Source of the DNA: an uncultured bacterium | GTDB lineage: Bacteria; Eisenbacteria; RBG-16-71-46; CAIMUX01; WJJG01 | DNA length: 64,000 nucleotides | Direction: 5' to 3' | Assembly: GCA_964506245.1 (NCBI GenBank) | Contig: CAZDKK010000001.1 | Coordinates: 289-64,288 of the forward strand | Part shown: positions 1-64,000 of the stretch, in pieces | Layout: each line of letters begins with the position of its first letter | Numbering within the stretch: the first letter of the stretch is position 1 | Notes under the pieces: model-generated | What the model was told of the DNA's origin: nothing | Seen by the model: only the letters and a program-made list of their open reading frames with translations | The model's database searches: none | Position numbers and translations under genes: made by a program

Positions 1-1
1 G

Positions 2-331
2 ATCCTGCTGATGGCGTGGGCCCGGCCCGTCTGGCTCATCCTGCTGCTGGCGGTGCCGCTCGGCCTCGGGCTCGGCGTCTGCTACCACGCCAGCATCGTC
101 TACAGCCTCATCGACCGGAGCGGGCGCGGGCGGCGAGCGGGTTTCCACGAGGCGATCCTGGGGGCCGGCAACTTCCTGCTCCCGCTGCTCGGCGGCCTGG
201 GAGCCGCGGCAGCATCCGATCTGCGCATGCCCTACCTGCTCTGCGGAGCCGTCACGTTTCTCGGCATCGGCTTTCAGGAGCTGGTCTGGCGGCGAGCGGA
301 ACGCGGCCCGGCGCGGTGCGGTGTCGGTTGA
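2..331 (+). CDS. Partial membrane protein, 3' end of a gene running off the window start
   Basis: The reading frame is open from nt 2 and stops at 331. The product is hydrophobic with predicted TM segments (LILLLAVPLGLGLGV, LLPLLGGLGAAAA). No family assignment is possible. Confidence 0.3.
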   Translation: MLLMAWARPVWLILLLAVPLGLGLGVCYHASIVYSLIDRSGRGRRAGFHEAILGAGNFLLPLLGGLGAAAASDLRMPYLLCGAVTFLGIGFQELVWRRAERGPARCGVG

Positions 332-375
332 CAAGCGGCGCCTCTGGTGTTACTTGTGCAGCGAGAGGTAGCACT

Positions 376-801
376 ATGGCACAGCAGACCCGCCGATTCA
401 GCATTTCGATGGCCGCCGACCTGGTGACCCAGCTCGACGAGCTGGTGCGCGCCAAGGGGTACGCCAACCGTTCGCAGGCCATCGCGGAGATGGTCCGGGA
501 CAAACTGGTCGAGCACCGGGGTGAGCGGGGCAAGCACGAGATCGCCGGCACGATCACGCTGGTGTACGACCACCACCGGCGCAGCATCCAGGCCCTGCTC
601 ACATCGATCCAACACGACCATGCGGAACGGATCATCGCCTCGCTGCACGCGCATCTGGACCATCACAATTGCATGGAGGTCCTGGCCGTGCGGGGTCGCG
701 CCGGTCAGATCAGGCATCTGGCGGATCGATTGACCACCGCCAAGGGCGTCAAGCACGGCAAGCTGACCATGACCACGACCGGGACCGAGTTCGCGCGTTG
801 A
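376..801 (+). CDS. nikR: Nickel-responsive transcriptional regulator NikR (ribbon-helix-helix plus nickel-binding C-terminal domain)
   Basis: ATG at 376 lies in-frame inside ORF 16..801. The N-terminus MAQQTRRFSISMAADLVTQLDELVRAKGYANRSQAIAEMVR is a typical RHH. The C-terminus carries His/Cys ligands (HDHAERI, HAHLDHHNCMEV). It sits immediately upstream of a cbiMNQO-type transporter. Confidence 0.85.
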   Translation: MAQQTRRFSISMAADLVTQLDELVRAKGYANRSQAIAEMVRDKLVEHRGERGKHEIAGTITLVYDHHRRSIQALLTSIQHDHAERIIASLHAHLDHHNCMEVLAVRGRAGQIRHLADRLTTAKGVKHGKLTMTTTGTEFAR

Positions 802-849
802 CCATGGTTTCCGGCGGAAGGCGACGCGGGACGGATTGAGGAAGCCCCC

Positions 850-1485
850 ATGCACATTCCCGATGGGTTTCTCGACACCCGCGTCTGGGTGCCGCTGAGC
901 GCAGTCTCGGCCGCCGGGTTGACGATGGCGGCGCGCAAGACACGGAACGTTCTGGGTGAGAGACAGGTGCCGCTGATGGGGGTCATGGCGGCATTCATCT
1001 TCGCGGCCCAGATGATCAACTTCCCGGTCGCGGGAGGAACCTCCGGCCACTTCATGGGGAGCGTGCTCGCAGCGGTGTTCCTGGGGCCGCTCTCCGGCGC
1101 CCTGGTGATGGCGGTCGTGCTCATCATCCAGTGTCTGGTCTTCCAGGACGGAGGCATCACGGCCCTGGGCGCCAACATCTTCAACATGGGCCTGGTCGGC
1201 GGCATCGGCGGGTACCTGGTCTTCCGCGGTCTGGTCGGGCTGAACCGGAGCCCCGGATTCCGATCGGTGGCGATCTTCGTCGCGGCCTGGATCTCGATCC
1301 TCCTGGCCGCGCTGGCCTGTGCGCTCGAACTGGCGTTCTCGAGGACGGTTCCCCTGGCGCTGGCGGTGCCGGCCATGGCGGGCGTGCATGCCCTGATCGG
1401 CATCGGCGAAGGGCTCATCACCGTGCTGGTCGTCAGCACCGTGCTGAAGATGCGCCCTGATCTCTGGGAGGCTCAGAAGGCATGA
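850..1485 (+). CDS. cbiM: ECF-type nickel/cobalt transporter substrate-capture component CbiM/NikM
   Basis: N-terminus MHIPDGFLD is the CbiM signature. It is a multi-TM protein and overlaps the next gene by 4 nt (ATGA). Confidence 0.9.
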   Translation: MHIPDGFLDTRVWVPLSAVSAAGLTMAARKTRNVLGERQVPLMGVMAAFIFAAQMINFPVAGGTSGHFMGSVLAAVFLGPLSGALVMAVVLIIQCLVFQDGGITALGANIFNMGLVGGIGGYLVFRGLVGLNRSPGFRSVAIFVAAWISILLAALACALELAFSRTVPLALAVPAMAGVHALIGIGEGLITVLVVSTVLKMRPDLWEAQKA

Positions 1486-1799
1486 GCGCCCTGATGACGC
1501 GCCGGTTCACTCTGCTCGGCCTGCTCGTGGCCATCGCCGTGGCCGTGCTTCTATCCCCGCTCGCCTCCCGGTCCCCGGACGGGCTCGAGCGGGTGGCGGA
1601 AGACAAGGGGTTCCGGGAAAGGGGGGAAGCGGCAGCAGTGCTGCGGGCCCCGGCTCCGGATTACACGATCCCCGGCGTCGAGAGCGATCGGCTCTCGACC
1701 CCCCTGGCGGGGGCGCTGGGGACGCTGGGCGCATTCGGGTGCGCCCTGGTCCTGGCGCAGGTGCTCAGCCTGCGCCGGAAACGTCGGGCGGACAGCTAG
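1482..1799 (+). CDS. PDGLE-domain small membrane protein (CbiN/NikN-like accessory component)
   Basis: N-terminal TM, a PDGLE motif (SPDGLERVAEDKGF) and a C-terminal TM. It sits between cbiM and cbiQ. Confidence 0.7.
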   Translation: MSALMTRRFTLLGLLVAIAVAVLLSPLASRSPDGLERVAEDKGFRERGEAAAVLRAPAPDYTIPGVESDRLSTPLAGALGTLGAFGCALVLAQVLSLRRKRRADS

Positions 1800-1805
1800 G
1801 CTGGC

Positions 1806-2576
1806 ATGCATCACGACTTCGTCGATCGGTACAGTGACCTCGCGAGCCCGATTCATCGGCTCGACCCGCGAATCAAGATCCTCTGCCTGCTGCTCTTCGC
1901 GGTGGTGGTCGTGACGACTCCGTCCGACCGCTACGCTTGCTTCGGCGCCTATGCGCTCCTGATGGCTGTCCTCGTGGCGGTGAGCCGCGTGCCGATCACC
2001 TACATGCTCAAGCGGGTCAGTCTCGTTCTGCCCTTCGTCGCGCTGACCGCCGTCTTCCTGCCATTCCGGCACTTCCCGGGCGCCGGCGAGTCGAGCGGCG
2101 GCCTCCTGGGCTTGCGCGTCTCTGGTCAAGGGGCTCAGCTCCTGGCGGGCGTGACGACCAAGGCCTTGCTGGCGGCGACCGCGCTGATCCTGCTCTCCTC
2201 GTCCACCCGGTTCGTCGCGCTGTTGCAGGGGCTCGGGGCCTTGAGGTTTCCCGGGGTCATGCTGATGATTCTGTCCTTCATGATTCGCTATCTCTTCGTG
2301 GCCAGCGATCAGGCGATGCGCATGGAACGGGCACGCAGCTCGCGATTCTGCGGCGGCGGGCGGCTGGCGACGCTGCGGGTGCGCAGCAGCATGATCGGGG
2401 TCCTGTTTGTCAGGTCTTACGAGCGGGCCGAGAGGGTATACCGCAGCATGGTGTGCCGCGGGTTCGACGGCGACCCTCGCGGTGCGACTCGCCTGCAGTT
2501 CGCGCCGTCGGATGGGCTCTTTGCGATTCTGTTTCTGGCCGGCGTGGTGGCCGCGCGCTTGGCGGGGGGTCTATGA
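1806..2576 (+). CDS. cbiQ: ECF transporter transmembrane T component CbiQ/NikQ
   Basis: Five to six TM helices with a conserved C-terminal region (ERVYRSMVCRGFDG...). It overlaps the downstream ATPase gene by 4 nt. Confidence 0.85.
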   Translation: MHHDFVDRYSDLASPIHRLDPRIKILCLLLFAVVVVTTPSDRYACFGAYALLMAVLVAVSRVPITYMLKRVSLVLPFVALTAVFLPFRHFPGAGESSGGLLGLRVSGQGAQLLAGVTTKALLAATALILLSSSTRFVALLQGLGALRFPGVMLMILSFMIRYLFVASDQAMRMERARSSRFCGGGRLATLRVRSSMIGVLFVRSYERAERVYRSMVCRGFDGDPRGATRLQFAPSDGLFAILFLAGVVAARLAGGL

Positions 2577-3451
2577 ATACGGCCGTGACTCTCGGGGATC
2601 TCCGGTACACCTACCCGGACGGCCGCCCGGCACTCAACGGGATCAACCTCGAGATCCAGCCGGGTGAATCGGTGGGGATGATCGGCCCCAATGGCGCCGG
2701 AAAGACAACGCTCCTTCTGCACCTCAACGGAATCCTCGCGGGAACGGGCGAGGTCCGCATTTTCGGCGACGCGGTCACGCGGGATCGGCTGAGACCCGTC
2801 CGGCGCAAGGTGGGCGTCGTCTTCCAGGATCCGGACGACCAGCTGTTCTCGGCGACGGTCCGCGACGATGTCGCCTTCGGCCCGCTCTACATGGATCTGC
2901 CGGCCGAGGAAGTCGAGCGCCGCACACGCGAAGCGCTCGTCCAGGTGGGGATGGAGGAGCTGGCGGCACACTCGCCGCACCACCTCAGCATCGGCGAGAA
3001 GCGGCGGGTGTCGATCGCCACGATCCTGTCGATGAAGCCGGAGATCCTGGTGCTGGACGAGCCGACCAGCAACCTCGACCCACGCCAGCGAAAGAACCTG
3101 ATCGAGCTGCTCGCGCGCATCACGACCACGAAGATCATTGCCAGCCACGATCTCGACCTGGTCGACCAGCTTTGCGAACGCGTGATCTTCCTCCACGCCG
3201 GGACGGTCGTCGCAGACGGGCCCGCAGCGGAGATCCTGCGCGACGCAGAACTGCTGACCGCGAACGGGCTGGAAGTCGTTCCCCTGAGGGGCCACGGTGG
3301 CGCGGGCGCCAACCTGACCCGGTTCGCGCCCGGCTCGTCAGCGACGGCCGGGCGGGCAGGTCACCTGGGATCCGGCGCGGGGCCGCGCGACCACCCCAAC
3401 CTTCAGCCTTCGCCCTACGAGGCCCTTGGTCCACCCCGCACCAAGCGCTAG
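2573..3451 (+). CDS. cbiO: ECF transporter ATPase CbiO/NikO
   Basis: Walker A GPNGAGKTT, Q-loop, signature LSIGEKRRVSIA, Walker B ILVLDEPTSNLD. Start ATG at 2573 derived from the ORF frame. The longer ORF 1937..3451 is an upstream extension in the same frame, not a different-frame artefact. Confidence 0.9.
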   Translation: MNTAVTLGDLRYTYPDGRPALNGINLEIQPGESVGMIGPNGAGKTTLLLHLNGILAGTGEVRIFGDAVTRDRLRPVRRKVGVVFQDPDDQLFSATVRDDVAFGPLYMDLPAEEVERRTREALVQVGMEELAAHSPHHLSIGEKRRVSIATILSMKPEILVLDEPTSNLDPRQRKNLIELLARITTTKIIASHDLDLVDQLCERVIFLHAGTVVADGPAAEILRDAELLTANGLEVVPLRGHGGAGANLTRFAPGSSATAGRAGHLGSGAGPRDHPNLQPSPYEALGPPRTKR

Positions 3452-3533
3452 AATCGCCGCATTCGACGCCGGCCGGTCACCGGCGGCCGGGGCGAGGACG
3501 GTCCCCGTGGGGACCTGCGCAGGGAGGTGCATC

Positions 3534-4568
3534 GTGCGTCGCGCGATCACGGGTTCCAGGGCGTCGTCGCGGCTGGTCGTGGCGATGGGTGGGCTGCTGG
3601 CAATCCTCTGCCTCGCGCTGATCGCCGGCTGCGGGGGCGACGGCGGGCAAGGTGGACAGTCCACCGACCGACATGCGGCGGGGACGCCGGGCGGGCAAGC
3701 CCCCGCGGCCAAGGTAATCATCGGTGTCTCCCTGCTGACGCGGACCCACCCCTTCTACCAGGATCTCGAGGCCGGTCTCCAGGAAGCTGCCGCGCAGCAC
3801 GGCTACGAGCTCGTCGTGCAGGCGGGCGAGTTCGACGTGGCCAAGCAGAAGGATCAGGTCGAGAACTTCATCGTCCGGCACGTTAACGCGATCATCGTCT
3901 GCCCGTGCGACTCGAAGTCGATCGGCACGTCGGTCACGGCCGCGGCCGCGGCGGGCATCCCCGTCTTCACCGCGGACATCGCCGTTCTCGCGCCCGGTGC
4001 GCCGATCGTCTGCCATGTCGCCTCCGACAACGTGGCGGGCGGTCGCCTGGCGGCGCAGGCCGTGCGCGAGGTGCTGGGGGGCCGGGGCAAGGTGGCGATC
4101 ATCGATCACCCCGAGGTCGAGTCGGTCATCCAGCGCGTGCGCGGGTTTGAGGAGGAGATCGCCACGACGCCCGAGATCCAGGTCGTCGCCAAGCTGACCG
4201 GGCGCGGGATGAAGGACATGGCCTTCCGCACGGCGGAGGATATCCTCCAGGGTCACCCGGACCTGGACGCGATCTTCGGCATCAACGACGACAGCGCGCT
4301 CGGGGCGCTGGCGGCGGTCGAGAAAGCGGGGCGCCAGGAGCGCGTCAAGATCGTCGGGTTCGACGCGGTGCCCGAGGCGCGCCAGGCGATCGCTGCGGGG
4401 AAGATCTATGCCGACGTGATCCAGCAGCCCCGGTTGATCGGCACGACGACGATCGGCGCCATCGCCGACTACATGACCGGCAAGCCGGTCCCGCGCGAGA
4501 TCTTGATCCCCTGCGCGCTGTACAAGCAGGCCGACGCGCAGGCCGAGTCGGGCACCCGAGAGCCGTGA
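3534..4568 (+). CDS. Sugar ABC transporter periplasmic substrate-binding lipoprotein (RbsB/LacI-type periplasmic-binding fold)
   Basis: GTG start at 3534 is preceded by an AGGGAGG RBS. Signal peptide with lipobox LIAGC. Periplasmic-binding fold type I motifs (IIGVSLLTRTHPFYQDLEAG..., KIVGFDAVPEA). Confidence 0.8.
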   Translation: MRRAITGSRASSRLVVAMGGLLAILCLALIAGCGGDGGQGGQSTDRHAAGTPGGQAPAAKVIIGVSLLTRTHPFYQDLEAGLQEAAAQHGYELVVQAGEFDVAKQKDQVENFIVRHVNAIIVCPCDSKSIGTSVTAAAAAGIPVFTADIAVLAPGAPIVCHVASDNVAGGRLAAQAVREVLGGRGKVAIIDHPEVESVIQRVRGFEEEIATTPEIQVVAKLTGRGMKDMAFRTAEDILQGHPDLDAIFGINDDSALGALAAVEKAGRQERVKIVGFDAVPEARQAIAAGKIYADVIQQPRLIGTTTIGAIADYMTGKPVPREILIPCALYKQADAQAESGTREP

Positions 4569-4571
4569 GGT

Positions 4572-6107
4572 ATGGACGCGACGAGCGATCCCCCCATCCT
4601 GCTGCGACTGACAGGCATCGAGAAGTCCTTTCCCGGTGTCCAGGCCATCCGCTCGGCCGATCTCGACGTCCGCGCCGGTGAAATCCACGCGCTGGTAGGC
4701 GAGAACGGCGCGGGCAAGAGCACGTTGATCAAGGTCGTCACGGGCGCGCACCAGCCCGACGCCGGCACGATCGAGATGCCCGGGGCAGCCGCGGCGGTTG
4801 CCGCAGCAGCCGCGACCCGCGCTGGCCCGCTGCGGATCACCGATCCGGGCGAGGCGCGCCGTGCGGGCGTGGCGGCGATCTACCAGGAGTTCAACCTCGT
4901 TCCGGCCCTCACGGTGCGGGAGAACATCTTCCTGGGGTGCGAGCTGTCCCGGCGCGGCTTCTGCCGGCGTCGTGAAGAGCGCAAGCGCGCCCACGCCGTG
5001 CTCGGTCGCCTCGACGCCTCGATCGACACCGAGACGCGCGCGGGCGATCTGCACGTCGCCAACCAGCAGCTCGTCGAGATCGCGCGCGCCCTGCAAGCCG
5101 ACGCGCGGTTGCTGATCATGGACGAGCCGACCGCCGCGCTCACCCCGCGAGAGGTCGGGCGGCTCTTCGTCGTGTTGGCCGATCTGCGCGAGCACGGTGC
5201 CGGCATCCTCTTCATCAGCCACCGCCTGGACGAGGTGCTGCGCATCGCCGACCGGATTACGGTCATGCGCGATGGCCGGGCCCTGGGCACCTGGCCGCGG
5301 GCGGATCTCACGCGCGAGCGGCTGATCGAGCTGATGGTCGGCCGGCCGCTCGACAAGGAGTTTCCCCCGCGCGCGGTCACGCCGGGCCAGGACTTGCTGG
5401 TCGTCGAGGATCTGCGGGGCGGGCCGGTCCGCGGCGTCTCCTTCGCCGTGAAGCGCGGCGAGGTGGTCGGCATCGCCGGGCTCGTCGGCGCCGGACGCAC
5501 GGAGCTGGCGCGCCTGATCTTCGGCGCCGACCTGCCGGCGGGCGGTCGCGTCTTCCTGGCGGGATGGCCGATCAAGATTCGTTCGCCCCGCGAAGCGATC
5601 CGCGCCGGAGTCGGCTTGTTGAGCGAGGATCGCAAGGGCCAGGGTCTGGTGCTCAAGCTGAGCGCGCGGGAGAACTTCGCCCTGGGCAACCTCGAGCACT
5701 GGGCGCGCCGCGGCTGGATCGATCAGCACGAGGAGCGCAGCGCGTTCCTGCGCTACGTCACGCGCTTGAACATCCGGGTCTCGAGCCCGCACCAGACGGC
5801 CGAGCACCTCTCGGGCGGCAATCAGCAGAAGCTGCTCGTGGCGCGCTGGCTCGAGAACGACGCCCAGCTCCTCATCTTCGACGAGCCGACGCGCGGCATC
5901 GATGTCGGGGCGAAGTACGAGATGTACATGCTCATGAACAAGCTGGCCGAGCGTGGCAAGGGGATCCTGATGATCTCCTCCGAGCTGCCGGAAATCCTGG
6001 GGATGAGCGACCGCATCCTGGTCATGCACGACGGCCGGATCACGGGCGAGATCCGCGACGTGGCGGCGGCCACGCAGGAGCAGATCCTCGCGCTGGCTGT
6101 GCGATGA
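4572..6107 (+). CDS. Sugar ABC transporter ATP-binding protein with duplicated ATPase domains (RbsA/MglA-like)
   Basis: Two nucleotide-binding domains (GENGAGKST...; second domain GLVGAGRTELAR... LSGGNQQKL). There is an Ala-rich insertion (GAAAAVAAAAATRAGPLRI) in the N-terminal domain. Confidence 0.9.
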   Translation: MDATSDPPILLRLTGIEKSFPGVQAIRSADLDVRAGEIHALVGENGAGKSTLIKVVTGAHQPDAGTIEMPGAAAAVAAAAATRAGPLRITDPGEARRAGVAAIYQEFNLVPALTVRENIFLGCELSRRGFCRRREERKRAHAVLGRLDASIDTETRAGDLHVANQQLVEIARALQADARLLIMDEPTAALTPREVGRLFVVLADLREHGAGILFISHRLDEVLRIADRITVMRDGRALGTWPRADLTRERLIELMVGRPLDKEFPPRAVTPGQDLLVVEDLRGGPVRGVSFAVKRGEVVGIAGLVGAGRTELARLIFGADLPAGGRVFLAGWPIKIRSPREAIRAGVGLLSEDRKGQGLVLKLSARENFALGNLEHWARRGWIDQHEERSAFLRYVTRLNIRVSSPHQTAEHLSGGNQQKLLVARWLENDAQLLIFDEPTRGIDVGAKYEMYMLMNKLAERGKGILMISSELPEILGMSDRILVMHDGRITGEIRDVAAATQEQILALAVR

Positions 6108-7501
6108 AGGGCAGGTCGACGATGCCGGATGAAACGCAGAGCCCGAGTGGACGCGTGAAGCAGGCGCTCGCGCGCTTCGCCTCGCAGTACGGGATGCTCG
6201 GGGTGTTGATCCTCCTGTGCGCGTTCTTCTCCGTGCTCACGCTCGGGATGCAGCACCCCACCGGGACCGCGGGCGCGCAGGCGCTGATGCAGGAGCTGCG
6301 GATGCAGGTCGACCCGCGCGACGCGCTGATCGTTGCCGCGCGGGGAGGCGAACAGGACCTGCGCTTCACCACCACGCTGGCTCTGCTGCTCGAACAGGCG
6401 AAGATGAAGCCGGCGGCGGTGGTGACCGGCGATCCAGCCGCTCTCCGCGCGGCGCTGGAGGCGCTCCCGGACCCGCTGCCTCCCCGGATCGTCGTGGCCA
6501 CCGACGAGGGGTACGCGCCGGTCGTGCGCAGCATGGCCCTGTCGATCCCGCGCCTGGCCACCGCCCGGCTCGACGTGCTGACGCCGCCCTACCACCGCTG
6601 GCCGACGTTCCTGCTGGCCGACAACCTGCTCAACGTGGCCAACCAGATCGCGGTCATCGCCATCCTGGCGGTGGGGATGACGATGGTGATCATCACCGGG
6701 GGGATCGACCTGTCGGTCGGTAGCCTGATCGCGCTGGCGGCCGTGGTGACCGCCGGACTGATCAAGAACATGGGGGGCGAGGGGGCGAGCGCCCTGGCCA
6801 TGATGGTGGCCGGCGCCGGCGCGATCGTCGCGTGCACCCTGATCGGCGCCTTCTCGGGCGCGGTGATCACGCGCTTCAACGTGCCGCCCTTCATCGCCAC
6901 GCTGGGGATGATGCAGGTGGCCAGCGGCGTCGCCTATATCCTGGCCCGGGGGCGGCCCATCTACCAGGTGCCGGAGAGCTTCGTCGCCCTCGGGCGCTCC
7001 TCCGACCCGTTGCTCGGGATCCCCTACGCCGTGCTGCTGATGATCGTGATCTACATCGCGGCCCACCTGCTGATGGCGCGCACCGTGCTGGGTCGCCACA
7101 TCTATGCCGTGGGCGGCAACGCCGAGGCCGCGCGTCTGGCGGGTGTGCGCGTCAAAGCGGTGCAGATGTTCGTCTACTGCACCTGCGGCCTGCTGGCCGG
7201 TCTGGGCGGCGTGATCATGGCCTCGCAGCTCAAGAGCGGCGCGCCGACCTACGGCGCCATGTACGAGCTCTACGTCATCGCTGCGGTCGTCGTGGGGGGC
7301 ACGAGCCTGAGCGGGGGCGAGGGACGCATCCTGGGCACGCTGATCGGGGCGTTCATCATCGCCGTCATCCAGAACGGCATGAACCTGACCAACGTCGAGA
7401 GCTACACACAGAAGGTGGTGCTCGGGTTGGTCATCCTGGGAGCGGTGCTCCTGGACCAGCTCAAGCACCGGGGCTGGTGGCGGCGGCCGCGAGCGCATTG
7501 A
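6104..7501 (+). CDS. Sugar ABC transporter permease (RbsC-like) with an inserted extracytoplasmic domain of about 125 aa after TM1
   Basis: ATG at 6104 overlaps the ATPase stop (ATGA). The conserved permease core (VGMTMVIITGGIDLSVGS...) begins only near residue 170. The loop between TM1 and TM2 is expanded. Confidence 0.85.
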   Translation: MKGRSTMPDETQSPSGRVKQALARFASQYGMLGVLILLCAFFSVLTLGMQHPTGTAGAQALMQELRMQVDPRDALIVAARGGEQDLRFTTTLALLLEQAKMKPAAVVTGDPAALRAALEALPDPLPPRIVVATDEGYAPVVRSMALSIPRLATARLDVLTPPYHRWPTFLLADNLLNVANQIAVIAILAVGMTMVIITGGIDLSVGSLIALAAVVTAGLIKNMGGEGASALAMMVAGAGAIVACTLIGAFSGAVITRFNVPPFIATLGMMQVASGVAYILARGRPIYQVPESFVALGRSSDPLLGIPYAVLLMIVIYIAAHLLMARTVLGRHIYAVGGNAEAARLAGVRVKAVQMFVYCTCGLLAGLGGVIMASQLKSGAPTYGAMYELYVIAAVVVGGTSLSGGEGRILGTLIGAFIIAVIQNGMNLTNVESYTQKVVLGLVILGAVLLDQLKHRGWWRRPRAH

Positions 7502-7774
7502 CCGGGTGCCCCGCGCTCGGTGCGATCCGACTCCGGAGCGCGGACCGGTCCGCGGCGTGCACGAGAGCAGACAGCGGCTCCGGAGGAGTACACGCCGCTG
7601 TCCAGCGGGTCGGGGCCCGCCGCGGTGCATGTGCCGCCCTCCATCCCCTATCTCCATCTGTCGGTGCAAGAACCCGTGTCCCTGCCGCGTCGGCCCGCCC
7701 GGCATGCTTCATGAGGTGAGACAACCAGAGACGTCCGGGGTATATCGAGGTGCTGACAACGCGAGGGGGCGACC

Positions 7775-8725
7775 ATGACGGTTCCAGACACACTGCTAGG
7801 GACCGTGGCGGCCGGGGGTTCAGGGGAACGAGCCGCGCGCACGGACCGCGACGAGCATCCTGGAGGGATCGAAGGCGGATGGAGTCGCCGGCCCGTCCTG
7901 GGCGTCTTGGCCCCCCTTGCGCTCGTGGCGGTACTGGCGATGCTCGGCGGGTGCGCCCATGTGGGGCACGATGCGACCCACGATGCGACGCTGAGCGATG
8001 CCATGCGCGAGGCAAAGAAGCCGAAGCGAGAGCAGCGGGTGCTCCCCGCGGGTCACGACGAGCCGGAAGAGGAACCGGAAGAACAGGTCGACCTGCGTGA
8101 GGGGACCACGTGCGCCGACACCGTCGCAGCGCGAGCCGGCGAAGGGACCGCCTCGCCGTCCGGTCCATCCTCCCGGCCGGGTCGCAAGCACTACGGCGTC
8201 ATCGCGTCGCTCGGCGACCATGCCGGTCACCGGCTCAGCGGGTTCGGAGCCTGTGGGATCCTCATCGGCGAGGATGCGGGGGCGCGGACCCGCGTGGACC
8301 TGTCCGCCGCGTGCGGCCAGGTGGACACGCGGCCCAGCGATCCGCGGGCGGCCGGGATCAAGGGAGTGAGCGAGCTGGGCGGCGAGGTGTCGGTCCGGAG
8401 GTACCTCACCTCCGACCACACGCTCGTGGGGGCCTACGCGATGCTGGGGCTCCGGGGGGGCTGGCTCTTCTTCGACTTCGCCCACCCCCTGAGCGTCGAA
8501 GAAGGCGGGAAGATCGAGACCGTCAAGAGCGACATCATCGGGTTCGGCGAGCTCTTGCTGGGTCTGGGGATCGCGCCGCTCCAGCTCAGGCATCTGCAGA
8601 TAGGCGTGAACGCCTGCTGGGGTTTCCGGCAGTATGCCGGTGACACGTACGAGGGCTTCGCGAACGACGCCTTCCACCCCGCCGGTTCCTGGCGCCTGCA
8701 ATTCGAATTGAGCACCTCCCACTGA
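7775..8725 (+). CDS. Hypothetical lipoprotein
   Basis: An ORF with a hydrophobic segment ending in the lipobox-like LAMLGGC. No recognisable family motifs. Confidence 0.4.
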   Translation: MTVPDTLLGTVAAGGSGERAARTDRDEHPGGIEGGWSRRPVLGVLAPLALVAVLAMLGGCAHVGHDATHDATLSDAMREAKKPKREQRVLPAGHDEPEEEPEEQVDLREGTTCADTVAARAGEGTASPSGPSSRPGRKHYGVIASLGDHAGHRLSGFGACGILIGEDAGARTRVDLSAACGQVDTRPSDPRAAGIKGVSELGGEVSVRRYLTSDHTLVGAYAMLGLRGGWLFFDFAHPLSVEEGGKIETVKSDIIGFGELLLGLGIAPLQLRHLQIGVNACWGFRQYAGDTYEGFANDAFHPAGSWRLQFELSTSH

Positions 8726-8849
8726 CCGCAGGACTGAACGCAGGCCGCCCTTCCCGGCACCATCGCGTCCCATCGCTCGGGCTTCACCCTCGCGGGGTTC
8801 TGGTGCAGAATCAGACCGAATCACGGGTTCCGAGGGAAAGGGGGAGAGC

Positions 8850-11800
8850 ATGCGGCGAGGTGCAAGCGCGATGGGGCGGAACAGGCCGGGCGGCGCAATC
8901 GAGGCCGCGCAACGGGGACGGAGGCCGGCCGCGCCGCCGAGGGCGGTGGCGCTCGCGGTCCTCCTCCTGGCCGCCATGGCGCTGGTGGCTGGCGCGCAGT
9001 CCGCGCCGGGCCAACCCCCCGCGTTCCCGCCCGGCTGCTGGCCGGGCGAACCCACCCTCCACGCCGTGGCCACCGCCCACCTCGATACCCAGTGGCGTTG
9101 GACCATCCAGGAGACGATCAACGAGTACATCCCGGCCACCCTGGAGCAGAACTTCGCGCTCTTCGAGAAGTATCCCCGCTACGTCTTCAGCTTCGAGGGT
9201 GCCTTCCGCTACCAGCTCATGAAGGAGTACTACCCCGAGGCCTACGAGCGCATGAAGGGCTACGTGCGCGCCGGCCGCTGGGTGCCCAACGGGAGCTGGC
9301 TGGATGCCGTCGACACCAACATCCCCGCGGCCGAGTCGCTCATCCGCCACGCGCTCTACGGGCAGGGCTTCTTCCGCCGCGAATTCGGCCTCACCAGTCG
9401 CGACGTCTTCCTGCCCGACTGCTTCGGCTTCTCCTACGCGCTGCCGGCCATCGCGGCCCACTGCGGGCTGCTCGGCTTCTCCAGCCAGAAGCTTTCCTGG
9501 GGCTCCGCTTATGGCGTCCCCTTCGACGTCGGCCTCTGGGAGGGCGTGGACGGATCGGAGGTCGTCGCCGCCCTGAGGCCCAACGCCTACGTCTCGGAGA
9601 TCAAGAGCGACCTGAGCGCCGACTCCGCCTGGACGGCGACGATCGCCCATCAGGGCGAGCAATCGGGGGTCTGCGTCGGATACAAGTACTACGGTACCGG
9701 CGATACGGGCGGCGGCCCCACCGACGGATCGGTCGCCTGGCTCGAGCGCAGCATGGACGGCGCCGGACCGGTGCGCGTCAAGCCCGCCGGCGCCGACCAG
9801 CTCGCGCGCGACCTCACGGCCGACCTGGCCGGCGCCCGCGGCGGCCTGCCCCGGGGCCTCGAGCAGGGCCTGAGCCTGTCCGATCAGGCTGGCCCGCTGC
9901 GCCGGCTGCCGCGCTATCGCGGCGAGCTGGTGATGACCGATCACGGGACCGGCTGCTACACGTCCGAATCGGCGATGAAGCGCTGGAACCGCAAGAACGA
10001 GCGGCTGGCCGACGCGGCCGAGCGCGCCGCGGTGATCGCCGATTGGCTCGGCGGCTACGCCTACCCGCGCGAGACGTTGCGCGAAGCCTGGACGCGCTTC
10101 CTCTGCCACCAGTTCCACGACGACTTGACCGGCACCAGCATCCCGGAGGCGTACAAGTTCTCCTGGAACGATGAAGCCATCGCGCAGAACCAGTTCGCCG
10201 ATGTGCTCACGCAGGCAGTGGGAGCGGTCAGCCGCGGGCTCGACACGCGCGTCGAGGGCATGCCGGTTGTCGTGTACAACCCCCTGTCGATCGAGCGCGA
10301 GGACGTCGTCGAGGCGTCGGTCACATACCCGGGTGGCCCCCCACAGGCTGTACAGGTGTTCGACGACCAGGGGGTCGAGGTTCCCTCGCAGATCAACGCG
10401 CGCGATGGCGACGGGCTGGAGATTGTCTTCCTGGCGCGGGTGCCCTCCATCGGCTTTGCCGTCTACGACGTGCGACCCGCGCGGGAGGGCTGCCGGCTCG
10501 TGACGGGGCTGCGGGTCGACACCGCCTCGCTCACCAACACGCGGTACGCGGTGCGGCTCGATCTGCAGGGCAACATCGCCGCGATCCGAGACCTGGCCGC
10601 CGGCCGGGAGGTGCTCGCGGGCCCCGCGGAGCTGCAGCTCCTGGCGGACAGCCCAGTGGACTGGGCGGCATGGGAAGTCGACTTCGACGACGTGATGGCC
10701 AAGCCGCGCGAGGTGGTGGGCGTGCCCACCCGGACGCGTGTGGTCGAGTCGGGCCCGGCGCGCGTGACGCTCGAGGTCGTGCGCGAGACGGCGGGGTCGA
10801 TCTTCACGCAGCGCATCCGGCTGGGGGCGGGCGACGCCGGCCAGCGCGTCGAGATCGACACCGAGATCGACTGGCGGACGAAGGGCACGCTGCTCAAGGC
10901 GGCCTTTCCGCTGACGGTTCGCGACGAGATGGCCACCTACGACATCGGGCTGGGCACGATCGAACGCGGCACGAATCGCAAGGAGCTCTACGAGGTGCCG
11001 GGACAGCAGTGGGCCGACCTCACCGACGCCGATGGCAAGTACGGTGTGGCCGTGTTCAACGACTGCCGCTATGGGTGGGATCGGCCCGACGACCACACGC
11101 TGCGCCTGACGCTGCTGCACACGCCGGAGGTCAACGACCGCTGGACCTGGATCGAGGACCAGGCCTCGCAGGACCTGGGGCGGCACCGGGTCCTCTATGC
11201 GCTGGCCGGACACATGGGCGACTGGCGGGCGGGCGACGTCACCTGGACGGCCGAGCGCGTGAACCAGCCGCTGCGCGCGTTCCAGGCCGCACCGCACGAG
11301 GGGAAGCTCGGCCGCCGGTTCTCGTTCCTCACGGTCACAACACCGGGAGAGAGCGCGCCGCTGCCGCGCGTGGCCGTACGGGCGCTCAAGCTGGCGGAAG
11401 AGAGCGATGAGATCGTCTGCCGCCTGCAGGAGCTCGATGGGCGGGAGCACGACGTCGCGGTGGCCCCCTGCGCCTCCATCGAGGCGGCCCGGGAGGTCAA
11501 CGGCGCCGAGGAGCCCGTGGGCGAGATCCCGTTGCGGGAGAAACCGTCGCCGGACCCATCGCCGCGCTCCGATCGCAGGGCGTCTTCATCCAGCGGCGCG
11601 CTCGGCGGGAACCCGAGCTTGCACATGGCTGCCGCAGCGTACCGCCCGCTGGCGCTTGCCGTACGGATCGCGCCCGCGCCGGTGCGCCTCGACCGGCCTA
11701 CGAGTCTTCCCCTCGCGCTGCCGTACAACTTGGACGGCATCAGCAGCGACCTGAATCGCACGGATGGAGACTTCGACGGCAGTGGACACACACTGGCCGG

Positions 11801-13052
11801 CGAGCTGCTGCCGGCCGAGATCGTGACCGGCGGGGTCACCTTCACGACCGGACCGCGGGAAGCGGGTTGGGCCAATGTCGTGGCCTGCGACGGGCAGTCG
11901 GTGCAGGTGCCGGCGGGGGCGTACGACCGCCTCTATCTGCTGGCCGCGGCCGTGGGGGGCGACCGCCGCGCGCAGTTCAGCGTGAACGGCCGGCAGGTCG
12001 AGCTCACCATTCAGGATTGGGCGGCGCCGGTCGCGCAGTGGAACAACCGGCTCGTGGAGGGCGGGCTGACCTCTGATCCGTCGCGCATCGAGCCGGCCTA
12101 CGTCAAGGAGGATCCGATCGCGTGGGTGGGCACGCATCGCCACGGCCCGGCCGGTGACAATCGCGCCTACGAGTTCACGCAGTTCTTCCGCTATCCGATC
12201 GACCTTCCCGCTGGGGGCAAGGGTGGAGTGCTCCGTCTGCCGGACGACCCGCGCATCCGCCTGCTGGCCGTCACGGCCGCGCGCAACGAGAACGACGAAC
12301 TGCGGCCCGCGACCGCGCTCGCGGAGCGCGCCCGCGCGACCTTGGTGCGCTTTGGCAGCGAGCCGCGCGACTTCATCGGATCGACGAACGTCACGCTATC
12401 GTCGCCCAACGGCCTGGCCGAGATCCATTACACGCTCGATGGCTCGCGTCCCACGCCTGACTCGCCGCTCTACACGGGACCCATCCGGCTCGATGACACG
12501 CGCACGGTCAAGGCGCGCGCCTTTGCGCCCGGCTTCGACGATGCCTTTGCCATCGAGGAAACGTACACGCTCCGCCAGCCGCGCGCGTCCGAGCGTGTCG
12601 CGGGTCTCCAGCCCGGGCTGGTGGCGCGCTACTACGAGGGCGACTGGCGGCGGCTGCCGGACTTCGCCACGCTCACGCCACCGCGCACCGACACGGTTCC
12701 CGCGGTCGCGATCCCGCCCTACGCGCGCGCGACGCAGATCGGCCTGACCTTCGTCGGCTTCATCGAGGTGCCGCGCGACGGGGTGTATACGTTCCACCTC
12801 TGGTCGGACGACGGCAGCGCGCTCTTCCTGGGCGGAGAGATGCTGATCGACAACGACGGGCCGCACGGGAGCCGGGAGCGAAAGGCCAACGCGGCGCTCC
12901 TCGCCGGGCATCACCCGATCGAGGTGCGGTACTTCCAGATCGGCGGTGGGGCGGAGCTGGAACTGGAGATCGAGGGACCGGGTCTCCAGTTGCAGGCGGT
13001 GCCGGCCGGGATGCTGTGGTACAGGCCCGAGCAGCTCTACGCGCGGCCCTGA
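8850..13052 (+). CDS. Secreted GH38-family alpha-mannosidase with C-terminal chitobiase/Hex-C-like and PA14 domains
   Basis: N-terminal signal peptide. GH38 N-domain motifs (HLDTQWRW, FSFEGAFRYQLMKEYYPE, FLPDCFGFS). A 1400-aa multi-domain protein. Near the C-terminus a beta-sandwich (YTLDGSRPTPDSPLYTGPIRL) is followed by a PA14-like segment (ARYYEGDWRRLPDF...YTFHLWSDDGSALFLGGEMLIDNDG). RBS upstream. Confidence 0.85.
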   Translation: MRRGASAMGRNRPGGAIEAAQRGRRPAAPPRAVALAVLLLAAMALVAGAQSAPGQPPAFPPGCWPGEPTLHAVATAHLDTQWRWTIQETINEYIPATLEQNFALFEKYPRYVFSFEGAFRYQLMKEYYPEAYERMKGYVRAGRWVPNGSWLDAVDTNIPAAESLIRHALYGQGFFRREFGLTSRDVFLPDCFGFSYALPAIAAHCGLLGFSSQKLSWGSAYGVPFDVGLWEGVDGSEVVAALRPNAYVSEIKSDLSADSAWTATIAHQGEQSGVCVGYKYYGTGDTGGGPTDGSVAWLERSMDGAGPVRVKPAGADQLARDLTADLAGARGGLPRGLEQGLSLSDQAGPLRRLPRYRGELVMTDHGTGCYTSESAMKRWNRKNERLADAAERAAVIADWLGGYAYPRETLREAWTRFLCHQFHDDLTGTSIPEAYKFSWNDEAIAQNQFADVLTQAVGAVSRGLDTRVEGMPVVVYNPLSIEREDVVEASVTYPGGPPQAVQVFDDQGVEVPSQINARDGDGLEIVFLARVPSIGFAVYDVRPAREGCRLVTGLRVDTASLTNTRYAVRLDLQGNIAAIRDLAAGREVLAGPAELQLLADSPVDWAAWEVDFDDVMAKPREVVGVPTRTRVVESGPARVTLEVVRETAGSIFTQRIRLGAGDAGQRVEIDTEIDWRTKGTLLKAAFPLTVRDEMATYDIGLGTIERGTNRKELYEVPGQQWADLTDADGKYGVAVFNDCRYGWDRPDDHTLRLTLLHTPEVNDRWTWIEDQASQDLGRHRVLYALAGHMGDWRAGDVTWTAERVNQPLRAFQAAPHEGKLGRRFSFLTVTTPGESAPLPRVAVRALKLAEESDEIVCRLQELDGREHDVAVAPCASIEAAREVNGAEEPVGEIPLREKPSPDPSPRSDRRASSSSGALGGNPSLHMAAAAYRPLALAVRIAPAPVRLDRPTSLPLALPYNLDGISSDLNRTDGDFDGSGHTLAGELLPAEIVTGGVTFTTGPREAGWANVVACDGQSVQVPAGAYDRLYLLAAAVGGDRRAQFSVNGRQVELTIQDWAAPVAQWNNRLVEGGLTSDPSRIEPAYVKEDPIAWVGTHRHGPAGDNRAYEFTQFFRYPIDLPAGGKGGVLRLPDDPRIRLLAVTAARNENDELRPATALAERARATLVRFGSEPRDFIGSTNVTLSSPNGLAEIHYTLDGSRPTPDSPLYTGPIRLDDTRTVKARAFAPGFDDAFAIEETYTLRQPRASERVAGLQPGLVARYYEGDWRRLPDFATLTPPRTDTVPAVAIPPYARATQIGLTFVGFIEVPRDGVYTFHLWSDDGSALFLGGEMLIDNDGPHGSRERKANAALLAGHHPIEVRYFQIGGGAELELEIEGPGLQLQAVPAGMLWYRPEQLYARP

Positions 13053-13251
13053 GACCGCGGCGGCGGTCCCTTCGGTTCACCCCGGTCAGCGCGGGGGCGC
13101 CACGGGCGCAAGCCGCGAGCTGACCGGGCGGAGCGGCGGGCGCGGGCAGCGCTTGTCCCAGCCCGGACAATCTGCTAGACCCAAGGAGTCAAGACGGCGC
13201 GGGGCGCCGGAGGATGCACAAGTGCGGGCCGCAGCCCGCAGGAGGGAGACC

Positions 13252-14850
13252 ATGAAACGCTGGATGACTATCGGCGCTCTGTTGCTGATCGTTGCGGTGG
13301 CGGGCGTCGTGGGCTGTAGCGACGACGATGATTCGACCAGTCCGGACACAACGGCCCCCACGGTGAGCATCACTTCGCCGACCGCCAATGCCACCGTGCG
13401 GGACTCGGTCATCATCACGGCATCCGCCTCGGACAACCGCGGCATCGCCCGCGTCGATTTCTTCGTGGACGGTGACAGCGTCGGCACCGACGACAGGAGT
13501 CCCTACGCCTGGGTCTGGCGCCTGGCGGGGGAGACCTTTGGGCCGCACACACTCCGGTGCCGGGCGATCGACACATCGGACAACGAGAAGCTCTCGACCG
13601 AGGTGCCGGTCACCATCTCGGATCTGATCCTCACGGCCAACTTCACCAGCGGCTGGCTCCCGCAGAGCCAGGGGACCGGCATGCTCTTCGTCTCCGCGGC
13701 GGATGGCACCCTCCTGGCCGAGCTGACCTGGTCTGAGAGCGGCAGCTTCGCGGTGCAACCGCTCGAGGGTGTGACGCAGGTTCCGGGCAAGGTCAGCGTC
13801 ACGGTCGTTACACACGACGCGACCGGGCAGAGCGTGTCCATCGTGACCAACCGGGGCGTCATGCCCGCGAGTTGGACCTGGCAGGGTCGCCAGCGGCCGC
13901 AGTTCGAGACGCCCTCCGCGATCACCCTGGTCTTCGAGAACAACCCGAACCAGATCGGATACGTCGTCAGCTCCCCCTGGGCGGACGACCAGAATTACAC
14001 GATCAGTCTCCCCAGCCAGCTCGAGTTCCTGCTGCACGACGCCAGCAATGACCTCTTCGTGGTGTACGGCTTGCTCAACGGATCCCCGCGCTACAAGTGG
14101 TTCAACGACGTGACGGTCGGCACGGGCGAGTACACCGCCAACCTCCAGGGTGCGACGGCCGCTGGTAAGAAGTCCGTGGGGCTGCCGGGCGGTAACGCGG
14201 CCCACGTGGCTCGGCTGTACGGATTCCCGGAGGAGGGCAACCACCATGCCGGTGTCTACCTGCTGTCCACCACGGGGTCGAACACGTCGGAGGACGAGGC
14301 CGACCTGTACTACCCGTCCGGTCTGACGGACTTCATGTCCCGCATTCGCGTGGACGCGGGATCCGGAACGAAGTACTGGAGCGAGACCCGCACCGGGTCG
14401 ATGACGACGCTCGAGGCGGACTTCGCCGTCAACAACGGCGACCTGGTCTACGCGGCGCAAGCCCCCACGGGCTTCAGCGCAGCCATCTCCGGGAGCGTCG
14501 ACCAGCTTCGCACCTGTTGGCAGGTGGCTGGCGCGAATACCTATCGCTGGTTCGTCTACAGCGCTCCGTCGGACAAGGTCTACGCGCTGCCCGCGCTGCC
14601 GCCCGACTTCGTCACGCTCTTCGGTGAGGCCGCGGTCGATGCCTTCGTGCTGCAGTACGCGGAGCTGATCGACTACCCGCAGCTCACCACGTTCGACGAG
14701 GTGATCACCACGACCTTCGGGGGTGGTGAGCCGTTCGGCGACGCAGTCAACACCGTGCGGACCACGGGCTTCTGGTCCGCGGCCGCGGAACACATCCAGC
14801 CGGTCGCGCATCACAACGACGCGCGCGACGCCTTCGGAGGCGAGCGCTAG
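13252..14850 (+). CDS. Lipoprotein with N-terminal bacterial Ig-like domain, function unknown
   Basis: ATG at 13252 with a GGAGGGAG RBS. Signal peptide plus lipobox VVGCSDDDD. Ig-like segment (PTVSITSPTANATVRDSVIITASASDNRGIARVDFFVDGDSVGTDDRSPYAWVW). Confidence 0.5.
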   Translation: MKRWMTIGALLLIVAVAGVVGCSDDDDSTSPDTTAPTVSITSPTANATVRDSVIITASASDNRGIARVDFFVDGDSVGTDDRSPYAWVWRLAGETFGPHTLRCRAIDTSDNEKLSTEVPVTISDLILTANFTSGWLPQSQGTGMLFVSAADGTLLAELTWSESGSFAVQPLEGVTQVPGKVSVTVVTHDATGQSVSIVTNRGVMPASWTWQGRQRPQFETPSAITLVFENNPNQIGYVVSSPWADDQNYTISLPSQLEFLLHDASNDLFVVYGLLNGSPRYKWFNDVTVGTGEYTANLQGATAAGKKSVGLPGGNAAHVARLYGFPEEGNHHAGVYLLSTTGSNTSEDEADLYYPSGLTDFMSRIRVDAGSGTKYWSETRTGSMTTLEADFAVNNGDLVYAAQAPTGFSAAISGSVDQLRTCWQVAGANTYRWFVYSAPSDKVYALPALPPDFVTLFGEAAVDAFVLQYAELIDYPQLTTFDEVITTTFGGGEPFGDAVNTVRTTGFWSAAAEHIQPVAHHNDARDAFGGER

Positions 14851-14925
14851 CCGGGCGACGGGATTCCAGCACACGGGCTTGGTCACCTCGCGCCGGCCTG
14901 CGGCGCGTCGCGGGAGATCTATCCC

Positions 14926-16023
14926 ATGAGCCGTATCTCCGATCTGCGCAGTGACACGGTGACCAAGCCCACGCCCGCCATGCGGGCCGCGATGGCGTCG
15001 GCCGAGGTGGGGGATGACGTCTTCGGCGAGGACCCGACCATCCTGCGGCTCGAGGAACGCGCGGCCGGCATCGCGGGCAAGGAGGCGGCGGTCTTCGTGC
15101 CCTCGGGCACCATGGCCAACGAGCTCGCCATCCGCAGCCAGACCAGCGCGGGCGACGAGATCATGCTCGAGGAGCACTGCCACGTCTTCGACTTCGAGTC
15201 GGGAGCCGTGGCCAACATCTGCGGTGTCCTGCCGCGGCAGATCCCAGGCACCCGGGGCGTAATCACCTGGGATCAGATCGCCGAGCGCCTGCGCGGCGAG
15301 AACGAGCACTACGCGCCCGTGACCCTGATCCTGCTCGAGAACACGCACAACCGGGCGGGGGGCGCGATCTTCCCGCTCGAGGAGATGGAGCGCATCGGAC
15401 GCGAGGCGCGGGCCCGGGGCCTGCGGGTTCACGTCGATGGCGCCCGCATCTTCAACGCGGTCGTGGCGACCGGGACCCCGGCGGCCACCTATGCCGCGTG
15501 CGCCGACACGATCTCGTTCTGCTTCTCGAAGGGGCTGGGTGCGCCGGTGGGGTCGGCCCTGGTGGGATCGCGCGAGACGATCAAGCGCGCCCGCCGCTTC
15601 CGCAAGATGTTCGGCGGCGGGATGCGGCAAGCGGGCATCATCGCGGCCGGGGCGCTCCACGCGCTCGAGCACCACATCTCGCGCCTGGCCGAGGACCATG
15701 CGCGGGCCCGCCGGCTGGCGGAGGGGATCGCCTCGCTCCCGGGCTTCGGGGTGTGGAACAATCCCCCGGACACCAACATGGTCTTCGTGGACGTGCTTCC
15801 CGTTGGGGCTGCACAAAGCCCTTCCAGTGCGGTGCCGCGAGAAGGCGCAGCGTCCGGTCCCCGGACCGCGCCGGAGGTCTGCGCGGCCCTGCAGGAGCGG
15901 GCTGTCCTGTGCCTGCCGGTGAGCCCGAGCCGGATCCGGCTCGTTGTTCACCTGGATGTCGACGATGAGGACATCACCCGCGCGATCGCCGCCTTCGGGG
16001 ACGTAGGGGCGGCGCGCGGATAG
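14926..16023 (+). CDS. ltaE: Low-specificity L-threonine aldolase (PLP-dependent)
   Basis: MSRISDLRSDTVTKPT N-terminus and the PLP lysine region (FCFSKGLGAPVGSAL) fit the LtaE family over the whole length. A low-complexity insertion of about 25 aa lies near the C-terminus. Confidence 0.9.
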   Translation: MSRISDLRSDTVTKPTPAMRAAMASAEVGDDVFGEDPTILRLEERAAGIAGKEAAVFVPSGTMANELAIRSQTSAGDEIMLEEHCHVFDFESGAVANICGVLPRQIPGTRGVITWDQIAERLRGENEHYAPVTLILLENTHNRAGGAIFPLEEMERIGREARARGLRVHVDGARIFNAVVATGTPAATYAACADTISFCFSKGLGAPVGSALVGSRETIKRARRFRKMFGGGMRQAGIIAAGALHALEHHISRLAEDHARARRLAEGIASLPGFGVWNNPPDTNMVFVDVLPVGAAQSPSSAVPREGAASGPRTAPEVCAALQERAVLCLPVSPSRIRLVVHLDVDDEDITRAIAAFGDVGAARG

Positions 16024-16466
16024 GGGTCGCTCCCTCGAGATTCCCCGCACGGGAGTTGAAGGACCTTCCCCCGGGCGATCCCAGCCGAAAAAACGCAGGA
16101 ATCCCCCCACCTGCATCCGTCTCTCTCGAACACAGAGGCCGCGGAATCCGTCTATACTGTGGTCGTGCGACCTTACCTGCGCCTGCCCGGCATTTGCGCC
16201 GGGGTGATGGAGCTAGGGCCGGCGAGGGAGGATCGGACCACCGGCCGTGGGCACGCGGTCGCGGCTCGGGCTCGGTGATGACAGACCCCCCCCAGAAGGA
16301 CAGCAGAGCGGAAGGGTCCGGAAGCGTTCTCCTGATTCCCCCCTTAGGAAAACGTGAGCTGTTCATTGCCCTTCGCTCAGGACACGCCTGAGAGGTTTGG
16401 CATTTACTTGTATTCGTTACCGTTACCCCCCAAAGACCCCGGCCGGTAAGTCAGGAGGATCTGGCG

Positions 16467-16787
16467 ATGAACTCGAGAACGAAGGGAACCCGCGGGGCCG
16501 CGCTATCGGTGCTGGCACTGGCGGTGATCATGGCCAGCGCGCTGGCGTGGGCCGCCCCCGGTGCGGTCCAGCCGCCGGCGGACACGGGGAGGGATGCCAG
16601 GACCGCCCAGGTCTCGGCTCCCGCCCAGGCTGACCAGGACGATGTCGGCATCTGGCGCGACACGAGCCGCGGCGAGGACCCGGGCACGACGGACGGCGAC
16701 CCCGACATCCCGATGGACTCACCGCGCACCACCATCGAGTTGCTGCGTATCCGACTGATGGTGCTCATGGCGGCACTGGGGTTCTGA
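16467..16787 (+). CDS. Small secreted/membrane-anchored hypothetical protein (106 aa)
   Basis: N-terminal signal peptide (ALSVLALAVIMASALAWAAPGA), an acidic middle and a hydrophobic C-terminus. It ends 20 nt upstream of the large sigma54 activator gene on the same strand. Confidence 0.35.
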   Translation: MNSRTKGTRGAALSVLALAVIMASALAWAAPGAVQPPADTGRDARTAQVSAPAQADQDDVGIWRDTSRGEDPGTTDGDPDIPMDSPRTTIELLRIRLMVLMAALGF

Positions 16788-16807
16788 ACACAGGCGGGGG
16801 GGAGGCC

Positions 16808-19800
16808 ATGGCAGAGGCCAACCGCGAACGCAACGGTACGACCCGCGGGCCCGGTGCCAAAGGGCCCCATGAGGCCTCGGGTGCTCCGCCCGGGGGTTTG
16901 CGCGAGGAGATGGACCGGCTGGTCCAGGTTGCGGAGTTGCACCTGGCGGCCGATGACACCCAGGCCGCCCTCGAGGTCCTCAGGCGAGCCGAGGGCTTGG
17001 CGGTCGAGGGGCAGGCCGATCCCGCCTGGACGGCGGGGATGAAGATCCGCCTGGCGGATTGCCTCCGCGGCCGGGGGGAGTTTTCCGCGGCGCTGGAGCA
17101 GGTGCAGCAGGCCATCGACTTGATCGCCGACCAGGGCGATGGGATCGTGCGCGGCAAGGCGCTGGCGCGAGCGGCCAGCCTGCATGTCCGGCTGGGAGAC
17201 TACGCCAGCGCACAGGAGTGCGCGTCGACGGCCTACGAGCTGCTCCGGACCACCGGCGAGCACGCCGAGATCGGCACGCTCGAGCTGACGCTCGGCACGA
17301 TTCACATGCGCACCGGGCAGGTCCGCCGAAGCCAGGAGTTCTTCGAGAGCGCGTTGTTCACGTTCCGTCGGATCGGGCACCGCGAGGGCACCGCCAAGGC
17401 GCTCAACAACCTTGGCATTCTCCTCAAGAACGGTCCCCGCTGGAAGGATGCGCTCGACTACCTGCGGCAGACGCTGGCGATCAGCGAGGAGATGGGCAAT
17501 GCGGGCAACATCGCCATGCATTGCGGCAACCTCGGTGTGCTCTATTCGAAGATGTGCGACTGGAAGGAGGCCGAGCGCGCGCTCGTCCGCGGGATCTCGA
17601 CCTGCAAGGAGATCGGCAACAGCTTCACCGCCACCTGCTGTCACCTCGCGCAGGGCAACCTCCAGCGCCGGCGGGGGCGGTACGCGCGTGCGGCGGAGTC
17701 CTACGCCCAGGCGCGGCAACTGGCTGAGCAGAACAAGTACGGCCGCGAGATCGTGCTCTGCTGGGAATGCGAGGGCGACCTGCTGGCCGACGAGGGCAAG
17801 CTGGACGAGGCCCGCGCTCACCTCGAACGTGCGCTCGAGATGGCCAGGGCCGTGGCGCCCAGGGGTGACCTCACGCCCGAGATCGAGCGCCGGCTGGCGG
17901 CCATCGCGCTGCGCAAGGGCGAGGCCGCCGAGGCCGAGCGCCTCACCACCCGGGCCTATCGTGGGGCCCGACAGGTCGGGGACAACGTCGAGGCCGGCGC
18001 CGCGCTGCGCATCCTGGGGGATGCCTACGCCCGTCAGGGCAAGCACGCAGCGGCCAGCCGTGTTCTCCAGCGGGCCGTGGAGATCCTGGGTCAGACCCCC
18101 GACGCCTACGAGCTGGCCCTGGCCAGGATCAGTTGGGGCCGATGCCTGGGGCGTCCGGAGGCCGCCAAGCCTCACGGCGACGGTCACGGCCAGCGGTTGA
18201 AGGCTGCCGATCAGCTTCAACGCGCGATCGAGTTCTTCCTCTCCGTCGAGCTGACGGGCCAAGCCGCCGAGGCGGTGGTCGAGCTCGCCGAGGTACGCGC
18301 CGGCCAGCGCGATCTGGAGGGCGCGCTGCGGGACATCGCCCGCGGCCGCAGCCTCGCGGAGCAGGCAGATCGCCGGGACGTGATCGAGCGGCTGGATCGG
18401 GCGCGCGCGGCCCTGGAGACGCAGTCGGCCGAGGTGGCCGTCCTGAAGTCGCCCGAAGTCGAGATCATCCAGGACTGGAGCCGGTTCTTCTCCGAGGGCG
18501 GGGCGGACGAGGTCCGGCTCGAGGGCATGCTGCGCTTCGCGCTCGAACGCCTCGAGAGCAGCCGGGCCCTGCTGGCCGCGCCGGCCGCGCCGGGCGGGCA
18601 GCCGGCCGTCGTGGCCAAGGTGGGCCTGCAAGACGGGCAGGGCGATGCGATCCTGCGCGCGATCCTCCCGCACGTCGAAAGCCGAGGGTTGATCCTGGCC
18701 GGCGGGATCGCGCACGACCCGCGGTTTGCCTCCGAGGCGGAGGGTGCCTTTGCGGGCGTCCGCTCCTTCGCCAGCCTGTCGCTGAGTCTGCCCGAGGGCA
18801 AGGGGGTCCTCTACATCGACCGGCGCGCGGGCGGCAGCTCGGTGTTCGGGCGCGGGGACCTGCGGGTGCTGAGCGTCGTCTCCGGGCTGCTGGGGCTGGG
18901 GCTCATCCAGATCCGCCGCGAGCGCGAGCTGCAGGCCCAACGGCAGGAGCGCGAGCATCCGGTGCGCACCGGTCCCCTGGCCGACTACGTGACCCAGGAC
19001 GCCGAGGTGCTGCGGGTCTTCGCGCAACTCGAGCGGGTGGGTGACTCGACCGCCAGCATCTTGATCACGGGGGAGACGGGTACGGGCAAAGGCCTCCTGG
19101 CCCAGTGCATCCATCGGGCCTCGGCCCGCCGCGACGGCCCCTTCATCACGGTCAACTGCGCGGCCATCCCCGAGACCTTGCTCGAGAGCGAGCTGTTCGG
19201 TCACGTCGCCGGATCCTTCACGGGGGCGCGGGCCGACAAGCGCGGGCTCTTCGAGGAAGCGGAACGCGGCACGCTCTTCCTGGATGAGATCGGCCGCACC
19301 AGTCTGACGGTTCAGGCGAAGCTCCTGCACGCTCTCGACACGCACAAGATACGGCGTGTTGGGGCGACCCGCGACCATGCCGTCGACGTGCGCGTTGTGT
19401 GTGCAAGCAACACCGATCTCCTGGACGCCATCCGGCGAGGCACGTTCCTCGAGGACCTATTCTACCGGCTGAGCGATTTCACAGTCCACCTGCCGCCGCT
19501 GCGCGAGCGACCGGGGGACATCCCACTGTTGCTCAACAGCTTCTACGACCGCGTCTGCCACGAGCTGGGACGCAAGCCCGCTGGGCTCGATGCTGAAGTG
19601 CGCAAGCTTCTGCTGGAGCACACATGGCGCGGGAACATCCGCGAACTGATCCAGGTCGTGCGCCGCATGGTTGCCCTGAGCCTCGACGGCGAGCGGATCA
19701 CGGCCGACTTGCTGCCGCGCGAGCTGCTGGGGACCGCGGCCCAGCCGGAGCCCGCCCCCGTGCGCAGCCCGAGTCCGCCGGACGAGGGCGTGCCGGGCTG

Positions 19801-19996
19801 GTCCCCGGGGCCTGACGTCCGGAACGGCAATCCGCGGGCGCTGCACGAGGAGGTTCTGCGGCTCGAGCGACGCCTGGTGTCGGAGACGCTGACCGCGACG
19901 GGTTGGAACCGGGCCGAGACCGCCCGGCGCCTGCGCATCAGCTATCCGACGCTGCTGACCAAGATCAAGGTGTTCGGGCTGACGCCGACGCGGTGA
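16808..19996 (+). CDS. Large sigma54-dependent transcriptional activator with N-terminal TPR repeats and a GAF domain (1062 aa)
   Basis: TPR-like helical repeats over residues 40-470. A GAF-like segment, then an AAA+ sigma54-interaction domain (ILITGETGTGKGLLA, ESELFGHVAGSFTGA GAFTGA-variant, FLDEIG, RELIQVV). C-terminal Fis-type HTH (GWNRAETARRLRISYPTLLTKIK). Confidence 0.85.
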   Translation: MAEANRERNGTTRGPGAKGPHEASGAPPGGLREEMDRLVQVAELHLAADDTQAALEVLRRAEGLAVEGQADPAWTAGMKIRLADCLRGRGEFSAALEQVQQAIDLIADQGDGIVRGKALARAASLHVRLGDYASAQECASTAYELLRTTGEHAEIGTLELTLGTIHMRTGQVRRSQEFFESALFTFRRIGHREGTAKALNNLGILLKNGPRWKDALDYLRQTLAISEEMGNAGNIAMHCGNLGVLYSKMCDWKEAERALVRGISTCKEIGNSFTATCCHLAQGNLQRRRGRYARAAESYAQARQLAEQNKYGREIVLCWECEGDLLADEGKLDEARAHLERALEMARAVAPRGDLTPEIERRLAAIALRKGEAAEAERLTTRAYRGARQVGDNVEAGAALRILGDAYARQGKHAAASRVLQRAVEILGQTPDAYELALARISWGRCLGRPEAAKPHGDGHGQRLKAADQLQRAIEFFLSVELTGQAAEAVVELAEVRAGQRDLEGALRDIARGRSLAEQADRRDVIERLDRARAALETQSAEVAVLKSPEVEIIQDWSRFFSEGGADEVRLEGMLRFALERLESSRALLAAPAAPGGQPAVVAKVGLQDGQGDAILRAILPHVESRGLILAGGIAHDPRFASEAEGAFAGVRSFASLSLSLPEGKGVLYIDRRAGGSSVFGRGDLRVLSVVSGLLGLGLIQIRRERELQAQRQEREHPVRTGPLADYVTQDAEVLRVFAQLERVGDSTASILITGETGTGKGLLAQCIHRASARRDGPFITVNCAAIPETLLESELFGHVAGSFTGARADKRGLFEEAERGTLFLDEIGRTSLTVQAKLLHALDTHKIRRVGATRDHAVDVRVVCASNTDLLDAIRRGTFLEDLFYRLSDFTVHLPPLRERPGDIPLLLNSFYDRVCHELGRKPAGLDAEVRKLLLEHTWRGNIRELIQVVRRMVALSLDGERITADLLPRELLGTAAQPEPAPVRSPSPPDEGVPGWSPGPDVRNGNPRALHEEVLRLERRLVSETLTATGWNRAETARRLRISYPTLLTKIKVFGLTPTR

Positions 19997-20057
19997 GGAT
20001 GCGGCCTCCTTGCGCATGGGATCGTTCCCGAACGCGGCCTGAGGCCGGCAGCCGGCG

Positions 20058-22091
20058 TTACCGCACGCGGGCAGGCAAGACCGTCACGGCCAGCCCGGCC
20101 CACTGTAGGCGCCGCTCCAGGGCAAAGGCCGTCTCGTTGTGCAGGACACGCTGATACCAGCGATCGCGCTGGAAGAGGATCTTCCCCGCGAAGAAGGTCG
20201 GACGAGCGAATTCCCGTGAGATCTGCAGGCACAGCCGTTCCAGCTCGGCGACAGCGTCGGTGCCGACCGCCATCCGGTAGGTCGCCCGTACGCCCACGCC
20301 GTGGGCCAGCGCAACGTACTGCTCGAGGCTGCGACGCGTCTGGATGGTAAGCCGGTCGACCGCGTCGGCACCCTTGAAGCCGCCCGAATCGATCACGCCC
20401 ACGCCCACGAAGACGATGCCGCGGAAGTAGGTGGGGGCGAAGTTGAGGGCGCTCAGCGTCGTGTGAATCCCCAGCCCGCCGTACCCGCCGACCAGGACCA
20501 CTGCCACGGGTTCCCGGCGATTGACCTCGCCGGGGTGCTCGGTATGGGTACGCGGAATGGAGGCCAACTCCCGGAAGAGCTGATGGAGTTTGGCGCCGAC
20601 CATCTCGTAGTGACGATGAATCAAGAAGCAGAGCATGATGAGAACAGCCGCCACGGCGAGCGTGATCCAGCCACCCTCGCGGAACTTCGTGATGATCGTG
20701 ATGGCGAGGATCGTCACGCAGAAGACCAGACCCGTGAGGAACGTGGCGAACTTGTGTCTGTAGTCGTGCTGCTCACGCCGGCGAAGCGTGTCCCGCAGCA
20801 TGCCGTACATCGACAGTGTGAAGGTGAGGAAGACGTTGATGCTGTACATGACTACCAGATGTCGCACGGCACCGCCTGTATAAAGCAGTGCCACCAGCGA
20901 CATGGCGGCCATCAGGAGCACGCCGTTCTGCGTCGTCAGGCGATCTGAAAGGCTCGCGAAGCGGCGCGGCATCCAGGAGTCCAGGGCCATGTTGGCGAGA
21001 ACGCGGGGACCGCCGATGTACCCTGCCTGCGCGGCCACCAGCAAGAGTCCGCCCTCCGAGACCAGCGTCAGGATCACGAAGAGCTGCGCCAGGGGGAAGC
21101 CCGCGGCGAAGCGCTCGGCCAGCACAGCATTCATCGTCTTGCCGGGCTCGGCGCTGATGCCCCAGAGCAGGTAGCAGAGGATCAACCCACCGGCCGTGAA
21201 TGCGAGCGAGGTCGACATGTAGACCATGGTCCGTTTCCCGGTCTGGACGCGGGGCTCGCGCATGAGGGGCAGGCCGTTGGACACGGCCTCGAGACCGGTG
21301 TACGTGCCCCCACCCAAGGAATACGCGTGCAGAAACAGGAGCAGCAGACCTCCGGCGCCGAGGGTGGCCAGACCCTGCTGGAACCCGGTGTGGACATGGA
21401 CCGCGGTGGCCGGGATCTCGCCGATCCGGATCACGATGCCGCCGACGATGAGGATCAGATGGGTCGCGACGAAGAGCACGAAGATCGGCAGCAGCGTCAT
21501 CACCGATTCCTTGACGCCGCGCAGGTTGAGGAGGGCCAACCCCAGGATGAGCAGGACTTCGGAGGGCAGCTTCCAGATGTTCCAGCCGACCGGCATGAAG
21601 CTGAAGAGCGCATCCCCTGCTGCGGCGATCGAGACCGTAATGGTGAGGACGTAGTCGACGAGCAGCGCGCAGCCCGATACGACGCCTGTTCGGGGACCGA
21701 GGAGCTTGCTGGCGACGAGGTACCCGCCGCCGCCGTGAGGGAAGGCCTCGATGATGTATCGGTACGCCCCGGAGATGACGAAGATCGTGACCGCGGTCAA
21801 CACCGCTAGTCCCACGGCTAGATAGGTGTGCTGACCCAGGGAGTGGAAGGCTTCGGAAGGTCCGTAGGACGACGAAGAAAGACCGTCTGCACCCAGCCCG
21901 ACCCAGGCCAGGAGCGCGACGAGCGAGAGGTGATGGAAGAGCGAGCGGTCCCGCAGATCCCGCGGAGCACCCAGAATCAGCCGCCAGGCGCGCTGAAGGG
22001 CCGAGGGTCGTTCCTCGGGCTCGAGGTCGGGCGGCGGATTGGGGATCGGGGGCAAGGTTGGGCCGGGCCCACCGGCCCCGTGGCCGGACAT
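20058..22091 (-). CDS. APC-superfamily amino acid/polyamine permease with an extra cytoplasmic C-terminal domain of about 170 aa
   Basis: Twelve predicted TM helices with an APC-like pattern (GGGYLVASKLLG...), followed by a soluble C-terminal domain. GGAGG RBS before the ATG at 22091. Confidence 0.8.
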   Translation of the reverse strand: MSGHGAGGPGPTLPPIPNPPPDLEPEERPSALQRAWRLILGAPRDLRDRSLFHHLSLVALLAWVGLGADGLSSSSYGPSEAFHSLGQHTYLAVGLAVLTAVTIFVISGAYRYIIEAFPHGGGGYLVASKLLGPRTGVVSGCALLVDYVLTITVSIAAAGDALFSFMPVGWNIWKLPSEVLLILGLALLNLRGVKESVMTLLPIFVLFVATHLILIVGGIVIRIGEIPATAVHVHTGFQQGLATLGAGGLLLLFLHAYSLGGGTYTGLEAVSNGLPLMREPRVQTGKRTMVYMSTSLAFTAGGLILCYLLWGISAEPGKTMNAVLAERFAAGFPLAQLFVILTLVSEGGLLLVAAQAGYIGGPRVLANMALDSWMPRRFASLSDRLTTQNGVLLMAAMSLVALLYTGGAVRHLVVMYSINVFLTFTLSMYGMLRDTLRRREQHDYRHKFATFLTGLVFCVTILAITIITKFREGGWITLAVAAVLIMLCFLIHRHYEMVGAKLHQLFRELASIPRTHTEHPGEVNRREPVAVVLVGGYGGLGIHTTLSALNFAPTYFRGIVFVGVGVIDSGGFKGADAVDRLTIQTRRSLEQYVALAHGVGVRATYRMAVGTDAVAELERLCLQISREFARPTFFAGKILFQRDRWYQRVLHNETAFALERRLQWAGLAVTVLPARVR

Positions 22092-22331
22092 GTCACAAAC
22101 CTCCGCGCTTCTGCCACTCGAGGAAGGCCCCGTGCGTGTCGCGCGGCAGCGCTTCCCTTCGACGCCTGCGAGGTTAGCTGACGGACTCGGGCCGAAGAGA
22201 CTGCCCTACGCCTTGCGGCGATGCGCCCCGAGACTGGTTCCCCCGCTCCCGCCCCCGGCGAGATTCAGCGATAGCGGGCCAAAGGGTAGCTCGGCCAGAC
22301 GAGCACGGGCAAGGGCATTCTGGTTGGGCTG

Positions 22332-24104
22332 TCAGCGCTCCGCACCACCCGGCGGCGCGGCGGTGGGGGCGTCGGGCGCACGGGCGCCGGGTCCGAGACG
22401 AGCCACGACCTCCCGCACGTGTGCCAGCTCCTCGGGGCGGAGGTAGCGCGCGGCCAGCTCCGGTTCCACCGCCAGGATCTGAAGCAAGATCTCCCCGACG
22501 GCCACGATCTCCTGTGTGTTGCGCTCGCGCTCCGCGATCAGGAAGAGCAGATGGATCGGGGGCAGGTATCCCGGGCGCTTGACCACGGCCTCCCGCGCCC
22601 ACCACTTGGCTTGCTCCAGCTCCCCGTCGCGAAAGCAGGCGGACGCGAGATTGTGGGCCATGCGCGGATCGTCGGGGTAGAGCCGTACCCCGTCCTCCAG
22701 CGCGGCGTACATCTCGCGGTGAAGGTCGTTCGATTCGAAGAGAAAAGCCAGATGGAGCGGCGGTGGATGATCGACATAATAGGGCGCCGGGTCGTCGCCG
22801 ATCAAGTCCTGCACGCGGCGGATCGACGCGTCCCCCGCGTTGACCATCACGAAGCCCCAGGTGTTCAAGAGCGAGAGCACGATCAGGGCAGAGAACAGCG
22901 GCGACAGGACAAGGCTCCAGCGTTTCGTGGGCCAGGCCTCTTCGGTTACGCGCGGCCGGGCGGCGACCGCCGCCCACAGCAGCAGCGGCAGGCCCGCGAA
23001 CGCCAGGATGTCCCAGTCGGCGGCACCCAGGATCGCCTTGACCTCCCACAGGCTCAGCGTGACGGGCAGCGCCGCGCTCAGCACGAGCCACGCGTGGCGC
23101 TCCAGACGCGCGCGCCCGCTCACGACAGCTATCACAACTCCAGCCAAGAGCGGCAGACCCAGCAGAGCCCCAGCCGGCGACGCGAGGACGAACGCATTGA
23201 CGCGCTCCCACCAGAGCGCGGGGGCGAGCAGCGACAACCGTCCTGCGCTTGCCGTATAAGGATAGAAGAGGGCGGGAACCAGTAGCGGAAGCGCCAGCGC
23301 GCCGGCCAGCACGGCAACCATCCCCAGAGCCATCGCGCGCCCCGATGGGGAATCGAGCCGCGGGCGATCGCCGGGCTCGAGCCGGAGCCCGCGCCGCCAC
23401 GCCACGAGCACCAGCAGGGGCAGGGCAAACGGGAGGGCGATCGCGTGCAGGGCGACCGCGACGGCGAACAACGCCGCGGTCACGAGGAGCGAGCCGCCCT
23501 CGAGCGCACGGTGCGCACTCGCCAGATAGAGCGCCAGAACAGCGAAAGCCCAGGAGTAGACCTCGATGTATCCGCAGAAGAGCTGTACACCCCCCAGGCC
23601 CAACAGCCCTAGATGCACCAGCCCGCGCTCGCGCGCGTCTCGGCCCAGGACTCGGGCGAGGCGCGCGGCTGCCAGCCCGAAGGGGATTGCCGCCAAGGTG
23701 TTCAAGGCCGCCAGGCTCGCGCGCGGCGCCAGTCCGCCGGCCGATGCACCCAGCCGCATCGCCGCATGTGCAAGCGCCATCGTGCCCCATTCGTAGGGCA
23801 GCATCTGTCCCCGCATCGCCTGTTCGAGCCGCAGCCAGTTGTCGCCCAGCAGGGCGTAGCGAGCACGCAGAGCCCAGCAGAGCGCGAGAAGCAGCAGGGG
23901 CACGAGAAGATCCCCGACGCGCCGACGCCAGCCGCTGTCCACTGCCGACCCGATCGCCCGGCCCCAGGCTCCCGCGCCACGATCGAGGAGGGCCCGACCG
24001 CGCGCGGTGACGAGGGCCAGCACGAGGAGACCGACCAGCAGCCCGAACGCGACGGTCCACCCACTGGGCAGATAACGCAGTGCGTCGAAGCCCCAGATGC
24101 GCAT
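22332..24104 (-). CDS. Polytopic membrane protein, putative GT-C-fold glycosyltransferase-like, with a C-terminal TPR-like soluble domain
   Basis: More than 12 TM helices, then a helical repeat C-terminus (DGELEQAKWWAREAVVKRPGYLPP...). ATG at 24104 (MRIWGF). It lies immediately downstream of another GT-C-like gene with a 1-nt gap. Confidence 0.55.
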   Translation of the reverse strand: MRIWGFDALRYLPSGWTVAFGLLVGLLVLALVTARGRALLDRGAGAWGRAIGSAVDSGWRRRVGDLLVPLLLLALCWALRARYALLGDNWLRLEQAMRGQMLPYEWGTMALAHAAMRLGASAGGLAPRASLAALNTLAAIPFGLAAARLARVLGRDARERGLVHLGLLGLGGVQLFCGYIEVYSWAFAVLALYLASAHRALEGGSLLVTAALFAVAVALHAIALPFALPLLVLVAWRRGLRLEPGDRPRLDSPSGRAMALGMVAVLAGALALPLLVPALFYPYTASAGRLSLLAPALWWERVNAFVLASPAGALLGLPLLAGVVIAVVSGRARLERHAWLVLSAALPVTLSLWEVKAILGAADWDILAFAGLPLLLWAAVAARPRVTEEAWPTKRWSLVLSPLFSALIVLSLLNTWGFVMVNAGDASIRRVQDLIGDDPAPYYVDHPPPLHLAFLFESNDLHREMYAALEDGVRLYPDDPRMAHNLASACFRDGELEQAKWWAREAVVKRPGYLPPIHLLFLIAERERNTQEIVAVGEILLQILAVEPELAARYLRPEELAHVREVVARLGPGARAPDAPTAAPPGGAER

Positions 24105-24105
24105 C

Positions 24106-25824
24106 TCAGGGTCCCGCTTGCCCGGACGAATCGACCGGGGCTTCCTGGTATCCGCTGGGGTGAAAGCGCAGGAATGCCCCGAAGCCACCGCCGGGGACCT
24201 CTTCGAACCAGATGGGCTCGAAGTACTTGGATTGGCGCCGTATGAAGGGATGCAGGATCTTGAGCACATCCTCGTAGGGAATGCTCGAGACGTGCACCAC
24301 CGTCACACCGCGCTGGCGCAGGTGATCCAGCATGCGCGCGTCGTCGGGTTCGCGCGGAAAAGAGACGGCCTCCAGCCCGGTGACGTAACGGAAGATGTTC
24401 GACTTGCGATCCAGCACGATCTCGCGCGGCGACAGGTTCTCATGCGCCCAGCCCAGGGCGTTGAAGTAGGCCTCCCAGCGGGGCGGATAATGCCGAACCT
24501 CGCCTGCATAGGCTGCAAGCCGCTGGCCGGCGAGGACGACGATGATCACCAGCAGCGCGGGCAGCACGAGAGCGCCGGGACGACGTAGCCCGGGCCGGCG
24601 CGCGGCTGCGTTCAACCACGCATCGCGCAGTCCCAGCGCGACGAGCAGGAAGCAGAGAGGCAGGATGGGGAGCACGAAGCGCACACTCGCCCAGATCGGG
24701 GGCCAGGCCAGGCAGATCGCAAGAAAAGCCGCCGTATAGGCAACCGTGACCGGCAGTCGTCGGGCCATCCGAACCAGACCGAGAAGCAGGAGGAGGCCCA
24801 CCAGCACCCCGCTCCAGGCCGGTAGCACCGGTGGCGGCGTGATCTCGGCCGTATAGGTGCTGCAGGCCGCATAGGGCACGAGGGCATGGGCGATGTCGAT
24901 GCAGAAGTACTGGCGGCCGTTCTGTGCCAGGCGATCGACCAGCGCCGGGAGGTTCAGCGTGCCCTCGTTGGGCAGATAGGGATTGATGTACCGAATCTGC
25001 TGCAGGTAGCTCTCGCCCTCGCCGCCGGCGAGCGCGCTGTGAAGCACCCAGGGGATGAGGACCACGGCGCACAGCACGGCGCTCACGACCGCGGCCCGCC
25101 CCTGTCGTCGCAGCAGGAGGACCAGGGGCAGCGCGGCCAGGACAGCGATGCCCACGGTGCGGATGTAGAAGGCCGCCCCGGCGGCGACAGCCCAGGGCAA
25201 GAGGGCCCGCGTGTGGACGAGCCACGGTGCGCCGGCGATCCGACGCCCGCGCTTCTCATGCCCGGGGTCCTGGCTCCCGGCGATGTGGACGACCCGGTCC
25301 GTGGCGCGCTCGCCCAGCCAGAGCGCGATGACGCTGGCGAGCAGAAACGGGATCTCGGACATCACGTAGTGCGAGAACTCGACGACGGAGAGGATGAGCA
25401 TCGCGGCCCCGGCGATGGCGAAGGCCGCCCAGGAAGGCCCGGGTGGTGCGCTCCGGGGCCCGACCTTCACGGGGGGCGCACCCCGCGACACCGCCCGCTC
25501 GGCCAGCCACAGGAGTCCGACCCCCGCGGCGGCATAGCACAGGACGGACAGGACCTTGCCCGCCATGAATCCGGTGCCGAAGAGGAGCTGCAAGGGCACG
25601 AGCAGCAGGGGGAAGAGCGGTGGGTACTTCGAGCTGGCCCACAGGTTGCCCTCGCGCCACACCTTCTGGGCCAGCAGGATGTAGTCGACGTTGTCGCCGT
25701 TGACGTAGAGCTTGGGATCGAACGTGATGCCCGAGACCATGAGCAGGGGCACGATCAGCAGCAGGGCCCGGGCGCGAAAGGAGCCGAGGAGGTAACCGGC
25801 ATCGCGCTCTTGCTTGCGGGCCAC
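24106..25824 (-). CDS. GT-C-fold membrane glycosyltransferase family protein (ArnT / PMT_2, GT39/GT83-like)
   Basis: N-terminal TM, then a first extracytoplasmic loop with an acidic motif (YVNGDNVDYILLAQKV). Twelve or more TM helices and a C-terminal soluble domain. The architecture is typical of undecaprenyl/dolichyl-phosphate-sugar-dependent transferases. Confidence 0.7.
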   Translation of the reverse strand: MARKQERDAGYLLGSFRARALLLIVPLLMVSGITFDPKLYVNGDNVDYILLAQKVWREGNLWASSKYPPLFPLLLVPLQLLFGTGFMAGKVLSVLCYAAAGVGLLWLAERAVSRGAPPVKVGPRSAPPGPSWAAFAIAGAAMLILSVVEFSHYVMSEIPFLLASVIALWLGERATDRVVHIAGSQDPGHEKRGRRIAGAPWLVHTRALLPWAVAAGAAFYIRTVGIAVLAALPLVLLLRRQGRAAVVSAVLCAVVLIPWVLHSALAGGEGESYLQQIRYINPYLPNEGTLNLPALVDRLAQNGRQYFCIDIAHALVPYAACSTYTAEITPPPVLPAWSGVLVGLLLLLGLVRMARRLPVTVAYTAAFLAICLAWPPIWASVRFVLPILPLCFLLVALGLRDAWLNAAARRPGLRRPGALVLPALLVIIVVLAGQRLAAYAGEVRHYPPRWEAYFNALGWAHENLSPREIVLDRKSNIFRYVTGLEAVSFPREPDDARMLDHLRQRGVTVVHVSSIPYEDVLKILHPFIRRQSKYFEPIWFEEVPGGGFGAFLRFHPSGYQEAPVDSSGQAGP

Positions 25825-25996
25825 TCCACGCCTCCCTCACCCGGCGACCCGGCGCGTTCTGCCCTGTGCGCGCCGACAGGGGATCAGTTTCGCCCCTTCG
25901 GCCAGGTAGGTGCAAGCGCGGGCGGGGCGGCACCCGCCACCCCGCCCGTGCACGCCGCGCCGGCCCGCGACCTGGCGGTGGATCCCGCCGCGGGAA

Positions 25997-28276
25997 TCAG
26001 GACCAGGGCAGCCCCAGCCTTTGCCAGACCGATTCCCCGTCGGGAATGCGTCCGGGCTTGAGGTGCCGGTAGGTCGTGAACAGGAACCAGGCCAGCGGGG
26101 TCACCCCCAGACCGATGATGACCAAGTCGGGCAGCAGCCGGATCTGGCCCAGGAACTTCACCATGGGACGCTCGAAGAAGGCGGCATCGCGCGCAGCCCA
26201 GATCCCCTCGCGGAAGCTCGTCCAGGCCTGAGCAATGCCGACCGGGAAGAGCGTGATCAGCACCATCAGCAGCAACCCCACGTTCAGACCGAAGAAGGAG
26301 ACCCTGAGCAGCCGATCGTTCCAGTACTGCTTCTCCACCAGCCCGCGCCAGGAGAAGAGCAGCAGGGCGATCGACAGCATGCCGTAGGTGCCGAAGAGCG
26401 CCGCGTGACCATGGTTCATCGTCAGGTAGGTGCCGTGCTCGAAGTAGTTGACGATCGGGAGATTGATCAGGAATCCGAAGACCCCGGCACCGAGGAAGTT
26501 CCAGAAGGAAGAGGCCACGAGGAAGTAGAGAGGCCAGCGATACGGGAATTCCCGTCCCTCTTTGCGGATCGACTTGTACTCCATCAAGCCGCGCACGACG
26601 ATGCCGAAGAGCGGCACCGGTTCCAGCGATGAGAAGACCGCCCCCAGGCCCAGCCAGAGAGACGACCCACCGTACCAGAAGTAGTGGTGGGCGACGCCGA
26701 CGATGCCGCTCAGGAAGACGATCGTGGCCGTGAAGTAAGAGACGACCAAAGCATCGCGCGCCGAGGCGAGACCCATGGTGACCAGCAGCACCGAGATCAC
26801 GGCCACGCCAAAGAACTCGAAGATGCTCTCGACCCAGATGTGCACGACGAACCAGCGCCAGTAGTCGGCAACGCTCAGGTGCGTTCCGCGCCCATAGAAG
26901 AGGCCGAAAGCGAAGAAGGCCACGACCAGGATCGCGCTGAAGACATAGAAGGCGACGAGCTGGTGGAACTCGTCGGTGGAGGCCCGGCGCAGGCTGCCCG
27001 CCACGGCGCGGTAGACGATGGCGAGCCAGGCGAGCAGGCCCACGAAGAGCAGGATCTGCCAGAGTCGACCCAGCTCCAGGTACTCCCAGCCCTGATGTCC
27101 GAGCCAGAACCACCAGTTCCCCAGACCGCCTTTGATTCCGGCCACCTCCCCGATCAAGCTGCCGCCTGCCACGACCAGAATCGCGGCGAACAGGAGCTGG
27201 ACCAACAGGCCCTGCCGGCGGGGTTCGCGGCCGCCGACGATGGGCGCGAGGTAGATGGCGGATGCCACCCAGGTCGTGGCAATCCAGAAGATCGCGAGCT
27301 GCAGGTGCCAGGATTTCGCCCAGCTGTAGGGAATCAGGGACGCCACCGCCGGGATGTAGAAGCGCGAGGGGTGAACGGTGTAGTGGGCCAAGAGACCGCC
27401 GAACGAGGTCTGCACGAGGAAGAGCAGGATGACGACCAGGAAGTACTTGGCGGCCTTCTGCTGGCTGGAGGTGAGCGGCATGTCGATCAGCTTCTCGGCC
27501 AGCGGCACCCCCTTGCTCGGCCCGTACCAGATCTTGTAATAGTGCACGAGATAGATGAACAGGCCCAGGATCAAGAACAGCGCCAGGATTCCACCCAGCG
27601 TCCATAGATAGACTTCGCTGGTCGGCGCATTGCCGACGCTCGGATCCGGCGGCCAGTTGTTCGTGTAGCTGTAGTTCTTGTCCGGGCGATTGGTCGAAGC
27701 GGCCCAAGCGGTCCAGAAGAAGAAGCAGGCGATCTGCCGGCGCTCCTCCGGCGAGACGATGGTATTGGGCAGGAACCCGTAGTCCGAGTTGCCCGCGCCG
27801 AAAGTCTCTTCCCAGAAGCGTTCGTTTGCGGCGATGGCGTTGGCCTGCGCGACGGTCAGTCGCAGAGTGCCCGTACCCGGGTCGTAGCGGTTGGTCCTCA
27901 TCTCCGTGCGGACCTTGAGGTCGAGAATCCGGCGCTGCTCATCCCGGAGCTGGTCCACCGGGAACCCGTAGATCTCCTGGCAGAGCTGCGCGCGAATCTC
28001 CGTCCCGAGCAGGTGCACCGTCACCGCGGAGAACTCCATCCCGCGCTGGGAACCGTGGCCCCAGACGCTGCCGTGGTCCATCAGCCCGTAGCGCTGATAG
28101 ACGTCCTGGCCGGCCAGGATGTCGGCGCGGGTGATGAGGGCACGGCCCTCGGGCGCCATCACCCGTTCGGGGTAGGGGGGCACCTGACGGTTGGCGGACA
28201 GGCCGCCGATCAGCAGGATGGCCATGGCCGAGAAGAAGGCCAGGATGGCCGCCCACTTCAACTTGGTCAGAGACAT
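25997..28276 (-). CDS. norZ: Quinol-dependent nitric oxide reductase (qNOR, single-subunit NorZ/NorB type)
   Basis: ATG at 28276 with a GAGGAGG RBS. N-terminal TM plus a periplasmic NorC-like extension, then a heme-copper oxidase subunit-I-like core with 12 or more TM helices and conserved His ligands (HHYFWYG, NHGHAALFG). Total 760 aa. Confidence 0.9.
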   Translation of the reverse strand: MSLTKLKWAAILAFFSAMAILLIGGLSANRQVPPYPERVMAPEGRALITRADILAGQDVYQRYGLMDHGSVWGHGSQRGMEFSAVTVHLLGTEIRAQLCQEIYGFPVDQLRDEQRRILDLKVRTEMRTNRYDPGTGTLRLTVAQANAIAANERFWEETFGAGNSDYGFLPNTIVSPEERRQIACFFFWTAWAASTNRPDKNYSYTNNWPPDPSVGNAPTSEVYLWTLGGILALFLILGLFIYLVHYYKIWYGPSKGVPLAEKLIDMPLTSSQQKAAKYFLVVILLFLVQTSFGGLLAHYTVHPSRFYIPAVASLIPYSWAKSWHLQLAIFWIATTWVASAIYLAPIVGGREPRRQGLLVQLLFAAILVVAGGSLIGEVAGIKGGLGNWWFWLGHQGWEYLELGRLWQILLFVGLLAWLAIVYRAVAGSLRRASTDEFHQLVAFYVFSAILVVAFFAFGLFYGRGTHLSVADYWRWFVVHIWVESIFEFFGVAVISVLLVTMGLASARDALVVSYFTATIVFLSGIVGVAHHYFWYGGSSLWLGLGAVFSSLEPVPLFGIVVRGLMEYKSIRKEGREFPYRWPLYFLVASSFWNFLGAGVFGFLINLPIVNYFEHGTYLTMNHGHAALFGTYGMLSIALLLFSWRGLVEKQYWNDRLLRVSFFGLNVGLLLMVLITLFPVGIAQAWTSFREGIWAARDAAFFERPMVKFLGQIRLLPDLVIIGLGVTPLAWFLFTTYRHLKPGRIPDGESVWQRLGLPWS

Positions 28277-28323
28277 TGCAGCCTCCTCGCTGGCGGGGCC
28301 CCTTGCTGGGCGCCCCCCAAGGT

Positions 28324-28728
28324 TCACGGTTGGATCCGGAAGTCCGTCAGCCTGGTCTCGGACAGGTGCTTCATGATCTCGGCCCATACGTTCTCGAAGA
28401 CCGCTGCGAAGACGCACTGCCCCGGCCCGCAGATGGGATGGCCCAGCAGGCACCGGGGCGGGGCCAGCGGGCCCTCGATCGCCTCCAAGACCTCGCGCAC
28501 GGAGAGCTGCCGCGGGTCGACGGCTAGGCTGAATCCGCCGGCCGCGCCGCGGGTGGACTCGAGGAACCCGGCGCTGACCAGTCGATGGAGCACCTTGGCC
28601 ACGTGAGACTCGGAGCAGCGCAGCCGGCCCGCGATGTCGGGTGCCGAGAGACGCGCGTCGGGACCGGCGGCGGCGATATAGGCCAGGGCATGGATGGCCA
28701 GGTTGGACGCCTCGGAGAAGGAGAGCAC
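28324..28728 (-). CDS. nsrR: Rrf2-family transcriptional regulator, NsrR-like NO sensor
   Basis: GTG start at 28728 with a GGGAGG RBS. Rrf2 wHTH (LSFSEASNLAIHALAYIA...SHVAKVLHRL) and a three-Cys cluster (CLLGHPICGPGQC) for Fe-S binding. It sits directly upstream of qNOR on the same strand. Confidence 0.8.
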   Translation of the reverse strand: MLSFSEASNLAIHALAYIAAAGPDARLSAPDIAGRLRCSESHVAKVLHRLVSAGFLESTRGAAGGFSLAVDPRQLSVREVLEAIEGPLAPPRCLLGHPICGPGQCVFAAVFENVWAEIMKHLSETRLTDFRIQP

Positions 28729-28748
28729 GAGACCTCCCTGGGTTAATC

Positions 28749-28779
28749 CCGAATTCGGAGTCAGAATACAGGAATTTCC
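28749..28779. promoter_or_regulatory. Candidate operator palindromes in the nsrR upstream region (CCGAATTCGG and GGAATTTCC)
   Basis: A perfect 10-bp palindrome and a 4-1-4 palindrome lie 20-50 nt upstream of the nsrR start. No match to a characterised NsrR box is claimed. Coordinates are approximate. Confidence 0.2.
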
Positions 28780-28814
28780 CCTGGGGCACAATGGCGGGTG
28801 AGGCCGCTGAGCCA

Positions 28815-29576
28815 TCAGGCGCAGCCGGTGGCTAGCCAGCATGCCCAATCGGGACGCCCGTTGCGCAGCGCACTCTGGGCGGCCGCGGGCCAGTCATAGG
28901 CCACAGCGACCGGCTCGACGTTCCAGCCGTCCGGCGCATGCGACAGGATGGCGTAGCGAGCGTGCGGCGTGCCGGCTGCCATCGCGTGGGCGTGCGGATC
29001 CTGGTCGCGGTAGGCGGGCAACCCGACGCTGCCGGGGTTCACGAGGCGCCGGCCGCCTGGCAGGGTCAGCGAGTAGGGCAGGTGATCGTGACCACACAGC
29101 ACGATGCTCGCGCGGACACTCGCCAGCCGCCGTTCCAGGTCCACGGCCGTGCGTCTGACGGCGCCCTTCGGGGTGATGTCGTGGAGGAGGTAGGCATCAT
29201 CCCGCTCGGGCGTACCGTGACAGAGGAGCAGCCCGTTCTCCAGGGTCAGCGTGAGGGGAAGACCCGACAACCAGGCGAGGTGCTCCGGCTCCAGCTGGCG
29301 CAGAACGTACCCCACCGTTGCCGGATGGGATCCTGCGGCGCCGGGCTCGCAGAGCCTGCGGTCCTCGTTGCCGCGCACGGTCGGCTGATCGTGGGCCATC
29401 AACAGGCGAATCGTCCCGGCCGGGTCCAGGGGACCATAGACGCAGTCCCCGAGGTTCACGTAGCCGGCGATGCCACGCCGCGAGAGATCGTCCAGCACCG
29501 CCTCGAAGGCCCAACGGTTGCCGTGGATGTCGGACAGGACGGCGAGGCTGAAGTCGCGACACTGCGAAACGTCCAC
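28815..29576 (-). CDS. Calcineurin-like metallophosphoesterase
   Basis: MPP motifs DIHGN, GDCVYGP, GNED, GHDH (SDIHGNRWAFEAV..., LCGHDHLPY). Confidence 0.8.
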   Translation of the reverse strand: MDVSQCRDFSLAVLSDIHGNRWAFEAVLDDLSRRGIAGYVNLGDCVYGPLDPAGTIRLLMAHDQPTVRGNEDRRLCEPGAAGSHPATVGYVLRQLEPEHLAWLSGLPLTLTLENGLLLCHGTPERDDAYLLHDITPKGAVRRTAVDLERRLASVRASIVLCGHDHLPYSLTLPGGRRLVNPGSVGLPAYRDQDPHAHAMAAGTPHARYAILSHAPDGWNVEPVAVAYDWPAAAQSALRNGRPDWACWLATGCA

Positions 29577-29706
29577 CGAACCCCCTCTGCAGACCGAGCG
29601 TGCCTCGAGCCCGAGGTCGAGCCCGCCGGGGGCTCGCGAGCAGAAGCAGCAGGCTCGCGTCAGGGGTCCACCGGGTCGCGGGGGGAGTGCAGTCTTCCCG
29701 AACCGC

Positions 29707-30066
29707 TCAGGTGATTCCCAGCTCGGTCAGACGTGCGCGGGCCTCGGCCTCGGTTTCCCGCACGTTCAGCACACCCTCCAGACCGACGATGCCCATGACG
29801 CAAAGCACCCGGGGCGAACAGCTGTACACCGACATGGCTCCCCCGATCTGCTGTGCACGCGCCAGCAGGCGCACCAATATGCCGATGCCGCCGCTGCTCA
29901 TATATCGTACGCCGCTCATGTCGATGAGAAGGGCTGGCGCCCCCGGGCCTACCCGATCCGAAACCCCGTCCCACAATGCAGCCGCGCCGAGCGCATCGAG
30001 GTTCCCCTCAAGCCTCACGCGATGGCAATGCTTGAGTTCCGTGTCCCGTTCACAGACCACGCGCAT
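29707..30066 (-). CDS. STAS-domain anti-sigma-factor antagonist (SpoIIAA-like)
   Basis: 119 aa with the conserved phosphorylatable-serine region (LLIDMSGVRYMSSGGIGILV). Confidence 0.8.
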   Translation of the reverse strand: MRVVCERDTELKHCHRVRLEGNLDALGAAALWDGVSDRVGPGAPALLIDMSGVRYMSSGGIGILVRLLARAQQIGGAMSVYSCSPRVLCVMGIVGLEGVLNVRETEAEARARLTELGIT

Positions 30067-30229
30067 CGCTCAGGCCTCCCCAGCCGCTCACCCGATGCGG
30101 AAATCCGCATCCTGTGAAGGAAAAACCCCCCGCATCTTCCTCGGAAGTCCGCACCGCACCGCCGGCCGCCCCTGGGGCATCCTGCCCCAACCATCCCAAT
30201 CTGCACCGCTTAGTTGCGGCCTCTCGCGG

Positions 30230-30246
30230 AGGAACGATACTTGCAC
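30230..30246 (+). promoter_or_regulatory. Candidate sigma54 (-24/-12) promoter upstream of the octad-repeat protein gene
   Basis: aGGaACG-N4-TTGCA, with the GG and GC elements 12 nt apart as in the consensus TGGCACG-N4-TTGCA. The -12 element TTGCA is perfect. It lies about 85 nt upstream of the ATG at 30332. A receiver-less sigma54 EBP gene is adjacent. Confidence 0.35.
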
Positions 30247-30331
30247 TCCCCCAGGCCAGATCCAGCGCTTCCTGCGATGGATCTGGGTTGAGACAGGAAG
30301 CTACCCGTTAATCCTAAGCAAGGAGGTCGCC

Positions 30332-30940
30332 ATGTCCACTCATTCGTTCAAGCGCCCCACCACCGTTGCTTCGGAGGCGTGTCCGCCCCCTGCAGGAGCG
30401 ACGACCACCGGTGCAGCAGCCATCACTCCCGAGGAGTTTGAGAAGCTCACCCCGGAGCAGATCGCCGCCCTCACGCCCACGCAGATTCGGGCTCTGAGCC
30501 CGAAGTGCTTGTCGCGCCTGAGCCCCAAGCAAGCTGCCTCCCTCACGCCGAAGTGCTTGGTGACGCTGGCCCCGAAGCAGGTTGCCACCATCGCCCCCAA
30601 GTGCTTTGCGACCCTGGCCCCGCGGCAGTTCGCCAGCATCGCCCCGAAGTGTCTGGCGACGCTGGCCCCGAAGCAGATTGCGAGCGTGGCCCCCAAGTGC
30701 TTTGCGACGCTGGCCCCGAGGCAGTTCGCCAGCCTCGCCCCGAAGTGTCTGGCGACGCTGGCCCCCAAACAGGTCGCGAGCGTCGCCCCGAAGTGTCTGG
30801 CGACGCTGGCCCCGAAGCAGTTCGCCAGCCTCGCCCCGAAGTGTCTGGCGACGCTGGCCCCCAAGCAGGTCGCCGCGCTCGCCCCGCGCCAGGTGGCCGC
30901 GCTGTCGCCCCGGCAGGTCGCGGCCCTGCCGATGGGCTAG
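30332..30940 (+). CDS. Cys/Pro-containing octad tandem-repeat protein (203 aa); no family assignment, candidate substrate/precursor of the adjacent module
   Basis: ATG at 30332 with an AAGGAGG RBS. After a 38-aa N-terminus the rest consists of 20 consecutive 8-residue repeats L-[ATS]-P-[KRET]-[QC]-h-[AS]-x, alternating LAPKCLAT / LAPKQVAS, and ends in LPMG. Confidence 0.7.
   Translation: MSTHSFKRPTTVASEACPPPAGATTTGAAAITPEEFEKLTPEQIAALTPTQIRALSPKCLSRLSPKQAASLTPKCLVTLAPKQVATIAPKCFATLAPRQFASIAPKCLATLAPKQIASVAPKCFATLAPRQFASLAPKCLATLAPKQVASVAPKCLATLAPKQFASLAPKCLATLAPKQVAALAPRQVAALSPRQVAALPMG
30446..30925 (+). repeat. Tandem repeat of about ten 48-bp units (20 x 24-bp half-units) inside the CDS, encoding the octad repeats
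   Basis: Near-identical units gccccgaagtgtctggcgacgctggccccgaagcagttcgccagcctc are read directly in the sequence. Confidence 0.85.
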
Positions 30941-30943
30941 AAG

Positions 30944-30959
30944 GCAGAGACGTCTGCCC
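30944..30959. terminator. Short hairpin (ggcaga-gacg-tctgcc) between convergent genes; possible bidirectional terminator
   Basis: A 6-bp stem with a 4-nt loop immediately after the repeat-protein stop. No U-tract follows, so it is weak. Confidence 0.2.
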
Positions 30960-30994
30960 GGAACGGGGGGCTCTCGCAGCGGGAGTCCCCACGT

Positions 30995-32251
30995 TCATTC
31001 CTTGCGCTCGATGACCTCGGACAGCCTCAGCAGGTCTTCCCGATAGGCCTGGGGCAGCTTGGCGAACGCCTTGCGCAGCGCGATCATCCGCCTTCCAGGA
31101 CTGTTCCCACCGCGCTCCCAAGCGCGGATCGCCACGCGCAGTGTCTGCCCCAATTTGCGCTGCACCAGCGGAGCCAGAGACGGATCACCGGCCAGGCCGA
31201 GGGCCGCAGCCTCCAGGTTGCCGCGCTCCGCGGCGAGTGCGCGGAATCCCTCGCCCGCCAGGTAGTAGGTCAGACCGCTCCGGGAACAGACTGGAACGCT
31301 GCGCCGGGGAGAGGTGCGCCGTCGAGCGGTAAGCATGCGTTCTGCCAGCGCGATGTTGAAGTGGTACACGCGCAGCTGCTCGATCACCCAGGCACCGACC
31401 TCGCTGCCGGGCTGGAGGCGGGGGGAGCTGGCCAACCCATCACTTGGTGGAGCGTCCGAGAGCCGGTGGCGCGCGAAGACGGCGGAGACGTGCCGATCGT
31501 GGATCTCCTGGCCGCGCGCTTCAATGAGCAGCGCGCTCACGATGTTTTGAAGCTCGCGCACGTTCCCTGGATAGGCGTAGGCGAACAGGCGGCGCAGCGC
31601 AGCCGGATGGACGGGCGGGCAGGGCCCCCCGAGCTGCGCCGATCGTTCTCTGAGGAAGTGGTTGATCAACAGAGGAAGGTCTTCCCGCCGTTCGCGGAGC
31701 GGCGGCAGATGCAGCGGAAAGACGGCCAGACGGTAGTAGAGGTCACGCCGAAACTCCCCATTGCGAACCGCCCGTTCCAGGCTGCGATTGGTCGCGGCCA
31801 CCACACGCGCCTCGGTCTTGAGCTGTCGCTCCCCACCGACCGGCAGAAAGACGCCGTCCTGCAACACGCGCAGGAGACGGACCTGCGCGGAGGGAGACAT
31901 CTCGGCAATCTCATCCAGGAAGACGGTTCCGTGACCTGCGCGCTCGAACAGCCCCCGATGGGCGCGCACCGCGCCCGTGAAAGCCCCGGGCACGTGGCCG
32001 AAGAGTTCGCTCTCCAGCAGAGACTCGGGAATCGCCCCGCAGTTGATGGTCTCGAAAGGCTGCCGGTCGCCGCAGGAGATCTCGTGCACAATCGTCGCGA
32101 TCAGCTCCTTGCCCGTTCCCGACTCGCCTTCCAGCAGTACGGGGCAGTGCACCGCGGCTACCTTCGCGACATCCTCGAGAACCGCGCGAATGACCGCGCT
32201 CTCTCCCACACAGCGGAGAAACGCCGGATGTTGCGTCTCGCTCGGGGCCAT
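30995..32251 (-). CDS. Sigma54-dependent transcriptional activator lacking a receiver/sensor N-domain (AAA+ domain plus C-terminal DNA-binding region)
   Basis: ATG at 32251 (MAPSETQHPAF). Motifs LLEGESGTGKELIA, ESELFGHVPGAFTGA (GAFTGA), FLDEIA, RELQNIV. Putative Fis-like HTH, then an extra C-terminal region of about 90 aa. Confidence 0.85.
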   Translation of the reverse strand: MAPSETQHPAFLRCVGESAVIRAVLEDVAKVAAVHCPVLLEGESGTGKELIATIVHEISCGDRQPFETINCGAIPESLLESELFGHVPGAFTGAVRAHRGLFERAGHGTVFLDEIAEMSPSAQVRLLRVLQDGVFLPVGGERQLKTEARVVAATNRSLERAVRNGEFRRDLYYRLAVFPLHLPPLRERREDLPLLINHFLRERSAQLGGPCPPVHPAALRRLFAYAYPGNVRELQNIVSALLIEARGQEIHDRHVSAVFARHRLSDAPPSDGLASSPRLQPGSEVGAWVIEQLRVYHFNIALAERMLTARRRTSPRRSVPVCSRSGLTYYLAGEGFRALAAERGNLEAAALGLAGDPSLAPLVQRKLGQTLRVAIRAWERGGNSPGRRMIALRKAFAKLPQAYREDLLRLSEVIERKE

Positions 32252-32400
32252 GGGGTGCGTGACCCCCCATCTGTCTCTCGGTAACCGCGCAGCCGCCACG
32301 CTGTCACGTCGGCCACGGTCGGGAGCCGCAACCTCCGTCGAGGTCACCGTCCCGTTTGCGGAGCCCGCCGGTCGATCGCGGGCCGTGAGGAAATGCCGCG

Positions 32401-33216
32401 ATGCGTTTCCGCGCTGCGAGGACCAAGCCGCAGTGGGCGTTCCTGCTGTCCCTGGGCCTGCTGGCGGCATCATCGCCGGCGCCCGCGCAGTCAAGCGCGG
32501 CGCCGGCGGACACGGATGGCGATCCGAGCCTCTCCGCCGATTCGCGCATCTTTCCCGGCATCCTGCTGCCGGCCAGCACAGCCCTGATCAAGGCCCCGCG
32601 CGACGAGAGGATCGCATCGGTCGCGGTCCACGTCGGTGACGTCGTGAGGAAGGGACAACTCCTGATCGAGCTGGTGGCCGACGAAGAACGCGTGACCCAA
32701 GGACGCGCAGCGGCGGTGCTCGAGCAGGCGCGGGACGAGCTCGACCGCGTGCGGCGGCTGTCCGCGGAACACCTGACCTCCGACGAGGCCCTCGAGGTGG
32801 CCGAGACCGCCTACCGGATCGCGCGCGCCGATCACGAGCTGGACTCGCTGCGCTACGCGGAATCCTCGATCCGGGCCCCCTTCGACGGCGTGGTCGCGGA
32901 GCTCCGCGTGGACCCTGGAACATCGGTCGAGACCGGTGACAACCTGGTGCGCGTTGCCTCCAGGTCGCTGCTGCGCCTGGAGGTTCTGCTCCCCGAGGAG
33001 ATGCTGCCAGCCTTCACCGTCGCGACGGTGGTGGAGGTGCAGCCCACCCATCCCGACACGACGCTCCACTTGCCGGTGTACGCACGTCCGCTGGTGGTGG
33101 ACCCGAGCAGCGGCACGTTTACGCTGGAGATCGAGGTCCCCAACAAGGCTGGGCGCCTGATTCCTGGTGTAAGCTGCCAGGTGAGCGTGCGAACAGCGTC
33201 GGGCGATGCACCGTGA
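32401..33216 (+). CDS. Short periplasmic HlyD-family membrane-fusion/adaptor protein (biotin-lipoyl-like plus beta-barrel)
   Basis: Signal peptide. Lipoyl-like hairpin motifs (ILLPASTALIKAPRDERIASVAVHVGDVVRKGQLLIEL... IRAPFDGVVAELRVDPGTSVETGDNLVRVAS). TGA overlaps the GTG of the next gene. Confidence 0.75.
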   Translation: MRFRAARTKPQWAFLLSLGLLAASSPAPAQSSAAPADTDGDPSLSADSRIFPGILLPASTALIKAPRDERIASVAVHVGDVVRKGQLLIELVADEERVTQGRAAAVLEQARDELDRVRRLSAEHLTSDEALEVAETAYRIARADHELDSLRYAESSIRAPFDGVVAELRVDPGTSVETGDNLVRVASRSLLRLEVLLPEEMLPAFTVATVVEVQPTHPDTTLHLPVYARPLVVDPSSGTFTLEIEVPNKAGRLIPGVSCQVSVRTASGDAP

Positions 33217-35273
33217 ACCCTGCGCGGGTCTACCAGCTCCGCCACGACCTGGTCATTCGGCGGCGCGTCTTCGGCGAATCGGTCAAGTACTTGGTCAAGG
33301 ACCCGCAGCGCCTCGAGTACTACACCATCGACGAGTGGACCTACCAGCTGCTCTCCTTGTGCGATGGCCACCGCGACCTGGGGGCGCTGAGCGCCGCTGC
33401 CCGTGAACGTCTTCCGGACATGGACCTGAACCCGTTGACGATTCTGGAGTTCTGCGAGACCTATCGGCGTTTCCACTTCTTCGAGGACAGCTGGGAGCGG
33501 AATATCCTGCTGATCGAGCAACGCCGCGGCTCGCGCCTGAAGCGCTTGCGCAAGGCATTCGCCAACCCGCTCGAGATCCATCTGCCAGCCTGGGACCCGG
33601 ACCTCTTCTTCAGCCGCATCGTCCGGCCCCTGGGTTTCCTGTACACGCGATCGGCGCTGGTGGTCTACGCCACACTGATCCTGCTGGCGATCTGGCTCTC
33701 CGCCACCCACGCGGATGAGTTCGCGCTGTCCTTCCGGGAGCTGTGGGTGATTCCCGGGAAGACGGGCTTGGGCCTGATCGCGCTGTGGGCGGCGCTGCTC
33801 CTGACCGTCGTGATGCACGAGGTCGGGCATGGCCTGACCTGCAAGCACTACGGCGGCGGCGTCCACAAGATCGGCTTTCTCCTGCTCTACTTCAATCCCT
33901 GCATGTTCTGCGACGTGACCGAGAGTTACTTCTTCGATGACCGGCGCAAGAAGCACGCGGTGACCCTGGCGGGCGGACTGGTCGATCTGCTCACCGCCGC
34001 GGCCGCGACGTTTGTCTGGTACTTCACGGTGCCGGATCTCTTCCTGAACGCCGTGGCCCACCGGGTGGCGATCTTCAACGGCGTGACGGGCATCTTGGTC
34101 AACTACAATCCGCTGATGAAATACGATGGTTACTTCCTGTTCAGCGATCAGCTCGGGATCCCGAATATGCGGGGCGAGTCGTTCCACTTCCTGGGCAACC
34201 GCGTCCGCGGGCTCTTGCGACTGCCGCACGAGGAGGAGCTGGTCTCCGCGCGCGAGCGCCGGATCTTCTGGATCTACGGGATCTGCGCGTTCGCCTACAG
34301 CGTCTTCGTGCTGTGGTTCGTCCTGCGCTTCGTCGGGGGGTGGCTCGTGCATCTCCTCCGGGGCGCCGGGTACGTCCTGACCGCCGCGTTGCTGTTCCTG
34401 ATGACCAAGGGCTACTCGCGCAGGCTATTCGGCTTCGCGCGTTTCGTGGCGCTGGACAAGGGCGGGCATTTCCGCCGCTACCGGGTGCCCTACCTGGCGG
34501 GACTGGCGGCAACGCTGGCCGCGCTCTTCCTGCTGCCCGTCCCGCGCCACGTGCGGGGGGAATTCGTGCTGCACCCGGGGAGCGAGGTCGTGGTGCGGGC
34601 CGAGGTGACAGGCGTGATCGAGTCGGTGCATGCTGACGAGGGGGATCGCGTGGCCGCGGCAAGCACACCGGTCGTGCTGCGCGCCGAGAACGTGATTCTC
34701 GGGGTGGAGGAAGCGCGCAGCCTGCGGCAGTCGGCCGGGGCGCAGCGCGCCGCAGCGCAGGTCGCCGGGGAGCCAGCCGCCGCGGTGGCTGCTGCGGCCA
34801 GGATGACCGCTGGGCAGGCGCTCGAGCATTACTACCGCTCCCGCGAGGTGTATCTGCGCCCACCGGCGCCGATCAGCGGCATCGTATTGACGCCCCGCCT
34901 GCGCGAAAGGGTCGGTCTGGCGTACGTTCCGGGAGACACCCTCTACGTGGTCGGCGAACTGGGCACGCTCCGCGCCGAGGTTCTCCTGGACGAACGTGAC
35001 ATGGGGCTGTTGACCCCCGACCAGCCGGTAGAACTGCGCACGCGCGCGACCGCGGGGCAGAGGCTCCTGGGTCACATCGAGCAGATCTCCCAGGAGCCTT
35101 CGGCCCTGCGGACTCGGCCGCTCTACCGGGTCGTCGTGCGCGTCGAGAACCCGGAGGAGATCTGCCGGCCGGGGCAAGAGGGCGTGGCCCGGTTCGCTGC
35201 GGGAAGGCTCTCGTTGATCGGTCATGCTCTGTCTGGGCTGGCCCGGACGTTCCGGATCGAGTTCTGGGTGTGA
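33213..35273 (+). CDS. Tripartite fusion: N-terminal PqqD-like RRE domain, membrane M50 (site-2 protease type, HExxH) metalloprotease, C-terminal HlyD-like domain
   Basis: Residues 5-95 follow the PqqD/RRE pattern (RVYQLRHDLVIRRR...YYTIDEWTYQLLSLCDGHRDLGAL...LTILEFCETYRRFHFF). Multi-TM core with HEVGHGLTCKHYGG. C-terminal HlyD-like beta-barrel/lipoyl motifs (VRAEVTGVIESVHADEGDRV..., VVRVENPEE..RPGQEGVARF). Confidence 0.75.
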   Translation: MNPARVYQLRHDLVIRRRVFGESVKYLVKDPQRLEYYTIDEWTYQLLSLCDGHRDLGALSAAARERLPDMDLNPLTILEFCETYRRFHFFEDSWERNILLIEQRRGSRLKRLRKAFANPLEIHLPAWDPDLFFSRIVRPLGFLYTRSALVVYATLILLAIWLSATHADEFALSFRELWVIPGKTGLGLIALWAALLLTVVMHEVGHGLTCKHYGGGVHKIGFLLLYFNPCMFCDVTESYFFDDRRKKHAVTLAGGLVDLLTAAAATFVWYFTVPDLFLNAVAHRVAIFNGVTGILVNYNPLMKYDGYFLFSDQLGIPNMRGESFHFLGNRVRGLLRLPHEEELVSARERRIFWIYGICAFAYSVFVLWFVLRFVGGWLVHLLRGAGYVLTAALLFLMTKGYSRRLFGFARFVALDKGGHFRRYRVPYLAGLAATLAALFLLPVPRHVRGEFVLHPGSEVVVRAEVTGVIESVHADEGDRVAAASTPVVLRAENVILGVEEARSLRQSAGAQRAAAQVAGEPAAAVAAAARMTAGQALEHYYRSREVYLRPPAPISGIVLTPRLRERVGLAYVPGDTLYVVGELGTLRAEVLLDERDMGLLTPDQPVELRTRATAGQRLLGHIEQISQEPSALRTRPLYRVVVRVENPEEICRPGQEGVARFAAGRLSLIGHALSGLARTFRIEFWV

Positions 35274-35350
35274 GGCGCCGGTGACTGGCGCGACCTTGCC
35301 TTCGGTCGCGTCGGGTCCCGGACCGTGAAGCGGAGAGCCCCGCAGCGGGG

Positions 35351-37453
35351 ATGGGTGTCATGAAAGACCCCAACAGCGTGTCGGGCGAGGCCAGGGACAG
35401 AGAGTTGGAGGCCCTCTACACCCAGGTGGTGCAGAACGCCGCTCGTCTCATGGTCGTCCATGAGGCGAGCAGCATCCTGCGGTCCACGCACGACCCAGAA
35501 GAACTGGCGCGCGGTCTCCTGACCACGGTGACCGAGGCGGTCCTGGCCGGCTCGGGGTGTGTCGCCGGCCTGGAGGGCGATGAGCTGAAGGTCCTGGCCA
35601 CCAGCGGTCTGACGGATGAGGAGGTGGAAACCCTCGCTGCTAACGCGAGCGAGGCTCAGGCCTGGTTCGCAGTGGCCGATGGCGAAGATCCGCAGACACG
35701 CCAGCAGCTCACCGAGGTGCTGGGCTTCGCGGTGGGTGAGTCAGCCGAGAGTGGGGAGGACGATGGAGACGCTCCGGATGAGCCCGAGTGGCGCGGGGAG
35801 GCCGACGACGAAGAACCCGAGTCCTACGAGCACCTGTGGGACGAAGCCGAGGAGGCGGCCGAGTCCGAGCCTGCAGCGGGGGGATCGGAGTTCGGTCCAT
35901 CCGCCGCGCCCGCCTTCGAGCTCTACCTTCCCCTGCGCGTGGAGGACGAGGTGCTGGGGGTGCTCGTCCTCGGCCCGCGCGTGGACGGACAGGAGTACCG
36001 CGAAGACGATGTGCAACTCGCCCGGTCGCTCTCCGCACACCTGGCGCTGGCCCTCAACCACGCGGCCCTCTTCGCCGAGCGCAGTCGTCGCATCGAGCAG
36101 TTGTCGGTCCTGCTTCGGATATCCCGGGAGATCACGAGCACCCTCGACCTTGATCGCGTTCTCCAGACCGTCGTCCAGATGATGGCCTTGGTCGTCCCCA
36201 ACCGGAGGTCCGTGCTGGCCCTGACCTCGGCCCGCGGCGTCTCGCTCCGGGCCAGCTCGGATCCCTCGTTCCAGCCCAAGGAGGTCAGCCGCGATTCCAT
36301 CCTCCCCATCCTGCAGTGGGCCCAGGATGCGCGCCAGCGCATCAACACCCACCGTGCCGCGCTGGAGCAAGACGCCGAGGCCGAAGGCCGGGATCTGCTT
36401 CTGCCGTGGCTCAGCCGAGAGCGTGGACCGCGTGGGTTGGCGGTGATGCCCCTCGAGGACGATCAGGGCGTGCTCGGACTGCTCGCGATCGAGACCGACA
36501 GCGACGCCATGCCCCTGGACGAGAACCACGAGGAGCTCGTCAGCATCCTTGCCAACCAGGCGACGGTCGCGGTCCGCAACGCTGAGCTCTACCAGCAGGT
36601 TCCGATGATCGGCTTCCTCGAGCCGATCCTGGGCAAGGTGCGGCGCGCGCGCGCGGCGGGGTCACGCCGGCTGCTGATCCGGGCGGGGGTCGTGATGGCG
36701 ATCCTGGCCGCCGGTTTCCTCATTCCGATCCCCGCGTGGGTCTCGGGTGATGCCCAGCTACGGCCATTCGCGCCGATCGCTTTGCGCGCCGGGACAGAGG
36801 GTACCGTCGATGAAGTGCTGGTCCGCGAGGGTCAGTCGATCCGGGCCGGGACCGTGGTCGCGCGCTTGCGCCGCGATGAGTTCGAGGTCGAGCTCGAGCA
36901 GACCCGCGCCGAGACCCGCCGGGCCCAGGCCGAGGCGGCCCAGGCGCGGATCGCTGGCGATCTCGCCACGTATCGCGCCCGCCAGGCGAAGCTCGGCGAG
37001 CTGACGCGGACGGAGCAGTTCCTGGTCTCCGAGCTCGAGCGCACCGAGCTGGTGGCGCCCTCCGACGGCGTTGTTCTCACGCAGGATGTGGAGCGACGCC
37101 AGGGCGCCCACCTGCGACCCGGCGAGACCCTGCTCGAGCTGGCCGATCTCGCCACGATGGAGGTAGAGGTCTCCCTCGCGGGGCACGACATCCGGTCCAT
37201 CGGTCAGGGAAGCCGCGCGCGGCTCAAGGTGCAGGCCTACCCCGGTCGCACGTTCCGGGGCGAGGTGACACGCATCGCGCCGAGGTCGGACCGCGACGGG
37301 ACCTTTCGGGTGACGATGCGACTGCCCAACACGGACGGGGCGCTGCGTCCTGGCATGACTGGGCGGGCTCACGTGGAGATTCCCGGGCGCCCAGCGCTGG
37401 TCTCCCTCTTCGCACCGGTTGTGCGCCGGTTGCGGCTGGGGCTCTGGCTGTGA
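35351..37453 (+). CDS. GAF-domain(s)-HlyD fusion protein: cytoplasmic GAF sensor region, one TM helix, periplasmic HlyD-type domain
   Basis: GAF-like segments (LYLPLRVEDEVLGVLVLGPR...; second: VLALTSARG...GLAVMPLEDDQGVLGLLAIETD...ATVAVRNAELY). TM (LLIRAGVVMAILAAGFLIPIPAW). HlyD features (coiled coil EVELEQTRAETRRAQAE..., LVAPSDGVVLTQDVE..GAHLRPGETLLELAD, MTGRAHVEI). Confidence 0.7.
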   Translation: MGVMKDPNSVSGEARDRELEALYTQVVQNAARLMVVHEASSILRSTHDPEELARGLLTTVTEAVLAGSGCVAGLEGDELKVLATSGLTDEEVETLAANASEAQAWFAVADGEDPQTRQQLTEVLGFAVGESAESGEDDGDAPDEPEWRGEADDEEPESYEHLWDEAEEAAESEPAAGGSEFGPSAAPAFELYLPLRVEDEVLGVLVLGPRVDGQEYREDDVQLARSLSAHLALALNHAALFAERSRRIEQLSVLLRISREITSTLDLDRVLQTVVQMMALVVPNRRSVLALTSARGVSLRASSDPSFQPKEVSRDSILPILQWAQDARQRINTHRAALEQDAEAEGRDLLLPWLSRERGPRGLAVMPLEDDQGVLGLLAIETDSDAMPLDENHEELVSILANQATVAVRNAELYQQVPMIGFLEPILGKVRRARAAGSRRLLIRAGVVMAILAAGFLIPIPAWVSGDAQLRPFAPIALRAGTEGTVDEVLVREGQSIRAGTVVARLRRDEFEVELEQTRAETRRAQAEAAQARIAGDLATYRARQAKLGELTRTEQFLVSELERTELVAPSDGVVLTQDVERRQGAHLRPGETLLELADLATMEVEVSLAGHDIRSIGQGSRARLKVQAYPGRTFRGEVTRIAPRSDRDGTFRVTMRLPNTDGALRPGMTGRAHVEIPGRPALVSLFAPVVRRLRLGLWL

Positions 37454-37462
37454 ACCAGGTCC

Positions 37463-38029
37463 CTACATGAAGCGCTCGAACCGGTCTTGCTTCGCCTTGC
37501 AGATCGGACAGATCAGCGGGGGCTTCTCCCGGGCGCACAGGTACCCGCAGACGCGGCAGCGCCACACCGGCAGCGTTGGTTCCGCTCGCTCCGCCGCTGC
37601 GGCCAGGCGCTGGGCCGGCCCCGGTGTGCCGGCGTCCGCAGGCCGTCGCTCGGGAATCGGGGCGGGCTTCACCTCGCCCGCCAGGACGCGGTCCGAGACG
37701 TAGAGGGCGCAGAAGCAGGCGTCGAACTCGTCGAGGTCCGCGTCCCGGTAATCGCACGGGCAGATGATGTCACGGTCGATCTCCTGATTGCCCTCGGCCA
37801 AGCGGCACGGACAGGCCCAATAGCCGTAGCGGGCTTCGTTGACGAGCAGACCACGCACCAGGTCGCGTGTGAACTCGAGGTCGGGGTTCAGGTGGTATCC
37901 CGCGGCCTCAGCCTCTCGCTGCAGGCGCGCGTGGAGCGCCGCGGTGCGCTCTGGCGTGACAGAGCCGGCAGCGTCGTTCGGGCGCGGATCGCCGGAGTTG
38001 CCCCGGCCGGGTGTTGCGGGATCACGCAT
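37463..38029 (-). CDS. Ferredoxin:thioredoxin-reductase-like catalytic subunit fused to a C-terminal rubredoxin-type zinc ribbon (FDR-like ferredoxin:disulfide reductase)
   Basis: FTR catalytic cysteine pattern CPC-x15-CPC-x11-CFC (WACPCRLAEG...IICPCDYRD...DACFCALY). C-terminal CxxC...CxxC rubredoxin-like motif (WRCRVCGY...LICPICKA). It overlaps the upstream glutaredoxin gene by 8 nt. Confidence 0.75.
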   Translation of the reverse strand: MRDPATPGRGNSGDPRPNDAAGSVTPERTAALHARLQREAEAAGYHLNPDLEFTRDLVRGLLVNEARYGYWACPCRLAEGNQEIDRDIICPCDYRDADLDEFDACFCALYVSDRVLAGEVKPAPIPERRPADAGTPGPAQRLAAAAERAEPTLPVWRCRVCGYLCAREKPPLICPICKAKQDRFERFM

Positions 38030-38309
38030 CGTCCAGTGCCTTTCGGATCTCGTCCTCCTTCATCCCGACGATCACGCGCTCGTCCCGAATGACGATCGTG
38101 GGGTAGGAGGTGCTGGGATTCCAGCGGCGCAGGTCATGAAGGGCTTCCTCCCGCAGCTGGTGATCCAGGAGATCCACGTCGATGTACTCGTAGGCCACTC
38201 CGAGGCTGTCGAAGAAGCGCTTCGTCATGCGGCACCAGACACAGGTGCTGAGCGTGTACAGGAGAATCCTGCCTCGATCCTCGCCCGCCACGCGGGTCGG
38301 CTCGATCAT
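38022..38309 (-). CDS. Glutaredoxin-like small thiol-disulfide oxidoreductase (CxxC)
   Basis: 95 aa with a thioredoxin-fold active site TCVWCR (ILLYTLSTCVWCRMTKRFFDSLGVAYEYIDVD). Confidence 0.8.
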   Translation of the reverse strand: MIEPTRVAGEDRGRILLYTLSTCVWCRMTKRFFDSLGVAYEYIDVDLLDHQLREEALHDLRRWNPSTSYPTIVIRDERVIVGMKEDEIRKALDDA

Positions 38310-38541
38310 CCTGGGTGCCTCCGATCACCTTCTGGGCGTGCTCGTCCTCAGGACCGATACTAGCCATGAAGCGGGCGGTTCGGCAACGGCGGCGGCTTTC
38401 CGGCAGCCGATCCCCCGGAGTGCCCGCGACGAACACCCCCCGCGTGCCGCGGGACCGGGCTTGCAATCCACCGCCAGGACCGATAGGAATACTCGATCCC
38501 CCTGGGCCCCGGGACGGACGGGCCCACGAGAGGAGCGATGC

Positions 38542-39714
38542 ATGGCACCCAGGATCACCTACGCGCCGCCCGCCGACGAACAGGAGCTCAACGCCTATGC
38601 CGGCCTCGCGGCCATCGCCTTCGGCGGCAATGCCGCGGAGATCCGCCCCAAGTTCGCCGCCCTGGGTCCCGAGCCCATGCGGCTGATCAAATCCGGACGC
38701 GCCGTCGTGGCCGGCCTGATCGCCCACGACTGCGCGCAGTGGTTCGGCGGCCGGCGCGCGCCGATGGCGGCCATCGCGGCCGTGACGACAGCGCCCCACG
38801 AGCGGGCGGCCGGGCATGCGACGCGCCTCATGCGCGCGATGCTCCGGGAGCAGCACGCCCGCGGCGTCGCGCTCTCGGCGCTCTACCCCGCCACCCGGCC
38901 GCTCTACCGCCGGGTGGGCTATGAGATGGCCGGCGGGCGCTACGAGATCACGGTGCGCCCGCGCGAGATTCGCCTGCCAGAGCGACAGCTCGCCGTGCGC
39001 GAGGCTCTGCCCGAGGATCTACCCGCGATCGGGCGCATGTTCGGGCGCAGCGTCGCATTCGACTCTGGCCCGCTGGACTGGGGTTCACAGGGCTGGCAGC
39101 GCTCCCTGCGCGCGTGGCGCCCGCCACATGCCGCCTACGTCATCCTCGCGGGCCGGACGGTCGAGGGCTACATCAGCTACCTGACCGCCCGCAAGGAGAA
39201 GGTGCTGGAGGTGGCCGACTTCTTCGCGGCCACCCCGCGGGCGGCGCGGCGGCTGCTGGCGCTGGTCTGCGATCACAGCGCGCAGATCGAGGAGGCCAAG
39301 TGGTCGGGTCGCCCGGTCGAGCCGATGCTGATGATGCTGCAGGCGGGCACCCACCGCACGACCCGGGCGGCCGGCTGGATGCTGCGGATCGTCGATGTCG
39401 TGGCGGCGCTCGATCAGCGCGGCTATGCGCCGGGCGTGGAGGCGGCACTCCACCTGCAGGTGCGCGACGACGTCCTCCCGGCCAACAACGGGCGGTTCCT
39501 GCTGGAGGTGTCGAGCGGACGCGGGCACGTGCGCAGGGGCGGACGCGGTGTGATCCGGCTGGATGTGCGCGGGCTGGCCGCCTTGCACAGCGGCTATGTC
39601 ACGGTGCGCGATCTCCAGCAGTGGACGCGGTACCTGGATGCCCCGGAGCGCCAGGCGAAAACCCTCGCGACCGTGTTTCCGGCCGGGTCACCCTGGATGG
39701 CTGCGCGCTTCTGA
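38542..39714 (+). CDS. Eis-like GNAT acetyltransferase (tandem GNAT plus SCP2-like C-terminal domain)
   Basis: ATG at 38542 with a GAGAGGAG RBS. GNAT motifs (AVTTAPHERAAGHATRLMRAML..., RRVGYEMAG). The length (390 aa) and three-domain layout match the Eis/enhanced-intracellular-survival family. Confidence 0.75.
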   Translation: MAPRITYAPPADEQELNAYAGLAAIAFGGNAAEIRPKFAALGPEPMRLIKSGRAVVAGLIAHDCAQWFGGRRAPMAAIAAVTTAPHERAAGHATRLMRAMLREQHARGVALSALYPATRPLYRRVGYEMAGGRYEITVRPREIRLPERQLAVREALPEDLPAIGRMFGRSVAFDSGPLDWGSQGWQRSLRAWRPPHAAYVILAGRTVEGYISYLTARKEKVLEVADFFAATPRAARRLLALVCDHSAQIEEAKWSGRPVEPMLMMLQAGTHRTTRAAGWMLRIVDVVAALDQRGYAPGVEAALHLQVRDDVLPANNGRFLLEVSSGRGHVRRGGRGVIRLDVRGLAALHSGYVTVRDLQQWTRYLDAPERQAKTLATVFPAGSPWMAARF

Positions 39715-39775
39715 GCGACCCCGCACGCCCGGGCTGCGTGTGGGTCGGCCCGAGCGTACCGATCCCCGCGTCCTC

Positions 39776-40843
39776 TCAGCCCTCACCGCGCAGGCGCAGC
39801 GACACCGCACCATCGCCGGTGAAGGCCACGAGGCGCGGCCCACCCCCGTTCAGCGTGCCTTCGGCACGACGGCGGCTCACCTGGCCGTCGAGATCGGCGG
39901 CGCGCCCCAACCGCACGCTCTCACCGCGCAGCTCGATGTCCGCGGCGATCCGGGAATCGGCGGTGATTTCGATATCCCCGCCTCCCGCCTCGATGCGCGT
40001 CTCGTCCAGCCGCGTGATGCCAATGAAGATGTCGCCATCTCCTGTGACAGCCTGGAGGGCACCCGACACGCTGGCGAGATCGATGTCGCCGTCGGAGGTG
40101 TGCACGAGGATGTCGCGACCCTCGAGGTGGTTCGCGTGAACATCACCGTCGCTGGTGTGCAAGTCGATTTCCTCGGCGGAGATGGTCTCAGCCTCGATGT
40201 CGCCGTCGGAGGTCTTGAACAGGGCCGCGGGACCGCGGGCGTCGCGCACGCTGATGTCACCATCCGAAGTGACCACGTCGACCGCGCCGATGATCTCCAG
40301 CAGGCTCACGTCGCCATCGGAGGTCTCGACGTTCAGAGGGCCTTCGAGGCGATCGACCTTCACATCCCCGTCGGAGGTCACCAGCTCGGCCTTGCCCACC
40401 AGCCGCTCCAGGTGCACATCGCCGTCGGAGGTCTCGACATCGACGTTGTACTGCCCGGGGAGCCGCACGAGGACCGTGACCTGGAACCCGCCCAGGTCCC
40501 GCAGGCCCGAGAACCAGTGGTGCCCCTCGTCGCTCGTGATCAGCACGCCGTCGGACTCAGCGCTGGCGCGCAGGTCCATGTCTTCGTACCGCTCGCGGGC
40601 CCGCTCCATCCGCCTGGCCTTCAAGTAGAAGGTGACGTCGATGCGGTCCGCCATGCCCTCCAGCAGCTCGACGTCTCCGTCGGCGATATCGATCCTCACC
40701 GTGCCACTGGCCGGCGCGGGGAAGCTCTCCTCGTGCATCACCTCACCATAGTCCTTGCCGTTGGTGGCCCGGACCGATCCCGGGGAGCTCAGGACGGCGG
40801 CCAGGATCACGGCCAACGGCAGGAGCGAACGGGGCATCGTCAT
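39776..40843 (-). CDS. Secreted DUF4097-family beta-strand-repeat protein (putative adhesin-like)
   Basis: ATG at 40843 with a GGAGG RBS and a signal peptide. More than 8 repeats of the TSDGD[IV]x motif typical of DUF4097. Confidence 0.75.
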   Translation of the reverse strand: MTMPRSLLPLAVILAAVLSSPGSVRATNGKDYGEVMHEESFPAPASGTVRIDIADGDVELLEGMADRIDVTFYLKARRMERARERYEDMDLRASAESDGVLITSDEGHHWFSGLRDLGGFQVTVLVRLPGQYNVDVETSDGDVHLERLVGKAELVTSDGDVKVDRLEGPLNVETSDGDVSLLEIIGAVDVVTSDGDISVRDARGPAALFKTSDGDIEAETISAEEIDLHTSDGDVHANHLEGRDILVHTSDGDIDLASVSGALQAVTGDGDIFIGITRLDETRIEAGGGDIEITADSRIAADIELRGESVRLGRAADLDGQVSRRRAEGTLNGGGPRLVAFTGDGAVSLRLRGEG

Positions 40844-41154
40844 CGTAACCTCCCTTCCTGGAACGCCTTGGAGGTCGAGGCCGCATGGGCCGAGCGCGAA
40901 TGGTCTCCGCCAGCGGCGTCGTTTTGCTATGGAAGAGACGGTTGGGGGTGCCAAAAGGTTCGCAGAGCGCGCGAGACCCTTCCGGGTGGCCCCGCGCGGG
41001 GGTGACCGCCGGGGAGGGCGATCCGAGCAGGCGGACCTTGATCCGGGCCAGGTCGGGCCTGAGAATCGGCGCGCGTGAGCACGATCACCGGCGGCCGGGC
41101 GAGGCGCACCGTCTTGAGGTCGCTAAGTCATATTGCTGATGTGAGCTAGAGCGC

Positions 41155-42279
41155 ATGCGCGTCCTGCACCTGATCAAAGCCACCGGCCTGGCGGGCGCGG
41201 AGGCGCACCTGCTCGTGCTGCTCGATGGCCTGCGACGGGCGGGGCTCGATGCGCGGCTTCTGGTCCTGGTCGCGCCCGGCAACCCGGTCGAAGCGCTCGC
41301 CCGCGCGGCGGGGGACCGCGGCATTCCGATCACGCGCCGATCGCTTCTCGGCGACCTGGATGTCAGCCTGGGACCGAGGCTGGCGCGCGAATTCAGCCGG
41401 GCGAAGCCCGCCATCGTGCACACCCACCTGATCCACGCCGATGTGCACGGGCTGGTCGCCGCACGGCTGGCGGGCGTTCCGGCCGTGGTGACGACGCGCC
41501 ACAACCTCAACCCCTTTCGCACCCGCCCGCTTTCCCGGCTGCTCCACCGGCTCTACTGGCCGCGGGTCGATGGCTGCATCGCCGTCTCCGACGGGGTCGC
41601 CCGGTTCGCCATCGAGATCGAGGGGGCGTCTCCGGCGCAGGTTCGCACGATCCGGCACGGCCTCGAGGAGCCCCCTCGCGGTCCGGACCGCCCTGCGCTG
41701 CGCGCTGATCTCGGGATCCGTGAAAGCGACCGGGTCGTCGGGATGGTTGGACGCCTGGTAGAACAGAAGGGTTTCCTCTATGGATTGGAGGCGTTCGCCT
41801 TGATCGCGGATCGGTGCCCGGATTGCCACTTGCTGATCGCGGGCGAGGGACCAGTGCGCACGGAGCTCGAGCGGCGCGTGGGGGAACTCGACCTGACCGC
41901 GCGCGTCCGCTTCCTCGGCTGGCGCTCCGACGCGGCCGCGCTCATGCGCGCGTTCGACCTGCTCCTCGTTCCCAGCCTGTGGGAGGGCTTCGGCTTCGTG
42001 ATATTGGAGGCGATGGCGCGCGGCGTGCCGATCATCGCCAGCGCGGTCGGCGGCATTCCCGAGGTCGTGATCACGGGATCGACCGGGATCCTGGTTCAGC
42101 CCCGCGATGTCGAGGGGATGGGTCGGGCCCTGGCCAATCTTCTCGACGATGGCACCCGCCGGCAGGGCATGGGCCAAGCCGCACGCGAGCGGGTGCGGGC
42201 GCACTTCAGTGCGCAACGTATGGTCGCAGAGACAATCGGCTTGTACCAGGAATTGATGGACCGCAAGGCACGGAAGTGA
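41155..42279 (+). CDS. GT4-family glycosyltransferase (GT-B fold, retaining)
   Basis: N-terminus MRVLHLIKATGLAGAEAHL. The C-terminal domain carries the EX7E-type motif region (EGFGFVILEAMARGVPIIAS). Confidence 0.85.
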   Translation: MRVLHLIKATGLAGAEAHLLVLLDGLRRAGLDARLLVLVAPGNPVEALARAAGDRGIPITRRSLLGDLDVSLGPRLAREFSRAKPAIVHTHLIHADVHGLVAARLAGVPAVVTTRHNLNPFRTRPLSRLLHRLYWPRVDGCIAVSDGVARFAIEIEGASPAQVRTIRHGLEEPPRGPDRPALRADLGIRESDRVVGMVGRLVEQKGFLYGLEAFALIADRCPDCHLLIAGEGPVRTELERRVGELDLTARVRFLGWRSDAAALMRAFDLLLVPSLWEGFGFVILEAMARGVPIIASAVGGIPEVVITGSTGILVQPRDVEGMGRALANLLDDGTRRQGMGQAARERVRAHFSAQRMVAETIGLYQELMDRKARK

Positions 42280-42284
42280 ACGCG

Positions 42285-43460
42285 ATGCCCGATCTCTCGA
42301 CAGCCGAGCCCGTGCGGGTTCTGCGCGTCATCGCGCGGCTCAACATCGGGGGACCCGCCATTCACGTGATTCTCACTGCAGAAGGTCTGCGCTCCAGGGG
42401 CTACGATACCACGCTCGTCTGCGGGCCCGTCCAGCCGCCCGAGGGCGATATGATGGATCTGGCCCATCGCCAGGGTGTGCACGCCGTGCTCTTGCCGCAG
42501 CTGGGGCGGGCTCCACATCCGCTGCGTGACCTCGTCAGCCTGTGGCGACTCTGGCGGCTGATGCGCCGCGTTCGGCCGGACATCGTCCATACCCACACGG
42601 CGAAGGCGGGCTTCGTCGGGCGAATGGCGGCCCGTCTGGCCGGCGTCCCGGTGGTGGTCCACACCTTCCATGGCCACGTATTCGAAGGCTACTTCGGCCG
42701 GGCGGCCACCGGCCTGTTCCTGCAGCTCGAGCGCCTGGCCGCGCGGGGGTCGACGTGCATCGTGACGCTGAGCGAGCGCCTGCGTTGCGAGCTGACCGAA
42801 GTCCACCACGTCGCCCGACCCGAGAAGGTCGAGGTGATCCCACTCGGCCTGGACCTGCGGCACCTGGCGGTCTCGCCTCGGCGCCAGGGCGACTTCCGTC
42901 GATCGCTGGACATTCCCCAGGACGTCCCGCTGGTCGGCATCGTGGGACGACTCGTGCCGATCAAGCGACACGAGCTGCTCATTGTGGCCGCAGGAGGGGT
43001 GCGAGAGGCCTTCCCGGACGCCCGGTTCGCGGTGATCGGCGACGGAGAGCTACGTTCCAACCTCGAAGCTCGCGCGGCGGCCATAGGGCTGGAGCACGCG
43101 TTCCATTTCGCGGGCTGGCGATCGGATCTGGAGGCTGTCTACAGCGACCTGGATCTCTGCGTCCTGTGCAGCCGCAACGAGGGCACGCCCGTCTCCGTGA
43201 TCGAGGCCCTGACTGCCGGGTGCCCGGTCGTGGCGACCGACGTGGGGGGTGTGGCGGACATCTTGGGTCAGGAGACTTGGGGGCGCCTGGTTCCCCCCGA
43301 AGATCCCGCGGCTCTGGCCGAAGCGATCGTGGCCATCCTGCGAGATCCCCCCGATGTCGGGAGTGCCCGCCGAATCATGCCTGCCCGCTACGGCGTCGGC
43401 CGCCTGCTGGACGACCTCGACGCGCTCTACCGGCGGCTGCTGGCACAGGCAGCGCGGTGA
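42285..43460 (+). CDS. GT4-family glycosyltransferase (second copy, directly downstream)
   Basis: ATG at 42285, 6 nt after the previous stop. Motifs RVLRVIARLNIGGPAIHV and NEGTPVSVIEALTAGCPVVATDVGG. Confidence 0.85.
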   Translation: MPDLSTAEPVRVLRVIARLNIGGPAIHVILTAEGLRSRGYDTTLVCGPVQPPEGDMMDLAHRQGVHAVLLPQLGRAPHPLRDLVSLWRLWRLMRRVRPDIVHTHTAKAGFVGRMAARLAGVPVVVHTFHGHVFEGYFGRAATGLFLQLERLAARGSTCIVTLSERLRCELTEVHHVARPEKVEVIPLGLDLRHLAVSPRRQGDFRRSLDIPQDVPLVGIVGRLVPIKRHELLIVAAGGVREAFPDARFAVIGDGELRSNLEARAAAIGLEHAFHFAGWRSDLEAVYSDLDLCVLCSRNEGTPVSVIEALTAGCPVVATDVGGVADILGQETWGRLVPPEDPAALAEAIVAILRDPPDVGSARRIMPARYGVGRLLDDLDALYRRLLAQAAR

Positions 43461-43693
43461 CCCACCGGGCCGGGGCGGGCAGCGCCGTGACGCCACGGGG
43501 CGCGGCGGGCGGTTCTGTCCCGCCGGGTCGCTCGATCTCCCCACGAGTCCGAGGATCTCGTGATATCATTGTCCCCGGCCCGGTTGCCCAATCGAGCCGC
43601 CGGCGGCAGCGGAACGCCGCCGGCCGTGACGGCCTCACTGCCCGGTGACCGAGATGGGTCGCGCCGGCGGTGACCGCTCTGCAGGAGGTGTGC

Positions 43694-46687
43694 ATGCGTC
43701 TCTGGAACGGCAACATCCCGCGCTCCCCGCTCTCATCGGCTCCCTCACGCGCCACGACCGCCGCCAGCCTCGTGCTGTGGACGACCCTGGCCCTGGCCAC
43801 GCTGGCCGCCCTGGCCGCCCAGCCCGCGGCCGCCGGCGCGGCCCGGCCCCTGGCCGGCGACGAGCCCGTGGGGATCCGCGTCGACAACATCTCGACCGGT
43901 GAGATCGAGCGGCTCGAGCAAGAAGGCTTCGACGTCGCCTTCCGCGGCGCCGACTACGTCGAGCTGCTCGCGCGGCCGGGGGACACCGGGCGCCTGGAAC
44001 GCATGGGCTACACCTGGAGGCTTCTCGGGCGTGACCTCTTCCCGGGTGCTCGCTCGGTGAGTGACGAGGGCAACCTGGATCCGCAGTATCACACCTACCA
44101 GGAGATGCTCGACGAACTGACGCTGCTCGCGACCACGCACCCGAACATCTGCCAGATGTACGAGATTGGCGACGCCGAGAGTCGCATCTGGTGGTGGGAC
44201 AACTACACCTACCAGTACGACATCTGGGCCGTGCGCATCTCGGACAATCCGAGCATCGATGAGCCGGAGCCGTGCATCGTCTACGATGGCCGGCATCACG
44301 CGCGCGAGCCGGTGGGGACGGAGATCTCCCTCGCCGTGGCGCGCTACTTCTGCGAGAACTACGGGGTCGACCCCGAGATCACACAGGTCGTGAATTCCAG
44401 CGAGATCTGGGTCGTGCCGATGATCAACCCCGACGGGCACCAGTGGGTGGAGAGCGTCGATCCCTGGTGGCGCAAGAACCTCTTCGATCATGACACCGAC
44501 CACCATGTCGATGACTATGAGGGCATCGATCTCAACCGCAACTACGACTGGCACTGGGAAGCCGGGAGCTGGAACAGCGAGACCTATGGTGGGCCCTACG
44601 CATTCCGTGCGCCCGAGACCACAGCCCTGCGCGACCTGTGCCTCGAGCACCGACCGGCGATCAATCCAACGTACCACAGCTACGGGCGGCAGGTCCTCTA
44701 TCCGTTCGGCTACGGCGTGCTCGCCGAGCCGGCCGTGCTCGACATCGCCACCGAGTATGCTGGGCGCATCTCCTATACGCCCATGCAATCGACCACCCCG
44801 ACAGGATCTTCCAAAGACTATTTCTACGGCGTCATCGGCACGGCCGGCTTCACGGTGGAGACGGCCACCGACTTCATCCCCAGCGGCACGTCGATGCTCG
44901 CCGAAGTGCAGCAGCTCCTGCCGGGCAGCATCTGGCTGGCGAAGCGGCTGTGGGGCCCGTCGATCCAGGGCACGGTGACCGACTCGATCGCGGGCATCCC
45001 GCTCGCGGCGACCATCCATATCCCGGAAATCATGGAGGTCTATGGCCAAGGCGAGCTGTGGGACATGCAGACCGAGGCTTCGACCGGCTACTACTGCCGC
45101 GTGCGCCCGGCGGCCCAGCAGACGATCACCCTCATGGTCAGCGCGGACGGCTACTTCGGCAAGACCGTGCGGGTGACGACGGGCGGCACGACCGCGACGG
45201 TGTTGAACATTCAGCTCGTGCCTGAGAGCTTCGACCGCGGCATCGTGCAGGGCACGGTGACCAACGCGACGGCGGGTGGCGCCCCGGTGCCCAATGCGAC
45301 GGTCACCGTGATCGGCGCGGGCGTGAGCGTGCCGACCAACGCCAGCGGCTTCTACAGCGGCTATGTGGCCCCGGGCAGCTATCGCTTGGCGGTCCACCAC
45401 GAGAGCTTCGCGCCCGACACCTCGGACTACGTCCCGGTTGTGATCGGGGAGATCACGACGGTCGACTTCTCGCTCGTCGATATCGCCGGGCCGGCGATCA
45501 CCAACACGACGCAGTACCCGAACACCGAGGACCCCGTCGGGCCCTACGAGATCGAAACCACGATCACGGACATGAGCCCGCTGGCCGAGAAGACGCTCTT
45601 CTACCGCGTGGGCACGCAGCCGTTCCAGGCCCTGCCGATGGCGTCAGTCGGCCTGAATCGCTTCCAGGCGGACATCCCCGGCCAGCCCCTCGGGTCAGTG
45701 ATCCAGTACTACGTGTTCGCGACAGACCTGGGCGGCAACCAGTCGGCGGATCCGCCCGAGGCGCCGTCCGAGCTCTACATGTTCCGCGTGTCGCCGTTCG
45801 TGGTGGTCTTCGAGGATGCGATGGAGACCGGTCAGGGCAACTGGTTGCACGCCGCGGTGACCAGCGGCTATGTCGACCAGTGGCACATCTCGACCCAGCG
45901 CAACCACACCCCGGGCGGGACGACGAGCTGGAAGTGCGGCGCGGCCGGCACGGGCACCTACGCCAACCTCCTCGACGGCGGGCTCGAGTCGCCCAGTTTC
46001 ACACTGGGTGAATCCGGCGAGCTGACGCTGTGGCACTGGATCGAGGCCGAGGCCAGCAGCTCCTATCCGACCCAGGCCTACGACGGCGGCCTGGTAGAGA
46101 TCTCCGTCGAGGGCGGCCCGTGGACACAGATCGTGCCCGAGGGCGGCTACACGCACACGATCCGCGCCAGCAGCCAACCGGGCCCGTTCCCGGCCGGCAC
46201 CCCCATCTTCTCGGGCGCGATCACCTGGAACGAGGTTACCTTCGACCTGTCGGCCTACGAGAATGTGGAGGCGCGCGTCCGCTTCCGCTTCGGCAGCGAC
46301 GGCAACACCGGCCGCGAGGGGTGGTACATCGACGACGTGCTGGTCCGTTCGATGAATCCCGCGTCCGGCGTCGAGGAACAACCGCTCTCCCTGGCGCCGC
46401 TGCGCTGCACACGGCTCCTCTGCAGCCCGAGCCCGTGCCTGGCCGGCGTCGGCGCGGGTGTGCGCTACGAACTGAGCCGTCCGGCCCCGGTCGTGGTGCG
46501 CGTCTTCGATGCCGCCGGCCGCCAGGTGTCGGTCCTGACCGCCGGGCAGGCGCAGGCCGCAGGATCGATCTGGTGGGACGGCCGCGATGCCGCCGGCCGC
46601 CCGGTGGGTTCGGGCATGTACCTCCTGCGGCTCGACGCCGCCGGGCAGAGCCTGATCGGCCGCAAGGTGATGCTGCTGGCGAGGTAG
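43694..46687 (+). CDS. Secreted M14 zinc carboxypeptidase with carboxypeptidase-regulatory-like domains and a T9SS/Por-type C-terminal sorting domain
   Basis: Signal peptide. M14 motifs (HAREPVG..., INPDGHQW, GTAGFTVE). CarbopepD_reg-like beta-sandwich repeats (GTVTDSIAGIPLAA..., GTVTNATAGGAPVPNATVTV). C-terminal roughly 75 aa (VRVFDAAGRQVSVL...GMYLLRLDAAGQSLIGRKVMLL) typical of the FlgD-Ig/T9SS CTD. Confidence 0.85.
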   Translation: MRLWNGNIPRSPLSSAPSRATTAASLVLWTTLALATLAALAAQPAAAGAARPLAGDEPVGIRVDNISTGEIERLEQEGFDVAFRGADYVELLARPGDTGRLERMGYTWRLLGRDLFPGARSVSDEGNLDPQYHTYQEMLDELTLLATTHPNICQMYEIGDAESRIWWWDNYTYQYDIWAVRISDNPSIDEPEPCIVYDGRHHAREPVGTEISLAVARYFCENYGVDPEITQVVNSSEIWVVPMINPDGHQWVESVDPWWRKNLFDHDTDHHVDDYEGIDLNRNYDWHWEAGSWNSETYGGPYAFRAPETTALRDLCLEHRPAINPTYHSYGRQVLYPFGYGVLAEPAVLDIATEYAGRISYTPMQSTTPTGSSKDYFYGVIGTAGFTVETATDFIPSGTSMLAEVQQLLPGSIWLAKRLWGPSIQGTVTDSIAGIPLAATIHIPEIMEVYGQGELWDMQTEASTGYYCRVRPAAQQTITLMVSADGYFGKTVRVTTGGTTATVLNIQLVPESFDRGIVQGTVTNATAGGAPVPNATVTVIGAGVSVPTNASGFYSGYVAPGSYRLAVHHESFAPDTSDYVPVVIGEITTVDFSLVDIAGPAITNTTQYPNTEDPVGPYEIETTITDMSPLAEKTLFYRVGTQPFQALPMASVGLNRFQADIPGQPLGSVIQYYVFATDLGGNQSADPPEAPSELYMFRVSPFVVVFEDAMETGQGNWLHAAVTSGYVDQWHISTQRNHTPGGTTSWKCGAAGTGTYANLLDGGLESPSFTLGESGELTLWHWIEAEASSSYPTQAYDGGLVEISVEGGPWTQIVPEGGYTHTIRASSQPGPFPAGTPIFSGAITWNEVTFDLSAYENVEARVRFRFGSDGNTGREGWYIDDVLVRSMNPASGVEEQPLSLAPLRCTRLLCSPSPCLAGVGAGVRYELSRPAPVVVRVFDAAGRQVSVLTAGQAQAAGSIWWDGRDAAGRPVGSGMYLLRLDAAGQSLIGRKVMLLAR

Positions 46688-46701
46688 AGTTGCCGGCGCA
46701 A

Positions 46702-48801
46702 ATGGGCGACCGCGACAGCCGCAAGGATGCGTCCCCGCGGGTTCCGCCGGATGAGACCCGGCGACGGGGCGTCACCATAGCCGCCGTGCTGATCTGCGCC
46801 GTGGTGGGCCTCGCCTTCAGCAACAGTTTCGGCGGCGTGTTCGTGCTCGACGACCTGCCGAACATCGTCCGCAATCCGGCCATCCGCACCCTGTGGCCGC
46901 CGTGGCGAGCGCTTGCCAATCCCCCGCTCGGCTTGAACGGCCGTCCGCTGGTCACGCTCACGCTGGCCCTCAACTACGCCGTGAGCGGCGAGCAGGCCTG
47001 GAGCTACCACGTCCTCAATCTTCTGATCCACATCCTCGCCGCGCTCACGCTGATGGGGATCCTGCGGCGAACCCTGCTCATGCCCCGCCTGCACGCCGGC
47101 TTCGGAGGGGCCGCGACGCCGCTGGCCGCGATCGCAGCGGTGATCTGGGCGGTGCATCCGCTGCAGACCCAAGCCATCACCTACGTCATCCAACGCTGTG
47201 AATCGCTGATGGGCCTCTTCTTCCTGCTCACGCTCTACGCGGCGATCCGCGGCTGGCAGTCACCCGCACCGCGGCGCTGGCACGCGGCGGCCATCGCGGC
47301 CTTCCTGGCCGGTGCCGGCAGCAAGGAGGTCATCGCCGCCGCCCCGCCGCTGGTCTTCCTCTATGATCTGCTCTTCGTGCACGAACGTCCGCGCGAGGCC
47401 CTGCGCGGCTCGCGCGCGTTGTACGCCGGGCTCCTGATCGGCCTGGTCCTGCTCGCGGTACAGGTGGTCGCGTCCAGCATGAGCACGCTCGGACTCGAGC
47501 GGCTGTCGATCACTTCGGCCGAGTATGCCCGCACCCAGCCAGAGGTCATCCTGCACTACCTGCGCCTGGCGATCTGGCCGCACCCGCTGGTGCTCGACTA
47601 CCAGTGGCCGATCGCCCGGCCCGCCGCGGCCATCGTGCCCGGCACGATCCTGCTCGTGCTCCTGGGCGCAACCGCCTGGGCTTGCTGGCGGCGGCGTCCG
47701 CTCGGATATCCGGGTGCGTGGTTCTTCCTCATCCTCGCGCCCAGCTCGAGCGTGATCCCGATCCGCGATCTGGCCTTCGAGCACCGGATGTACCTGCCCC
47801 TGGCCAGCGTGGTCGTGCTGGCAGTGGTTGGGGCCTACGCCCTGGCGCGGCGACGGGCGCGCGTCGGGATGGCGGGAGCGCTGGTGGTCGTCACGGTGCT
47901 GGGTTTCCTGACGTTCGACCGCAACCGCGACTACCGGAGCGAGCTGACGATCTGGACCGATACGGTTGCAAAGCGGCCCCTCAACGCCGGTGCGCATCTG
48001 AACCTGGGTGCGGCGCTCGACGCGGCCGGACGCACGCGGGAAGCGCGGGAGCATACCGAGCGGGCCGCGCGGCTCAACCCCGCGTCGGCCCTGGCCCGCA
48101 ACAACCTCGGGTGCATGTTGGCGGGGGAGGGCGACCTGGCCGGGGCAGCGACGCAGCTCGAGGAAGCGACGCGCCTGGATCCCACCTACGCCGAGGCGCA
48201 GTACAACCTGGGCAACGTGCTGCACGGGTTGCGGCGCTTCGCGGAAGCGGAGGCGCACTATCGCCGCGCGCTGGAGCTTCAGCCAGGCTACTTCGCCGCG
48301 CAGCGCAGCCTGGGCCGAACGCTGCAAGCGACCGGGAAGCTGGCGGAGGCCGCGGAGAGCTACCGCCTGGCCCTGCGGATGAATCCGCGAGACGCCGAGG
48401 TCCACCACGACCTGGGGGGCGTCCTCCTCGGAGGCGGGCGACTGGACGAGGCCCTGGCGAGTTTTCGCGAGGCGGCGCGCCTGAAGCCCGATTGGCTGGC
48501 GCCGCAGAACGCCATCGCCTGGATCTTGGCGACCCACCCCGATCCCGACCGCCGCGATCCGGCCGCCGCCGTGCGGATGGCCGAGCAGCTGGCGGCGCGG
48601 ACCGGGCAACAGAACTCGGGGGTGCTCGACACGCTGGCCGCGGCCTATGCCGCCGCCGGACGATTCACCGACGCGATCAGAACCGCAGAGCAGGCCCTGG
48701 CGGTCCTCAACGCGCGCGGGCCGGAGGGCCCGGCCCGCGAGATCGAGCAGCGGCTGGCCCTCTATCGGCAGGGCCAGCCGTTCGTATGTGCGATGCGCTA
48801 G
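46702..48801 (+). CDS. TMTC-like membrane protein: N-terminal multi-TM (DUF1736/PMT-like) domain plus C-terminal TPR repeats; putative protein O-mannosyl/glycosyl-transferase-like
   Basis: ATG at 46702 in frame with ORF 46030..48801 (residue 225 of that ORF). About 10 TM helices followed by 6 or more TPRs (NAGAHLNLGAALDAAGRTREAREHTERAARLNP...). Confidence 0.75.
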   Translation: MGDRDSRKDASPRVPPDETRRRGVTIAAVLICAVVGLAFSNSFGGVFVLDDLPNIVRNPAIRTLWPPWRALANPPLGLNGRPLVTLTLALNYAVSGEQAWSYHVLNLLIHILAALTLMGILRRTLLMPRLHAGFGGAATPLAAIAAVIWAVHPLQTQAITYVIQRCESLMGLFFLLTLYAAIRGWQSPAPRRWHAAAIAAFLAGAGSKEVIAAAPPLVFLYDLLFVHERPREALRGSRALYAGLLIGLVLLAVQVVASSMSTLGLERLSITSAEYARTQPEVILHYLRLAIWPHPLVLDYQWPIARPAAAIVPGTILLVLLGATAWACWRRRPLGYPGAWFFLILAPSSSVIPIRDLAFEHRMYLPLASVVVLAVVGAYALARRRARVGMAGALVVVTVLGFLTFDRNRDYRSELTIWTDTVAKRPLNAGAHLNLGAALDAAGRTREAREHTERAARLNPASALARNNLGCMLAGEGDLAGAATQLEEATRLDPTYAEAQYNLGNVLHGLRRFAEAEAHYRRALELQPGYFAAQRSLGRTLQATGKLAEAAESYRLALRMNPRDAEVHHDLGGVLLGGGRLDEALASFREAARLKPDWLAPQNAIAWILATHPDPDRRDPAAAVRMAEQLAARTGQQNSGVLDTLAAAYAAAGRFTDAIRTAEQALAVLNARGPEGPAREIEQRLALYRQGQPFVCAMR

Positions 48802-49517
48802 CCCCGGCGGCGCCTGAAGAGCGCGAGCCCGGAACCGGCGAGAGCCAGACCCAGCAGGGCCACTGACGAAGGCTCGGGGACGTCATCGGGGGGGCCCAGC
48901 AGGTCCTGGTCGCCCTCCCAGTCCCAGTACGTGGCCACGTCCTGGCCGCGATCGTCCAGGTACTGGGCCACGAAGCCGTCGTAGAAGCCCTCTGCCGTGT
49001 AGCCGAAGTAGGAGATGTTGTCCAGACCGAGAACCTTGAAGTTGCCCGCGGTCAGGTCCCAGCCAGTCCTGCGGCCGCCGTCGTAGATCGCTTCCCACAC
49101 GGAGATCTGCAACGCCGCGCGGCTCAGCTTGTCTTCCACGGTGTTCTGGTTGTACAGCGGCACGCCATACTTGTTGTAGAGGTACGCCGCCCAGTCCAGC
49201 CCTGCCTGCGAGATGCCCGAGGCCATCGCACTCGATGGAACCTCGTTGGTCGGATAGACGTTCCAGTAGCGAGGATGGCCGTACATCCCGGTCCCGATGT
49301 CCAGGCAGTAGAAATCAGCCCAGTACGTTCCCGAGGCGTCGTACCCCTGCCACGACCCGAAGCTGTAGTTGAGCAGGTTCGTGGAGTTGACGGAGAAGTC
49401 GCCCACCAGGACGTTGTAGTTGTAGGAGAACTCCGGGTCCATGTAGACGACGGAGGCTCCGGACGCCGCCGGCAGGCAGAGTGCCACCGCTGCCATCGCC
49501 AATAACCATCTCAGCAT
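48798..49517 (-). CDS. PEP-CTERM sorting-domain protein (exosortase substrate)
   Basis: N-terminal signal peptide (ATG at 49517; the ORF-track start is a TTG 7 codons upstream). The C-terminus is VPEPSSVALLGLALAGSGLALFRRRRG, i.e. the PEP motif plus a TM plus an Arg cluster. Confidence 0.8.
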   Translation of the reverse strand: MLRWLLAMAAVALCLPAASGASVVYMDPEFSYNYNVLVGDFSVNSTNLLNYSFGSWQGYDASGTYWADFYCLDIGTGMYGHPRYWNVYPTNEVPSSAMASGISQAGLDWAAYLYNKYGVPLYNQNTVEDKLSRAALQISVWEAIYDGGRRTGWDLTAGNFKVLGLDNISYFGYTAEGFYDGFVAQYLDDRGQDVATYWDWEGDQDLLGPPDDVPEPSSVALLGLALAGSGLALFRRRRG

Positions 49518-49690
49518 GGTCGCAACCCCCAGTCTCAAAGGTGTCCCTTGCCGTCATGCGATTCCCTGCTGGATGCCGGGGCATCGGCAGGGCATCTATG
49601 AAGCGACCTCGGGCGGGCCACGGGGGTCCTCCGAGGTAACGCATGTAAACTATACACCATAAGTATACGCATGTCAAGTTTGTCGTGGAA

Positions 49691-49798
49691 CGAGGATTGG
49701 TGAGGATCACAGTGTAAATGATTACAAAACATTCATTTAGGCAGACAGGTTGTCATGCCAGCGGACGTGGGCTGTGAGTCCCGGAGGGTTCGCAAGGC
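49691..49798. other. Conserved intergenic element, copy A (about 108 nt); candidate cis-regulatory element or small structured RNA
   Basis: About 80% identical over two conserved arms to 59720..59828 (acgaggattgNtgaggat...gtaaatg / gtcatgcca...gg.tg.ga..cccggagggttcgcaaggc). It lies in an unusually AT-rich intergenic island. Confidence 0.4.
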
Positions 49799-49871
49799 AG
49801 CCGGGGGGGTCACCAATCTTCGCACCACAGCCTGGGAAGAAGTGCGGCAGGTCACCGTAAGTCATTTTCAT

Positions 49872-51041
49872 TCAAATAATTGTGCGCTCAAGAGCCATCC
49901 CGGGCCACCACTCCCTCAGGCGGGCCAGGAAGCTCTCCGCCTGCCCGTCAGCAGTGTACCCCTTGAGGACCGTCGCGCGGGCCTGCTCCGCCTCCCGGAC
50001 CCAGGCGGCCGGGTCGGCGACGAGCGCCTCCACTGCGTCGGCCAGAGCCTCGGGCGACGCGGCCCGGGCGGCGATCACCCCGCTGCCGCGGGGGAACGAG
50101 GTGGGGACGGCTGGGACGGGGGGACCGTCGCAGACCACGACGGGGCAGCCGCAGGCCAGCGCCTCGAGCACCGCCATGCTGAGGCCCTCGGACCGGCTGG
50201 GGTGAAGGAGCACATGGCTGGCGGCGACGGCGCGGCGCAGCTCTTCGGGTGGCAACAGGCCTCGGAAGACAACTGCATCCGGTCCAGCGCCTGCCCGCGC
50301 CCGGCCCTCGAGCTGCGGCCGCTCGGGGCCGTCGCCGCAGACATCGAGGCGCGCTGCCATCCCGCGCGCGCGCAGGGTGACCAGGGCATCGAGCGCGAGG
50401 TCGGCACGCTTGCGGTCGGTCAGCACGCCGGCGAAGCACAGGCGCAGCGCGTCACGAGCGGGGGGGAGACGCCCCGGGTCTGGTCGCCACACGTCCAGGT
50501 CGACCCCGTTCGGCACGACCACGGCCGCGCGGGCCGCGCGGCCGCAGAGCGGGAGCCGGGCGAGGAGGGCGCGCAACTCCTCGGTGACACAGACCAGGTG
50601 ATCCGCGGCCAATGCCGTGCCCACAGCGCGCCACGCGCCCGGCCCGCGCAGCTCCTCGGTAGGGCCGTGCACGTACCCGATCACTGCGCCCCACGGGCGC
50701 AGCGAGCGCAGCGCACCCAGCACGGGGAAGAGCCGCAGGCCGTGGAAGACCACGAGGCCATGGGTGCCGGCCCGGGCCGCCAGGCGGCGGGCCGCGCTCA
50801 GATAGGCGTCCGGCCGCGGGCCGGGACGCTTGGCCACGTACTCCCAGGCGACGGAGTGCTCCTCGAGCACCCGCAGGTAGGTGGGTCGCGGATCGGGCAC
50901 GCCGTAGAGGACCGCTGTCTGCGGAAGCCGTCCAGCCAGACGGCATGCCAGGTTCACGGCCACGGCGCTGGCGCCGGAGGGTCCGCTGTAGAAGCAGTGC
51001 ACGAGATCGCCTGCTGCGCGCGCAGTCGCGCCGTTCCCCAT
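49872..51041 (-). CDS. GT4-family glycosyltransferase
   Basis: ATG at 51041 (MGNGATARAAGDLVHCFYSG...). Motif HPSRSEGLSMAVLEALACGCPVVVCD. Confidence 0.8.
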   Translation of the reverse strand: MGNGATARAAGDLVHCFYSGPSGASAVAVNLACRLAGRLPQTAVLYGVPDPRPTYLRVLEEHSVAWEYVAKRPGPRPDAYLSAARRLAARAGTHGLVVFHGLRLFPVLGALRSLRPWGAVIGYVHGPTEELRGPGAWRAVGTALAADHLVCVTEELRALLARLPLCGRAARAAVVVPNGVDLDVWRPDPGRLPPARDALRLCFAGVLTDRKRADLALDALVTLRARGMAARLDVCGDGPERPQLEGRARAGAGPDAVVFRGLLPPEELRRAVAASHVLLHPSRSEGLSMAVLEALACGCPVVVCDGPPVPAVPTSFPRGSGVIAARAASPEALADAVEALVADPAAWVREAEQARATVLKGYTADGQAESFLARLREWWPGMALERTII

Positions 51042-51176
51042 GGTTTGCTCCACGATCTGATTATGCACGCGCGCAGTACGAAAGGGAATGCGCACCGGCA
51101 TCGGGGAATGCTATGACTGTCCGGGCCGAGGATTCCGGAAGAGATCGGCTGGCGTGAGGATCACGGTGGAGGGGGC

Positions 51177-51968
51177 ATGATCGCAGACGTGCTCAAGGCC
51201 GCCCTGGAGGCGCTGGCCCACGGGGAGTCGTTTGCCGTGGCGACGGTGATCACGGCGCGTGGATCTTCGCCCGGCAAGCCGGGCCACAAGATGGTCGTGC
51301 GCGCCGGAGGCGCCCAGGTGGGCACGATCGGCGGGGGGCAACTCGAGCTGCATGTCCAGCGCGAGGTCGCGGCCATGCTCGCAGCAGGGCAGGGCGGCGT
51401 GCTGGAATACTCCTTCGAGCCTGGGGCGCCCAACAACCCGGGTATGACCTGCGGGGGCAGCGTGACCATCGCGGTCGAGGTGGTGCCGGCCGCGCCGCGT
51501 CTCCTCCTGTGTGGGGGCGGCCACGTTGCGCAGTCACTGGCGCAGCACCTGGGGGGACTCGGCTTCGCGCACGTGGTCGCCGACGAGCGACCACAGGTCG
51601 CGGGGCGCGAGCAGTTCCCGAACGCCGCCGACATCCGGCATGAGTCGCCGGCCGCGCTCATCCGCCGCGATGGCCTTGCCGGCTTCAGCCACGTGATCAT
51701 CTTCACCCACGATCACGCCCTCGATCGCGAGATCCTGCTGGCCGTCGCGCGCGCCGGCTTCGCGGGCTACGTCGGTCTGATCGGCAGCGCGCGCAAGTGG
51801 GCCACGACCCGCGCGGCACTGCTCGCCGCGGGTGTCGCGGCGGAGTGGATCGATCGCGTCCACTGCCCGATCGGGCTGTCGATCGGAGCCCGCACGCCGG
51901 CCGAGATCGCGGTGTCGATCGCCGCCGAGCTGATCCGCGAGCGAAACGCCGCGAGCGACGCACGCTGA
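51177..51968 (+). CDS. xdhC: XdhC/CoxI-family molybdenum-cofactor insertion/accessory protein
   Basis: XdhC N-terminal domain (FAVATVITARGSSPGKPGHKMVV) and the Rossmann-like C-terminal domain (LLLCGGGHVAQSLA...IIFTHDHALD). Confidence 0.8.
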   Translation: MIADVLKAALEALAHGESFAVATVITARGSSPGKPGHKMVVRAGGAQVGTIGGGQLELHVQREVAAMLAAGQGGVLEYSFEPGAPNNPGMTCGGSVTIAVEVVPAAPRLLLCGGGHVAQSLAQHLGGLGFAHVVADERPQVAGREQFPNAADIRHESPAALIRRDGLAGFSHVIIFTHDHALDREILLAVARAGFAGYVGLIGSARKWATTRAALLAAGVAAEWIDRVHCPIGLSIGARTPAEIAVSIAAELIRERNAASDAR

Positions 51969-52116
51969 TCCGCGCGGCGCGGGGAACGCATCCGCGGTTG
52001 CCCCGTGCGACGGCGTGACCTACCTTGAGGCCTGAGGCCGCCGGCGGCGGGCAGCCCCGCTGTGAGCGGCTGGCATGGTGAAACCCTGGGTCTGGCCTGT
52101 TGCAAGGAGTCCGCCC

Positions 52117-53475
52117 ATGAAGCATGCCTCCCTCGTCGCCGTCCATCTGCTCGCCATCGGCCTCGCGGCCTCCGGCTGGGTCGTCGCGGGGGCGCAGAAG
52201 CCGCAGCCGGCTGCCGCCGAGACCGCTGCCGGTCGCTGCATGACCTGTCACAAGGAAAAGACCCCGGGGCTGTACCGGCAGTGGTACGTGTCGGCGCATG
52301 CCAAGCATGATGTGACCTGCCTGGAGTGCCACGGGGCGCAGCGCTCCGATCCGGACGCCTATGTACACGAGGGGGTCCACATCGCGACGCTGGTCACGCC
52401 CGCGGACTGCGGCCAGTGTCACGACCGCGAGGCGGGCGAGGTGGGTGGCTCGCATCACGCCAAGGCCGGTGAGATCCTCGAGTCGGCCGATGCGTACATG
52501 GCCCACGCGGCGGGGGGCCAGCCAGCGGCCATCGCCGGATGTGAGAGCTGCCATGGGTGCAAGGTCAAGCTCGACTCGAGCTCCCGCAACAGGCTGTCGC
52601 GCGAGAGCTGGCCCAACTCCGGCATCGGCCGCCTCAACCCCGACGGGAGCAAAGGCGCCTGCAATGCCTGCCACACGCGCCACAGCTTCTCCAAGGCTCA
52701 GGCGCGGCAGCCGGAATCGTGCGGCAAGTGCCACCTCGGACCAGACCACCCGCAGAAAGAAGTGTACGAGGAGTCGAAGCACGGCAACGCCTATTACACG
52801 CACATCCCCGACATGAATCTGAACGCGGATCGATGGGTGGTCGGGGTGGACTACTTCGAGGCGCCGACCTGTGCAACCTGCCACCTCTCGGAGACCAGCA
52901 AGCAGAAGGTGACCCACGATGTGGGCCAGCGGATCTCTTGGACCCTGCGACCGGAGATCTCCCAGCTCAACGAGAACTGGCAGCAGAAGCGGGCCAACAT
53001 GCAGGATGTCTGCTCGACCTGCCACCTTCAGGAGTTCGTTGCTGGTCACTACTTCCAGATGGATGGCGTGATCCGCCTGTACGACGAGAAGTTCGGCAAG
53101 CCGGCCGGCGAGATCATGAAGATGATCCGCGACCAAGGGCTGCTGGAGAACCCTTCGGCCTTCGGCAACGAGGTGGAGTGGACCTACTGGGAGATCTGGC
53201 ACCACGAGGGTCGCCGAGCCCGCCACGGCGCGGCGATGATGGGACCTGACTACACCTGGTGGCACGGGATCTATGACGTGGCCCAGCACTTCTACTTCGA
53301 GTTCCTGCCCGAGGCGCGCGCCTACAACAACGCCGAGATCAACGCCTACATCGACAAGCTGCTGGCAAGTGACCCCATGCATACCTGGATCCGGCGGCCG
53401 ACGGCCGAGATCAAACAGGACATCCGCAGCGGGCGGCTGCAGGAGACCTACCGTCACCTCTTCAGGCCGGAATAG
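52117..53475 (+). CDS. Periplasmic octaheme cytochrome c of the hydroxylamine-oxidoreductase (HAO)/octaheme reductase family
   Basis: ATG at 52117 with an AAGGAG RBS and a signal peptide. Eight CxxCH motifs (CMTCH, CLECH, CGQCH, CESCH, CNACH, CGKCH, CATCH, CSTCH) in about 450 aa. Confidence 0.8.
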   Translation: MKHASLVAVHLLAIGLAASGWVVAGAQKPQPAAAETAAGRCMTCHKEKTPGLYRQWYVSAHAKHDVTCLECHGAQRSDPDAYVHEGVHIATLVTPADCGQCHDREAGEVGGSHHAKAGEILESADAYMAHAAGGQPAAIAGCESCHGCKVKLDSSSRNRLSRESWPNSGIGRLNPDGSKGACNACHTRHSFSKAQARQPESCGKCHLGPDHPQKEVYEESKHGNAYYTHIPDMNLNADRWVVGVDYFEAPTCATCHLSETSKQKVTHDVGQRISWTLRPEISQLNENWQQKRANMQDVCSTCHLQEFVAGHYFQMDGVIRLYDEKFGKPAGEIMKMIRDQGLLENPSAFGNEVEWTYWEIWHHEGRRARHGAAMMGPDYTWWHGIYDVAQHFYFEFLPEARAYNNAEINAYIDKLLASDPMHTWIRRPTAEIKQDIRSGRLQETYRHLFRPE

Positions 53476-53507
53476 CCCGGTGGCGACCCAACACGCGGAG
53501 TAGCGGG

Positions 53508-55064
53508 ATGCCCAAGCGCTTTCGGCTGTTCCTGCATGGCCTGGCCACCAACTGGGTGGGGACGATCGGGGTCGTCCTGACGACCAGCGCCTTCCTCTTG
53601 TTCCTCTTCATGGAAGCGCTGCAGCTCCTGGGGATCGTGACCAACGCCTACGTCGGGCTGGTCAGCTACATGGTCCTGCCGGCCCTCTTCATCCTCGGCC
53701 TGGTGCTGATCCCGATCGGCTGGCGCCTGTACTGCCGGACCTCGGGCCGCCCGACACGGGAGCTCCTCTCGGAGCGCTTCACGCCGGAGATGGTGGCACC
53801 CACCCGGATCTACGGCTCAAGCCTGTTCGGTCTGATCGCACTGCTGACGCTCACCAATCTGCTCTTCCTGGGCGCGGGCGGGGCGCGGATGCTCCACTTC
53901 ATGGACCAGCCGAAGTTCTGCGGCACAGCCTGCCACAAGGTCATGCACCCCGAGTGGGAGTCCTATCAGCGCTCTCCCCACGCGCGCGTCCGCTGCGTCG
54001 ATTGCCATGTGGGCGAAGGCACGCAGGCCCTGATCGACGCGAAGCTCAATGGCCTGTGGCAGATCATCAGCGCCACGCTCCATCTCTACGAGAAGCCCAT
54101 TCCGACCCCCGTGCGCAACCTCCGGCCAGCGCGCGAGACGTGCGAGCATTGCCACTGGCCGGAGAAGTTCTACGGCGAGCGCATGAAAGTCTTCACGCAT
54201 CACGCCCTGGACGAGGCCTCGACCCCTCGCTACACGACCCTGGCGCTGCGCGTGGGCTCGGGTGCGGGCGATGAACGCGGGACCATCCACTGGCACATCG
54301 CCCCCCAGAACGAGGTGCGCTATCAGCCGGCGACGGAGGATCGCAGCGAGATGGCCTGGGTGGAGATGCGCACGGCTGGGGGCGAAGTGCGCCGCTTCAC
54401 CCACCGGCCTCGCCTCGACGCCTCTGCGGTGGCAGGCGGACCGGGGGCGGAGAACGATGCTCCCACCGGACACGCGCTCGCCCCACGGACCGTCGACTGC
54501 ATCGACTGCCACAATCGGGCGACCCACATCTACGAAGACCCCGAGGCGGCGATCGACGAACGGATGGCCGCCGGCCGGCTGGATCGCGCCGTCCCCTACC
54601 TGAAACGCGCGGCGCTGGGTGCGCTTCTGGGCAGCTACGCCTCGAAGGAAGCAGGGCTGCTCGGGATCCGCAAGGAGATCCAGGAGACGTACGCGCGTGA
54701 GCTGCGGCGCGAGGCGGCCGGCCGCCAGGTCGAACTGGATCAGGCCGTGGCGACACTCCAGGAGATCTACCAGCGCAACATCCATCCGCGGATGAGAGTG
54801 TTCTGGAACGTCTATCCCGATCACCGCGGCCACCGCGCCGGCGGGGGATGCTTCCGGTGTCACAACGCGGAGATGGTGGACAGCCAGGGCGAGGCCGTAG
54901 CCCACGACTGCGCGCTGTGCCACTCGATCCTGGCCTACGAGAGCCCCGAGCCCTTCCAGTTCCTGTTGCCGGTGGGGGAGGAGGAACCCGAGCGGAGGAT
55001 GCACCTCTACCTGCAAGAGGAGTTCCTGGGCGCTCGTCTTCGCGAAAACCCGGTGAGCCGATAG
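53508..55064 (+). CDS. Membrane-anchored multiheme (6 x CxxCH) cytochrome c, NapC/NrfH-like quinol dehydrogenase partner
   Basis: Four N-terminal TM helices, then CGTACH, CVDCH, CEHCH, CIDCH, CFRCH, CALCH. It lies immediately downstream of the octaheme gene. Confidence 0.75.
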   Translation: MPKRFRLFLHGLATNWVGTIGVVLTTSAFLLFLFMEALQLLGIVTNAYVGLVSYMVLPALFILGLVLIPIGWRLYCRTSGRPTRELLSERFTPEMVAPTRIYGSSLFGLIALLTLTNLLFLGAGGARMLHFMDQPKFCGTACHKVMHPEWESYQRSPHARVRCVDCHVGEGTQALIDAKLNGLWQIISATLHLYEKPIPTPVRNLRPARETCEHCHWPEKFYGERMKVFTHHALDEASTPRYTTLALRVGSGAGDERGTIHWHIAPQNEVRYQPATEDRSEMAWVEMRTAGGEVRRFTHRPRLDASAVAGGPGAENDAPTGHALAPRTVDCIDCHNRATHIYEDPEAAIDERMAAGRLDRAVPYLKRAALGALLGSYASKEAGLLGIRKEIQETYARELRREAAGRQVELDQAVATLQEIYQRNIHPRMRVFWNVYPDHRGHRAGGGCFRCHNAEMVDSQGEAVAHDCALCHSILAYESPEPFQFLLPVGEEEPERRMHLYLQEEFLGARLRENPVSR

Positions 55065-55146
55065 CGAATCTCCAGGTGAGCTCGATCCTGACCCCCGATG
55101 GGCTTCGAGACGGGCGGGGAGAACGTTTCCCGCTGCGGGAGGTGCC

Positions 55147-55947
55147 ATGGACCGTTCTGGTGGCTACGAGGAGCCCCTGGTCGCCGAGTTCTACGATCAT
55201 ATCGTGCCCTACAACGAGCGCGACGATGTGGCCCGCTTCGTCGAGTGGGCCCGCGCGTCGAGCGGGCCGGTGCTCGAGCTGGGATGTGGCACGGGGAGGG
55301 TGCTGATCCCCACCGCGCGCGCGGGGGTCGAGATCGTGGGTCTCGATCTCTCGGCGCGGATGCTTGCGGTGTGCCGCGCGAGACGGGCAGCTGAGCCCCC
55401 GGAAGTTCGGAGGCGCGTCGAACTGGTGGAAGGTGACATGACCGCGTTTGCCCTCGGCCGGCGCTTCGGGTTGATCACCATCCCTTTCCGCCCCTTCCAG
55501 CACATCCTCACGGTCGGGGGCCAGCTCGCGTGCCTCGCCTGCGTGCGCGACCACCTCGCCGACGACGGCCTCTTCGTGCTCGACCTGTTCAACCCCTCGC
55601 TGCCCATGTTGACGAAGGAGGGCCTCGACCAGGAGTTCGGTGATGAACCCGAATTCACGATGCCGGACGGACGCCGCGTGCAGCGGCGCATGCGCATGGG
55701 GGGGCGCGATCTCTTCGAGCAGATCAACGACGTCGAGCTGATCTACTACGTCACGCATCCCGACGGGCGCCGGGAGCGGATCGTCCACGCGTTCCGGATG
55801 CGCTACCTGTTCCGCTTCGAGGTCGAGCACCTTCTAGCACGAGCAGGATTCTTGGTGGAACGCATCGACGCGGATTACCGGGGAAATCCCTACGGAACGA
55901 AGTACCCGGGCGAGCTGGTCGTGCAGGCGCGCAAGCTTGGAGCATGA
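55147..55947 (+). CDS. Class I SAM-dependent methyltransferase
   Basis: Motif I VLELGCGTGR. Acidic residue at the motif II position (VGLDLS). Length 266 aa. Confidence 0.8.
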   Translation: MDRSGGYEEPLVAEFYDHIVPYNERDDVARFVEWARASSGPVLELGCGTGRVLIPTARAGVEIVGLDLSARMLAVCRARRAAEPPEVRRRVELVEGDMTAFALGRRFGLITIPFRPFQHILTVGGQLACLACVRDHLADDGLFVLDLFNPSLPMLTKEGLDQEFGDEPEFTMPDGRRVQRRMRMGGRDLFEQINDVELIYYVTHPDGRRERIVHAFRMRYLFRFEVEHLLARAGFLVERIDADYRGNPYGTKYPGELVVQARKLGA

Positions 55948-56007
55948 GGCAGTGGGCATGAGACGAGGCCACGCGGGCTCGCCCGCCGCCCGCAGGAGCC
56001 GGCACGC

Positions 56008-57249
56008 CTAGGGCTCATCCTGCTCCGGGCTGCCCCGCGGCCGCAGCGAGCTGTCATCGTCGTCGCGCCGCTCGTCCCGGATCCGGAGCAGTTTCGCGGG
56101 CAGGACCTTGCCGCGCCCGAAGCGGTCCTCGATGCGGTCAATCGTCTCGGCCAGCCGGCGGCGCTTCTCCTGACTCTGAGGGGCAGCGAAGAGATCGAGC
56201 ATCTCGCTGCCCTCTGGGGCGATTCCGCTCACCGCCACACCGATCAGGCGCACGGGCTGGCCATTCCAATGCTCGTGGAAGAGGTGCCGGGCGACCTCGT
56301 AGATGCGATTCGCGTCGCAGGTCGCGGTGCCGAGGGTCGTGCGGCGCGTGAGCGTGCGGAAATCGTGGTAGCGCAGCTTCAGTTGTACGATCTGGCCAGC
56401 CACCTCGTCCGCTCGCAAGCGGCGCGAAACGCGGAAGGCCTCGTCCAGCATGACGCTCTCGAGCAGCTCGGTGTCCGTCTGGTCGCGCCCGAAGGTCTGC
56501 TCGTGGCTGTAGGACTTTGCCTCCCAGACGGGGATGACCTCGCGGTCGTCACGACCAGAGGCCAGCTCGTGCAGGTGCTCACCGTGCTGGCCGAAGCGCG
56601 CGATCAGGGCGTGACGGTCCATGTCGGCCAGATTACCGATCGTGCGGATCCCCAGCGCCTCGAGCGACTCCCGCGTGCGCGGGCCGACGCCCCACAGCCG
56701 GCCGATCGGGAGCGGTCGCAGTGTCTCCAGGACCTTGTCCGGCTCGACCACCACCAGACCATCGGGCTTCTCGAGATCCGAGGCGATCTTGGCCACGAAC
56801 TTTACTGGTGCGATGCCGACCGACGCGGTCAAGCGGGTCTTGGCGCGGATGGTGTCCTTGATCTTGCGGCCGATCTCGCGTGGTTCGCCCAGGACGCGCT
56901 GCGTGCCCGTGAGATCGAGGAACGCCTCGTCCAGCGAGAGCGGCTCGATCTTGGGTGAGAAGCTGCGGAAGACCTCCATGATCTGGTCGGAGACGTCGCC
57001 GTACTTGCGGAAGTTGACCGGCAGGCGCACGAGATGCGGGCAACGCCGCTGGGCCTCGGCCATCGGCATGGCGGAGTGGATGCCGTACTTGCGCGCCTCG
57101 TAGGAGGCGGCACTCACGACGCCTCGCCCGCTGGCCGAGCCGCCCACCACCACGGGCTGGCCCTCGAGCGACGGGTCATCGCGGATCTCGACCGACGCGT
57201 AGAACGCGTCCATGTCGACGTGGGCGAAGATGCGCTCCCACTGCGCCAC
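56008..57249 (-). CDS. dinB: DNA polymerase IV (Y-family, DinB)
   Basis: Catalytic motif IFAHVDMDAFYASVE, PVVVGG, little-finger domain. GTG start at 57249 assumed; the ORF-track ATG at 57285 is the alternative. Confidence 0.85.
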   Translation of the reverse strand: MAQWERIFAHVDMDAFYASVEIRDDPSLEGQPVVVGGSASGRGVVSAASYEARKYGIHSAMPMAEAQRRCPHLVRLPVNFRKYGDVSDQIMEVFRSFSPKIEPLSLDEAFLDLTGTQRVLGEPREIGRKIKDTIRAKTRLTASVGIAPVKFVAKIASDLEKPDGLVVVEPDKVLETLRPLPIGRLWGVGPRTRESLEALGIRTIGNLADMDRHALIARFGQHGEHLHELASGRDDREVIPVWEAKSYSHEQTFGRDQTDTELLESVMLDEAFRVSRRLRADEVAGQIVQLKLRYHDFRTLTRRTTLGTATCDANRIYEVARHLFHEHWNGQPVRLIGVAVSGIAPEGSEMLDLFAAPQSQEKRRRLAETIDRIEDRFGRGKVLPAKLLRIRDERRDDDDSSLRPRGSPEQDEP

Positions 57250-57473
57250 GGTGGCTCCTCGGCGGGGGACCCGGTGAGCAGGCACGGCGTGCCCCTCGTC
57301 CCGTGCAGGCAGCTCGCGGATCCCTCAGGACGCTGCAGCGTTCCCTTGTCCCGGCGAGGCACCATTTTAGCCGGAATCGCCCGGTGGGGCACGCCCTCTC
57401 CGGCGGCCCGCGGCACGGCACGCAGGTGCTGTCCCGCCCACCCGCCAGGGGTTCGTGACCCCTCGGGTCACGA

Positions 57474-59297
57474 TCAGAGCTTGAACTGCGCCACCGCGTC
57501 CCTCAATGCCGTGGCCGTCTGCTGCAGCACCTCGGTCCGCGCACTCGCCCGTGAGGCCTCGGTCACCGCCTCGCGCGCCGCGTCGCTCACTTCGTGGATG
57601 TTCTTCGTCACGTTGCCCACGCCAAGGGAGATCTGCTGGACGTTTGCAGCGATATCGACGGCCGCGCTCGACACGCTCCCCACGCTCGCGGCGATTTCGT
57701 TGGTGGTGACGGACTGCTCCTCGACCGCCGTGGCGATGGCCTGGGTGATCTGTCGCACGTCACGGATGATCCCCGCAATCTCCTGAATCGCGTTGACCGC
57801 TTCGCCGGCATTGGTCTGCATCTCGGTGATCTCTCGGCCGATCTCCTCGGTCGCCACCGCCGTCTCCCGCGCCAGGGCCTTGACCTCGCTGGCCACGACC
57901 GCGAAGCCCTTGCCCGCCTCACCGGCCGAGGCCGCCTCGATCGTCGCGTTCAGGGCGAGCAGATTGGTCTGGTCCGCGATCTGATCGATCGTGTCGAGGA
58001 TCTTCCCGATCTGCTGGGACGAGGAGCTGAGCCGCTCCATCGCTTCCCCGGTCGACTGCGCCTTGCCATCGGCCCGGGCTGCAACCTCGGCGGCTTGCAC
58101 GCAGTTGTGCGCGACCTCGCCCAGGGAGCTGCTCATCTCCTCGATGGCGGTTGCCACGCTGCGCACGGCCGTGGACGTCTCCTCCGCGCCGGCCGACACG
58201 TGGATGACGCTGGAGGAGATCTGTTCAGCCGCGGCCGCCACGCCGCTGGCTTGCTCGAGCATCTTGCCCGCGTTGGTTGCCAGCCCGCTGGCCCGACCCG
58301 ACACTTCATCTGCCGACTCGCCTACTGTGCGGCTGTGGTCCCGCAGCTCGGTGATCATCGCGTGCAGCCGCTGCAGGAACCCATTGCAGTTCCCGGCCAG
58401 TTGTCCGACCTCGTCGTTCCCGCCGGCCGGCAGCCGGGCAGTCAGATCATTCCCCTTGGTGATCTCCGACAGCATCTCCGTCGCCACGCGCACCGGGCGG
58501 ACAACACACCGCGTGGCAATGCCGACCACGAGCAGGACAAGCATCGTCGTCCCCACCATGATGGCCAAGATCGTGCCGATGAGCGTGCGCGCGGCCCCGC
58601 GCTCCTCCGCCGCGAGCAGCTCGACCTCGGCATCCACGAAGTCCACGTATTCGCCCGTGCCGATGACCCAGCTGCGCGCTGGGTAGAGCTTCACAACGGA
58701 GATCTTCGGGTATCCTTCCTCGGTCACACCGCCGTCGGACTTTGGCTTCGGCCAGTAGTAGCTCACCACGCCGTCGCCCTTCTCCACGCACACCTCGTTC
58801 ATGCGCACGAAGAGGTTGGTCTCGGGGATGTGAGCCACTTGCGGATCGCTGCGATCGAAGATGCGGCCGCGATATTGGATCTTCTGGAATCGCTCCCTGT
58901 CCCGGAAGTCCGAGACCTCGGTTCCGTTCAGATTCGGCATGGTCGGATGCATGACCATGACCGGCCGCTCCGGGTGCTCTCGGTCCAGCTGGTGAATCCA
59001 GATGTAGGAGGCATTCGTGGTGAGCGCGGCCACACGTTCGAGACATTCCTCCGTCGTCAGACGGTTGCGGTCACAGACACGCACCGTGGCGATCGCTTGA
59101 TCGACCAGCGCACTCAGACGATCCTTGACGGCTGCGATCTGCTGCTCACGGATCCGCTCCAGGCGACCTGCCGTCTGGCGGGCATTGAGCATCGAGATGC
59201 CCAGCGTGGTGGCCGCCATGCTGAACAACAGCGGGATGGTGACCGCGTAGAGAAGTCGGGTAGCGATGGAGTGCTGAACCTGGCGGGAACCGAACAT
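57474..59297 (-). CDS. Methyl-accepting chemotaxis protein with a periplasmic Cache-type ligand-binding domain
   Basis: ATG at 59297 with a GGAGG RBS. TM1, a periplasmic domain of about 250 aa, TM2, HAMP, and the MA signalling domain with methylation heptads ([14 protein letters not shown]..., highly conserved tip region [17 protein letters not shown]... [33 protein letters not shown]). Confidence 0.85.
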
Positions 59298-59719
59298 GAG
59301 AGGACCTCCTTTGGCACAATGCAGACGGGCTGCACACGTCCTCTCCCGGACCGCCGAGGCATGACAGGCACGAATCGCGCGTTCACGGGACGCACTCGGG
59401 CAGGAACCTGCGATCCCTGTAGGAAGCATCGGCTTGGCGTCCATATCCTTGATCAATCACGCGGGAGACGAAAACCGATGGACGGATTCAAGCATATGGA
59501 AACGTGTACAGAACAAGCGCGCGGATGTGTAAAAGTGTTTGCCAGAGATATCGAGATTGGGGTTCGGCAGCAGTGCCATGGAACCCAGTCGGGGCGGGAC
59601 TGGGCCTGTTTTTCAGGTTTGTGTGTAAGCATGTCGCGATGATAGGTGGCTGCTTTCTGCGGTCCGGGAGGGTGCGCCCGCGCGCGCGCGTGCTGTCTGC
59701 GGCTGCGTTGGTTGGGAAA

Positions 59720-59828
59720 CGAGGATTGCTGAGGATTGCACGGTAAATGTTTGCAGAGTAGATGGTTAGCCAATTCGCGTGTCATGCCAACACGCCTGGG
59801 ATGCGAAGTCCCGGAGGGTTCGCAAGGC
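59720..59828. other. Conserved intergenic element, copy B (about 109 nt)
   Basis: See copy A. It lies between the divergent MCP gene and the CBM/T9SS gene. A perfect TGGCAC hexamer sits about 45 nt downstream. Confidence 0.4.
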
Positions 59829-60013
59829 GCCGACGCGGCGGACCGGCGCGTGCCCACCAAGCCCCAGTCGCGTGGCACTCCCGCCGTGGGCGGCCCGGCA
59901 GCCGCAGGGCGAGCCTATTCTCACTCCGGCCCTGCTGCGCTATACTCCGGACAGCCCACCGCGTCAGCTGTGCATCTCGCGTGCACCCCCCCCACCCGAA
60001 GGGGGCTGTCGTC

Positions 60014-60601
60014 ATGAAGCACTGGACTGCGTTCCTCCTGATCCGGTACGGGTGTCTCCTCCTGATCTGGTCTTCTTTCGTCGTATCTGCCGACGCCCTG
60101 GAGCTGGTCGTCAACGGAGGCTTCGAGCAGCCCTGGGGCGCGGGGGACTGGCAGCCGTGCCAGTCGGGGCCGGCATCCGTCCTCGAACGCGCCACCGACC
60201 TGGACCCCGACCCCGACTTCGAGGCCCGGCTCTCGTGCGGCACGGGCACCGGCTACACCCGGCTCGACCAGACCGTGCACATCCCGGGGCCAGCGACTCA
60301 GCTCACCTTCCGCGCGCGCATGTCCGTCGACGCGACCTCGAGCGCCTGGGCGGCCGCGGGACTGGTGATCGCCTACCTCGACCAGCGCGGTTTCACGCAG
60401 GCTGAGACACGCGTGTACACCGCCACCCGCTACTGCCCCTGGGTGGACAGCCCGACCCTGCACCTGCTCCCCATCGGCGGCGAGGTGTGGCAGAGCTATG
60501 TCATCGACATCGCCGAGGACCTCACGCACTTCCCTGGCATGGATCCGGAAGCGGTCCAACAGGTTCGGATCTCTCTCCTGGCCCAGACATACAACTGCTG
60601 A
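60014..60601 (+). CDS. Secreted CBM-like (CBM_4_9-type, VVNGGFEQ) domain protein; N-terminal part of a gene interrupted by an in-frame TGA
   Basis: ATG at 60014 with an RBS. Signal peptide MKHWTAFLLIRYGCLLLIWSSFVVSADA. A TGA at 60599..60601 is followed in the same frame by ORF 60638..61948. Confidence 0.6.
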   Translation: MKHWTAFLLIRYGCLLLIWSSFVVSADALELVVNGGFEQPWGAGDWQPCQSGPASVLERATDLDPDPDFEARLSCGTGTGYTRLDQTVHIPGPATQLTFRARMSVDATSSAWAAAGLVIAYLDQRGFTQAETRVYTATRYCPWVDSPTLHLLPIGGEVWQSYVIDIAEDLTHFPGMDPEAVQQVRISLLAQTYNC

Positions 60602-60637
60602 GGTGGCGCGGAGGCGGCGGAGGTCTCCGCCGATGAT

Positions 60638-61948
60638 GTGTCGCTCACTTGCGCGTTTCCGGTGCCGGTCCTCAGGGTGATCGACCTCGTCGTGCTGGAC
60701 ACCCCGGGCAACGGCTACCTCGACCCCGGGGAATCCACGGGGCTGGTGACGGTGCTCAAGAACTTCGGGGCGAGCGCGGTCGGGGTCACGGCTGACCTTG
60801 AGACGGGGGATCCCTATGTCAGCGTCACGCAGGCGAGCGGTTTCTTTGGTGACATGGCCGAGGGCGCGGTGCTGGACAGCATGGCCCAGCCCTTCAGATT
60901 GAGCGCGTCGGCTGGCACACCCGAGGGACACGCCGCCGTTCTGGAGCTGACCGCTCACTTCGCCGGCGGGATGACGACGTCGGCGTTCACGTTGTGCGTG
61001 GGCGACTTCGATTACCTCGTGTGGGAGCACTCCACGGACGAGTCGAGCGGGCCCGTGTTGCATTGCACCCTCGCCTCGCAGGGGTACAATGGCGACCTGA
61101 CGACGATTCTCCCGCTGCGGGGACTTGAACGCTACCGGGCTTTGTTCGTGTCCTGCGGCATGTACTCGGAGAACTTCGCGATCAACCGTAGCTCCCCCCA
61201 GGCCCTGGCGCTGTTGGACTACCTTGCTGCCGGCGGTGGGCTCTATCTCGAGGGGGGAGATGTCTGGTGCCTGGATTCGCTGGCAACCGGTCATGATTTC
61301 GGCCCCGCCTTCGGGATCGCGAGCTACGACGGCGGCTCGGGCATGCTCCCGCTGATCGGTGTCGACGGTGTGCAAGGTACCTTCACGCAGGGGATGACCT
61401 TTGAGTATGTCGGTCACAACTTCCACGTCGATCAGCTCCAGTCCGTTGGTCCGGCATTCACGCTGCTTTCGGATCCCTATGTTCAGATCGATGTGGGCGT
61501 GGCCCGGAACGATGGGATGGGCGCGAGCGTGGGCACCTCGTTCGAATTCGCGGGTCTGGCGGACGGCGCGCCACCGTCGACCAAGGCAGAGCTGGCGCGG
61601 GCACTGATGGGGTTTCTGACCGCGGGAGGGGCTCAGGACCTCCCTGACGGGGGCGGAGCGGACGGACCGACCGAGCCGGCCGGGCCCGGCGTGCGGCTGT
61701 GCGAGGTCAGGCCGAACCCTTGGGGCGGACAAGCGACGCTGCAGTGTGCGCTACCACGGGCTGGTGGGATTCGGGCGGACCTCTTCGATTCCGCGGGCAG
61801 ATGCGTGGCGAGCGTGGTGAGGAAGCACCTGACAGCGGGGAACCACGCGTTGGAGTTGAGTCGCGGCGGGCTGCCTGCGGGGACGTACTGGATCCGACTG
61901 CAGACTGGCGGTGAGGTGATCGTGGGCAAATGCACGATCGTACGCTGA
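60638..61948 (+). CDS. C-terminal part of the interrupted gene: beta-rich domains ending in a T9SS/Por-type C-terminal sorting domain (no signal peptide of its own)
   Basis: Same frame as 60014..60601. It ends with a CTD (VRLCEVRPNPWGGQATLQCAL...GTYWIRLQTGGEVIVGKCTIVR) resembling that of the M14 carboxypeptidase. It lacks an N-terminal signal peptide, which suggests it is not an independent gene. Confidence 0.55.
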   Translation: MSLTCAFPVPVLRVIDLVVLDTPGNGYLDPGESTGLVTVLKNFGASAVGVTADLETGDPYVSVTQASGFFGDMAEGAVLDSMAQPFRLSASAGTPEGHAAVLELTAHFAGGMTTSAFTLCVGDFDYLVWEHSTDESSGPVLHCTLASQGYNGDLTTILPLRGLERYRALFVSCGMYSENFAINRSSPQALALLDYLAAGGGLYLEGGDVWCLDSLATGHDFGPAFGIASYDGGSGMLPLIGVDGVQGTFTQGMTFEYVGHNFHVDQLQSVGPAFTLLSDPYVQIDVGVARNDGMGASVGTSFEFAGLADGAPPSTKAELARALMGFLTAGGAQDLPDGGGADGPTEPAGPGVRLCEVRPNPWGGQATLQCALPRAGGIRADLFDSAGRCVASVVRKHLTAGNHALELSRGGLPAGTYWIRLQTGGEVIVGKCTIVR

Positions 61949-62474
61949 CGGTCAACGCCCCGCCAGCCTCGCCCGGCGACGGGCGCTGGCGGTTTCGGTG
62001 CGCATGTTGCCGAGGACGACGCGGCAGCGTCCGCGCAGTGCGCGAAAACTCCGCGTCGAATCGCGCAACGAGGCAAAACTCCCGCCTGCGAGCTCGCTTG
62101 CCCCGCCGTGCGCACGACTGCTCAGGACTCCCAGTAGGGCAAACCAGCCTGCCAGCCCACCGGCCTTCCCAACTCGGACAGATGAACTGCGCCAGAGCCA
62201 CGACGCTGACGCCTGTATTCCTGCGACTCCGAGGTACGTCCGCGCTCCTGTTCAAGTCAGCTTCTGACTAGCCATGCCTTGCAGCGTGGTTTGATCACCA
62301 GTAAGGTACCTGATGTCGAATGGAGTCCACTCATGCCCGCCGCGTCCCCGGCGCGAGTGCCATGTGATCGGGAGGTTCGGGTGCGCACACGGGGGGGATG
62401 GCTATCCGTCCTCGCCAGGCACGGTCTCGAACCCATGGTGGCACCTGTAGTCGATCCACAGAAAGGAGAACGTT

Positions 62475-63638
62475 ATGACTCGCTGGGTGCATGTTCTTGC
62501 CTTCCTATGCTTGGGGGCACTTTTCGCCGGGTGTTCGCAGGATGAACTGACCCAGGCTCCCTCCCCGGGACCCACCACATCCCCGGCAGCAATGTCGACA
62601 GGCTTCTTCGAGGGTGAGATCGGGCCGGGATCATACTATGCCCTCTCTTGCCCGGAGCCATGGAATGGCGACCTCGTCATCGTCGCGCACGGGTACTACA
62701 GCCCGATGGAGCTGGCGGATCCGCCGCGGGGCGAGGAGTTCTTCTACAGCACTACCCTCCTGGGATTCCTCGAGCTGGGCTATGGCGTGGCCTACACCAG
62801 CTACCCGGCGAACGGGTGGGCCGTCAAGGAGGGAATGATCGCCCTGCACCAGCTGCGCGGCCTGTTTGCTTCTCGATTCGGATCGCCGGATAGGACCTTC
62901 CTCGCCGGGCTCTCCATGGGAGGCCTCATGGTCGTCGCTCTGGCGGAGAAGTATCCGCACCAATACGCAGGCGTGCTCGCCGAGTCCGGCCCGCTCGGAG
63001 GTGCGGCCATGATCTTCGATCAGATCTTTGGCGTGCGGGCTGTGTTCGATTACTACTATCCAGGAGTCCTTCCCGGCAGCGTGCTCAGAATCCCTCCCGA
63101 CACCCTGCCCACCGACGCTTTCGAGGCGGCTGTCAACGCCATGGTCGCCAATCCGGGTCCTGTGGCAGAGATTGCCTCCGTCGAGCAATTCGACTTCAGA
63201 TACGAAGGCTTCGAAGAACTCCTGATGGTCATCGGGTACAGCGTCTATCTGCAGATTGGCCTCGCGAATGAACTCGGCGATCGGATCGGCGGCTCACCTC
63301 TGGACAATGCCGACACTTGGTACAGCGGCACCACCAACGATGAGGCTCTAAACGCGGGCGTCGCGCGCTTCAGCACTGTCCCCCGCGCGGAGAACTACTT
63401 GACTCACTACTACCTGCCCACCGGCCAGATCCAGACTCCGATTCTCACTCTCTATAACACCCGAGACCCCATCGTGCCGTTCGGGCATGCCGAGGCCTAT
63501 CAGCGGGCGGTCGCTGCGGCCGGACACGCCGACCTGCTGCGGACGAACACTATCGAACGATTCGACCATGTCCTCCTACCGGAGGAGACCCTGGCAGCCT
63601 TCCAGGAACTCGTGATCTGGGTGGACAGCCTGGAGTGA
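62475..63638 (+). CDS. Alpha/beta-hydrolase-fold lipoprotein (putative esterase/lipase)
   Basis: Signal peptide plus lipobox LFAGCS. Nucleophile elbow GLSMGG. AAAGGAG RBS. Confidence 0.75.
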   Translation: MTRWVHVLAFLCLGALFAGCSQDELTQAPSPGPTTSPAAMSTGFFEGEIGPGSYYALSCPEPWNGDLVIVAHGYYSPMELADPPRGEEFFYSTTLLGFLELGYGVAYTSYPANGWAVKEGMIALHQLRGLFASRFGSPDRTFLAGLSMGGLMVVALAEKYPHQYAGVLAESGPLGGAAMIFDQIFGVRAVFDYYYPGVLPGSVLRIPPDTLPTDAFEAAVNAMVANPGPVAEIASVEQFDFRYEGFEELLMVIGYSVYLQIGLANELGDRIGGSPLDNADTWYSGTTNDEALNAGVARFSTVPRAENYLTHYYLPTGQIQTPILTLYNTRDPIVPFGHAEAYQRAVAAAGHADLLRTNTIERFDHVLLPEETLAAFQELVIWVDSLE

Positions 63639-64000
63639 CAGGGTCGGCATCTGTCACCCGGCTGCAGGAACTGGGGATCGCTCGAGTGGTCGGCGAGCGA
63701 TCCCCGCGATTTCAGCAGCCTCCGCGTGCGTTCATCCCCGGGCATGTTCCAGAGCCTCTTGCAGCCGGTGGGCGACGCCTGAAGACGCAGCGATGGACTT
63801 CTCGCGGGCTACGGGCCTCCCATCACGTCGCTCAACGTAGAATCAACACGTGCAATGCAGCGGTTGTGGGGTGCGAGTCGAGCCGGCAGTAGTAGCAACC
63901 GGTGGCGGCCCGCCACCCGTTGTCGCCCGTTCCGTCCCAGGCAAACTCGTGCCGCCCGGCATCCAGCCTCTGGTGCGCGAGGGCGCGCACCGGCCGGCCC

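Follow-up and report, generated by a model that had tools for sequence, protein, structure and literature searches.

Does a predicted leader-guided membrane protease that is fused to a periplasmic adaptor and encoded beside a sigma-54-controlled repeat protein represent a chance neighbourhood, or one copy of a conserved system for processing and exporting peptides? This question arose from a cluster in a 64,000-nucleotide stretch of DNA from an uncultured bacterium of the Eisenbacteria clade (the window). A sequence-only reading had described the cluster as a candidate undescribed peptide-processing and export module, comprising a STAS protein, a Cys octad-repeat protein, a sigma-54 enhancer-binding protein (EBP) without a receiver domain, and three HlyD-type proteins, one fused to an RRE and an M50 protease and another to GAF. 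All six genes were found where that reading placed them and its domain calls hold, so the observation is confirmed with small corrections. The features are as follows.

29707-30066 (-): STAS-domain protein (119 aa), anti-sigma-antagonist type, with the phosphorylatable Ser retained (YMSSGG)
30230-30245 (+): sigma-54-type -24/-12 promoter element AGGAAC-N5-TTGCA, 101 nt upstream of the repeat-protein ATG
30332-30940 (+): candidate cargo or precursor of 202 aa, with a 30-aa N-terminal region and then 21 octads L(A/T/S)P(K/R)(Q/C)xxx
30995-32251 (-): sigma-54 enhancer-binding protein (418 aa)
32401-33216 (+): small periplasmic adaptor, HlyD/RND_mfp type (271 aa), with a signal-peptide-like N-terminus
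33213-35273 (+): RRE, M50/site-2 protease and adaptor fusion (686 aa)
33234-33482 (+): RRE (PqqD-like) domain of the fusion, residues 8-90, beta3-alpha3 winged helix, predicted cytoplasmic
33630-34532 (+): M50 membrane core of the fusion, about 7 TM helices, with HEVGH at 33816-33830 and NPLMKYDGY at 34107-34133
34533-35270 (+): periplasmic adaptor domain of the fusion, with lipoyl, a 27+28-residue alpha-hairpin and a beta-barrel
35351-37453 (+): GAF-GAF-TM-adaptor fusion (700 aa, or 697 aa from ATG 35360, the start used by gene callers)

The regulatory genes were examined using profile searches. The STAS protein matched Pfam STAS at 5e-13 and scored 57.3 against TIGR00377, above the cutoff of 53.45, and the DSSG serine is invariant in 47 of 47 aligned module STAS proteins. 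No cognate anti-sigma kinase or PP2C phosphatase is present in the window cluster; an FHA-GAF-SpoIIE phosphatase lies next to the operon in only one related locus (L005). The EBP matched Sigma54_activat (PF00158) at 4.2e-63 and contains the GAFTGA loop (GHVPGAFTGAV). Homology to its orthologue starts 5 residues after the start codon (the alignment to the orthologue of related locus L002 begins at ORF residue 87), so the protein has no N-terminal sensor or receiver domain. Its last 151 aa form a clade-specific C-terminal region, conserved in 8 loci, which gave no Pfam (including HTH_8) or NCBIfam hit; a degenerate GN..AA..LG pattern is visible by eye only.

The repeat protein starts at ATG 30332 behind AAGGAGG and consists of 202 aa rather than the 203 aa given earlier, with 21 octads (not 20) plus LPMG. 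The DNA has a period of 24 nt and a 48-nt super-period of 8.1 copies at 30499-30886. The protein has no signal peptide and no TM segment, and passes the gathering score of Pfam ALTTAQ_rpt (PF20080; 35.8 against 26.4 bits), whereas the orthologue in related locus L009 scores 98.1 bits (2.1e-28). Orthologues occupy the same module slot in related loci L002, L003, L004, L005 and L009. Cys occurs in 9 of the 21 octads, where PKC alternates with PKQ/PRQ, but is absent from all four orthologues examined; therefore, the Cys character stressed by the sequence-only reading is not a family feature. The -24/-12 element has two mismatches, and matches that good are common by chance in this window alone. 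It is supported by comparison, since all five Eisenbacteria orthologues carry GG-N10-GC elements 73-108 nt upstream.

The three adaptor genes had been described as translationally coupled. The GTGA overlap at 33213-33216 is real, but only the first two genes overlap and the third follows a 77-nt gap. All three proteins hit HlyD_3, HlyD_D23 and TIGR01730 (2.5e-34 for the small adaptor). In the third protein, hits to GAF, GAF_2 and GAF_3 cover two stretches and HlyD_D23 matches at 3e-24; the GAF domains are cytoplasmic, one TM segment lies at residues 442-460, and the adaptor is periplasmic. The earlier statement that no ABC, RND or MFS gene accompanies the adaptors holds for the cluster and its flanks, which encode qNOR, Rrf2 and a metallophosphoesterase on one side, and an FTR-rubredoxin fusion, glutaredoxin, GNAT and DUF4097 on the other. 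No TolC/OEP outer-membrane factor was found among the window ORFs scanned, which leaves its presence undecided because not every ORF of the 64 kb was scanned and the rest of the genome is unseen.

The identity of the fused domains had been named in advance as a point on which the interpretation could fail, and was tested in the 686-aa protein. An AF2 model of the N-terminus (pLDDT 86.9) showed strands 14-20, 23-30 and 35-40 followed by helices 41-48, 56-66 and 74-85. A Foldseek search returned RREs as the top nine PDB matches (probability 0.95-1.00, TM-score up to 0.66), led by TbiB1 with bound leader (probability 1.00), then PqqD, CteB and a lasso B1 protein; this structure search confirms the RRE fold. 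Sequence evidence was mixed and does not settle the PqqD match: the window protein had no hit to Pfam PqqD (PF05402) at E <= 0.01, and its N-terminal profile reached PqqD in the PDB only at E = 0.93, whereas 13 of 64 homologues hit Pfam PqqD (best 1.4e-5) and the homologue in related locus L023 hit TIGR03859 at 3.9e-5. Leader binding by the domain was not measured here. For the protease, HEVGHG lies at 33816-33833 and NYNPLMKYDGY at 34101-34133 (HEVGH at residues 202-206, NPLMKYDG at 299-306). H202, E203, H206, N297, P300, L301, D305 and G306 are invariant in 64 homologues, of which 61 hit Pfam Peptidase_M50, although the window protein itself scores only 18.3 bits, below the gathering score of 27.2. 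Residues 26-396 matched the NCBIfam daptide_HExxH model at 5.4e-51, and YydH/LiaK matched weakly at 1.3e-9. The adaptor domain gave profile hits to MacA and EmrA (4e-26), and in the AF2 model of the whole protein (pLDDT 84.8), with hairpin helices at 492-518 and 521-548, it superposed on TMexC, MacA, AcrA and MexA (down to 1.7e-14). Hydropathy analysis, with about 7 TM helices and a basic cytoplasmic loop, puts the RRE inside and the adaptor outside.

A survey of gene neighbourhoods, which the sequence-only reading had requested to see what co-occurs with the fusion, showed that the arrangement is far beyond chance. At least 597 species across about ten phyla carry a relative of the protease-adaptor fusion, and the RRE-protease part has 9755 cluster representatives. 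The same gene set recurs, in a different order, in dozens of genomes from other phyla. Of 50 fully flanked loci, 45 keep the GAF-adaptor, 46 have an EBP within 6 kb, 46 have a third adaptor ORF and 40 have exactly three adaptor genes. A STAS gene lies within 10 kb of the fusion in 57 of 88 loci. No transporter family is conserved with the module across 80 loci. It had also been stated beforehand that the reading would fail if the fusion proved common and always linked to a known pathway; the fusion is common, but it is linked only to its own module.

The slot that holds the repeat gene in the window holds, in other clades, small or large genes with a conserved N-terminal leader and mostly sigma-54 promoters. 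In Acidobacteriota, 32 peptide ORFs of 22-53 aa were found in 20 loci, none elsewhere in the 22-kb loci, with a conserved 18-aa N-terminus (MAKKTLKKxKKLExTKPL) and a hypervariable tail; 23 of 31 of these genes carry a near-consensus sigma-54 site, against 0.9% of background windows. In Gemmatimonadota, locus L023 has six LEEKEAP units behind TGGCAC-N5-TTGCG. In Bdellovibrionota, Oligoflexia, Planctomycetota and SAR324, KKLE(E/D)RIAP begins acidic, Pro/Thr/Asp-rich repeat proteins of 771-2079 aa in seven loci. EELEERIAP peptides lie in tandem directly upstream of a subfamily of the fusion of ~810 aa, which has no other partner genes. A peptide of related locus L025 (MSKKLTPKVAP...) bridges the KKLEERIAP leader and the window octad LAPKQVAS. 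However, a leader HMM built from the LEERIAP family did not retrieve the window's repeat protein and retrieved the acidobacterial peptides only at E of 2-8; thus, the link between the window octads and the leader family rests on inspection and on the one bridging peptide. The repeat protein also had no detectable homologues in a large protein search, probably because of low-complexity filtering.

The RRE-protease half is of a known kind. The daptide leader peptidase MpaP/DapP (NCBIfam NF041824) has the same two-domain N-terminal architecture, with sequence homology over the whole 370-aa unit (7.8e-71 for the ~810-aa subfamily), and the daptide paper (bioRxiv 10.1101/2023.03.08.531785) states that the RRE is N-terminally fused to a site-2 protease, that the leader motif is ELExMEAP and that P is at position -1. 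The neighbouring leaders LEERIAP and LEEKEAP resemble this motif. The window protein nevertheless scores 173.9 bits, below the equivalog cutoff of 300, and carries the additional C-terminal adaptor. The daptide tailoring genes (the DUF-RRE protein MpaB, the decarboxylase, the aminotransferase and the methyltransferase) are absent from the cluster and from the 8 kb around it, the repeat protein ends in ALPMG rather than Thr, and the module occurs in Gram-negative phyla under sigma-54 control. Only the adaptor fusion and the module around it are undescribed in any library or paper searched.

Other systems share parts of this logic. The epipeptide proteases EpeP/YydH and LiaK (NF058609) are M50 intramembrane proteases dedicated to a small ribosomal peptide, and EpeP is thought to both cleave and export EpeX (PMC10885120), but they belong to a Firmicutes context; the window locus has no radical-SAM epimerase and no ABC genes, and they lack the adaptor fusion. 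In peptidase-containing ABC transporters with a HlyD accessory protein (double-glycine bacteriocin and NHLP exporters, TIGR03794-03797), an N-terminal leader is likewise recognised and removed by a protease that is physically part of the exporter and works with a membrane-fusion protein; however, that protease is a C39 cysteine peptidase on an ABC transporter that supplies the energy, and no C39 or ABC domain and no GG cleavage motif were found here. MacA, AcrA, MexA and EmrA share the lipoyl, alpha-hairpin and beta-barrel fold, whereas the module has three different adaptor genes, two of them fused to non-transporter membrane or cytoplasmic domains (M50, GAF), and no cognate pump. Multi-core RiPP precursors such as cyanobactin PatE also reiterate recognition-plus-core units in tandem, as do the 21 octads and the six units of L023, but cyanobactins use subtilisin-like proteases and heterocyclases, and no tailoring enzyme is present here; this comparison was not tested in the analysis. 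PspF, regulated in trans by PspA, and the STAS-plus-EBP locus SypA/SypE/SypG of Vibrio parallel the sensor-less EBP and the STAS protein, although no PspA and no SypE-like kinase or phosphatase is encoded in the window.

The interpretation offered by the sequence-only reading, a regulated cleavage-and-export machine with the adjacent repeat protein as a possible substrate, is supported in each part that could be tested. In the model that we favour, with moderate confidence, the sensor-less EBP and sigma-54 would transcribe the cargo gene, and the cargo would be made in the cytoplasm without a Sec signal. The cytoplasmic RRE would bind the leader-like motif of the cargo, whose family consensus is (K)KLExx(I/E)AP and which in the window is KLTPEQIAA, reiterated as the octads. 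The adjoining M50 protease would cut it, probably after the (I/L/V)(A/T/S)P of the motif, as MpaP cuts daptide precursors after EAP, and the product would pass into a periplasmic conduit built from the three adaptors, whose alpha-hairpins are of the TolC-docking kind. Because the cargo of the window is an array of 21 leader-like units, the likely products are many octapeptides of two kinds, KQxAxxAP and KCLATLAP. The GAF domains and the STAS protein probably couple the state of the apparatus, or a cytoplasmic signal, to EBP activity. The analysis itself demonstrates the domain identities, the intact catalytic motifs, the conservation of the module and the leader-bearing neighbour genes with their sigma-54 promoters; binding, the cleavage site, export, the oligomeric conduit and the regulatory loop are inferred, and no expression, cleavage or secretion data exist. 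The model is weakened by the absence of an energy-coupling component and of an outer-membrane channel in the module or conserved near it, since export of cargo up to 2079 aa then has no evident driving force.

Alternative readings were considered less likely. The adaptors may serve an ordinary inner-membrane pump (MacB-type ABC, RND or MFS) and a TolC encoded elsewhere, with the RRE-M50 domain only removing the leader, which would make the system a split, PCAT-like type I exporter. The structurally ordinary TolC-docking adaptors and the energy needed to export large cargo favour this view, and a Dpp-like ABC ATPase lies more than 5 kb away in 22 of 80 loci; however, this ATPase is of the importer (Dpp/Opp) type and is restricted to related Acidobacteria, no transporter family is conserved with the module across phyla, and the ~810-aa subfamily has only the fusion gene and its peptide genes. 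This reading appears unlikely. A signalling device without export, in which regulated proteolysis yields intracellular modulators of the EBP, STAS or GAF components and the adaptor domains act as periplasmic sensors or scaffolds, appears somewhat less likely still. Site-2 proteases classically act in signalling, the module carries three regulatory elements (the EBP, STAS with a conserved phospho-Ser, and GAF), and an EBP lacking its own sensor needs a trans-acting regulator. Nevertheless, the large repeat proteins of extracellular character, the hypervariable peptide tails typical of secreted products and the conduit fold of the adaptor with its hairpin argue otherwise, and loci from Bdellovibrionota and Oligoflexia keep the three adaptors and the cargo but have no EBP or STAS.

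It is least likely that the repeat protein is no substrate at all, but an unrelated sigma-54-regulated structural or nucleoid-associated protein that merely neighbours the regulator, with the true substrate encoded elsewhere. The failure of the leader HMM to detect it, the variation of its Cys residues and repeat sequence between orthologues, and the general nature of the ALTTAQ repeat family agree with this possibility. Conversely, its gene keeps its place in the module in all six Eisenbacteria-clade loci despite rearrangement of gene order, it occupies the slot that holds leader-bearing genes in every other clade, and its octads share the (I/L)(A/T/S)P-(K/R) pattern with the L025 leader KKLTPKVAP and the EAP-R units of L023. 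A bolder reading, doubtful but not excluded, is that the module is a previously unrecognised envelope-spanning secretion pathway that works without an ABC, RND or MFS motor. In this view, an RRE would read an N-terminal (K)KLExxxAP-type leader, a site-2 protease would cut it in the membrane, and a hetero-oligomeric tube of three different adaptors would pass outward cargo ranging from octapeptides to 2000-residue disordered adhesin-like proteins, while the GAF-adaptor and STAS report the state of the apparatus back to the sigma-54 activator. In the window, such a pathway would turn a 21-unit poly-leader protein into two families of secreted octapeptides, one of them bearing Cys, that could act as signals.

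The region at 29707-37453 has a G+C content of about 68% and was found to contain six genes, with a strong AAGGAGG ribosome-binding site in front of the repeat-protein gene. The genes were located as follows:
29707-30066, minus strand: STAS protein
30332-30940, plus strand: repeat protein of 202 aa
30995-32251, minus strand: sigma-54 enhancer-binding protein (EBP)
32401-33216, plus strand: first HlyD-type adaptor (HlyD1)
33213-35273, plus strand: second HlyD-type adaptor, the middle protein (the fusion)
35351-37453, plus strand: third HlyD-type adaptor

The gene set and domain composition proposed in the sequence-only reading held, with small corrections. The claim that all three adaptor genes are translationally coupled was rejected, because only the first two overlap (in GTGA) and the third starts 77 nt after the second ends. 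The view that Cys residues define the repeat family was also rejected, because they are absent in orthologues and occur only in the copy of the window. Long ORFs antisense to the real genes, up to 499 aa (including those at 32853-34352, 34425-35225 and 30340-30864, minus strand), have no family hits and are the usual artefacts of high G+C content that should not be annotated. A 499-aa ORF with a TTG start was considered as the true EBP and rejected, because homology starts at residue 87 and the longer ORF would overlap the HlyD1 start. A sigma-54 element upstream of the adaptor operon (32252-32400) was sought by eye and not found.

The flanking genes are unrelated to the cluster. On one side, at 25997-29576 (minus strand), they encode a quinol-type nitric oxide reductase (NorB cytochrome-c-like domain plus COX1), followed by an Rrf2-family regulator and a metallophosphoesterase, which looks like an NO-detoxification unit directly abutting the module. 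On the other side, at 37463-38309 (minus strand), a ferredoxin-thioredoxin-reductase (FTR) catalytic domain fused to a rubredoxin-like domain translationally overlaps a glutaredoxin gene, an unusual redox pair. A GNAT-SCP2 protein and DUF4097 are also encoded on that side. The possibility of a pump hidden in the flanks was rejected: no ABC, RND or MFS transporter or OEP gene lies next to the cluster, and none was found among the large ORFs scanned elsewhere in the window.

The middle protein was analysed domain by domain. Residues 441-686 are an ordinary periplasmic adaptor, with profile hits to MacA and EmrA reaching 4e-26, an AF2 model of mean pLDDT 84.8 containing a 27+28-residue alpha-hairpin, and Foldseek hits to TMexC, MacA, AcrA and MexA reaching 1.7e-14. 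Residues 140-440 are an M50 core of about seven helices. A core that did not prove to be M50 had been named in advance as evidence against this assignment; however, HEVGH (33816-33830) and NPLMKYDGY (34107-34133) are present, the metal-binding residues are invariant in 64 homologues, and Pfam Peptidase_M50 matches 61 of these 64. The N-terminal region had likewise been singled out for structural modelling, and residues 8-90 were predicted to fold as three strands plus three helices (pLDDT 86.9). The nine best PDB matches are all RiPP recognition elements (RREs), namely TbiB1 with bound leader, PqqD, CteB and a lasso-peptide B1 protein. Structure comparison was needed, because a sequence profile of the N-terminal 100 aa against PDB sequences was not significant for PqqD (E = 0.93), although 13 of 64 homologues hit Pfam PqqD directly. 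Hydropathy and the basic loop before the first helix place the RRE in the cytoplasm and the adaptor in the periplasm, which is an inference.

Residues 26-396 match the NCBIfam model for the daptide intramembrane metalloprotease at 5.4e-51, which is below its equivalog cutoff. This enzyme, MpaP, has been described as an RRE N-terminally fused to a site-2 protease, which removes a leader with the motif ELExMEAP and has Pro at position -1 (bioRxiv 10.1101/2023.03.08.531785). The RRE-protease half is therefore of a known kind, whereas the fusion to an adaptor is not described. Assignment of the locus to a daptide cluster was rejected, because the score is below the cutoff, tailoring enzymes are absent and the precursor is of the wrong type.

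The third adaptor carries two cytoplasmic GAF domains and one TM segment, and the second GAF domain resembles the regulatory GAF of NifA (7e-4). The EBP has the AAA+ core with GAFTGA and no sensor domain, since homology with its orthologue starts five residues after the start codon, and its 150-aa C-terminus has no HTH_8 hit. The STAS protein passes the anti-sigma-antagonist model and keeps the phosphorylatable serine, which is invariant in 47 of 47 module-linked STAS proteins. In one Eisenbacteria genome (locus L005 of the survey), an FHA-GAF-SpoIIE (PP2C) phosphatase (3744-5417, minus strand) is divergently adjacent to the adaptor operon and is a candidate partner for this phospho-serine.

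The protein search found more than 400 full-length relatives, labelled 'putative peptide zinc metalloprotease protein' by JGI and HlyD-family adaptors by NCBI. A scan of one genome per species found at least 597 species with a relative (at least 599 matched stretches, of which the best 80 were kept). The closest are Candidatus Eisenbacteria (62% and 57% identity), so the window probably comes from that phylum; the rest are mainly Acidobacteriota, and others are Planctomycetota, Binatia, Gemmatimonadota, Oligoflexia/Bdellovibrionota, Chlamydiales, Zixibacteria, SAR324, Eremiobacterota and Limnocylindrales. A phmmer search with the RRE-protease half against 1.84 billion representatives gave 9755 hits at E <= 1e-3 and 1380 at E <= 1e-30, and most of the best 150 are of adaptor-fused lengths.

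A survey of gene neighbourhoods, which had been proposed beforehand to determine whether the repeat protein, the EBP or a pump co-occurs with the fusion, showed the same gene set in a different order. The survey covered 88 loci, 50 of which had full flanks.

Table. Partners of the fusion gene in fully flanked loci (of 50).
GAF-adaptor: 45
EBP: 46
Exactly three adaptor ORFs: 40
Four adaptor ORFs: 5
STAS within 6 kb: 32

In Acidobacteriota the EBP has a receiver domain, and a histidine kinase is adjacent in 20 of 80 loci. All-against-all clustering of neighbouring ORFs found no other broadly conserved family and, in particular, no pump.

The cargo genes beside the module are the main new result. 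In Acidobacteriota-type loci, the gap between the fusion gene and the EBP gene holds one to three unannotated genes of 22-53 aa, which all lie on the EBP strand, have strong Shine-Dalgarno sequences, and are uncalled in public annotation. They encode MAKKTLKK(A/S/G)KKL(E/G/Q)xTKPL (acidobacterial leader, MAKKTLKKSKKLEATKPL) followed by a hypervariable tail, and some tails repeat xPLM. A motif scan of all six frames of all loci found 32 such ORFs in 20 loci and none outside that gap. A near-consensus TGGC(G/A)-N-TTGCA element lies 57-76 nt upstream of 23 of 31, against 0.9% of random 110-nt windows from the same loci. In Gemmatimonadota, locus L023 has TGGCAC-N5-TTGCG followed by a 116-aa protein with six LEEKEAP units spaced by RRASVFGEEDAPM or RKGAL, and locus L033 is similar. 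In the ~810-aa subfamily, the fusion gene has no partner adaptors or EBP, and three tandem genes of 50-67 aa lie directly upstream, carrying the leader EELE(E/Q)RIAP(D/S) and Gly/Asn/Pro-rich tails.

The same motif, preceded by a Lys-rich stretch (KKLE(E/D)RIAPxM(V/I)GGG(I/V)(I/V)DPG), begins large proteins encoded inside the module in Planctomycetota (1491 aa), Oligoflexia (2079 and 1224 aa), Bdellovibrionota (831, 1574 and 1220 aa) and SAR324 (771 aa). These proteins are acidic, rich in Pro, Thr, Asp and Gly, and built of repeated modules, with no Sec signal and no Pfam domain; the Pfam hits obtained are low-complexity artefacts with no significant stretch. The motif regex matched only two ORFs away from any module, whereas our rough calculation predicts about four chance matches. 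The KKLEDRIAP start of the 1491-aa planctomycete protein (locus L014, 10957-15432, plus strand) recalls the LE(D/E)RxLL motif at the N-termini of many giant planctomycete proteins, a resemblance that was not checked. Another cargo type begins M..TI.LT..Q..QI..ATG (loci L008, 2744-2938, minus strand; L021, near 13234, minus strand; L082, 7908-8075, plus strand). In L082 it continues into EELEERIAP (MDPQKKDNIRINLTEDQKKEIRRQTGKEASAIEFTVEELEERIAPFAALDPKRAL), and leaders may be bipartite. The LEEKEAP and LEERIAP-type leaders resemble the published daptide leader ELExMEAP.

Searching for homologues of the repeat protein of the window in a collection of 5.8 billion proteins returned nothing, probably because of composition filtering, and orthologues were found by synteny instead. 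The orthologues (loci L002, L003, L004, L005 and L009) keep their place in the module although the gene order differs from the window, and all five loci inspected have GG-N10-GC elements 73-108 nt upstream. In L005, the public gene call of a 409-aa 'STAS' protein (10707-11936, minus strand) overlaps, on the opposite strand, the real 235-aa octad-repeat gene (11284-11988, plus strand; ISPKGIAA units) with its TGGCCC-N5-TTGCT promoter, which is a likely annotation artefact. The units are always eight residues, (L/I/V)(A/T/S)P(K/R)xxxx, but unit number changes quickly: two otherwise near-identical metagenome loci, L003 (14809-15675) and L004 (6729-7499), differ by 32 aa (four octads), 288 against 256 aa.

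The first units read KLTPEQIAA-LTPTQIRA in the window, and the equivalent position in the orthologues reads KLTxxEIAALTP. A second Eisenbacteria clade (locus L025) has, right after its GAF-adaptor gene, a 57-aa peptide beginning MSKKLTPKVAPRAK, followed by four SRGTVAT units. Its KKLTPKVAP matches KKLEERIAP at K, K, L, (K/R), (V/I), A and P, and differs from the window octad LAPKQVAS essentially by one inserted residue. We therefore read the window protein as a tandem array of leader-like units, comparable to the six LEEKEAP units of L023. This last step rests on inspection, because a leader HMM does not retrieve the window protein and retrieves the acidobacterial peptides only weakly.

The sequence-only reading had proposed regulated peptide cleavage and export with the repeat protein as a possible substrate, and the comparative evidence supports this interpretation. 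In the best-supported account, the EBP and sigma-54 would switch on the cargo gene, the RRE would bind the leader-like motif in the cytoplasm, and the M50 domain would cut next to it, probably after (I/L/V)(A/T/S)P, by analogy with MpaP. The product would then leave through a conduit made by the three adaptors, whose hairpins could dock a TolC-type channel. For the window, repeated cutting would give the octapeptides KQxAxxAP and KCLATLAP. The GAF domains and STAS probably regulate the sensor-less EBP or gate the apparatus. The genes, domains and conserved neighbourhoods come from the analysis itself, whereas every step of this mechanism is inferred and none has been observed. The absence of any energy source is the main weakness, especially for cargo of 2000 residues. 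An M50 enzyme acting as both cutter and exporter has been proposed for EpeP (PMC10885120).

Other explanations were considered. A conventional pump encoded elsewhere is compatible with most of the data but has no comparative support. A purely intracellular signalling role for the proteolysis is opposed by the extracellular character of the large cargo and by the clades that lack the regulators, and the conserved position and promoter of the repeat protein argue against it being a bystander.

No curated model was found for the fusion, NCBIfam has no model for any of the cargo peptides, and PADLOC gave no defence-system match for the module beyond the generic AAA+ core. Literature searches found no paper describing the fusion or the module. 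The parts have known relatives, namely MpaP, EpeP, PCAT plus HlyD exporters and MacA-type adaptors, from which the module differs in the adaptor fusion and the gene set around it, and there is a substantial chance that it is a distinct secretion pathway.

If this reading is right, a very large family (9755 cluster representatives at 50% identity), which is especially common in Acidobacteriota, one of the most abundant and least understood soil phyla, has a testable function, whereas it is currently annotated only as 'HlyD family adaptor' or 'putative peptide zinc metalloprotease'. It would represent a new way of coupling leader removal to export in diderm bacteria and an example of sigma-54 control of peptide production. 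It would also provide families of candidate secreted peptides, never annotated because they are 22-60 aa long, that could be signals or antimicrobials, and a candidate secretion signal for large orphan repeat proteins of predatory bacteria and Planctomycetota. The finding also extends the RRE-site-2-protease pairing, so far known from daptides in Gram-positive bacteria, to Gram-negative phyla.

Elsewhere in the window, a second sigma-54 enhancer-binding protein of 1062 aa (16808-19996, plus strand), with a long TPR (MalT-like) N-terminal region, a normal HTH_8 and an unknown target, shows that the organism uses sigma-54 widely. An M14 carboxypeptidase with a CarboxypepD_reg domain and a C-terminal FlgD_ig domain (43670-46687, plus strand) and a 1400-aa GH38 alpha-mannosidase with CHB_HEX_C and PA14 domains (8850-13052, plus strand) are both probably secreted enzymes.

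What the first reader, a model, noticed from the sequence alone, without database searches (positions are those of the whole stretch)
30332..30940. Unusual Cys/Pro octad tandem-repeat protein (20 x LxPxQ/C-h-x-x), encoded by near-perfect 48-bp DNA repeats
The protein is almost entirely a strict 8-residue periodicity, alternating LAPKCLAT and LAPKQVAS half-units (the LxPx[QC]hxx octads).

It has a 38-aa non-repeat N-terminus (MSTHSFKRPTTVASEACPPP...) and ends LPMG. There is no signal peptide and no TM helix.

The DNA repeat units are nearly identical, which suggests recent expansion or homogenisation and possible copy-number variability.

A periodicity of 8 with an invariant Pro is not one of the common repeat classes (pentapeptide, hexapeptide, TPR, LRR, collagen). 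Evenly spaced cysteines could be sites for cross-linking, metal binding or post-translational modification.

Its location beside the RRE-M50-HlyD operon and a sigma54 EBP makes it a candidate multi-core precursor, substrate or structural cargo.
Basis: seen in the sequence. Interest (0 to 1): 0.7.

Follow-up and report, generated by a model that had tools for sequence, protein, structure and literature searches.

The report
Cationic octad-repeat protein beside peptide-export genes
This is a real small gene made of 21 eight-residue repeats of a catalogued but unstudied type, and it appears to be the sigma-54-switched cargo of a neighbouring, undescribed machine that would bind, cut and export a peptide.

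Summary
The ORF at 30332..30940 (+) is real: 202 aa, 21 in-phase octads with Pro in every one. Eight Cys octads alternate with Gln octads. The DNA repeats are not near-perfect: 48-bp units average 77% identity, and pN/pS is 0.44.

The repeat class is catalogued. It passes Pfam ALTTAQ_rpt, has more than 1,000 relatives (mostly giant proteins), and matches the designed 8-mer "helical screw" HeliScrew4 (PDB 9ZEM, E=7e-21).

What is new is the context. In six independent loci a small, strongly basic octad protein (165-288 aa, 15-30 octads) lies between a STAS gene and a sigma-54 activator. Each has a conserved N-terminal [ST]-R-x-[FI]-x-[KR]-P motif and its own sigma-54-type promoter. It always sits next to three HlyD-type adaptor genes. 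One of these is fused to a PqqD-like peptide-recognition domain and an intact M50 intramembrane protease.

In Acidobacteria the same machinery sits beside sigma-54-driven 26-53-aa basic peptides.

Best reading (about 0.45): an inducible, leader-bearing substrate that is cut and exported. Nothing here tests cleavage or export. The cysteines are lineage-specific: present in two lineages, absent in four.

The parts
30332..30940 (+). Octad-repeat protein gene (202 aa; net charge about +18)
   Evidence: ATG start with a Shine-Dalgarno sequence. GC3 is 0.87, like neighbouring genes. It hits Pfam ALTTAQ_rpt. Orthologs are found in five other loci.
30332..30421 (+). Non-repeat N-terminus (30 aa) carrying the conserved motif S-T-H-S-F-K-R-P; candidate leader or recognition motif
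   Evidence: The motif [ST]-R-x-[FI]-x-[KR]-P aligns in all six family members, followed by a variable linker.
30422..30925 (+). Array of 21 octads (residues 31-198). The central part is eight 48-bp double units, xAPKC[LF]AT + LAP[KR]Q[VFI]AS
30320..30326 (+). Shine-Dalgarno sequence AAGGAGG
   Evidence: Read directly from the sequence. The same AAGGAGG or GGAGG is present in the orthologs.
30230..30245 (+). Sigma-54-type -24/-12 promoter element AGGAACGATACTTGCA
   Evidence: An equivalent element lies 68-96 nt upstream of the ATG in all six loci. None is found upstream of the HlyD or STAS genes.
30097..30108 (.). Palindrome GCGGAAATCCGC; candidate activator-binding site (UAS)
   Evidence: It is the only zero-mismatch match in the 64-kb window. 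Similar GGAAATCC palindromes are seen upstream in L006, L007, L009 and L010.
30141..30152 (.). Second half-palindromic site TCGGAAGTCCGC; candidate UAS
   Evidence: One-mismatch match, 44 bp from the first site.
29707..30066 (-). STAS-domain protein (anti-sigma-factor-antagonist type), divergent from the octad gene
   Evidence: Pfam STAS E=4.9e-13; NCBIfam TIGR00377. It is conserved next to the octad gene in all six loci.
30995..32494 (-). Sigma-54 enhancer-binding protein, convergent with the octad gene. The likely true start is M82 (about nt 32251), which leaves no N-terminal sensor domain
   Evidence: Sigma54_activat matches residues 95-260 of the longest ORF, E=4e-63. Orthologs are 424-442 aa.
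32401..33216 (+). Short HlyD/MFP-type periplasmic adaptor
   Evidence: Pfam HlyD_3 and HlyD_D23; NCBIfam RND_mfp, 118.7 bits.
33213..35273 (+). Fusion of a PqqD-like RRE, an M50 intramembrane metalloprotease (HEVGH at 202, NPLMKYDG at about 299) and HlyD
   Evidence: NCBIfam daptide_HExxH E=5e-51 (below the family cutoff); YydH/LiaK E=1e-9. HExxH is conserved in all orthologs. PqqD is hit by 12 of 18 N-terminal domains. The AF2 model has pLDDT 82 and its top PDB hits are TbiB1, PqqD and the CteB RRE.
35351..37453 (+). Fusion of two GAF domains with HlyD
   Evidence: Pfam GAF_3, GAF, HlyD_D23.

Best explanation
The gene encodes a small, strongly basic protein that most likely folds as a rod of very short helices, one per octad or per pair of octads. 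This is an alpha-helical screw or alpha-solenoid of the ALTTAQ type.

It is the regulated output of a conserved six-gene module. The adjacent sensor-less sigma-54 activator, probably with the STAS protein, switches on the octad gene from its own -24/-12 promoter.

The protein's conserved N-terminal motif ([ST]-R-x-[FI]-x-[KR]-P) would be bound by the cytoplasmic PqqD-like recognition domain of the neighbouring membrane protein. That protein's M50 intramembrane protease would cut the chain. Its HlyD domain, together with the two other HlyD-type adaptors, would pass the repeat part across the envelope.

In this lineage every second octad carries Cys where relatives have Gln. This would give an exported rod eight evenly spaced thiols for disulfide cross-linking or metal binding.

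Shown here: the gene, the repeat class, the synteny, the promoter elements, the RRE and the intact M50 site. Inferred: the helical-screw fold, binding, cleavage, export and any role for the thiols.
For: 1. The gene is real and selected. It has a Shine-Dalgarno sequence and ATG, host-like GC3, and pN/pS 0.44 between units.

2. Repeat class. Pfam ALTTAQ_rpt scores above the gathering threshold, and the ortholog scores E=8e-35. HeliScrew4 (9ZEM) matches at E=7e-21 and 3e-25. That structure is a crystallised 8-mer helical screw with Pro at helix position N1 and an apolar core. The AF2 model has pLDDT 72 and helices in phase with the octads.

3. Synteny. Six loci carry STAS(-) | octad(+) | EBP(-) next to HlyD, RRE-M50-HlyD and GAF-HlyD. 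Identity of the M50-HlyD protein to the window's ranges from 44 to 100%. The two blocks occur in two different relative orders, and the flanking genes are unrelated.

4. Promoters. A sigma-54-type element lies 68-96 nt upstream of the octad ATG in all six loci, and none lies before the HlyD or STAS genes. The chance expectation is roughly 0.09 per intergenic region, derived by me from the background count.

5. The partner is built to handle a peptide. HExxH and NPxxxxDG are intact. It is related to the daptide and YydH/LiaK leader proteases. The M50 protease EpeP is thought to both cleave and export its peptide (PMC10885120).

6. The N-terminal motif is conserved while the linker and repeat number vary.

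7. Analogues exist in Acidobacteria. The same machinery plus an EBP sits beside sigma-54-driven basic mini-genes: a 53-aa peptide with (LQRAS)x6 in L011, and 26- and 27-aa peptides in L013.
Against: - There is no direct evidence for binding, cleavage or export.
- The module has no inner-membrane transporter (ABC, RND or MFS) and no outer-membrane channel.
- A folded protein of 165-288 aa is far larger than known M50 or RRE peptide substrates.
- The window's own RRE is only a weak PqqD hit (E=0.09), and the Foldseek E-values are modest (1e-2).
- The L002/L006 -12 element reads TTGT rather than TTGC.
- One EBP relative sits directly beside STAS with no octad gene between them (no DNA was available).
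- AF2 was run on a single sequence. In the central region it predicts 13-14-residue helices per 16-mer rather than one helix per octad. Foldseek did not list 9ZEM in its top 50.
Confidence: 0.45

Rival explanations
1. A cytoplasmic partner or feedback regulator. The octad rod stays in the cell and acts on the regulatory side of the module, for example by holding the sensor-less sigma-54 activator or the STAS protein in check, as PspA does for PspF. Alternatively it binds a polyanion such as nucleic acid through its one Lys or Arg per octad. On this reading the HlyD/M50 complex is the signal source rather than its exporter.
For: The activator lacks an N-terminal sensor domain, like PspF. The octad gene is the only gene in the module with a sigma-54 promoter. 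The protein has no signal peptide. It is strongly cationic, with K+R 21-38 against D+E 3-8. The EBP-STAS pairing also exists without an octad gene between them.
Against: There is no similarity to PspA or to any known regulator. Repeat number (15-30) and octad sequence vary widely, which fits a specific protein-protein regulator poorly. This reading does not explain the conserved N-terminal motif next to an RRE-bearing protease, or the 26-53-aa peptides at the same place in Acidobacteria.
Confidence: 0.22
2. A multi-core precursor. The M50 protease or other proteases cut the array into many octa- or hexadeca-peptides (LAPKCLAT/LAPKQVAS), possibly modified at Cys, which are then released. This would resemble the repeat precursors of fungal ustiloxin-type RiPPs.
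For: An RRE and a leader-type protease are encoded nearby. Each unit holds a basic residue. The L011 analogue is also a repeat, (LQRAS)x6.
Against: No modifying enzyme is conserved in the module. Radical-SAM genes lie within about 7 kb in L006 and L007 only, and not at a fixed position. What is conserved across orthologs is the helix-forming pattern (Pro, the apolar positions, period 8), not a peptide sequence. Cys is absent from four of six lineages. The sequence matches a crystallised folded helical screw.
Confidence: 0.1
3. An ordinary ALTTAQ-type structural or surface repeat protein that merely lies beside the HlyD genes, with no functional link to them.
For: ALTTAQ repeats are common and occur in many unrelated architectures: giant proteins, and fusions with cohesin, SH3 or Ca-binding C-terminal domains.
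Against: Adjacency survives a rearrangement and divergence of the partner down to 44% identity, while the flanking genes change completely. This family has its own N-terminal motif, a basic residue in every octad, and a dedicated promoter.
Confidence: 0.15
4. A non-coding or mis-assembled tandem repeat that happens to be open in one frame.
For: High-GC tandem repeats are open in several frames. Four overlapping ORFs were listed here.
Against: Only the + frame has an ATG, a Shine-Dalgarno sequence and a Pfam hit. Units differ mostly at synonymous sites (pN/pS 0.44). Six independent assemblies have the gene in the same place, with the frame, start motif and C-terminal end conserved.
Confidence: 0.02

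Closest known systems
Pfam PF20080 ALTTAQ repeat proteins (uncharacterised bacterial octad repeats)
   Same: The 8-residue period and the h-[STA]-[TP]-x-Q-h-A-A motif. The HMM score is above the gathering threshold. All eight sampled phmmer hits are ALTTAQ proteins.
   Different: Typical members are 500-5,500 aa and multi-domain. This one is a stand-alone protein of 202 aa with its own N-terminal motif, a Lys or Arg in every octad, Ala rather than Ser or Thr before the Pro, and Cys replacing Gln in alternate octads. Cys at that position is rare: 51 of about 3,300 octads, 43 of them from one unrelated eukaryotic protein. No paper mentions the ALTTAQ family.
HeliScrew4 (PDB 9ZEM), a designed 8-mer alpha-helical screw (bioRxiv 10.64898/2025.12.04.691947)
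   Same: Octads of the form TPEQ[IVF]AAL, with Pro at helix position N1 and an apolar core. Sequence match is E=7e-21 for the window protein and 3e-25 for the L001 ortholog.
   Different: It is a designed, acidic, soluble protein with no biological context. The authors found only one natural PDB example (7QLR) and called the fold 'dark matter'. The AF2 model here agrees with one helix per octad only at the two ends of the array.
Mesothelin / stereocilin / otoancorin superhelical repeats
   Same: A weak Pfam Mesothelin hit and the best Foldseek PDB hit (7ued, E=2e-3). Both are alpha-solenoids.
   Different: The scores are below threshold (12.3 bits against a cutoff of 25.8; TM 0.33). The mesothelin repeats are much longer and eukaryotic. 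This is a resemblance only.
Epipeptide systems YydF/YydH and EpeX/EpeP, and the daptide protease (M50 leader proteases of RiPP pathways)
   Same: The neighbouring protein's membrane domain is related to these proteases (NF041824 E=5e-51; NF058609 E=1e-9). EpeP is thought to both cleave and export its peptide (PMC10885120).
   Different: The scores are below the family cutoffs. Here the protease is fused to an RRE and to an HlyD adaptor. There is no radical-SAM epimerase or other tailoring enzyme and no ABC transporter in the module. The candidate substrate is a repeat protein of 165-288 aa rather than a peptide of about 50 aa.
Psp system (PspF activator / PspA)
   Same: A sigma-54 activator without a sensor domain sits next to its sigma-54-dependent target gene, in a module linked to the cell envelope. 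The comparison itself rests on general knowledge of the Psp system.
   Different: The octad protein shows no sequence similarity to PspA. The gene order and the partner proteins differ.

Membership tests
Pfam PF20080 ALTTAQ repeat | HMM score at or above the gathering threshold (26.4 bits) | tested here: met
   Window protein: 35.8 bits, E=6.2e-9. L001 ortholog: 118.7 bits, E=7.8e-35.
Pfam PF20080 ALTTAQ repeat | Tandem 8-residue units with the motif h-[ST]-[TP]-x-Q-h-x-x | tested here: met
   21 in-phase octads. Pro is present in 21 of 21. Gln is in 12, replaced by Cys in 8 and Glu in 1.
Pfam PF20080 ALTTAQ repeat | Usual architecture: long, multi-domain proteins | tested here: not met
   The best 150 relatives are mostly 500-5,500 aa. 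This protein is a stand-alone 202 aa. This is a typical feature rather than a defining one.
Alpha-helical screw (HeliScrew, 9ZEM) | 8-mer repeat with Pro at N1, a small polar N-cap (S/T/D/N) and an apolar core | tested here: inconclusive
   Pro and the apolar positions 1 and 6 are present in every octad. The N-cap is Thr or Ser in 7 of the 21 octads (five at the N-terminal end, one at residue 72, one near the C-terminal end) and Ala in the other 14.
Alpha-helical screw (HeliScrew, 9ZEM) | Three-dimensional superhelix of one short helix per 8-mer | tested here: inconclusive
RiPP precursor peptide | A cognate RiPP recognition element (PqqD-like) encoded in the cluster | tested here: met
   The N-terminal domain of the 33213-35273 product hits PF05402 in 12 of 18 family members (best E=1.9e-6; window member E=0.09). 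The AF2 model has pLDDT 82. Foldseek ranks 1-10 are all RRE-type chains (TbiB1, PqqD, lasso B1, CteB, TigE), and SkfB appears at rank 28.
RiPP precursor peptide | A leader peptidase encoded in the cluster | tested here: met
   M50 domain with HEVGH and NPxxxxDG, conserved in all orthologs. It is related to the daptide and YydH/LiaK proteases, though below their cutoffs.
RiPP precursor peptide | A conserved recognition (leader) motif in the precursor | tested here: met
   [ST]-R-x-[FI]-x-[KR]-P is present at the N-terminus of all six members. Whether the RRE binds it was not testable.
RiPP precursor peptide | A post-translational modification enzyme conserved in the cluster | tested here: not met
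   The conserved module holds only STAS, EBP and three HlyD-type proteins. The protein therefore cannot be filed as a RiPP precursor, although it may be handled like one.
Type I secretion (RTX-type) substrate | C-terminal secretion signal or GGxGxD repeats, plus a dedicated ABC transporter with an MFP | tested here: not met
   The protein ends AALPMG directly after the last octad. There is no ABC transporter in the module; only the MFP/HlyD proteins are present.
Sigma-54-dependent gene | -24 GG and -12 GC elements with exact spacing, upstream of the gene | tested here: met
   AGGAACGATACTTGCA at 30230-30245. Equivalent elements lie 68-96 nt upstream of the ATG in all six loci; L002/L006 has TTGT at -12.
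Sigma-54-dependent gene | A cognate enhancer-binding protein and upstream binding sites | tested here: inconclusive
   The EBP is adjacent in all six loci. The palindromes at 30097 and 30141 are plausible UAS, but matches with up to two mismatches are not enriched in the window (56 found against 50.7 expected). Binding was not testable.

The most novel reading that the evidence does not exclude
RRE-M50-HlyD, together with two further HlyD adaptors, a STAS protein and a sigma-54 activator, forms an undescribed, widespread module found in Eiseniibacteriota-like bacteria, Acidobacteriota and others. The module produces, cuts and exports small cationic peptides on a sigma-54 signal, without tailoring enzymes and without an ABC transporter. 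In one clade the peptide has grown by tandem duplication into a natural alpha-helical-screw rod. In the window's lineage that rod carries a ladder of eight thiols. This would give a biological role to a fold recently described as protein 'dark matter'.
Probability: 0.3. Interest if true: 0.8.

Novelty: new variant of a known kind. Interest (0 to 1): 0.62.

Why it matters
Three things would follow if the main reading holds.

1. **The fold gets a biological setting.** The octad helical screw has just been crystallised as a designed protein and was reported to have essentially no natural counterparts. Here is a compact natural protein that is almost nothing but that repeat. It has clear regulation and clear partners, so its biology can be tested.

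2. **A new way to couple recognition, cutting and export.** An RRE fused to an M50 protease and an HlyD adaptor would do all three in one polypeptide, and would do so for a whole folded repeat protein. No paper holding the terms I searched describes such a module.

3. **The module is widespread.** The M50-HlyD protein has 408 relatives at E<=1e-10. In Acidobacteria the sigma-54-driven partner peptides are so small that gene callers miss them. Many such peptides may therefore be unannotated.

Tried and rejected
- **Word-indexed homology search with the repeat protein.** 8,000 candidates were collected and none scored. The word index was probably swamped by the low-complexity repeat. The exhaustive phmmer search worked instead.
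- **Exact-sequence look-ups of the octad and STAS proteins.** Neither is on record.
- **Searching with the activator's C-terminal region.** This gave only two short contigs.
- **Profile of the RRE domain against PDB sequences.** Nothing significant was found. The structure comparison was needed.
- **Palindrome enrichment.** Matches with up to two mismatches are at chance level across the window. Only the exact and one-mismatch copies upstream of the promoter stand out.
- **Sigma-54 consensus count in the window.** Three matches against 9.5 expected. The count alone is not evidence; the position conserved across loci is.
- **Link to the NorB and metallophosphoesterase genes upstream.** Rejected, because these genes are not conserved in any other locus.
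- **P0061 and P0066 as Cys-octad relatives.** Rejected. They read as unrelated low-complexity repeats; P0066's non-repeat flanks look eukaryotic to me.
- **L003.** This is a generic ALTTAQ protein next to mutL, not an ortholog.
- **Literature.** Searches for ALTTAQ, for M50 + HlyD + sigma-54, and for PqqD + M50 + HlyD found nothing relevant.
Full report
**1. The observation**

The + strand carries an ORF from an ATG at 30332 to a TAG at 30938-30940, encoding 202 aa. AAGGAGG lies at 30320-30326.

From residue 31 to residue 198 the protein is 21 consecutive in-phase octads, followed by LPMG. Pro occupies the third position of every octad. The residue two after Pro is Gln in 12 octads, Cys in 8 and Glu in 1.

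The eight repeat cysteines (59, 75... 171) are exactly 16 residues apart, because the array is built from double units: xAPKC[LF]AT + LAP[KR]Q[VFI]AS. There is no hydrophobic stretch that could be a signal peptide or TM helix (maximum 19-residue Kyte-Doolittle mean 1.03).

- There are 21 octads, not 20.
- The non-repeat N-terminus is 30 residues, not 38.
- The DNA repeats are not near-perfect. TRF gives 77% matches at period 48 and 88% at period 96. The eight 48-bp units are on average 77% identical (58-92%).
- Synonymous divergence between units is 0.38 and non-synonymous 0.17, so pN/pS is 0.44. The array is old and the protein pattern is under selection.

The antisense ORF 30340..30864 shares third codon positions, so it has the same GC3. 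It has no Pfam hit and is a shadow ORF.

**2. What kind of repeat it is**

The protein passes the gathering threshold of Pfam PF20080, 'ALTTAQ repeat' (35.8 against 26.4 bits). The L001 ortholog scores 118.7 bits.

An exhaustive phmmer search of 1.84 billion representative proteins found 1,295 proteins at E<=1e-3 and 43 at E<=1e-30. Nearly all are giant proteins of 500-5,500 aa with many matched stretches. All eight that I sampled are ALTTAQ proteins. No paper mentions the family.

Against PDB sequences, the only strong hit is 9ZEM 'HeliScrew4' (E=7e-21; 3e-25 for the L001 ortholog). This is a designed protein of 8-residue repeats (TPEQ[IVF]AAL) whose 2.2 A crystal structure is a tightly wound 'alpha-helical screw'. 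Pro sits at helix position N1, a small polar residue caps the helix, and apolar side chains fill the core. Its authors found only one natural example in the PDB and called the fold 'dark matter'.

So the class (ALTTAQ octads, alpha-solenoid or helical screw) is well supported, but the exact geometry is not settled.

Cys at the Gln position is unusual for the class. It occurs in 51 of about 3,300 motif-matching octads in the best 150 hits, and 43 of those come from one unrelated eukaryotic low-complexity protein.

**3. Orthologs and context**

Five further loci carry an ortholog in the same setting.

| Locus | Source | Length | Octads | Repeat type |
|---|---|---|---|---|
| L001 | Candidatus Eiseniibacteriota MAG | 252 aa | 26 | all Q |
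| L002 / L006 | two near-identical strains | 187 aa | 18 | APKCFAT / LAPKQVAA, one APKSFAA |
| L007 | metagenome | 222 aa | 24 | all LAPKQI[AV]A |
| L009 | metagenome | 165 aa | 15 | degenerate LPxKhhxA, no Q |
| L010 | metagenome | 288 aa | 30 | alternating LTPKQ... / IAPRA... |

Cys is therefore confined to the window and the L002/L006 lineage. What is conserved across the family is:
- the 8-residue period with Pro;
- the apolar positions;
- a Lys or Arg in every octad, giving K+R 21-38 against D+E 3-8;
- an N-terminal motif [ST]-R-x-[FI]-x-[KR]-P;
- a first 'cap' repeat ...[KR]-L-[ST/A]-x-x-E-I-x-x-L;
- an end shortly after the last octad.

L002 and L006 are identical outside the array. Inside it they differ by what looks like one 48-bp unit lost at one place and gained at another. 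This suggests ongoing unit turnover, or possibly assembly ambiguity.

In all six loci the octad gene lies between a divergent STAS gene and a convergent sigma-54 enhancer-binding protein. This trio lies directly beside three co-oriented genes: a short HlyD-type adaptor, a 686-aa protein, and a GAF-GAF-HlyD protein.

Two orders occur.
- Window and L006: STAS-octad-EBP, then the three HlyD genes.
- L001, L007, L009, L010: the three HlyD genes, then STAS-octad-EBP.

The genes outside the six differ in every lineage. Adjacency that survives a rearrangement, and divergence of the partner down to 44% identity, is good evidence for a functional unit.

**4. The partner machine**

The 686-aa protein (33213-35273) has three parts.
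- **Membrane core.** It is related to the intramembrane HExxH proteases that remove leaders in daptide and epipeptide (YydH/LiaK) pathways (NF041824 E=5e-51; NF058609 E=1e-9; both below family cutoffs). HE[VMLIF]GH at residue 202, and an NPxxxxDG motif, are conserved in every ortholog checked.
- **C-terminal third.** This is an HlyD barrel-sandwich adaptor.
- **N-terminal 100 residues.** These are a divergent PqqD-like domain. PF05402 is hit by 12 of 18 family members (best E=1.9e-6; the window member only 0.09). An AF2 model built on the family alignment (pLDDT 82; 92-96 over residues 11-90) has the strand-strand-strand-helix-helix-helix order. Its ten best PDB matches are all RiPP recognition elements: TbiB1 with its leader peptide, PqqD, lasso B1, CteB and TigE. 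The E-values are modest, at 1e-2.

A review of RiPP leader proteases notes that the M50 enzyme EpeP is thought to both cleave and export its peptide (PMC10885120). That is relevant because this module has no ABC, RND or MFS transporter.

**5. Regulation**

A -24/-12 element with correct spacing lies 68-96 nt upstream of the octad ATG in all six loci.

| Locus | Element |
|---|---|
| window | AGGAACGATACTTGCA (30230-30245) |
| L001 | TGGAACAGCCTATGCA |
| L007 | TGGAACGGACCGTGCA |
| L009 | TGGCCCGCGGCTTGCG |
| L010 | TGGCATGGACCCTGCC |
| L002 / L006 | TGGCATGGTCCTTGTT |

No such element precedes the first HlyD gene or the STAS gene.

The background rate of equally good matches is about 42 per 128 kb of both strands. 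By my arithmetic that is roughly 0.09 per intergenic region. The raw count in the window is not itself enriched.

Upstream of the window's promoter lie a perfect palindrome, GCGGAAATCCGC (30097-30108), which is the only exact copy in 64 kb, and a one-mismatch copy 44 bp away. Similar GGAAATCC palindromes occur in the other loci.

The activator's AAA+ domain starts at residue 95 of the longest ORF, and the orthologs are 424-442 aa. The true start is therefore probably M82 and there is no N-terminal sensor domain. The octad gene thus looks like the dedicated sigma-54 output of the module.

**6. Analogues in another phylum**

At about 30% identity, the RRE-M50-HlyD protein is common in Acidobacteriota and other phyla.

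In L011 (Acidobacteria) the genes HlyD and RRE-M50-HlyD are followed by a 53-aa gene, MPAKKQSTSLKKGKKIRGSK(LQRAS)x6SLE. It has the element TGGCCTGCCAGTTGCA starting 74 nt (ending 58 nt) upstream of its start codon. A sigma-54 activator comes next.

In L013 (Candidatus Acidiferrales) the module (STAS, GAF-HlyD, HlyD, RRE-M50-HlyD, EBP) flanks an 'empty' 930-bp gap. The gap holds two near-consensus sigma-54 promoters. Each is followed by a Shine-Dalgarno sequence, a 26- or 27-aa Lys-rich ORF (MAKKTLKKATKLEATKPLTIVGVGRG and MAKAKTVKKGKKLGSVKPLTKVGIGRP), and a hairpin-T-run terminator.

A third subfamily (L015) has a 56-aa ORF just upstream.

So the recurring partner of this machine is a small, basic, sigma-54-driven peptide. 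The octad proteins look like the same thing, lengthened by tandem duplication.

**7. Mechanism and rivals**

The best-supported reading (about 0.45) runs as follows.
1. On a signal transmitted through GAF-HlyD, STAS and the activator, sigma-54 transcribes the octad gene.
2. The product's N-terminal motif is bound by the RRE.
3. The M50 site cuts it.
4. The repeat rod leaves through the HlyD assembly.
5. In this lineage the rod carries eight evenly spaced thiols that could cross-link or bind metal.

Everything after transcription is inference.

The rivals are:
- a cytoplasmic regulator or polyanion binder, in the style of PspA (0.22);
- an unrelated ALTTAQ structural protein (0.15);
- a multi-core precursor chopped into octapeptides (0.10), disfavoured because no tailoring enzyme is conserved and because the fold pattern is conserved rather than a peptide sequence;
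- an artefact (0.02).

**8. Comparison, novelty and verdict**

The protein is a member of the ALTTAQ repeat class. It is not demonstrably a RiPP precursor, because no modification enzyme is conserved. It is not a type I secretion substrate.

It is a new variant in three respects. It is a minimal, cationic, stand-alone form. It has a Cys/Gln alternation that is rare in the class. It is embedded in a six-gene sigma-54 / RRE-M50-HlyD module for which I found no description.

Interest is 0.62. The repeat itself is catalogued and the cysteines are lineage-specific. The module, and the natural helical-screw cargo, are directly testable and would surprise specialists in RiPP biology and secretion.

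Noticed in passing
L013 10892-10975 (-) and 11411-11491 (-): Two uncalled mini-genes (27 and 26 aa, Lys-rich) lie in a 930-bp 'empty' gap between RRE-M50-HlyD and the sigma-54 activator of a Candidatus Acidiferrales contig. Each has a near-consensus sigma-54 promoter (11 of 12 positions), a Shine-Dalgarno sequence and a hairpin-T-run terminator.
   Followed up: partly
L011 3208-3369 (-): A 53-aa gene in an Acidobacteria MAG encodes a basic N-terminus followed by (LQRAS)x6. It has a sigma-54-type promoter at 3443 and sits between RRE-M50-HlyD and a response-regulator-type sigma-54 activator.
   Followed up: partly
L002 6628-7188 vs L006 6630-7193: Two near-identical strains have the same gene length. 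Inside the array they differ as if one 48-bp unit had been lost at one place and duplicated at another. Outside the array the genes are identical.
   Followed up: partly
window 30097-30108 and 30141-30152: A perfect palindrome GCGGAAATCCGC and a one-mismatch copy lie 44 bp apart, upstream of the sigma-54-type promoter. Related GGAAATCC palindromes occur in the same place in other loci. They are candidate activator-binding sites.
   Followed up: partly
window 30995-32494 (-): The sigma-54 activator seems to lack any N-terminal sensor or receiver domain. It has a C-terminal region of about 150 aa with no Pfam HTH_8 hit. Only two relatives of that C-terminal region were found in 5.8 billion proteins.
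   Followed up: partly
window 25997-28789 (-): A 930-aa nitric-oxide-reductase NorB-like protein combines a cytochrome-c-like domain with a haem-copper oxidase subunit I domain. The N-terminal 200 residues are unassigned.
   Followed up: no
window 16808-19996 (+): A second sigma-54 activator (1,062 aa) has a long N-terminal TPR/MalT-like region and a Fis-type HTH.
   Followed up: no
window 22332-24269 (-) and 24106-25824 (-): Two large ORFs (645 and 572 aa) with gene-like GC3 have no Pfam or NCBIfam hit. As listed, their ORFs overlap by about 160 nt, so at least one start is probably wrong.
   Followed up: no
window 37463-38029 (-): A small protein fuses a ferredoxin-thioredoxin-reductase catalytic-chain domain with a rubredoxin-like domain. 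It lies directly downstream of the GAF-HlyD gene and is not conserved in the other loci.
   Followed up: no
L015 7404-7574 (+): A 56-aa ORF (MDRTPKKEVRLRAEELEQRIAPDATGNPGNNNPPLNNTNNPGNEGTGGQVSTGSHP) lies just upstream of an 807-aa M50-HlyD relative. It looks like a leader-plus-core peptide.
   Followed up: no
L001 10932-11631 (+): An extra ORF with a signal-peptide-like start (MNWERSPLMFPRLLMAIVVLPGLALGAAA...) lies between the octad gene and the activator in the Eiseniibacteriota MAG. It is absent from the window.
   Followed up: no

Follow-up and report, generated by a model that had tools for sequence, protein, structure and literature searches.

A fused RRE, site-2-type protease and HlyD protein and its conserved, sigma-54-associated gene cassette in Eisenbacteria and other diderm bacteria

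What does a bacterial inner-membrane protein do that carries a domain of the peptide-leader-binding type, a zinc protease and an efflux-adaptor domain in a single chain? The question was raised by a 64,000-nucleotide stretch of DNA from an uncultured bacterium of the Eisenbacteria (GenBank assembly GCA_964506245.1, contig CAZDKK010000001.1; referred to below as the window), in which a first-pass annotation had assigned such a fusion to the open reading frame at 33213-35273. The domains of the encoded protein, its relatives and the genes that accompany them are described here. The gene context of the protein outweighs the fusion itself in importance.

Domains, topology and family of the tripartite protein

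The reading frame was confirmed at exactly these coordinates and encodes 686 amino acids. GC3 of 0.83 and GC2 of 0.47 give it the codon bias expected of a genuine gene, its start and the stop of the preceding HlyD gene share 4 nt, and an identical protein is contained in both NCBI and Logan assemblies. The protein and its parts are located as follows.

33213 to 35273, forward strand: RRE-M50(S2P)-HlyD inner-membrane protein, 686 aa; GTG start at 33213, stop at 35271-35273
33234 to 33482, forward strand: RRE, PqqD-like winged helix (three strands, three helices), residues 8-90, predicted cytoplasmic
33585 to 34532, forward strand: site-2-protease/M50-like core, seven TM helices, residues about 125-440
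33816 to 33830, forward strand: HExxH motif for zinc binding and catalysis (H202, E203, V, G, H206), TM2, cytoplasmic end
34101 to 34130, forward strand: NxxPxxxxDG motif (N297, P300, D305, G306), third zinc ligand of S2P proteases
34536 to 35270, forward strand: HlyD/MFP domain, residues 442-686, predicted periplasmic

All three modules were found by family, profile, and structure-prediction tests. With the Pfam model PqqD (PF05402) the window protein scored 13.7 bits (E 0.082), below the gathering cut-off of 23.4, and a whole-protein Pfam search at E≤1 returned no PqqD match; the RRE became visible once the region was excised and compared across relatives, and by structure. The region takes the form of a winged helix, with three beta-strands ahead of three helices, and the top structural matches of its model were RREs. 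Among 29 diverse family members, 23 matched PF05402 at E≤10 (best 2.6e-6), and a precomputed match is on record for two relatives. Across the family the RRE is conserved, including its surface-defining residues. The first-pass annotation had named two findings that together would speak against an N-terminal RRE, a PqqD score under the threshold and resemblance to a different fold; the score is indeed sub-threshold, but the best structural matches are RREs, and the assignment stands.

The membrane part has the fold of an S2P core, and its HExxH helix aligns to the corresponding helix of mjS2P. Pfam Peptidase_M50 (PF02163) covered residues 192-288 only and reached 18.3 bits against a gathering threshold of 27.2. 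In 38 homologs, down to 26% identity, H202, E203, H206, N297, P300, D305, and G306 were invariant. The C-terminal domain, which gave the strongest Pfam match of the whole protein, belongs to the HlyD/membrane-fusion family, with lipoyl, alpha-hairpin, and beta-barrel domains scoring above the family thresholds. In residues 442-686, subdomains of the lipoyl-like and beta-barrel kind are accompanied by a short alpha-hairpin (492-548) and end in an amphipathic helix at the C-terminus, the whole in an efflux-adaptor fold. Seven TM helices were predicted, and the loop 397-424 is strongly basic (8 K+R vs 1 D+E). By the positive-inside rule, this predicted topology makes the RRE cytoplasmic and the HlyD domain periplasmic. 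The multi-TM HExxH core, the C-terminal lipoyl and beta-barrel domain, and the inside and outside positions given to the two flanking domains had all been proposed from the first reading of the sequence; the domains were borne out, and the predicted topology agrees with the proposed positions. A domain of the peptide-leader-binding type, a zinc protease of the site-2 type, and an efflux-adaptor domain predicted to face the periplasm are joined in one inner-membrane protein.

The first-pass annotation had also regarded the fusion as uncharacterised, which holds in part. The pairing of RRE and S2P is already on record: MpaP, which removes daptide leaders, has it (PMC10028931). For the additional HlyD module and the gene context, no description of the RRE-M50-HlyD fusion or of its cassette was found in the literature searched; mentions of "M50" in efflux reviews turned out to be pieces of DOI strings or residue numbers, and a paper on graspetides had no bearing. 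The fusion is abundant: species-representative genomes contain over 596 loci, and 1,392 protein clusters (50% identity) were counted at E≤1e-30. Its public names are only "efflux adaptor" or "putative peptide zinc metalloprotease"; PGAP lists relatives as "efflux RND transporter periplasmic adaptor subunit" or "HlyD family efflux transporter periplasmic adaptor subunit".

The conserved cassette and its leader-bearing peptide genes

The tripartite gene belongs to a widespread six-gene cassette, which consists of genes for a STAS protein, a GAF-HlyD protein, a secreted HlyD protein, the RRE-M50-HlyD protein, and a sigma-54 activator, together with leader-peptide genes under sigma-54-type promoters. 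In the window, the accompanying features are the following.

29707 to 30066, reverse strand: STAS-domain protein, anti-sigma-antagonist-like, 119 aa, divergent from the repeat-peptide gene; tblastn with the STAS protein of locus L001, 47% identity, E 3e-32
30230 to 30244, forward strand: candidate sigma-54 (-24/-12) promoter AGGAACGATACTTGC, GG-N10-GC, 87 nt ahead of the start codon of the repeat-peptide gene
30332 to 30940, forward strand: putative substrate/precursor, 202 aa, leader MSTHSFKRP... followed by repeats; RBS AAGGAGG at 30320-30326
30995 to 32494, reverse strand: sigma-54-dependent activator (AAA+ EBP) with no receiver domain; Pfam Sigma54_activat 4e-63 and AAA_lid_14, NCBIfam NifA/NtrC-type matches
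32401 to 33216, forward strand: HlyD/MFP adaptor, secreted, predicted periplasmic, 271 aa; TIGR01730 RND_mfp 118.7 bits, above cut-off, Pfam HlyD_3 and HlyD_D23, signal-like N-terminus
35351 to 37453, forward strand: GAF-GAF-TM-HlyD protein, 700 aa; Pfam GAF, GAF_2, GAF_3, HlyD_D23, and HlyD_3, single TM helix at 442-460

The reading frame of the activator is listed with 499 aa, and its true start is likely Met82 at 32251. For the GAF-TM-HlyD protein, the layout predicts cytoplasmic GAF domains and a periplasmic HlyD domain. STAS is annotated by Pfam in L001, L003, and L006.

In 80 related loci, the only conserved neighbours of the tripartite gene were those for the GAF-HlyD protein (nearly all loci), the small HlyD protein (70/80), the sigma-54 activator (60/80), and the STAS protein (52/80), and all of them occur in the window. 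Gene orientation varies between phyla. In Acidobacteriota loci the activator bears a receiver domain, and a histidine kinase is sometimes present. No modifying enzyme was conserved beside the cassette in the 80 loci. An ABC, RND, or MFS pump or a TolC-like gene was neither found near the window cassette nor conserved across these loci, which leaves no evident motor for vectorial export; such partners could be encoded elsewhere.

Beside the cassettes lie genes for conserved leaders that are followed by hypervariable short tails or tandem repeats. Five leader types were distinguished.

Type A: MAKKTLKKAKKLExTKPL..., in 31 loci, usually with 2-4 copies per locus
Type B: M[TS]I[QE]KKSLIS...TTKKAIVAS followed by repeats, in 18 loci
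Type C: MAKEVRIKLTDAQKAKIK... followed by repeats
Type D: M[SA]xxSFKRP followed by LAPKQVAx repeats, in the window, L001, and L008
Type E: EELE[EQ]RIAP, like the daptide leader motif ELExMEAP

The variable tail of type-A peptides is very short (4-12 aa). In proteins of L019 and L025, a leader-like motif, ELEEKEAP, recurs between short segments, as would be expected of multi-core precursors. None of the types A-E is represented by an NCBIfam or Pfam model, and matches of the repeat parts to LpxD hexapeptide, histone H1-like and similar families were rejected as low-complexity artefacts. Variability of the leader genes was highest at the third codon position, followed by the first and the second (0.46/0.26/0.16), and an RBS precedes each gene; these genes are therefore real and under purifying selection.

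In the window, the leader MSTHSFKRPTTVASEA... opens a 202-residue protein with 20 in-register repeats of eight residues (x-L-[AST]-P-[KR]-[QC]-[LVIF]-A, residues 38-197), eight cysteines, and the C-terminus ...ALPMG. The "repeat protein" mentioned in the first-pass annotation is this product of one leader-bearing gene. It matched the Pfam family ALTTAQ_rpt (PF20080) with 6e-9, above cut-off, and may therefore play a structural role of its own. With the start at 30332, no exact match was found in the protein collection; either a different start was called or the gene was left uncalled. Syntenic orthologues with the same leader are present in L001 (MSIRSFKRP...) and L008 (MATRSFKRP...), and synteny of the leader-plus-repeat gene in these three Eisenbacteria-type loci persists despite rearrangement and IS insertion. 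The repeat protein is likely the substrate of the tripartite protease. At equal divergence of the protease core (35-45% identity), RRE identity was 38% for pairs with the same leader type and 27% for pairs with different types, which is weak evidence of tracking as the pairs are not phylogenetically independent.

Sigma-54-type elements lie at a fixed spacing ahead of these genes. TTGGCA-N-TGC elements precede type-B genes by 46-57 nt in 16 of 18 loci (65 and 78 nt in the other two), and they precede most type-A genes, many of these by about 51 nt; the distances in L001 and in the window are 72 and 87 nt. The window element AGGAACGATACTTGC by itself is a weak match with two mismatches, and the whole window contained 44 consensus matches where 60 were expected; with no enrichment, the promoter is called from its comparative position only. 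Since leader-bearing peptide genes with sigma-54-type promoters adjoin the cassette, the functions put forward for the fusion (leader binding, selective cleavage, and transfer to the periplasm), though still inferred, are now better grounded.

A possible route of peptide processing and export

Our preferred reading, to which we assign a probability of roughly 0.55, is that diderm bacteria possess a cassette, complete in itself, for processing and exporting peptides, with the 686-residue protein at its centre, and in which leader-guided cleavage would be coupled to export through the envelope and the peptides would stay unmodified. The neighbouring sigma-54 activator would turn on the gene at 30332-30940. 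In the cytoplasm, the RRE would bind the leader of the repeat protein and hand the peptide to the membrane-embedded S2P-type zinc site near the cytoplasmic face, where the leader would be cut off; cuts between repeats may be made there as well. The HlyD domains of the protease, of the secreted 271-residue adaptor, and of the GAF-TM-HlyD protein would assemble into a periplasmic conduit and pass the product towards an outer-membrane channel encoded elsewhere, and the cytoplasmic GAF domains and the STAS protein could gate or regulate the machine. The sequence analysis itself provides the domain assignments, the catalytic motifs, a predicted topology, synteny conserved across loci, conserved leaders kept by purifying selection, and promoters of the sigma-54 type; binding of the leader by the RRE, the point or points of cleavage, the joining of the three HlyD domains, and export are inferred. 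RRE-fused site-2 proteases have been proposed as daptide leader peptidases and offer a precedent for leader-guided cleavage (PMC10028931).

A wider proposal can be put forward only tentatively. The cassette might represent an ATPase-free trans-envelope peptide secretion machine of an undescribed type in diderm bacteria, with the RRE-guided S2P protease as the inner-membrane part of a three-paralogue HlyD assembly. From sigma-54-controlled leader-plus-repeat precursors, it might release short, unmodified, and fast-diversifying peptides, possibly one per repeat, which could serve as signals or antimicrobials in soil phyla (Acidobacteriota, Eisenbacteria). Some points count against the preferred reading. 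S2P proteases usually act on helices that are hydrophobic or span the membrane, whereas neither the repeat protein nor the lysine-rich peptides look obviously suited to membrane insertion. The weak promoter match of the window, the lack of an evident export motor, the sub-threshold scores with PqqD, Peptidase_M50, and NF041824, and the place of the repeat in the ALTTAQ_rpt family weigh on the same side.

The regulatory parts of the cassette (GAF, STAS, and the sigma-54 activator, with the receiver domain and occasional histidine kinase of Acidobacteriota loci) would also suit a signalling protease, whose S2P core performs regulated intramembrane proteolysis that feeds the activator, while HlyD, GAF, and STAS parts act as sensors and scaffolds. 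The peptides would then be signals or regulators, for example autoinducer-like as with Eep in enterococci. RseP and Eep are S2P enzymes known to process signalling peptides, and the short tails of type A look pheromone-like. However, sensing alone hardly accounts for three separate periplasmic-adaptor domains, and the HlyD folds consistently resemble those of efflux adaptors, down to the alpha-hairpin through which such proteins touch outer-membrane channels. We regard this account as rather unlikely, and it is compatible with export, as a pheromone must still exit a diderm cell. The repeat protein, in turn, could be an unrelated structural neighbour of the ALTTAQ type, with an RRE that binds another partner or is vestigial. 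Its Pfam match, its size of 202 aa, which is large for a precursor, and the variable gene orientation between phyla fit this notion, but the synteny of the leader-plus-repeat gene in the three Eisenbacteria-type loci, analogous leader-plus-repeat genes beside the cassette in other phyla, and the conserved surface-defining residues of the RRE make it improbable.

The PGAP names of relatives and the HlyD domain as strongest Pfam match could be taken to indicate a plain adaptor for a drug or metal pump, with the N-terminal two-thirds as a non-catalytic membrane anchor. This assignment was rejected, and we give it hardly any weight, because no RND, ABC, or MFS pump gene is conserved alongside and the HExxH and NxxPxxxxDG motifs are invariant; the family-wide conservation of the RRE and the co-occurrence of leader-bearing peptide genes argue against it as well. 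Somewhat less remote, yet still quite doubtful, is a daptide-type or other classical RiPP cluster, in which the leader would be removed from a chemically modified peptide by a protease whose tailoring partners lie nearby or elsewhere. The daptide intramembrane metalloprotease is the best curated family match of the window protein, type-E leaders resemble ELExMEAP, and the eight cysteines of the window repeat protein could be modified. Nonetheless, an aminotransferase, oxidoreductase, methyltransferase, DUF-RRE, YcaO, radical-SAM, or Lan enzyme is absent from the cassette and none is conserved in the 80 loci, the match to NF041824 (174 bits) lies far under its cut-off of 300, and the precursors have no C-terminal Thr. 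A daptide cluster was rejected on account of the absent tailoring genes.

If leader-guided processing with export applies, peptides would be made and exported across two membranes without an ABC transporter. The cassette would be a natural conserved-leader system with hypervariable cores or tandem repeats, attractive for peptide discovery and engineering, and the annotation "efflux RND adaptor" would mask a protease and a substrate-recognition domain. The loci supply concrete RRE/leader pairs that are open to testing.

Comparison with known systems

Known members of Pfam PF02163 (MEROPS M50) such as RseP, SpoIVFB, and Eep carry PDZ or CBS accessory domains and act on transmembrane anti-sigma factors or pro-sigma K, whereas the window protein has an RRE and an HlyD domain and a sub-threshold Pfam M50 score. 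From the adaptors MacA, AcrA, MexA, and EmrA it differs in the anchor of its HlyD domain, a seven-TM protease in place of a lipid or a single helix; the cassette includes no cognate pump gene and brings three different adaptor-domain proteins together. Multi-core RiPP precursors of the cyanobactin PatE type likewise consist of a conserved leader and several short cassettes, and the recognition-like motif between the segments of the L019 and L025 proteins recurs in a similar manner; in contrast, the gene cassette described here has no macrocyclase or heterocyclase, and its putative precursors have up to about 20 repeats.

Export coupled to leader cleavage is performed in Gram-negative bacteria by peptidase-containing ABC transporters with an HlyD-type adaptor and TolC (for example CvaB/CvaA/TolC, RaxB/RaxA). 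The design proposed for the window would follow the same logic, in which a leader-specific protease is tied physically to a trans-envelope conduit built on an HlyD-family adaptor, but theirs is a cytoplasmic C39 cysteine domain on an ATP-driven ABC transporter with a separate adaptor. The window protein instead unites a zinc intramembrane protease and the adaptor in one chain, and the cassette encodes no ATPase.

Leader removal by membrane-embedded zinc proteases of the S2P clan is also the task of the epipeptide M50 enzymes EpeP/YydH/LiaK and of TmcP (DUF3267) in TMcins. EpeP is thought to couple cleavage and export (PMC10885120), and TmcP removes the TmcA leader in the membrane, as was shown genetically (PMC13252029). 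Unlike the window protein, these enzymes have neither RRE nor HlyD domain, come from Gram-positive hosts, and lie in clusters with modifying enzymes. NF058609 (YydH/LiaK) matched residues 187-308 only, with 38.1 bits (1.3e-9) and thus below its cut-off of 225 bits.

Closest is the enzyme that takes off the leader in daptide biosynthesis, MpaP/DapP, an intramembrane peptidase of the site-2 type that depends on its RRE (Ren et al. 2023, PMC10028931; NCBIfam NF041824). In both proteins an N-terminal RRE is fused to a multi-TM, S2P-like HExxH protease, and both types of loci hold several similar leader-bearing precursor genes, with the likeness of type E (EELE[EQ]RIAP) to ELExMEAP. NF041824 matched residues 26-396 (profile 18-363 of 379; 173.9 bits, E 5.4e-51) and covered RRE and protease; as the score is below the equivalog cut-off of 300, the window protein is a homolog and not an equivalog. 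The daptide genes for DUF-RRE, dehydrogenase, PLP aminotransferase, and methyltransferase were not found in the cassette and none was conserved in the 80 loci; ABC transporters are also missing from the cassette, and sigma-54, GAF, and STAS parts are present instead. The candidate substrates differ as well, as they end without C-terminal Thr and often consist of tandem repeats. Daptide hosts are Actinomycetota or Bacillota, whereas the hosts here are diderm (Eisenbacteria, Acidobacteriota, and others). RRE-guided intramembrane leader peptidases have so far been known only from daptide clusters of Gram-positive bacteria, to which the HlyD-fused family adds a much larger sister group, mostly from soil and sediment phyla that have received little study. 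Its members carry the adaptor, predicted to be periplasmic, on the protease itself as an additional C-terminal HlyD domain and are accompanied by two more adaptors, a sigma-54 activator, and leader-bearing peptide genes of their own.

The tripartite protein

The ORF at 33213-35273 (+) starts with GTG and comprises 686 codons (stop 35271-35273). Its G+C content at codon positions 1/2/3 (0.70/0.47/0.83; window, 68%) shows the bias typical of true genes in the same genome, and it shares 4 nt at its start with the stop of the preceding gene. The databases already contain an identical protein, and full-length relatives (686-720 aa) are numerous. The ORF is a genuine gene, with the limits that the first-pass annotation had assigned to it.

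In the encoded protein, the Pfam families HlyD_D23 (residues 459-654) and HlyD_3 exceeded their gathering scores, the Peptidase_M50 match around the HExxH motif was sub-threshold, and PqqD gave no match at E≤1 with the whole protein as query. The NCBIfam model of daptide intramembrane metalloproteases, NF041824, aligned to residues 26-396 (E 5.4e-51), taking in both the N-terminal domain and the protease; at 174 bits it falls short of the cut-off (300 bits), which makes the protein a homolog rather than an equivalog. When residues 1-135 were excised from 29 diverse relatives, Pfam PqqD matched 23 of them at E≤10 (best 2.6e-6); the window protein's own N-terminal domain reached 13.7 bits (E 0.082). 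The best PDB sequence for a profile of the N-terminal-domain alignment was PqqD 3g2b, and the AF2 model shows three strands followed by three helices, with pLDDT >90 across residues 11-90. Together, the Pfam HlyD families, the NF041824 match, the PqqD matches of relatives and the AF2 fold bear out the proposed union of a PqqD-like RRE, an M50 (S2P-type) protease and an HlyD domain in one polypeptide. The loop 397-424 contains eight K+R against one D+E. Hydropathy and the positive-inside rule predict a cytoplasmic RRE and a periplasmic HlyD domain, in agreement with the topology proposed earlier.

Loci encoding a relative numbered more than 596 in a pattern scan limited to one genome per species. 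Most belong to Acidobacteriota; the others occur in Candidatus Eisenbacteria (including the nearest relative in the scan, 62% identity, which makes this lineage the probable source of the window), Planctomycetota, Gemmatimonadota, Bdellovibrionota, Chlamydiales, and Zixibacteria. A search with residues 1-445 (RRE and protease) retrieved 6,108 cluster representatives at E≤1e-10, of which 1,392 reached E≤1e-30. The top 150 matches are mostly 680-860 aa long, leaving room enough for the adaptor.

The conserved cassette

Six genes form a cassette spanning 7.7 kb of the window.

Cassette genes in the window
29707-30066 (-), STAS protein
30332-30940 (+), 202-aa repeat protein
30995-32494 (-), sigma-54 activator
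32401-33216 (+), secreted HlyD adaptor
33213-35273 (+), tripartite RRE-M50-HlyD protein
35351-37453 (+), GAF-GAF-TM-HlyD protein

The same set was found again in related loci. Conserved neighbours of the protease were defined by all-against-all ORF comparison of 80 loci, and the only real families were GAF-HlyD, the small HlyD (70/80 loci), the activator (60/80), and STAS (52/80). No modifying enzyme, ABC, RND or MFS transporter, or TolC-like gene was conserved beside the protease in the 80 loci, or present near the cassette in the window.

The annotated TTG start of the window activator overlaps the HlyD gene; therefore, Met82 at 32251 is probably the true start. In Eisenbacteria-type loci, as in the window (30995-32494(-)), the activator is PspF-like, without N-terminal receiver or sensor domain. 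Acidobacteriota activators carry a Response_reg domain (loci L003, 11065-12489(-), and L006, 10728-12134(-)), and a histidine-kinase-like ORF adjoins this type in about 10 loci. In locus L008, two transposase-like ORFs (12404-13486(-) and 13711-15063(-)) separate GAF-HlyD from the STAS, repeat-protein and activator genes; all components are kept.

Elsewhere in the window, a second, far larger sigma-54 activator (16808-19996(+), 1,062 aa) has a TPR/MalT-like N-terminal region and a C-terminal HTH_8. Immediately beyond the cassette, the other strand carries an ORF (37463-38029(-)) for a small protein in which a ferredoxin-thioredoxin-reductase beta-chain domain is fused to a C-terminal rubredoxin-like domain. 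A PEP-CTERM/exosortase context (41155-42279(+), 48798-49538(-), 49872-51101(-)) includes a GT4 glycosyltransferase best matching the PEP-CTERM/XrtA-system family TIGR03088, a 245-aa protein with a terminal PEP-CTERM motif, and a further GT4 enzyme. The 930-aa NorB/COX1-type protein at 25997-28789(-) has a cytochrome-c-like domain, about 200 N-terminal residues without family match, and zero matches in NCBIfam. ORFs 22332-24266(-) (644 aa) and 24106-25821(-) (571 aa) gave no Pfam match at E≤0.001; both have high GC3 and, as listed, overlap by about 160 nt.

Leader-bearing genes and their promoters

In the window repeat protein, a leader beginning MSTHSFKRP precedes 20 in-register repeats of eight residues (x-L-A/S/T-P-K/R-Q/C-hydrophobic-A). 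Cys occurs in eight of these, and the repeat matches Pfam ALTTAQ_rpt. Its syntenic orthologues in loci L001 (MSIRSFKRP) and L008 (MATRSFKRP) share this leader (type D) and have Cys-free repeats. In other phyla, analogous leader-bearing genes occupy the gap from the protease gene to the activator gene.

Type A (31 loci) consists of two to four small lysine-rich peptides, encoded by tandem ORFs of 20-40 aa, in which a conserved leader (MAKKTLKK[AS]KK[LI]ExTKPL) precedes a hypervariable tail of 4-12 residues; these peptides match nothing in Pfam or NCBIfam. In type B (18 loci), the conserved leader M[TS]I[QE]KKSLIS.L.TTKKAIVAS precedes very fast-diverging tandem repeats, wholly different between genomes (KKANVLTAKAFS x4, GKRVEL x9, GTHGKL x8, ARPAV xn, TAARTA xn). 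Type C (10 loci) has the leader MAKEVRIKLTDAQKAKIKEATGK...EIRV and other repeats. Type E (...EELE[EQ]RIAP, then Gly/Asn/Pro-rich tails) closely resembles the leader motif of daptides, ELExMEAP, which have several precursors per cluster (PMC10028931). Up to seven such ORFs of 51-67 aa flank the genes of a protease subfamily whose members, at about 810 aa, are longer, have an extended HlyD hairpin and in some cases a detectable Pfam PqqD match; these loci (L005, L038, L055, L074, L076) lack both GAF-HlyD and the sigma-54 activator.

Loci with leader-bearing genes
L003 10284-10928(-), L012, L029-L036, L045-L049, L060, L073, others: type A, between protease and activator genes
L006 10241-10495(-), L058 10107-10373(-), L063 10186-10473(-), L083, L084, others: type B
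L005 775-1650 and 7094-7778; L038, L055, L074, L076: type E, flanking the about-810-aa subfamily

In two Gemmatimonadota loci, L019 (about 4296-4461(-)) and L025 (about 147(-)), the daptide-like motif ELEEKEAP is repeated between short segments (RRASVFGEEDAP), and the proteins look like multi-core precursors with reiterated recognition or cleavage sites.

A ribosome-binding site precedes each leader gene, and variability in the leaders is highest at the third codon position (0.46, against 0.26 and 0.16 at positions 1 and 2). At equal protease-core divergence, RRE identity was 38% for loci with the same leader type versus 27% for different types, a weak indication, given that the pairs lack phylogenetic independence. 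Of the 18 type B genes, 16 have a TTGGCA-N-TGC element 46-57 nt upstream. The element recurs about 51 nt ahead of many type A genes, each with a sigma-54-type promoter of its own (TTTGGC...TTGCATA). Weaker versions occur 72 nt upstream of the L001 gene and 87 nt upstream of the window repeat gene; the latter candidate (30230-30244) is unconvincing alone, since matches of this kind show no enrichment across the window.

Proposed mechanism and relation to known systems

What the analysis establishes is the anatomy, the conservation and the promoter motifs; leader binding, cleavage and export are inferred, and the reading with the best support runs in four steps. The activator would drive sigma-54 transcription of the leader-bearing gene, and the cytoplasmic RRE would capture the leader. 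Cleavage of the leader, and perhaps also cuts between repeats, would then take place at the S2P-type site, close to the cytoplasmic side of the membrane; three periplasmic adaptor domains would build a conduit reaching an outer-membrane channel whose gene lies elsewhere, and the machine would be under the control of GAF and STAS. The main difficulties are that no energy-coupling transporter is present, that S2P enzymes usually favour membrane-embedded helices, and that scores fall below curated family cut-offs.

The most serious rival is a signalling protease with pheromone-like peptides, which is compatible with export. A plain efflux adaptor is unlikely. Public databases give the relatives only generic names: "efflux RND transporter periplasmic adaptor subunit", "HlyD family efflux transporter..." or, in IMG, "putative peptide zinc metalloprotease protein". 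A classical RiPP cluster, also unlikely, would have its tailoring genes elsewhere, none being conserved beside the protease. Finally, the repeat protein could be a coincidental neighbour, a view to be set against its syntenic orthologues and the leader-bearing genes of other phyla. The four-step reading is preferred over these.

MpaP, an RRE-S2P protein, was proposed as the RRE-dependent leader peptidase of daptides (PMC10028931); EpeP (PMC10885120) and TmcP (PMC13252029) are other S2P-clan leader peptidases. Two of the three modules thus represent a described pairing. The first-pass annotation was not aware of the tripartite fusion as a characterised family; its observation of the protein is confirmed, and its interpretation is supported, with one amendment: RRE plus S2P was a known pairing. 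No description of the HlyD-fused form or the cassette was found in the literature searched, most subscription journals lying outside its coverage. Compared with the known leader peptidases, what is new here is the HlyD fusion and a conserved cassette with leader-plus-repeat peptide genes.
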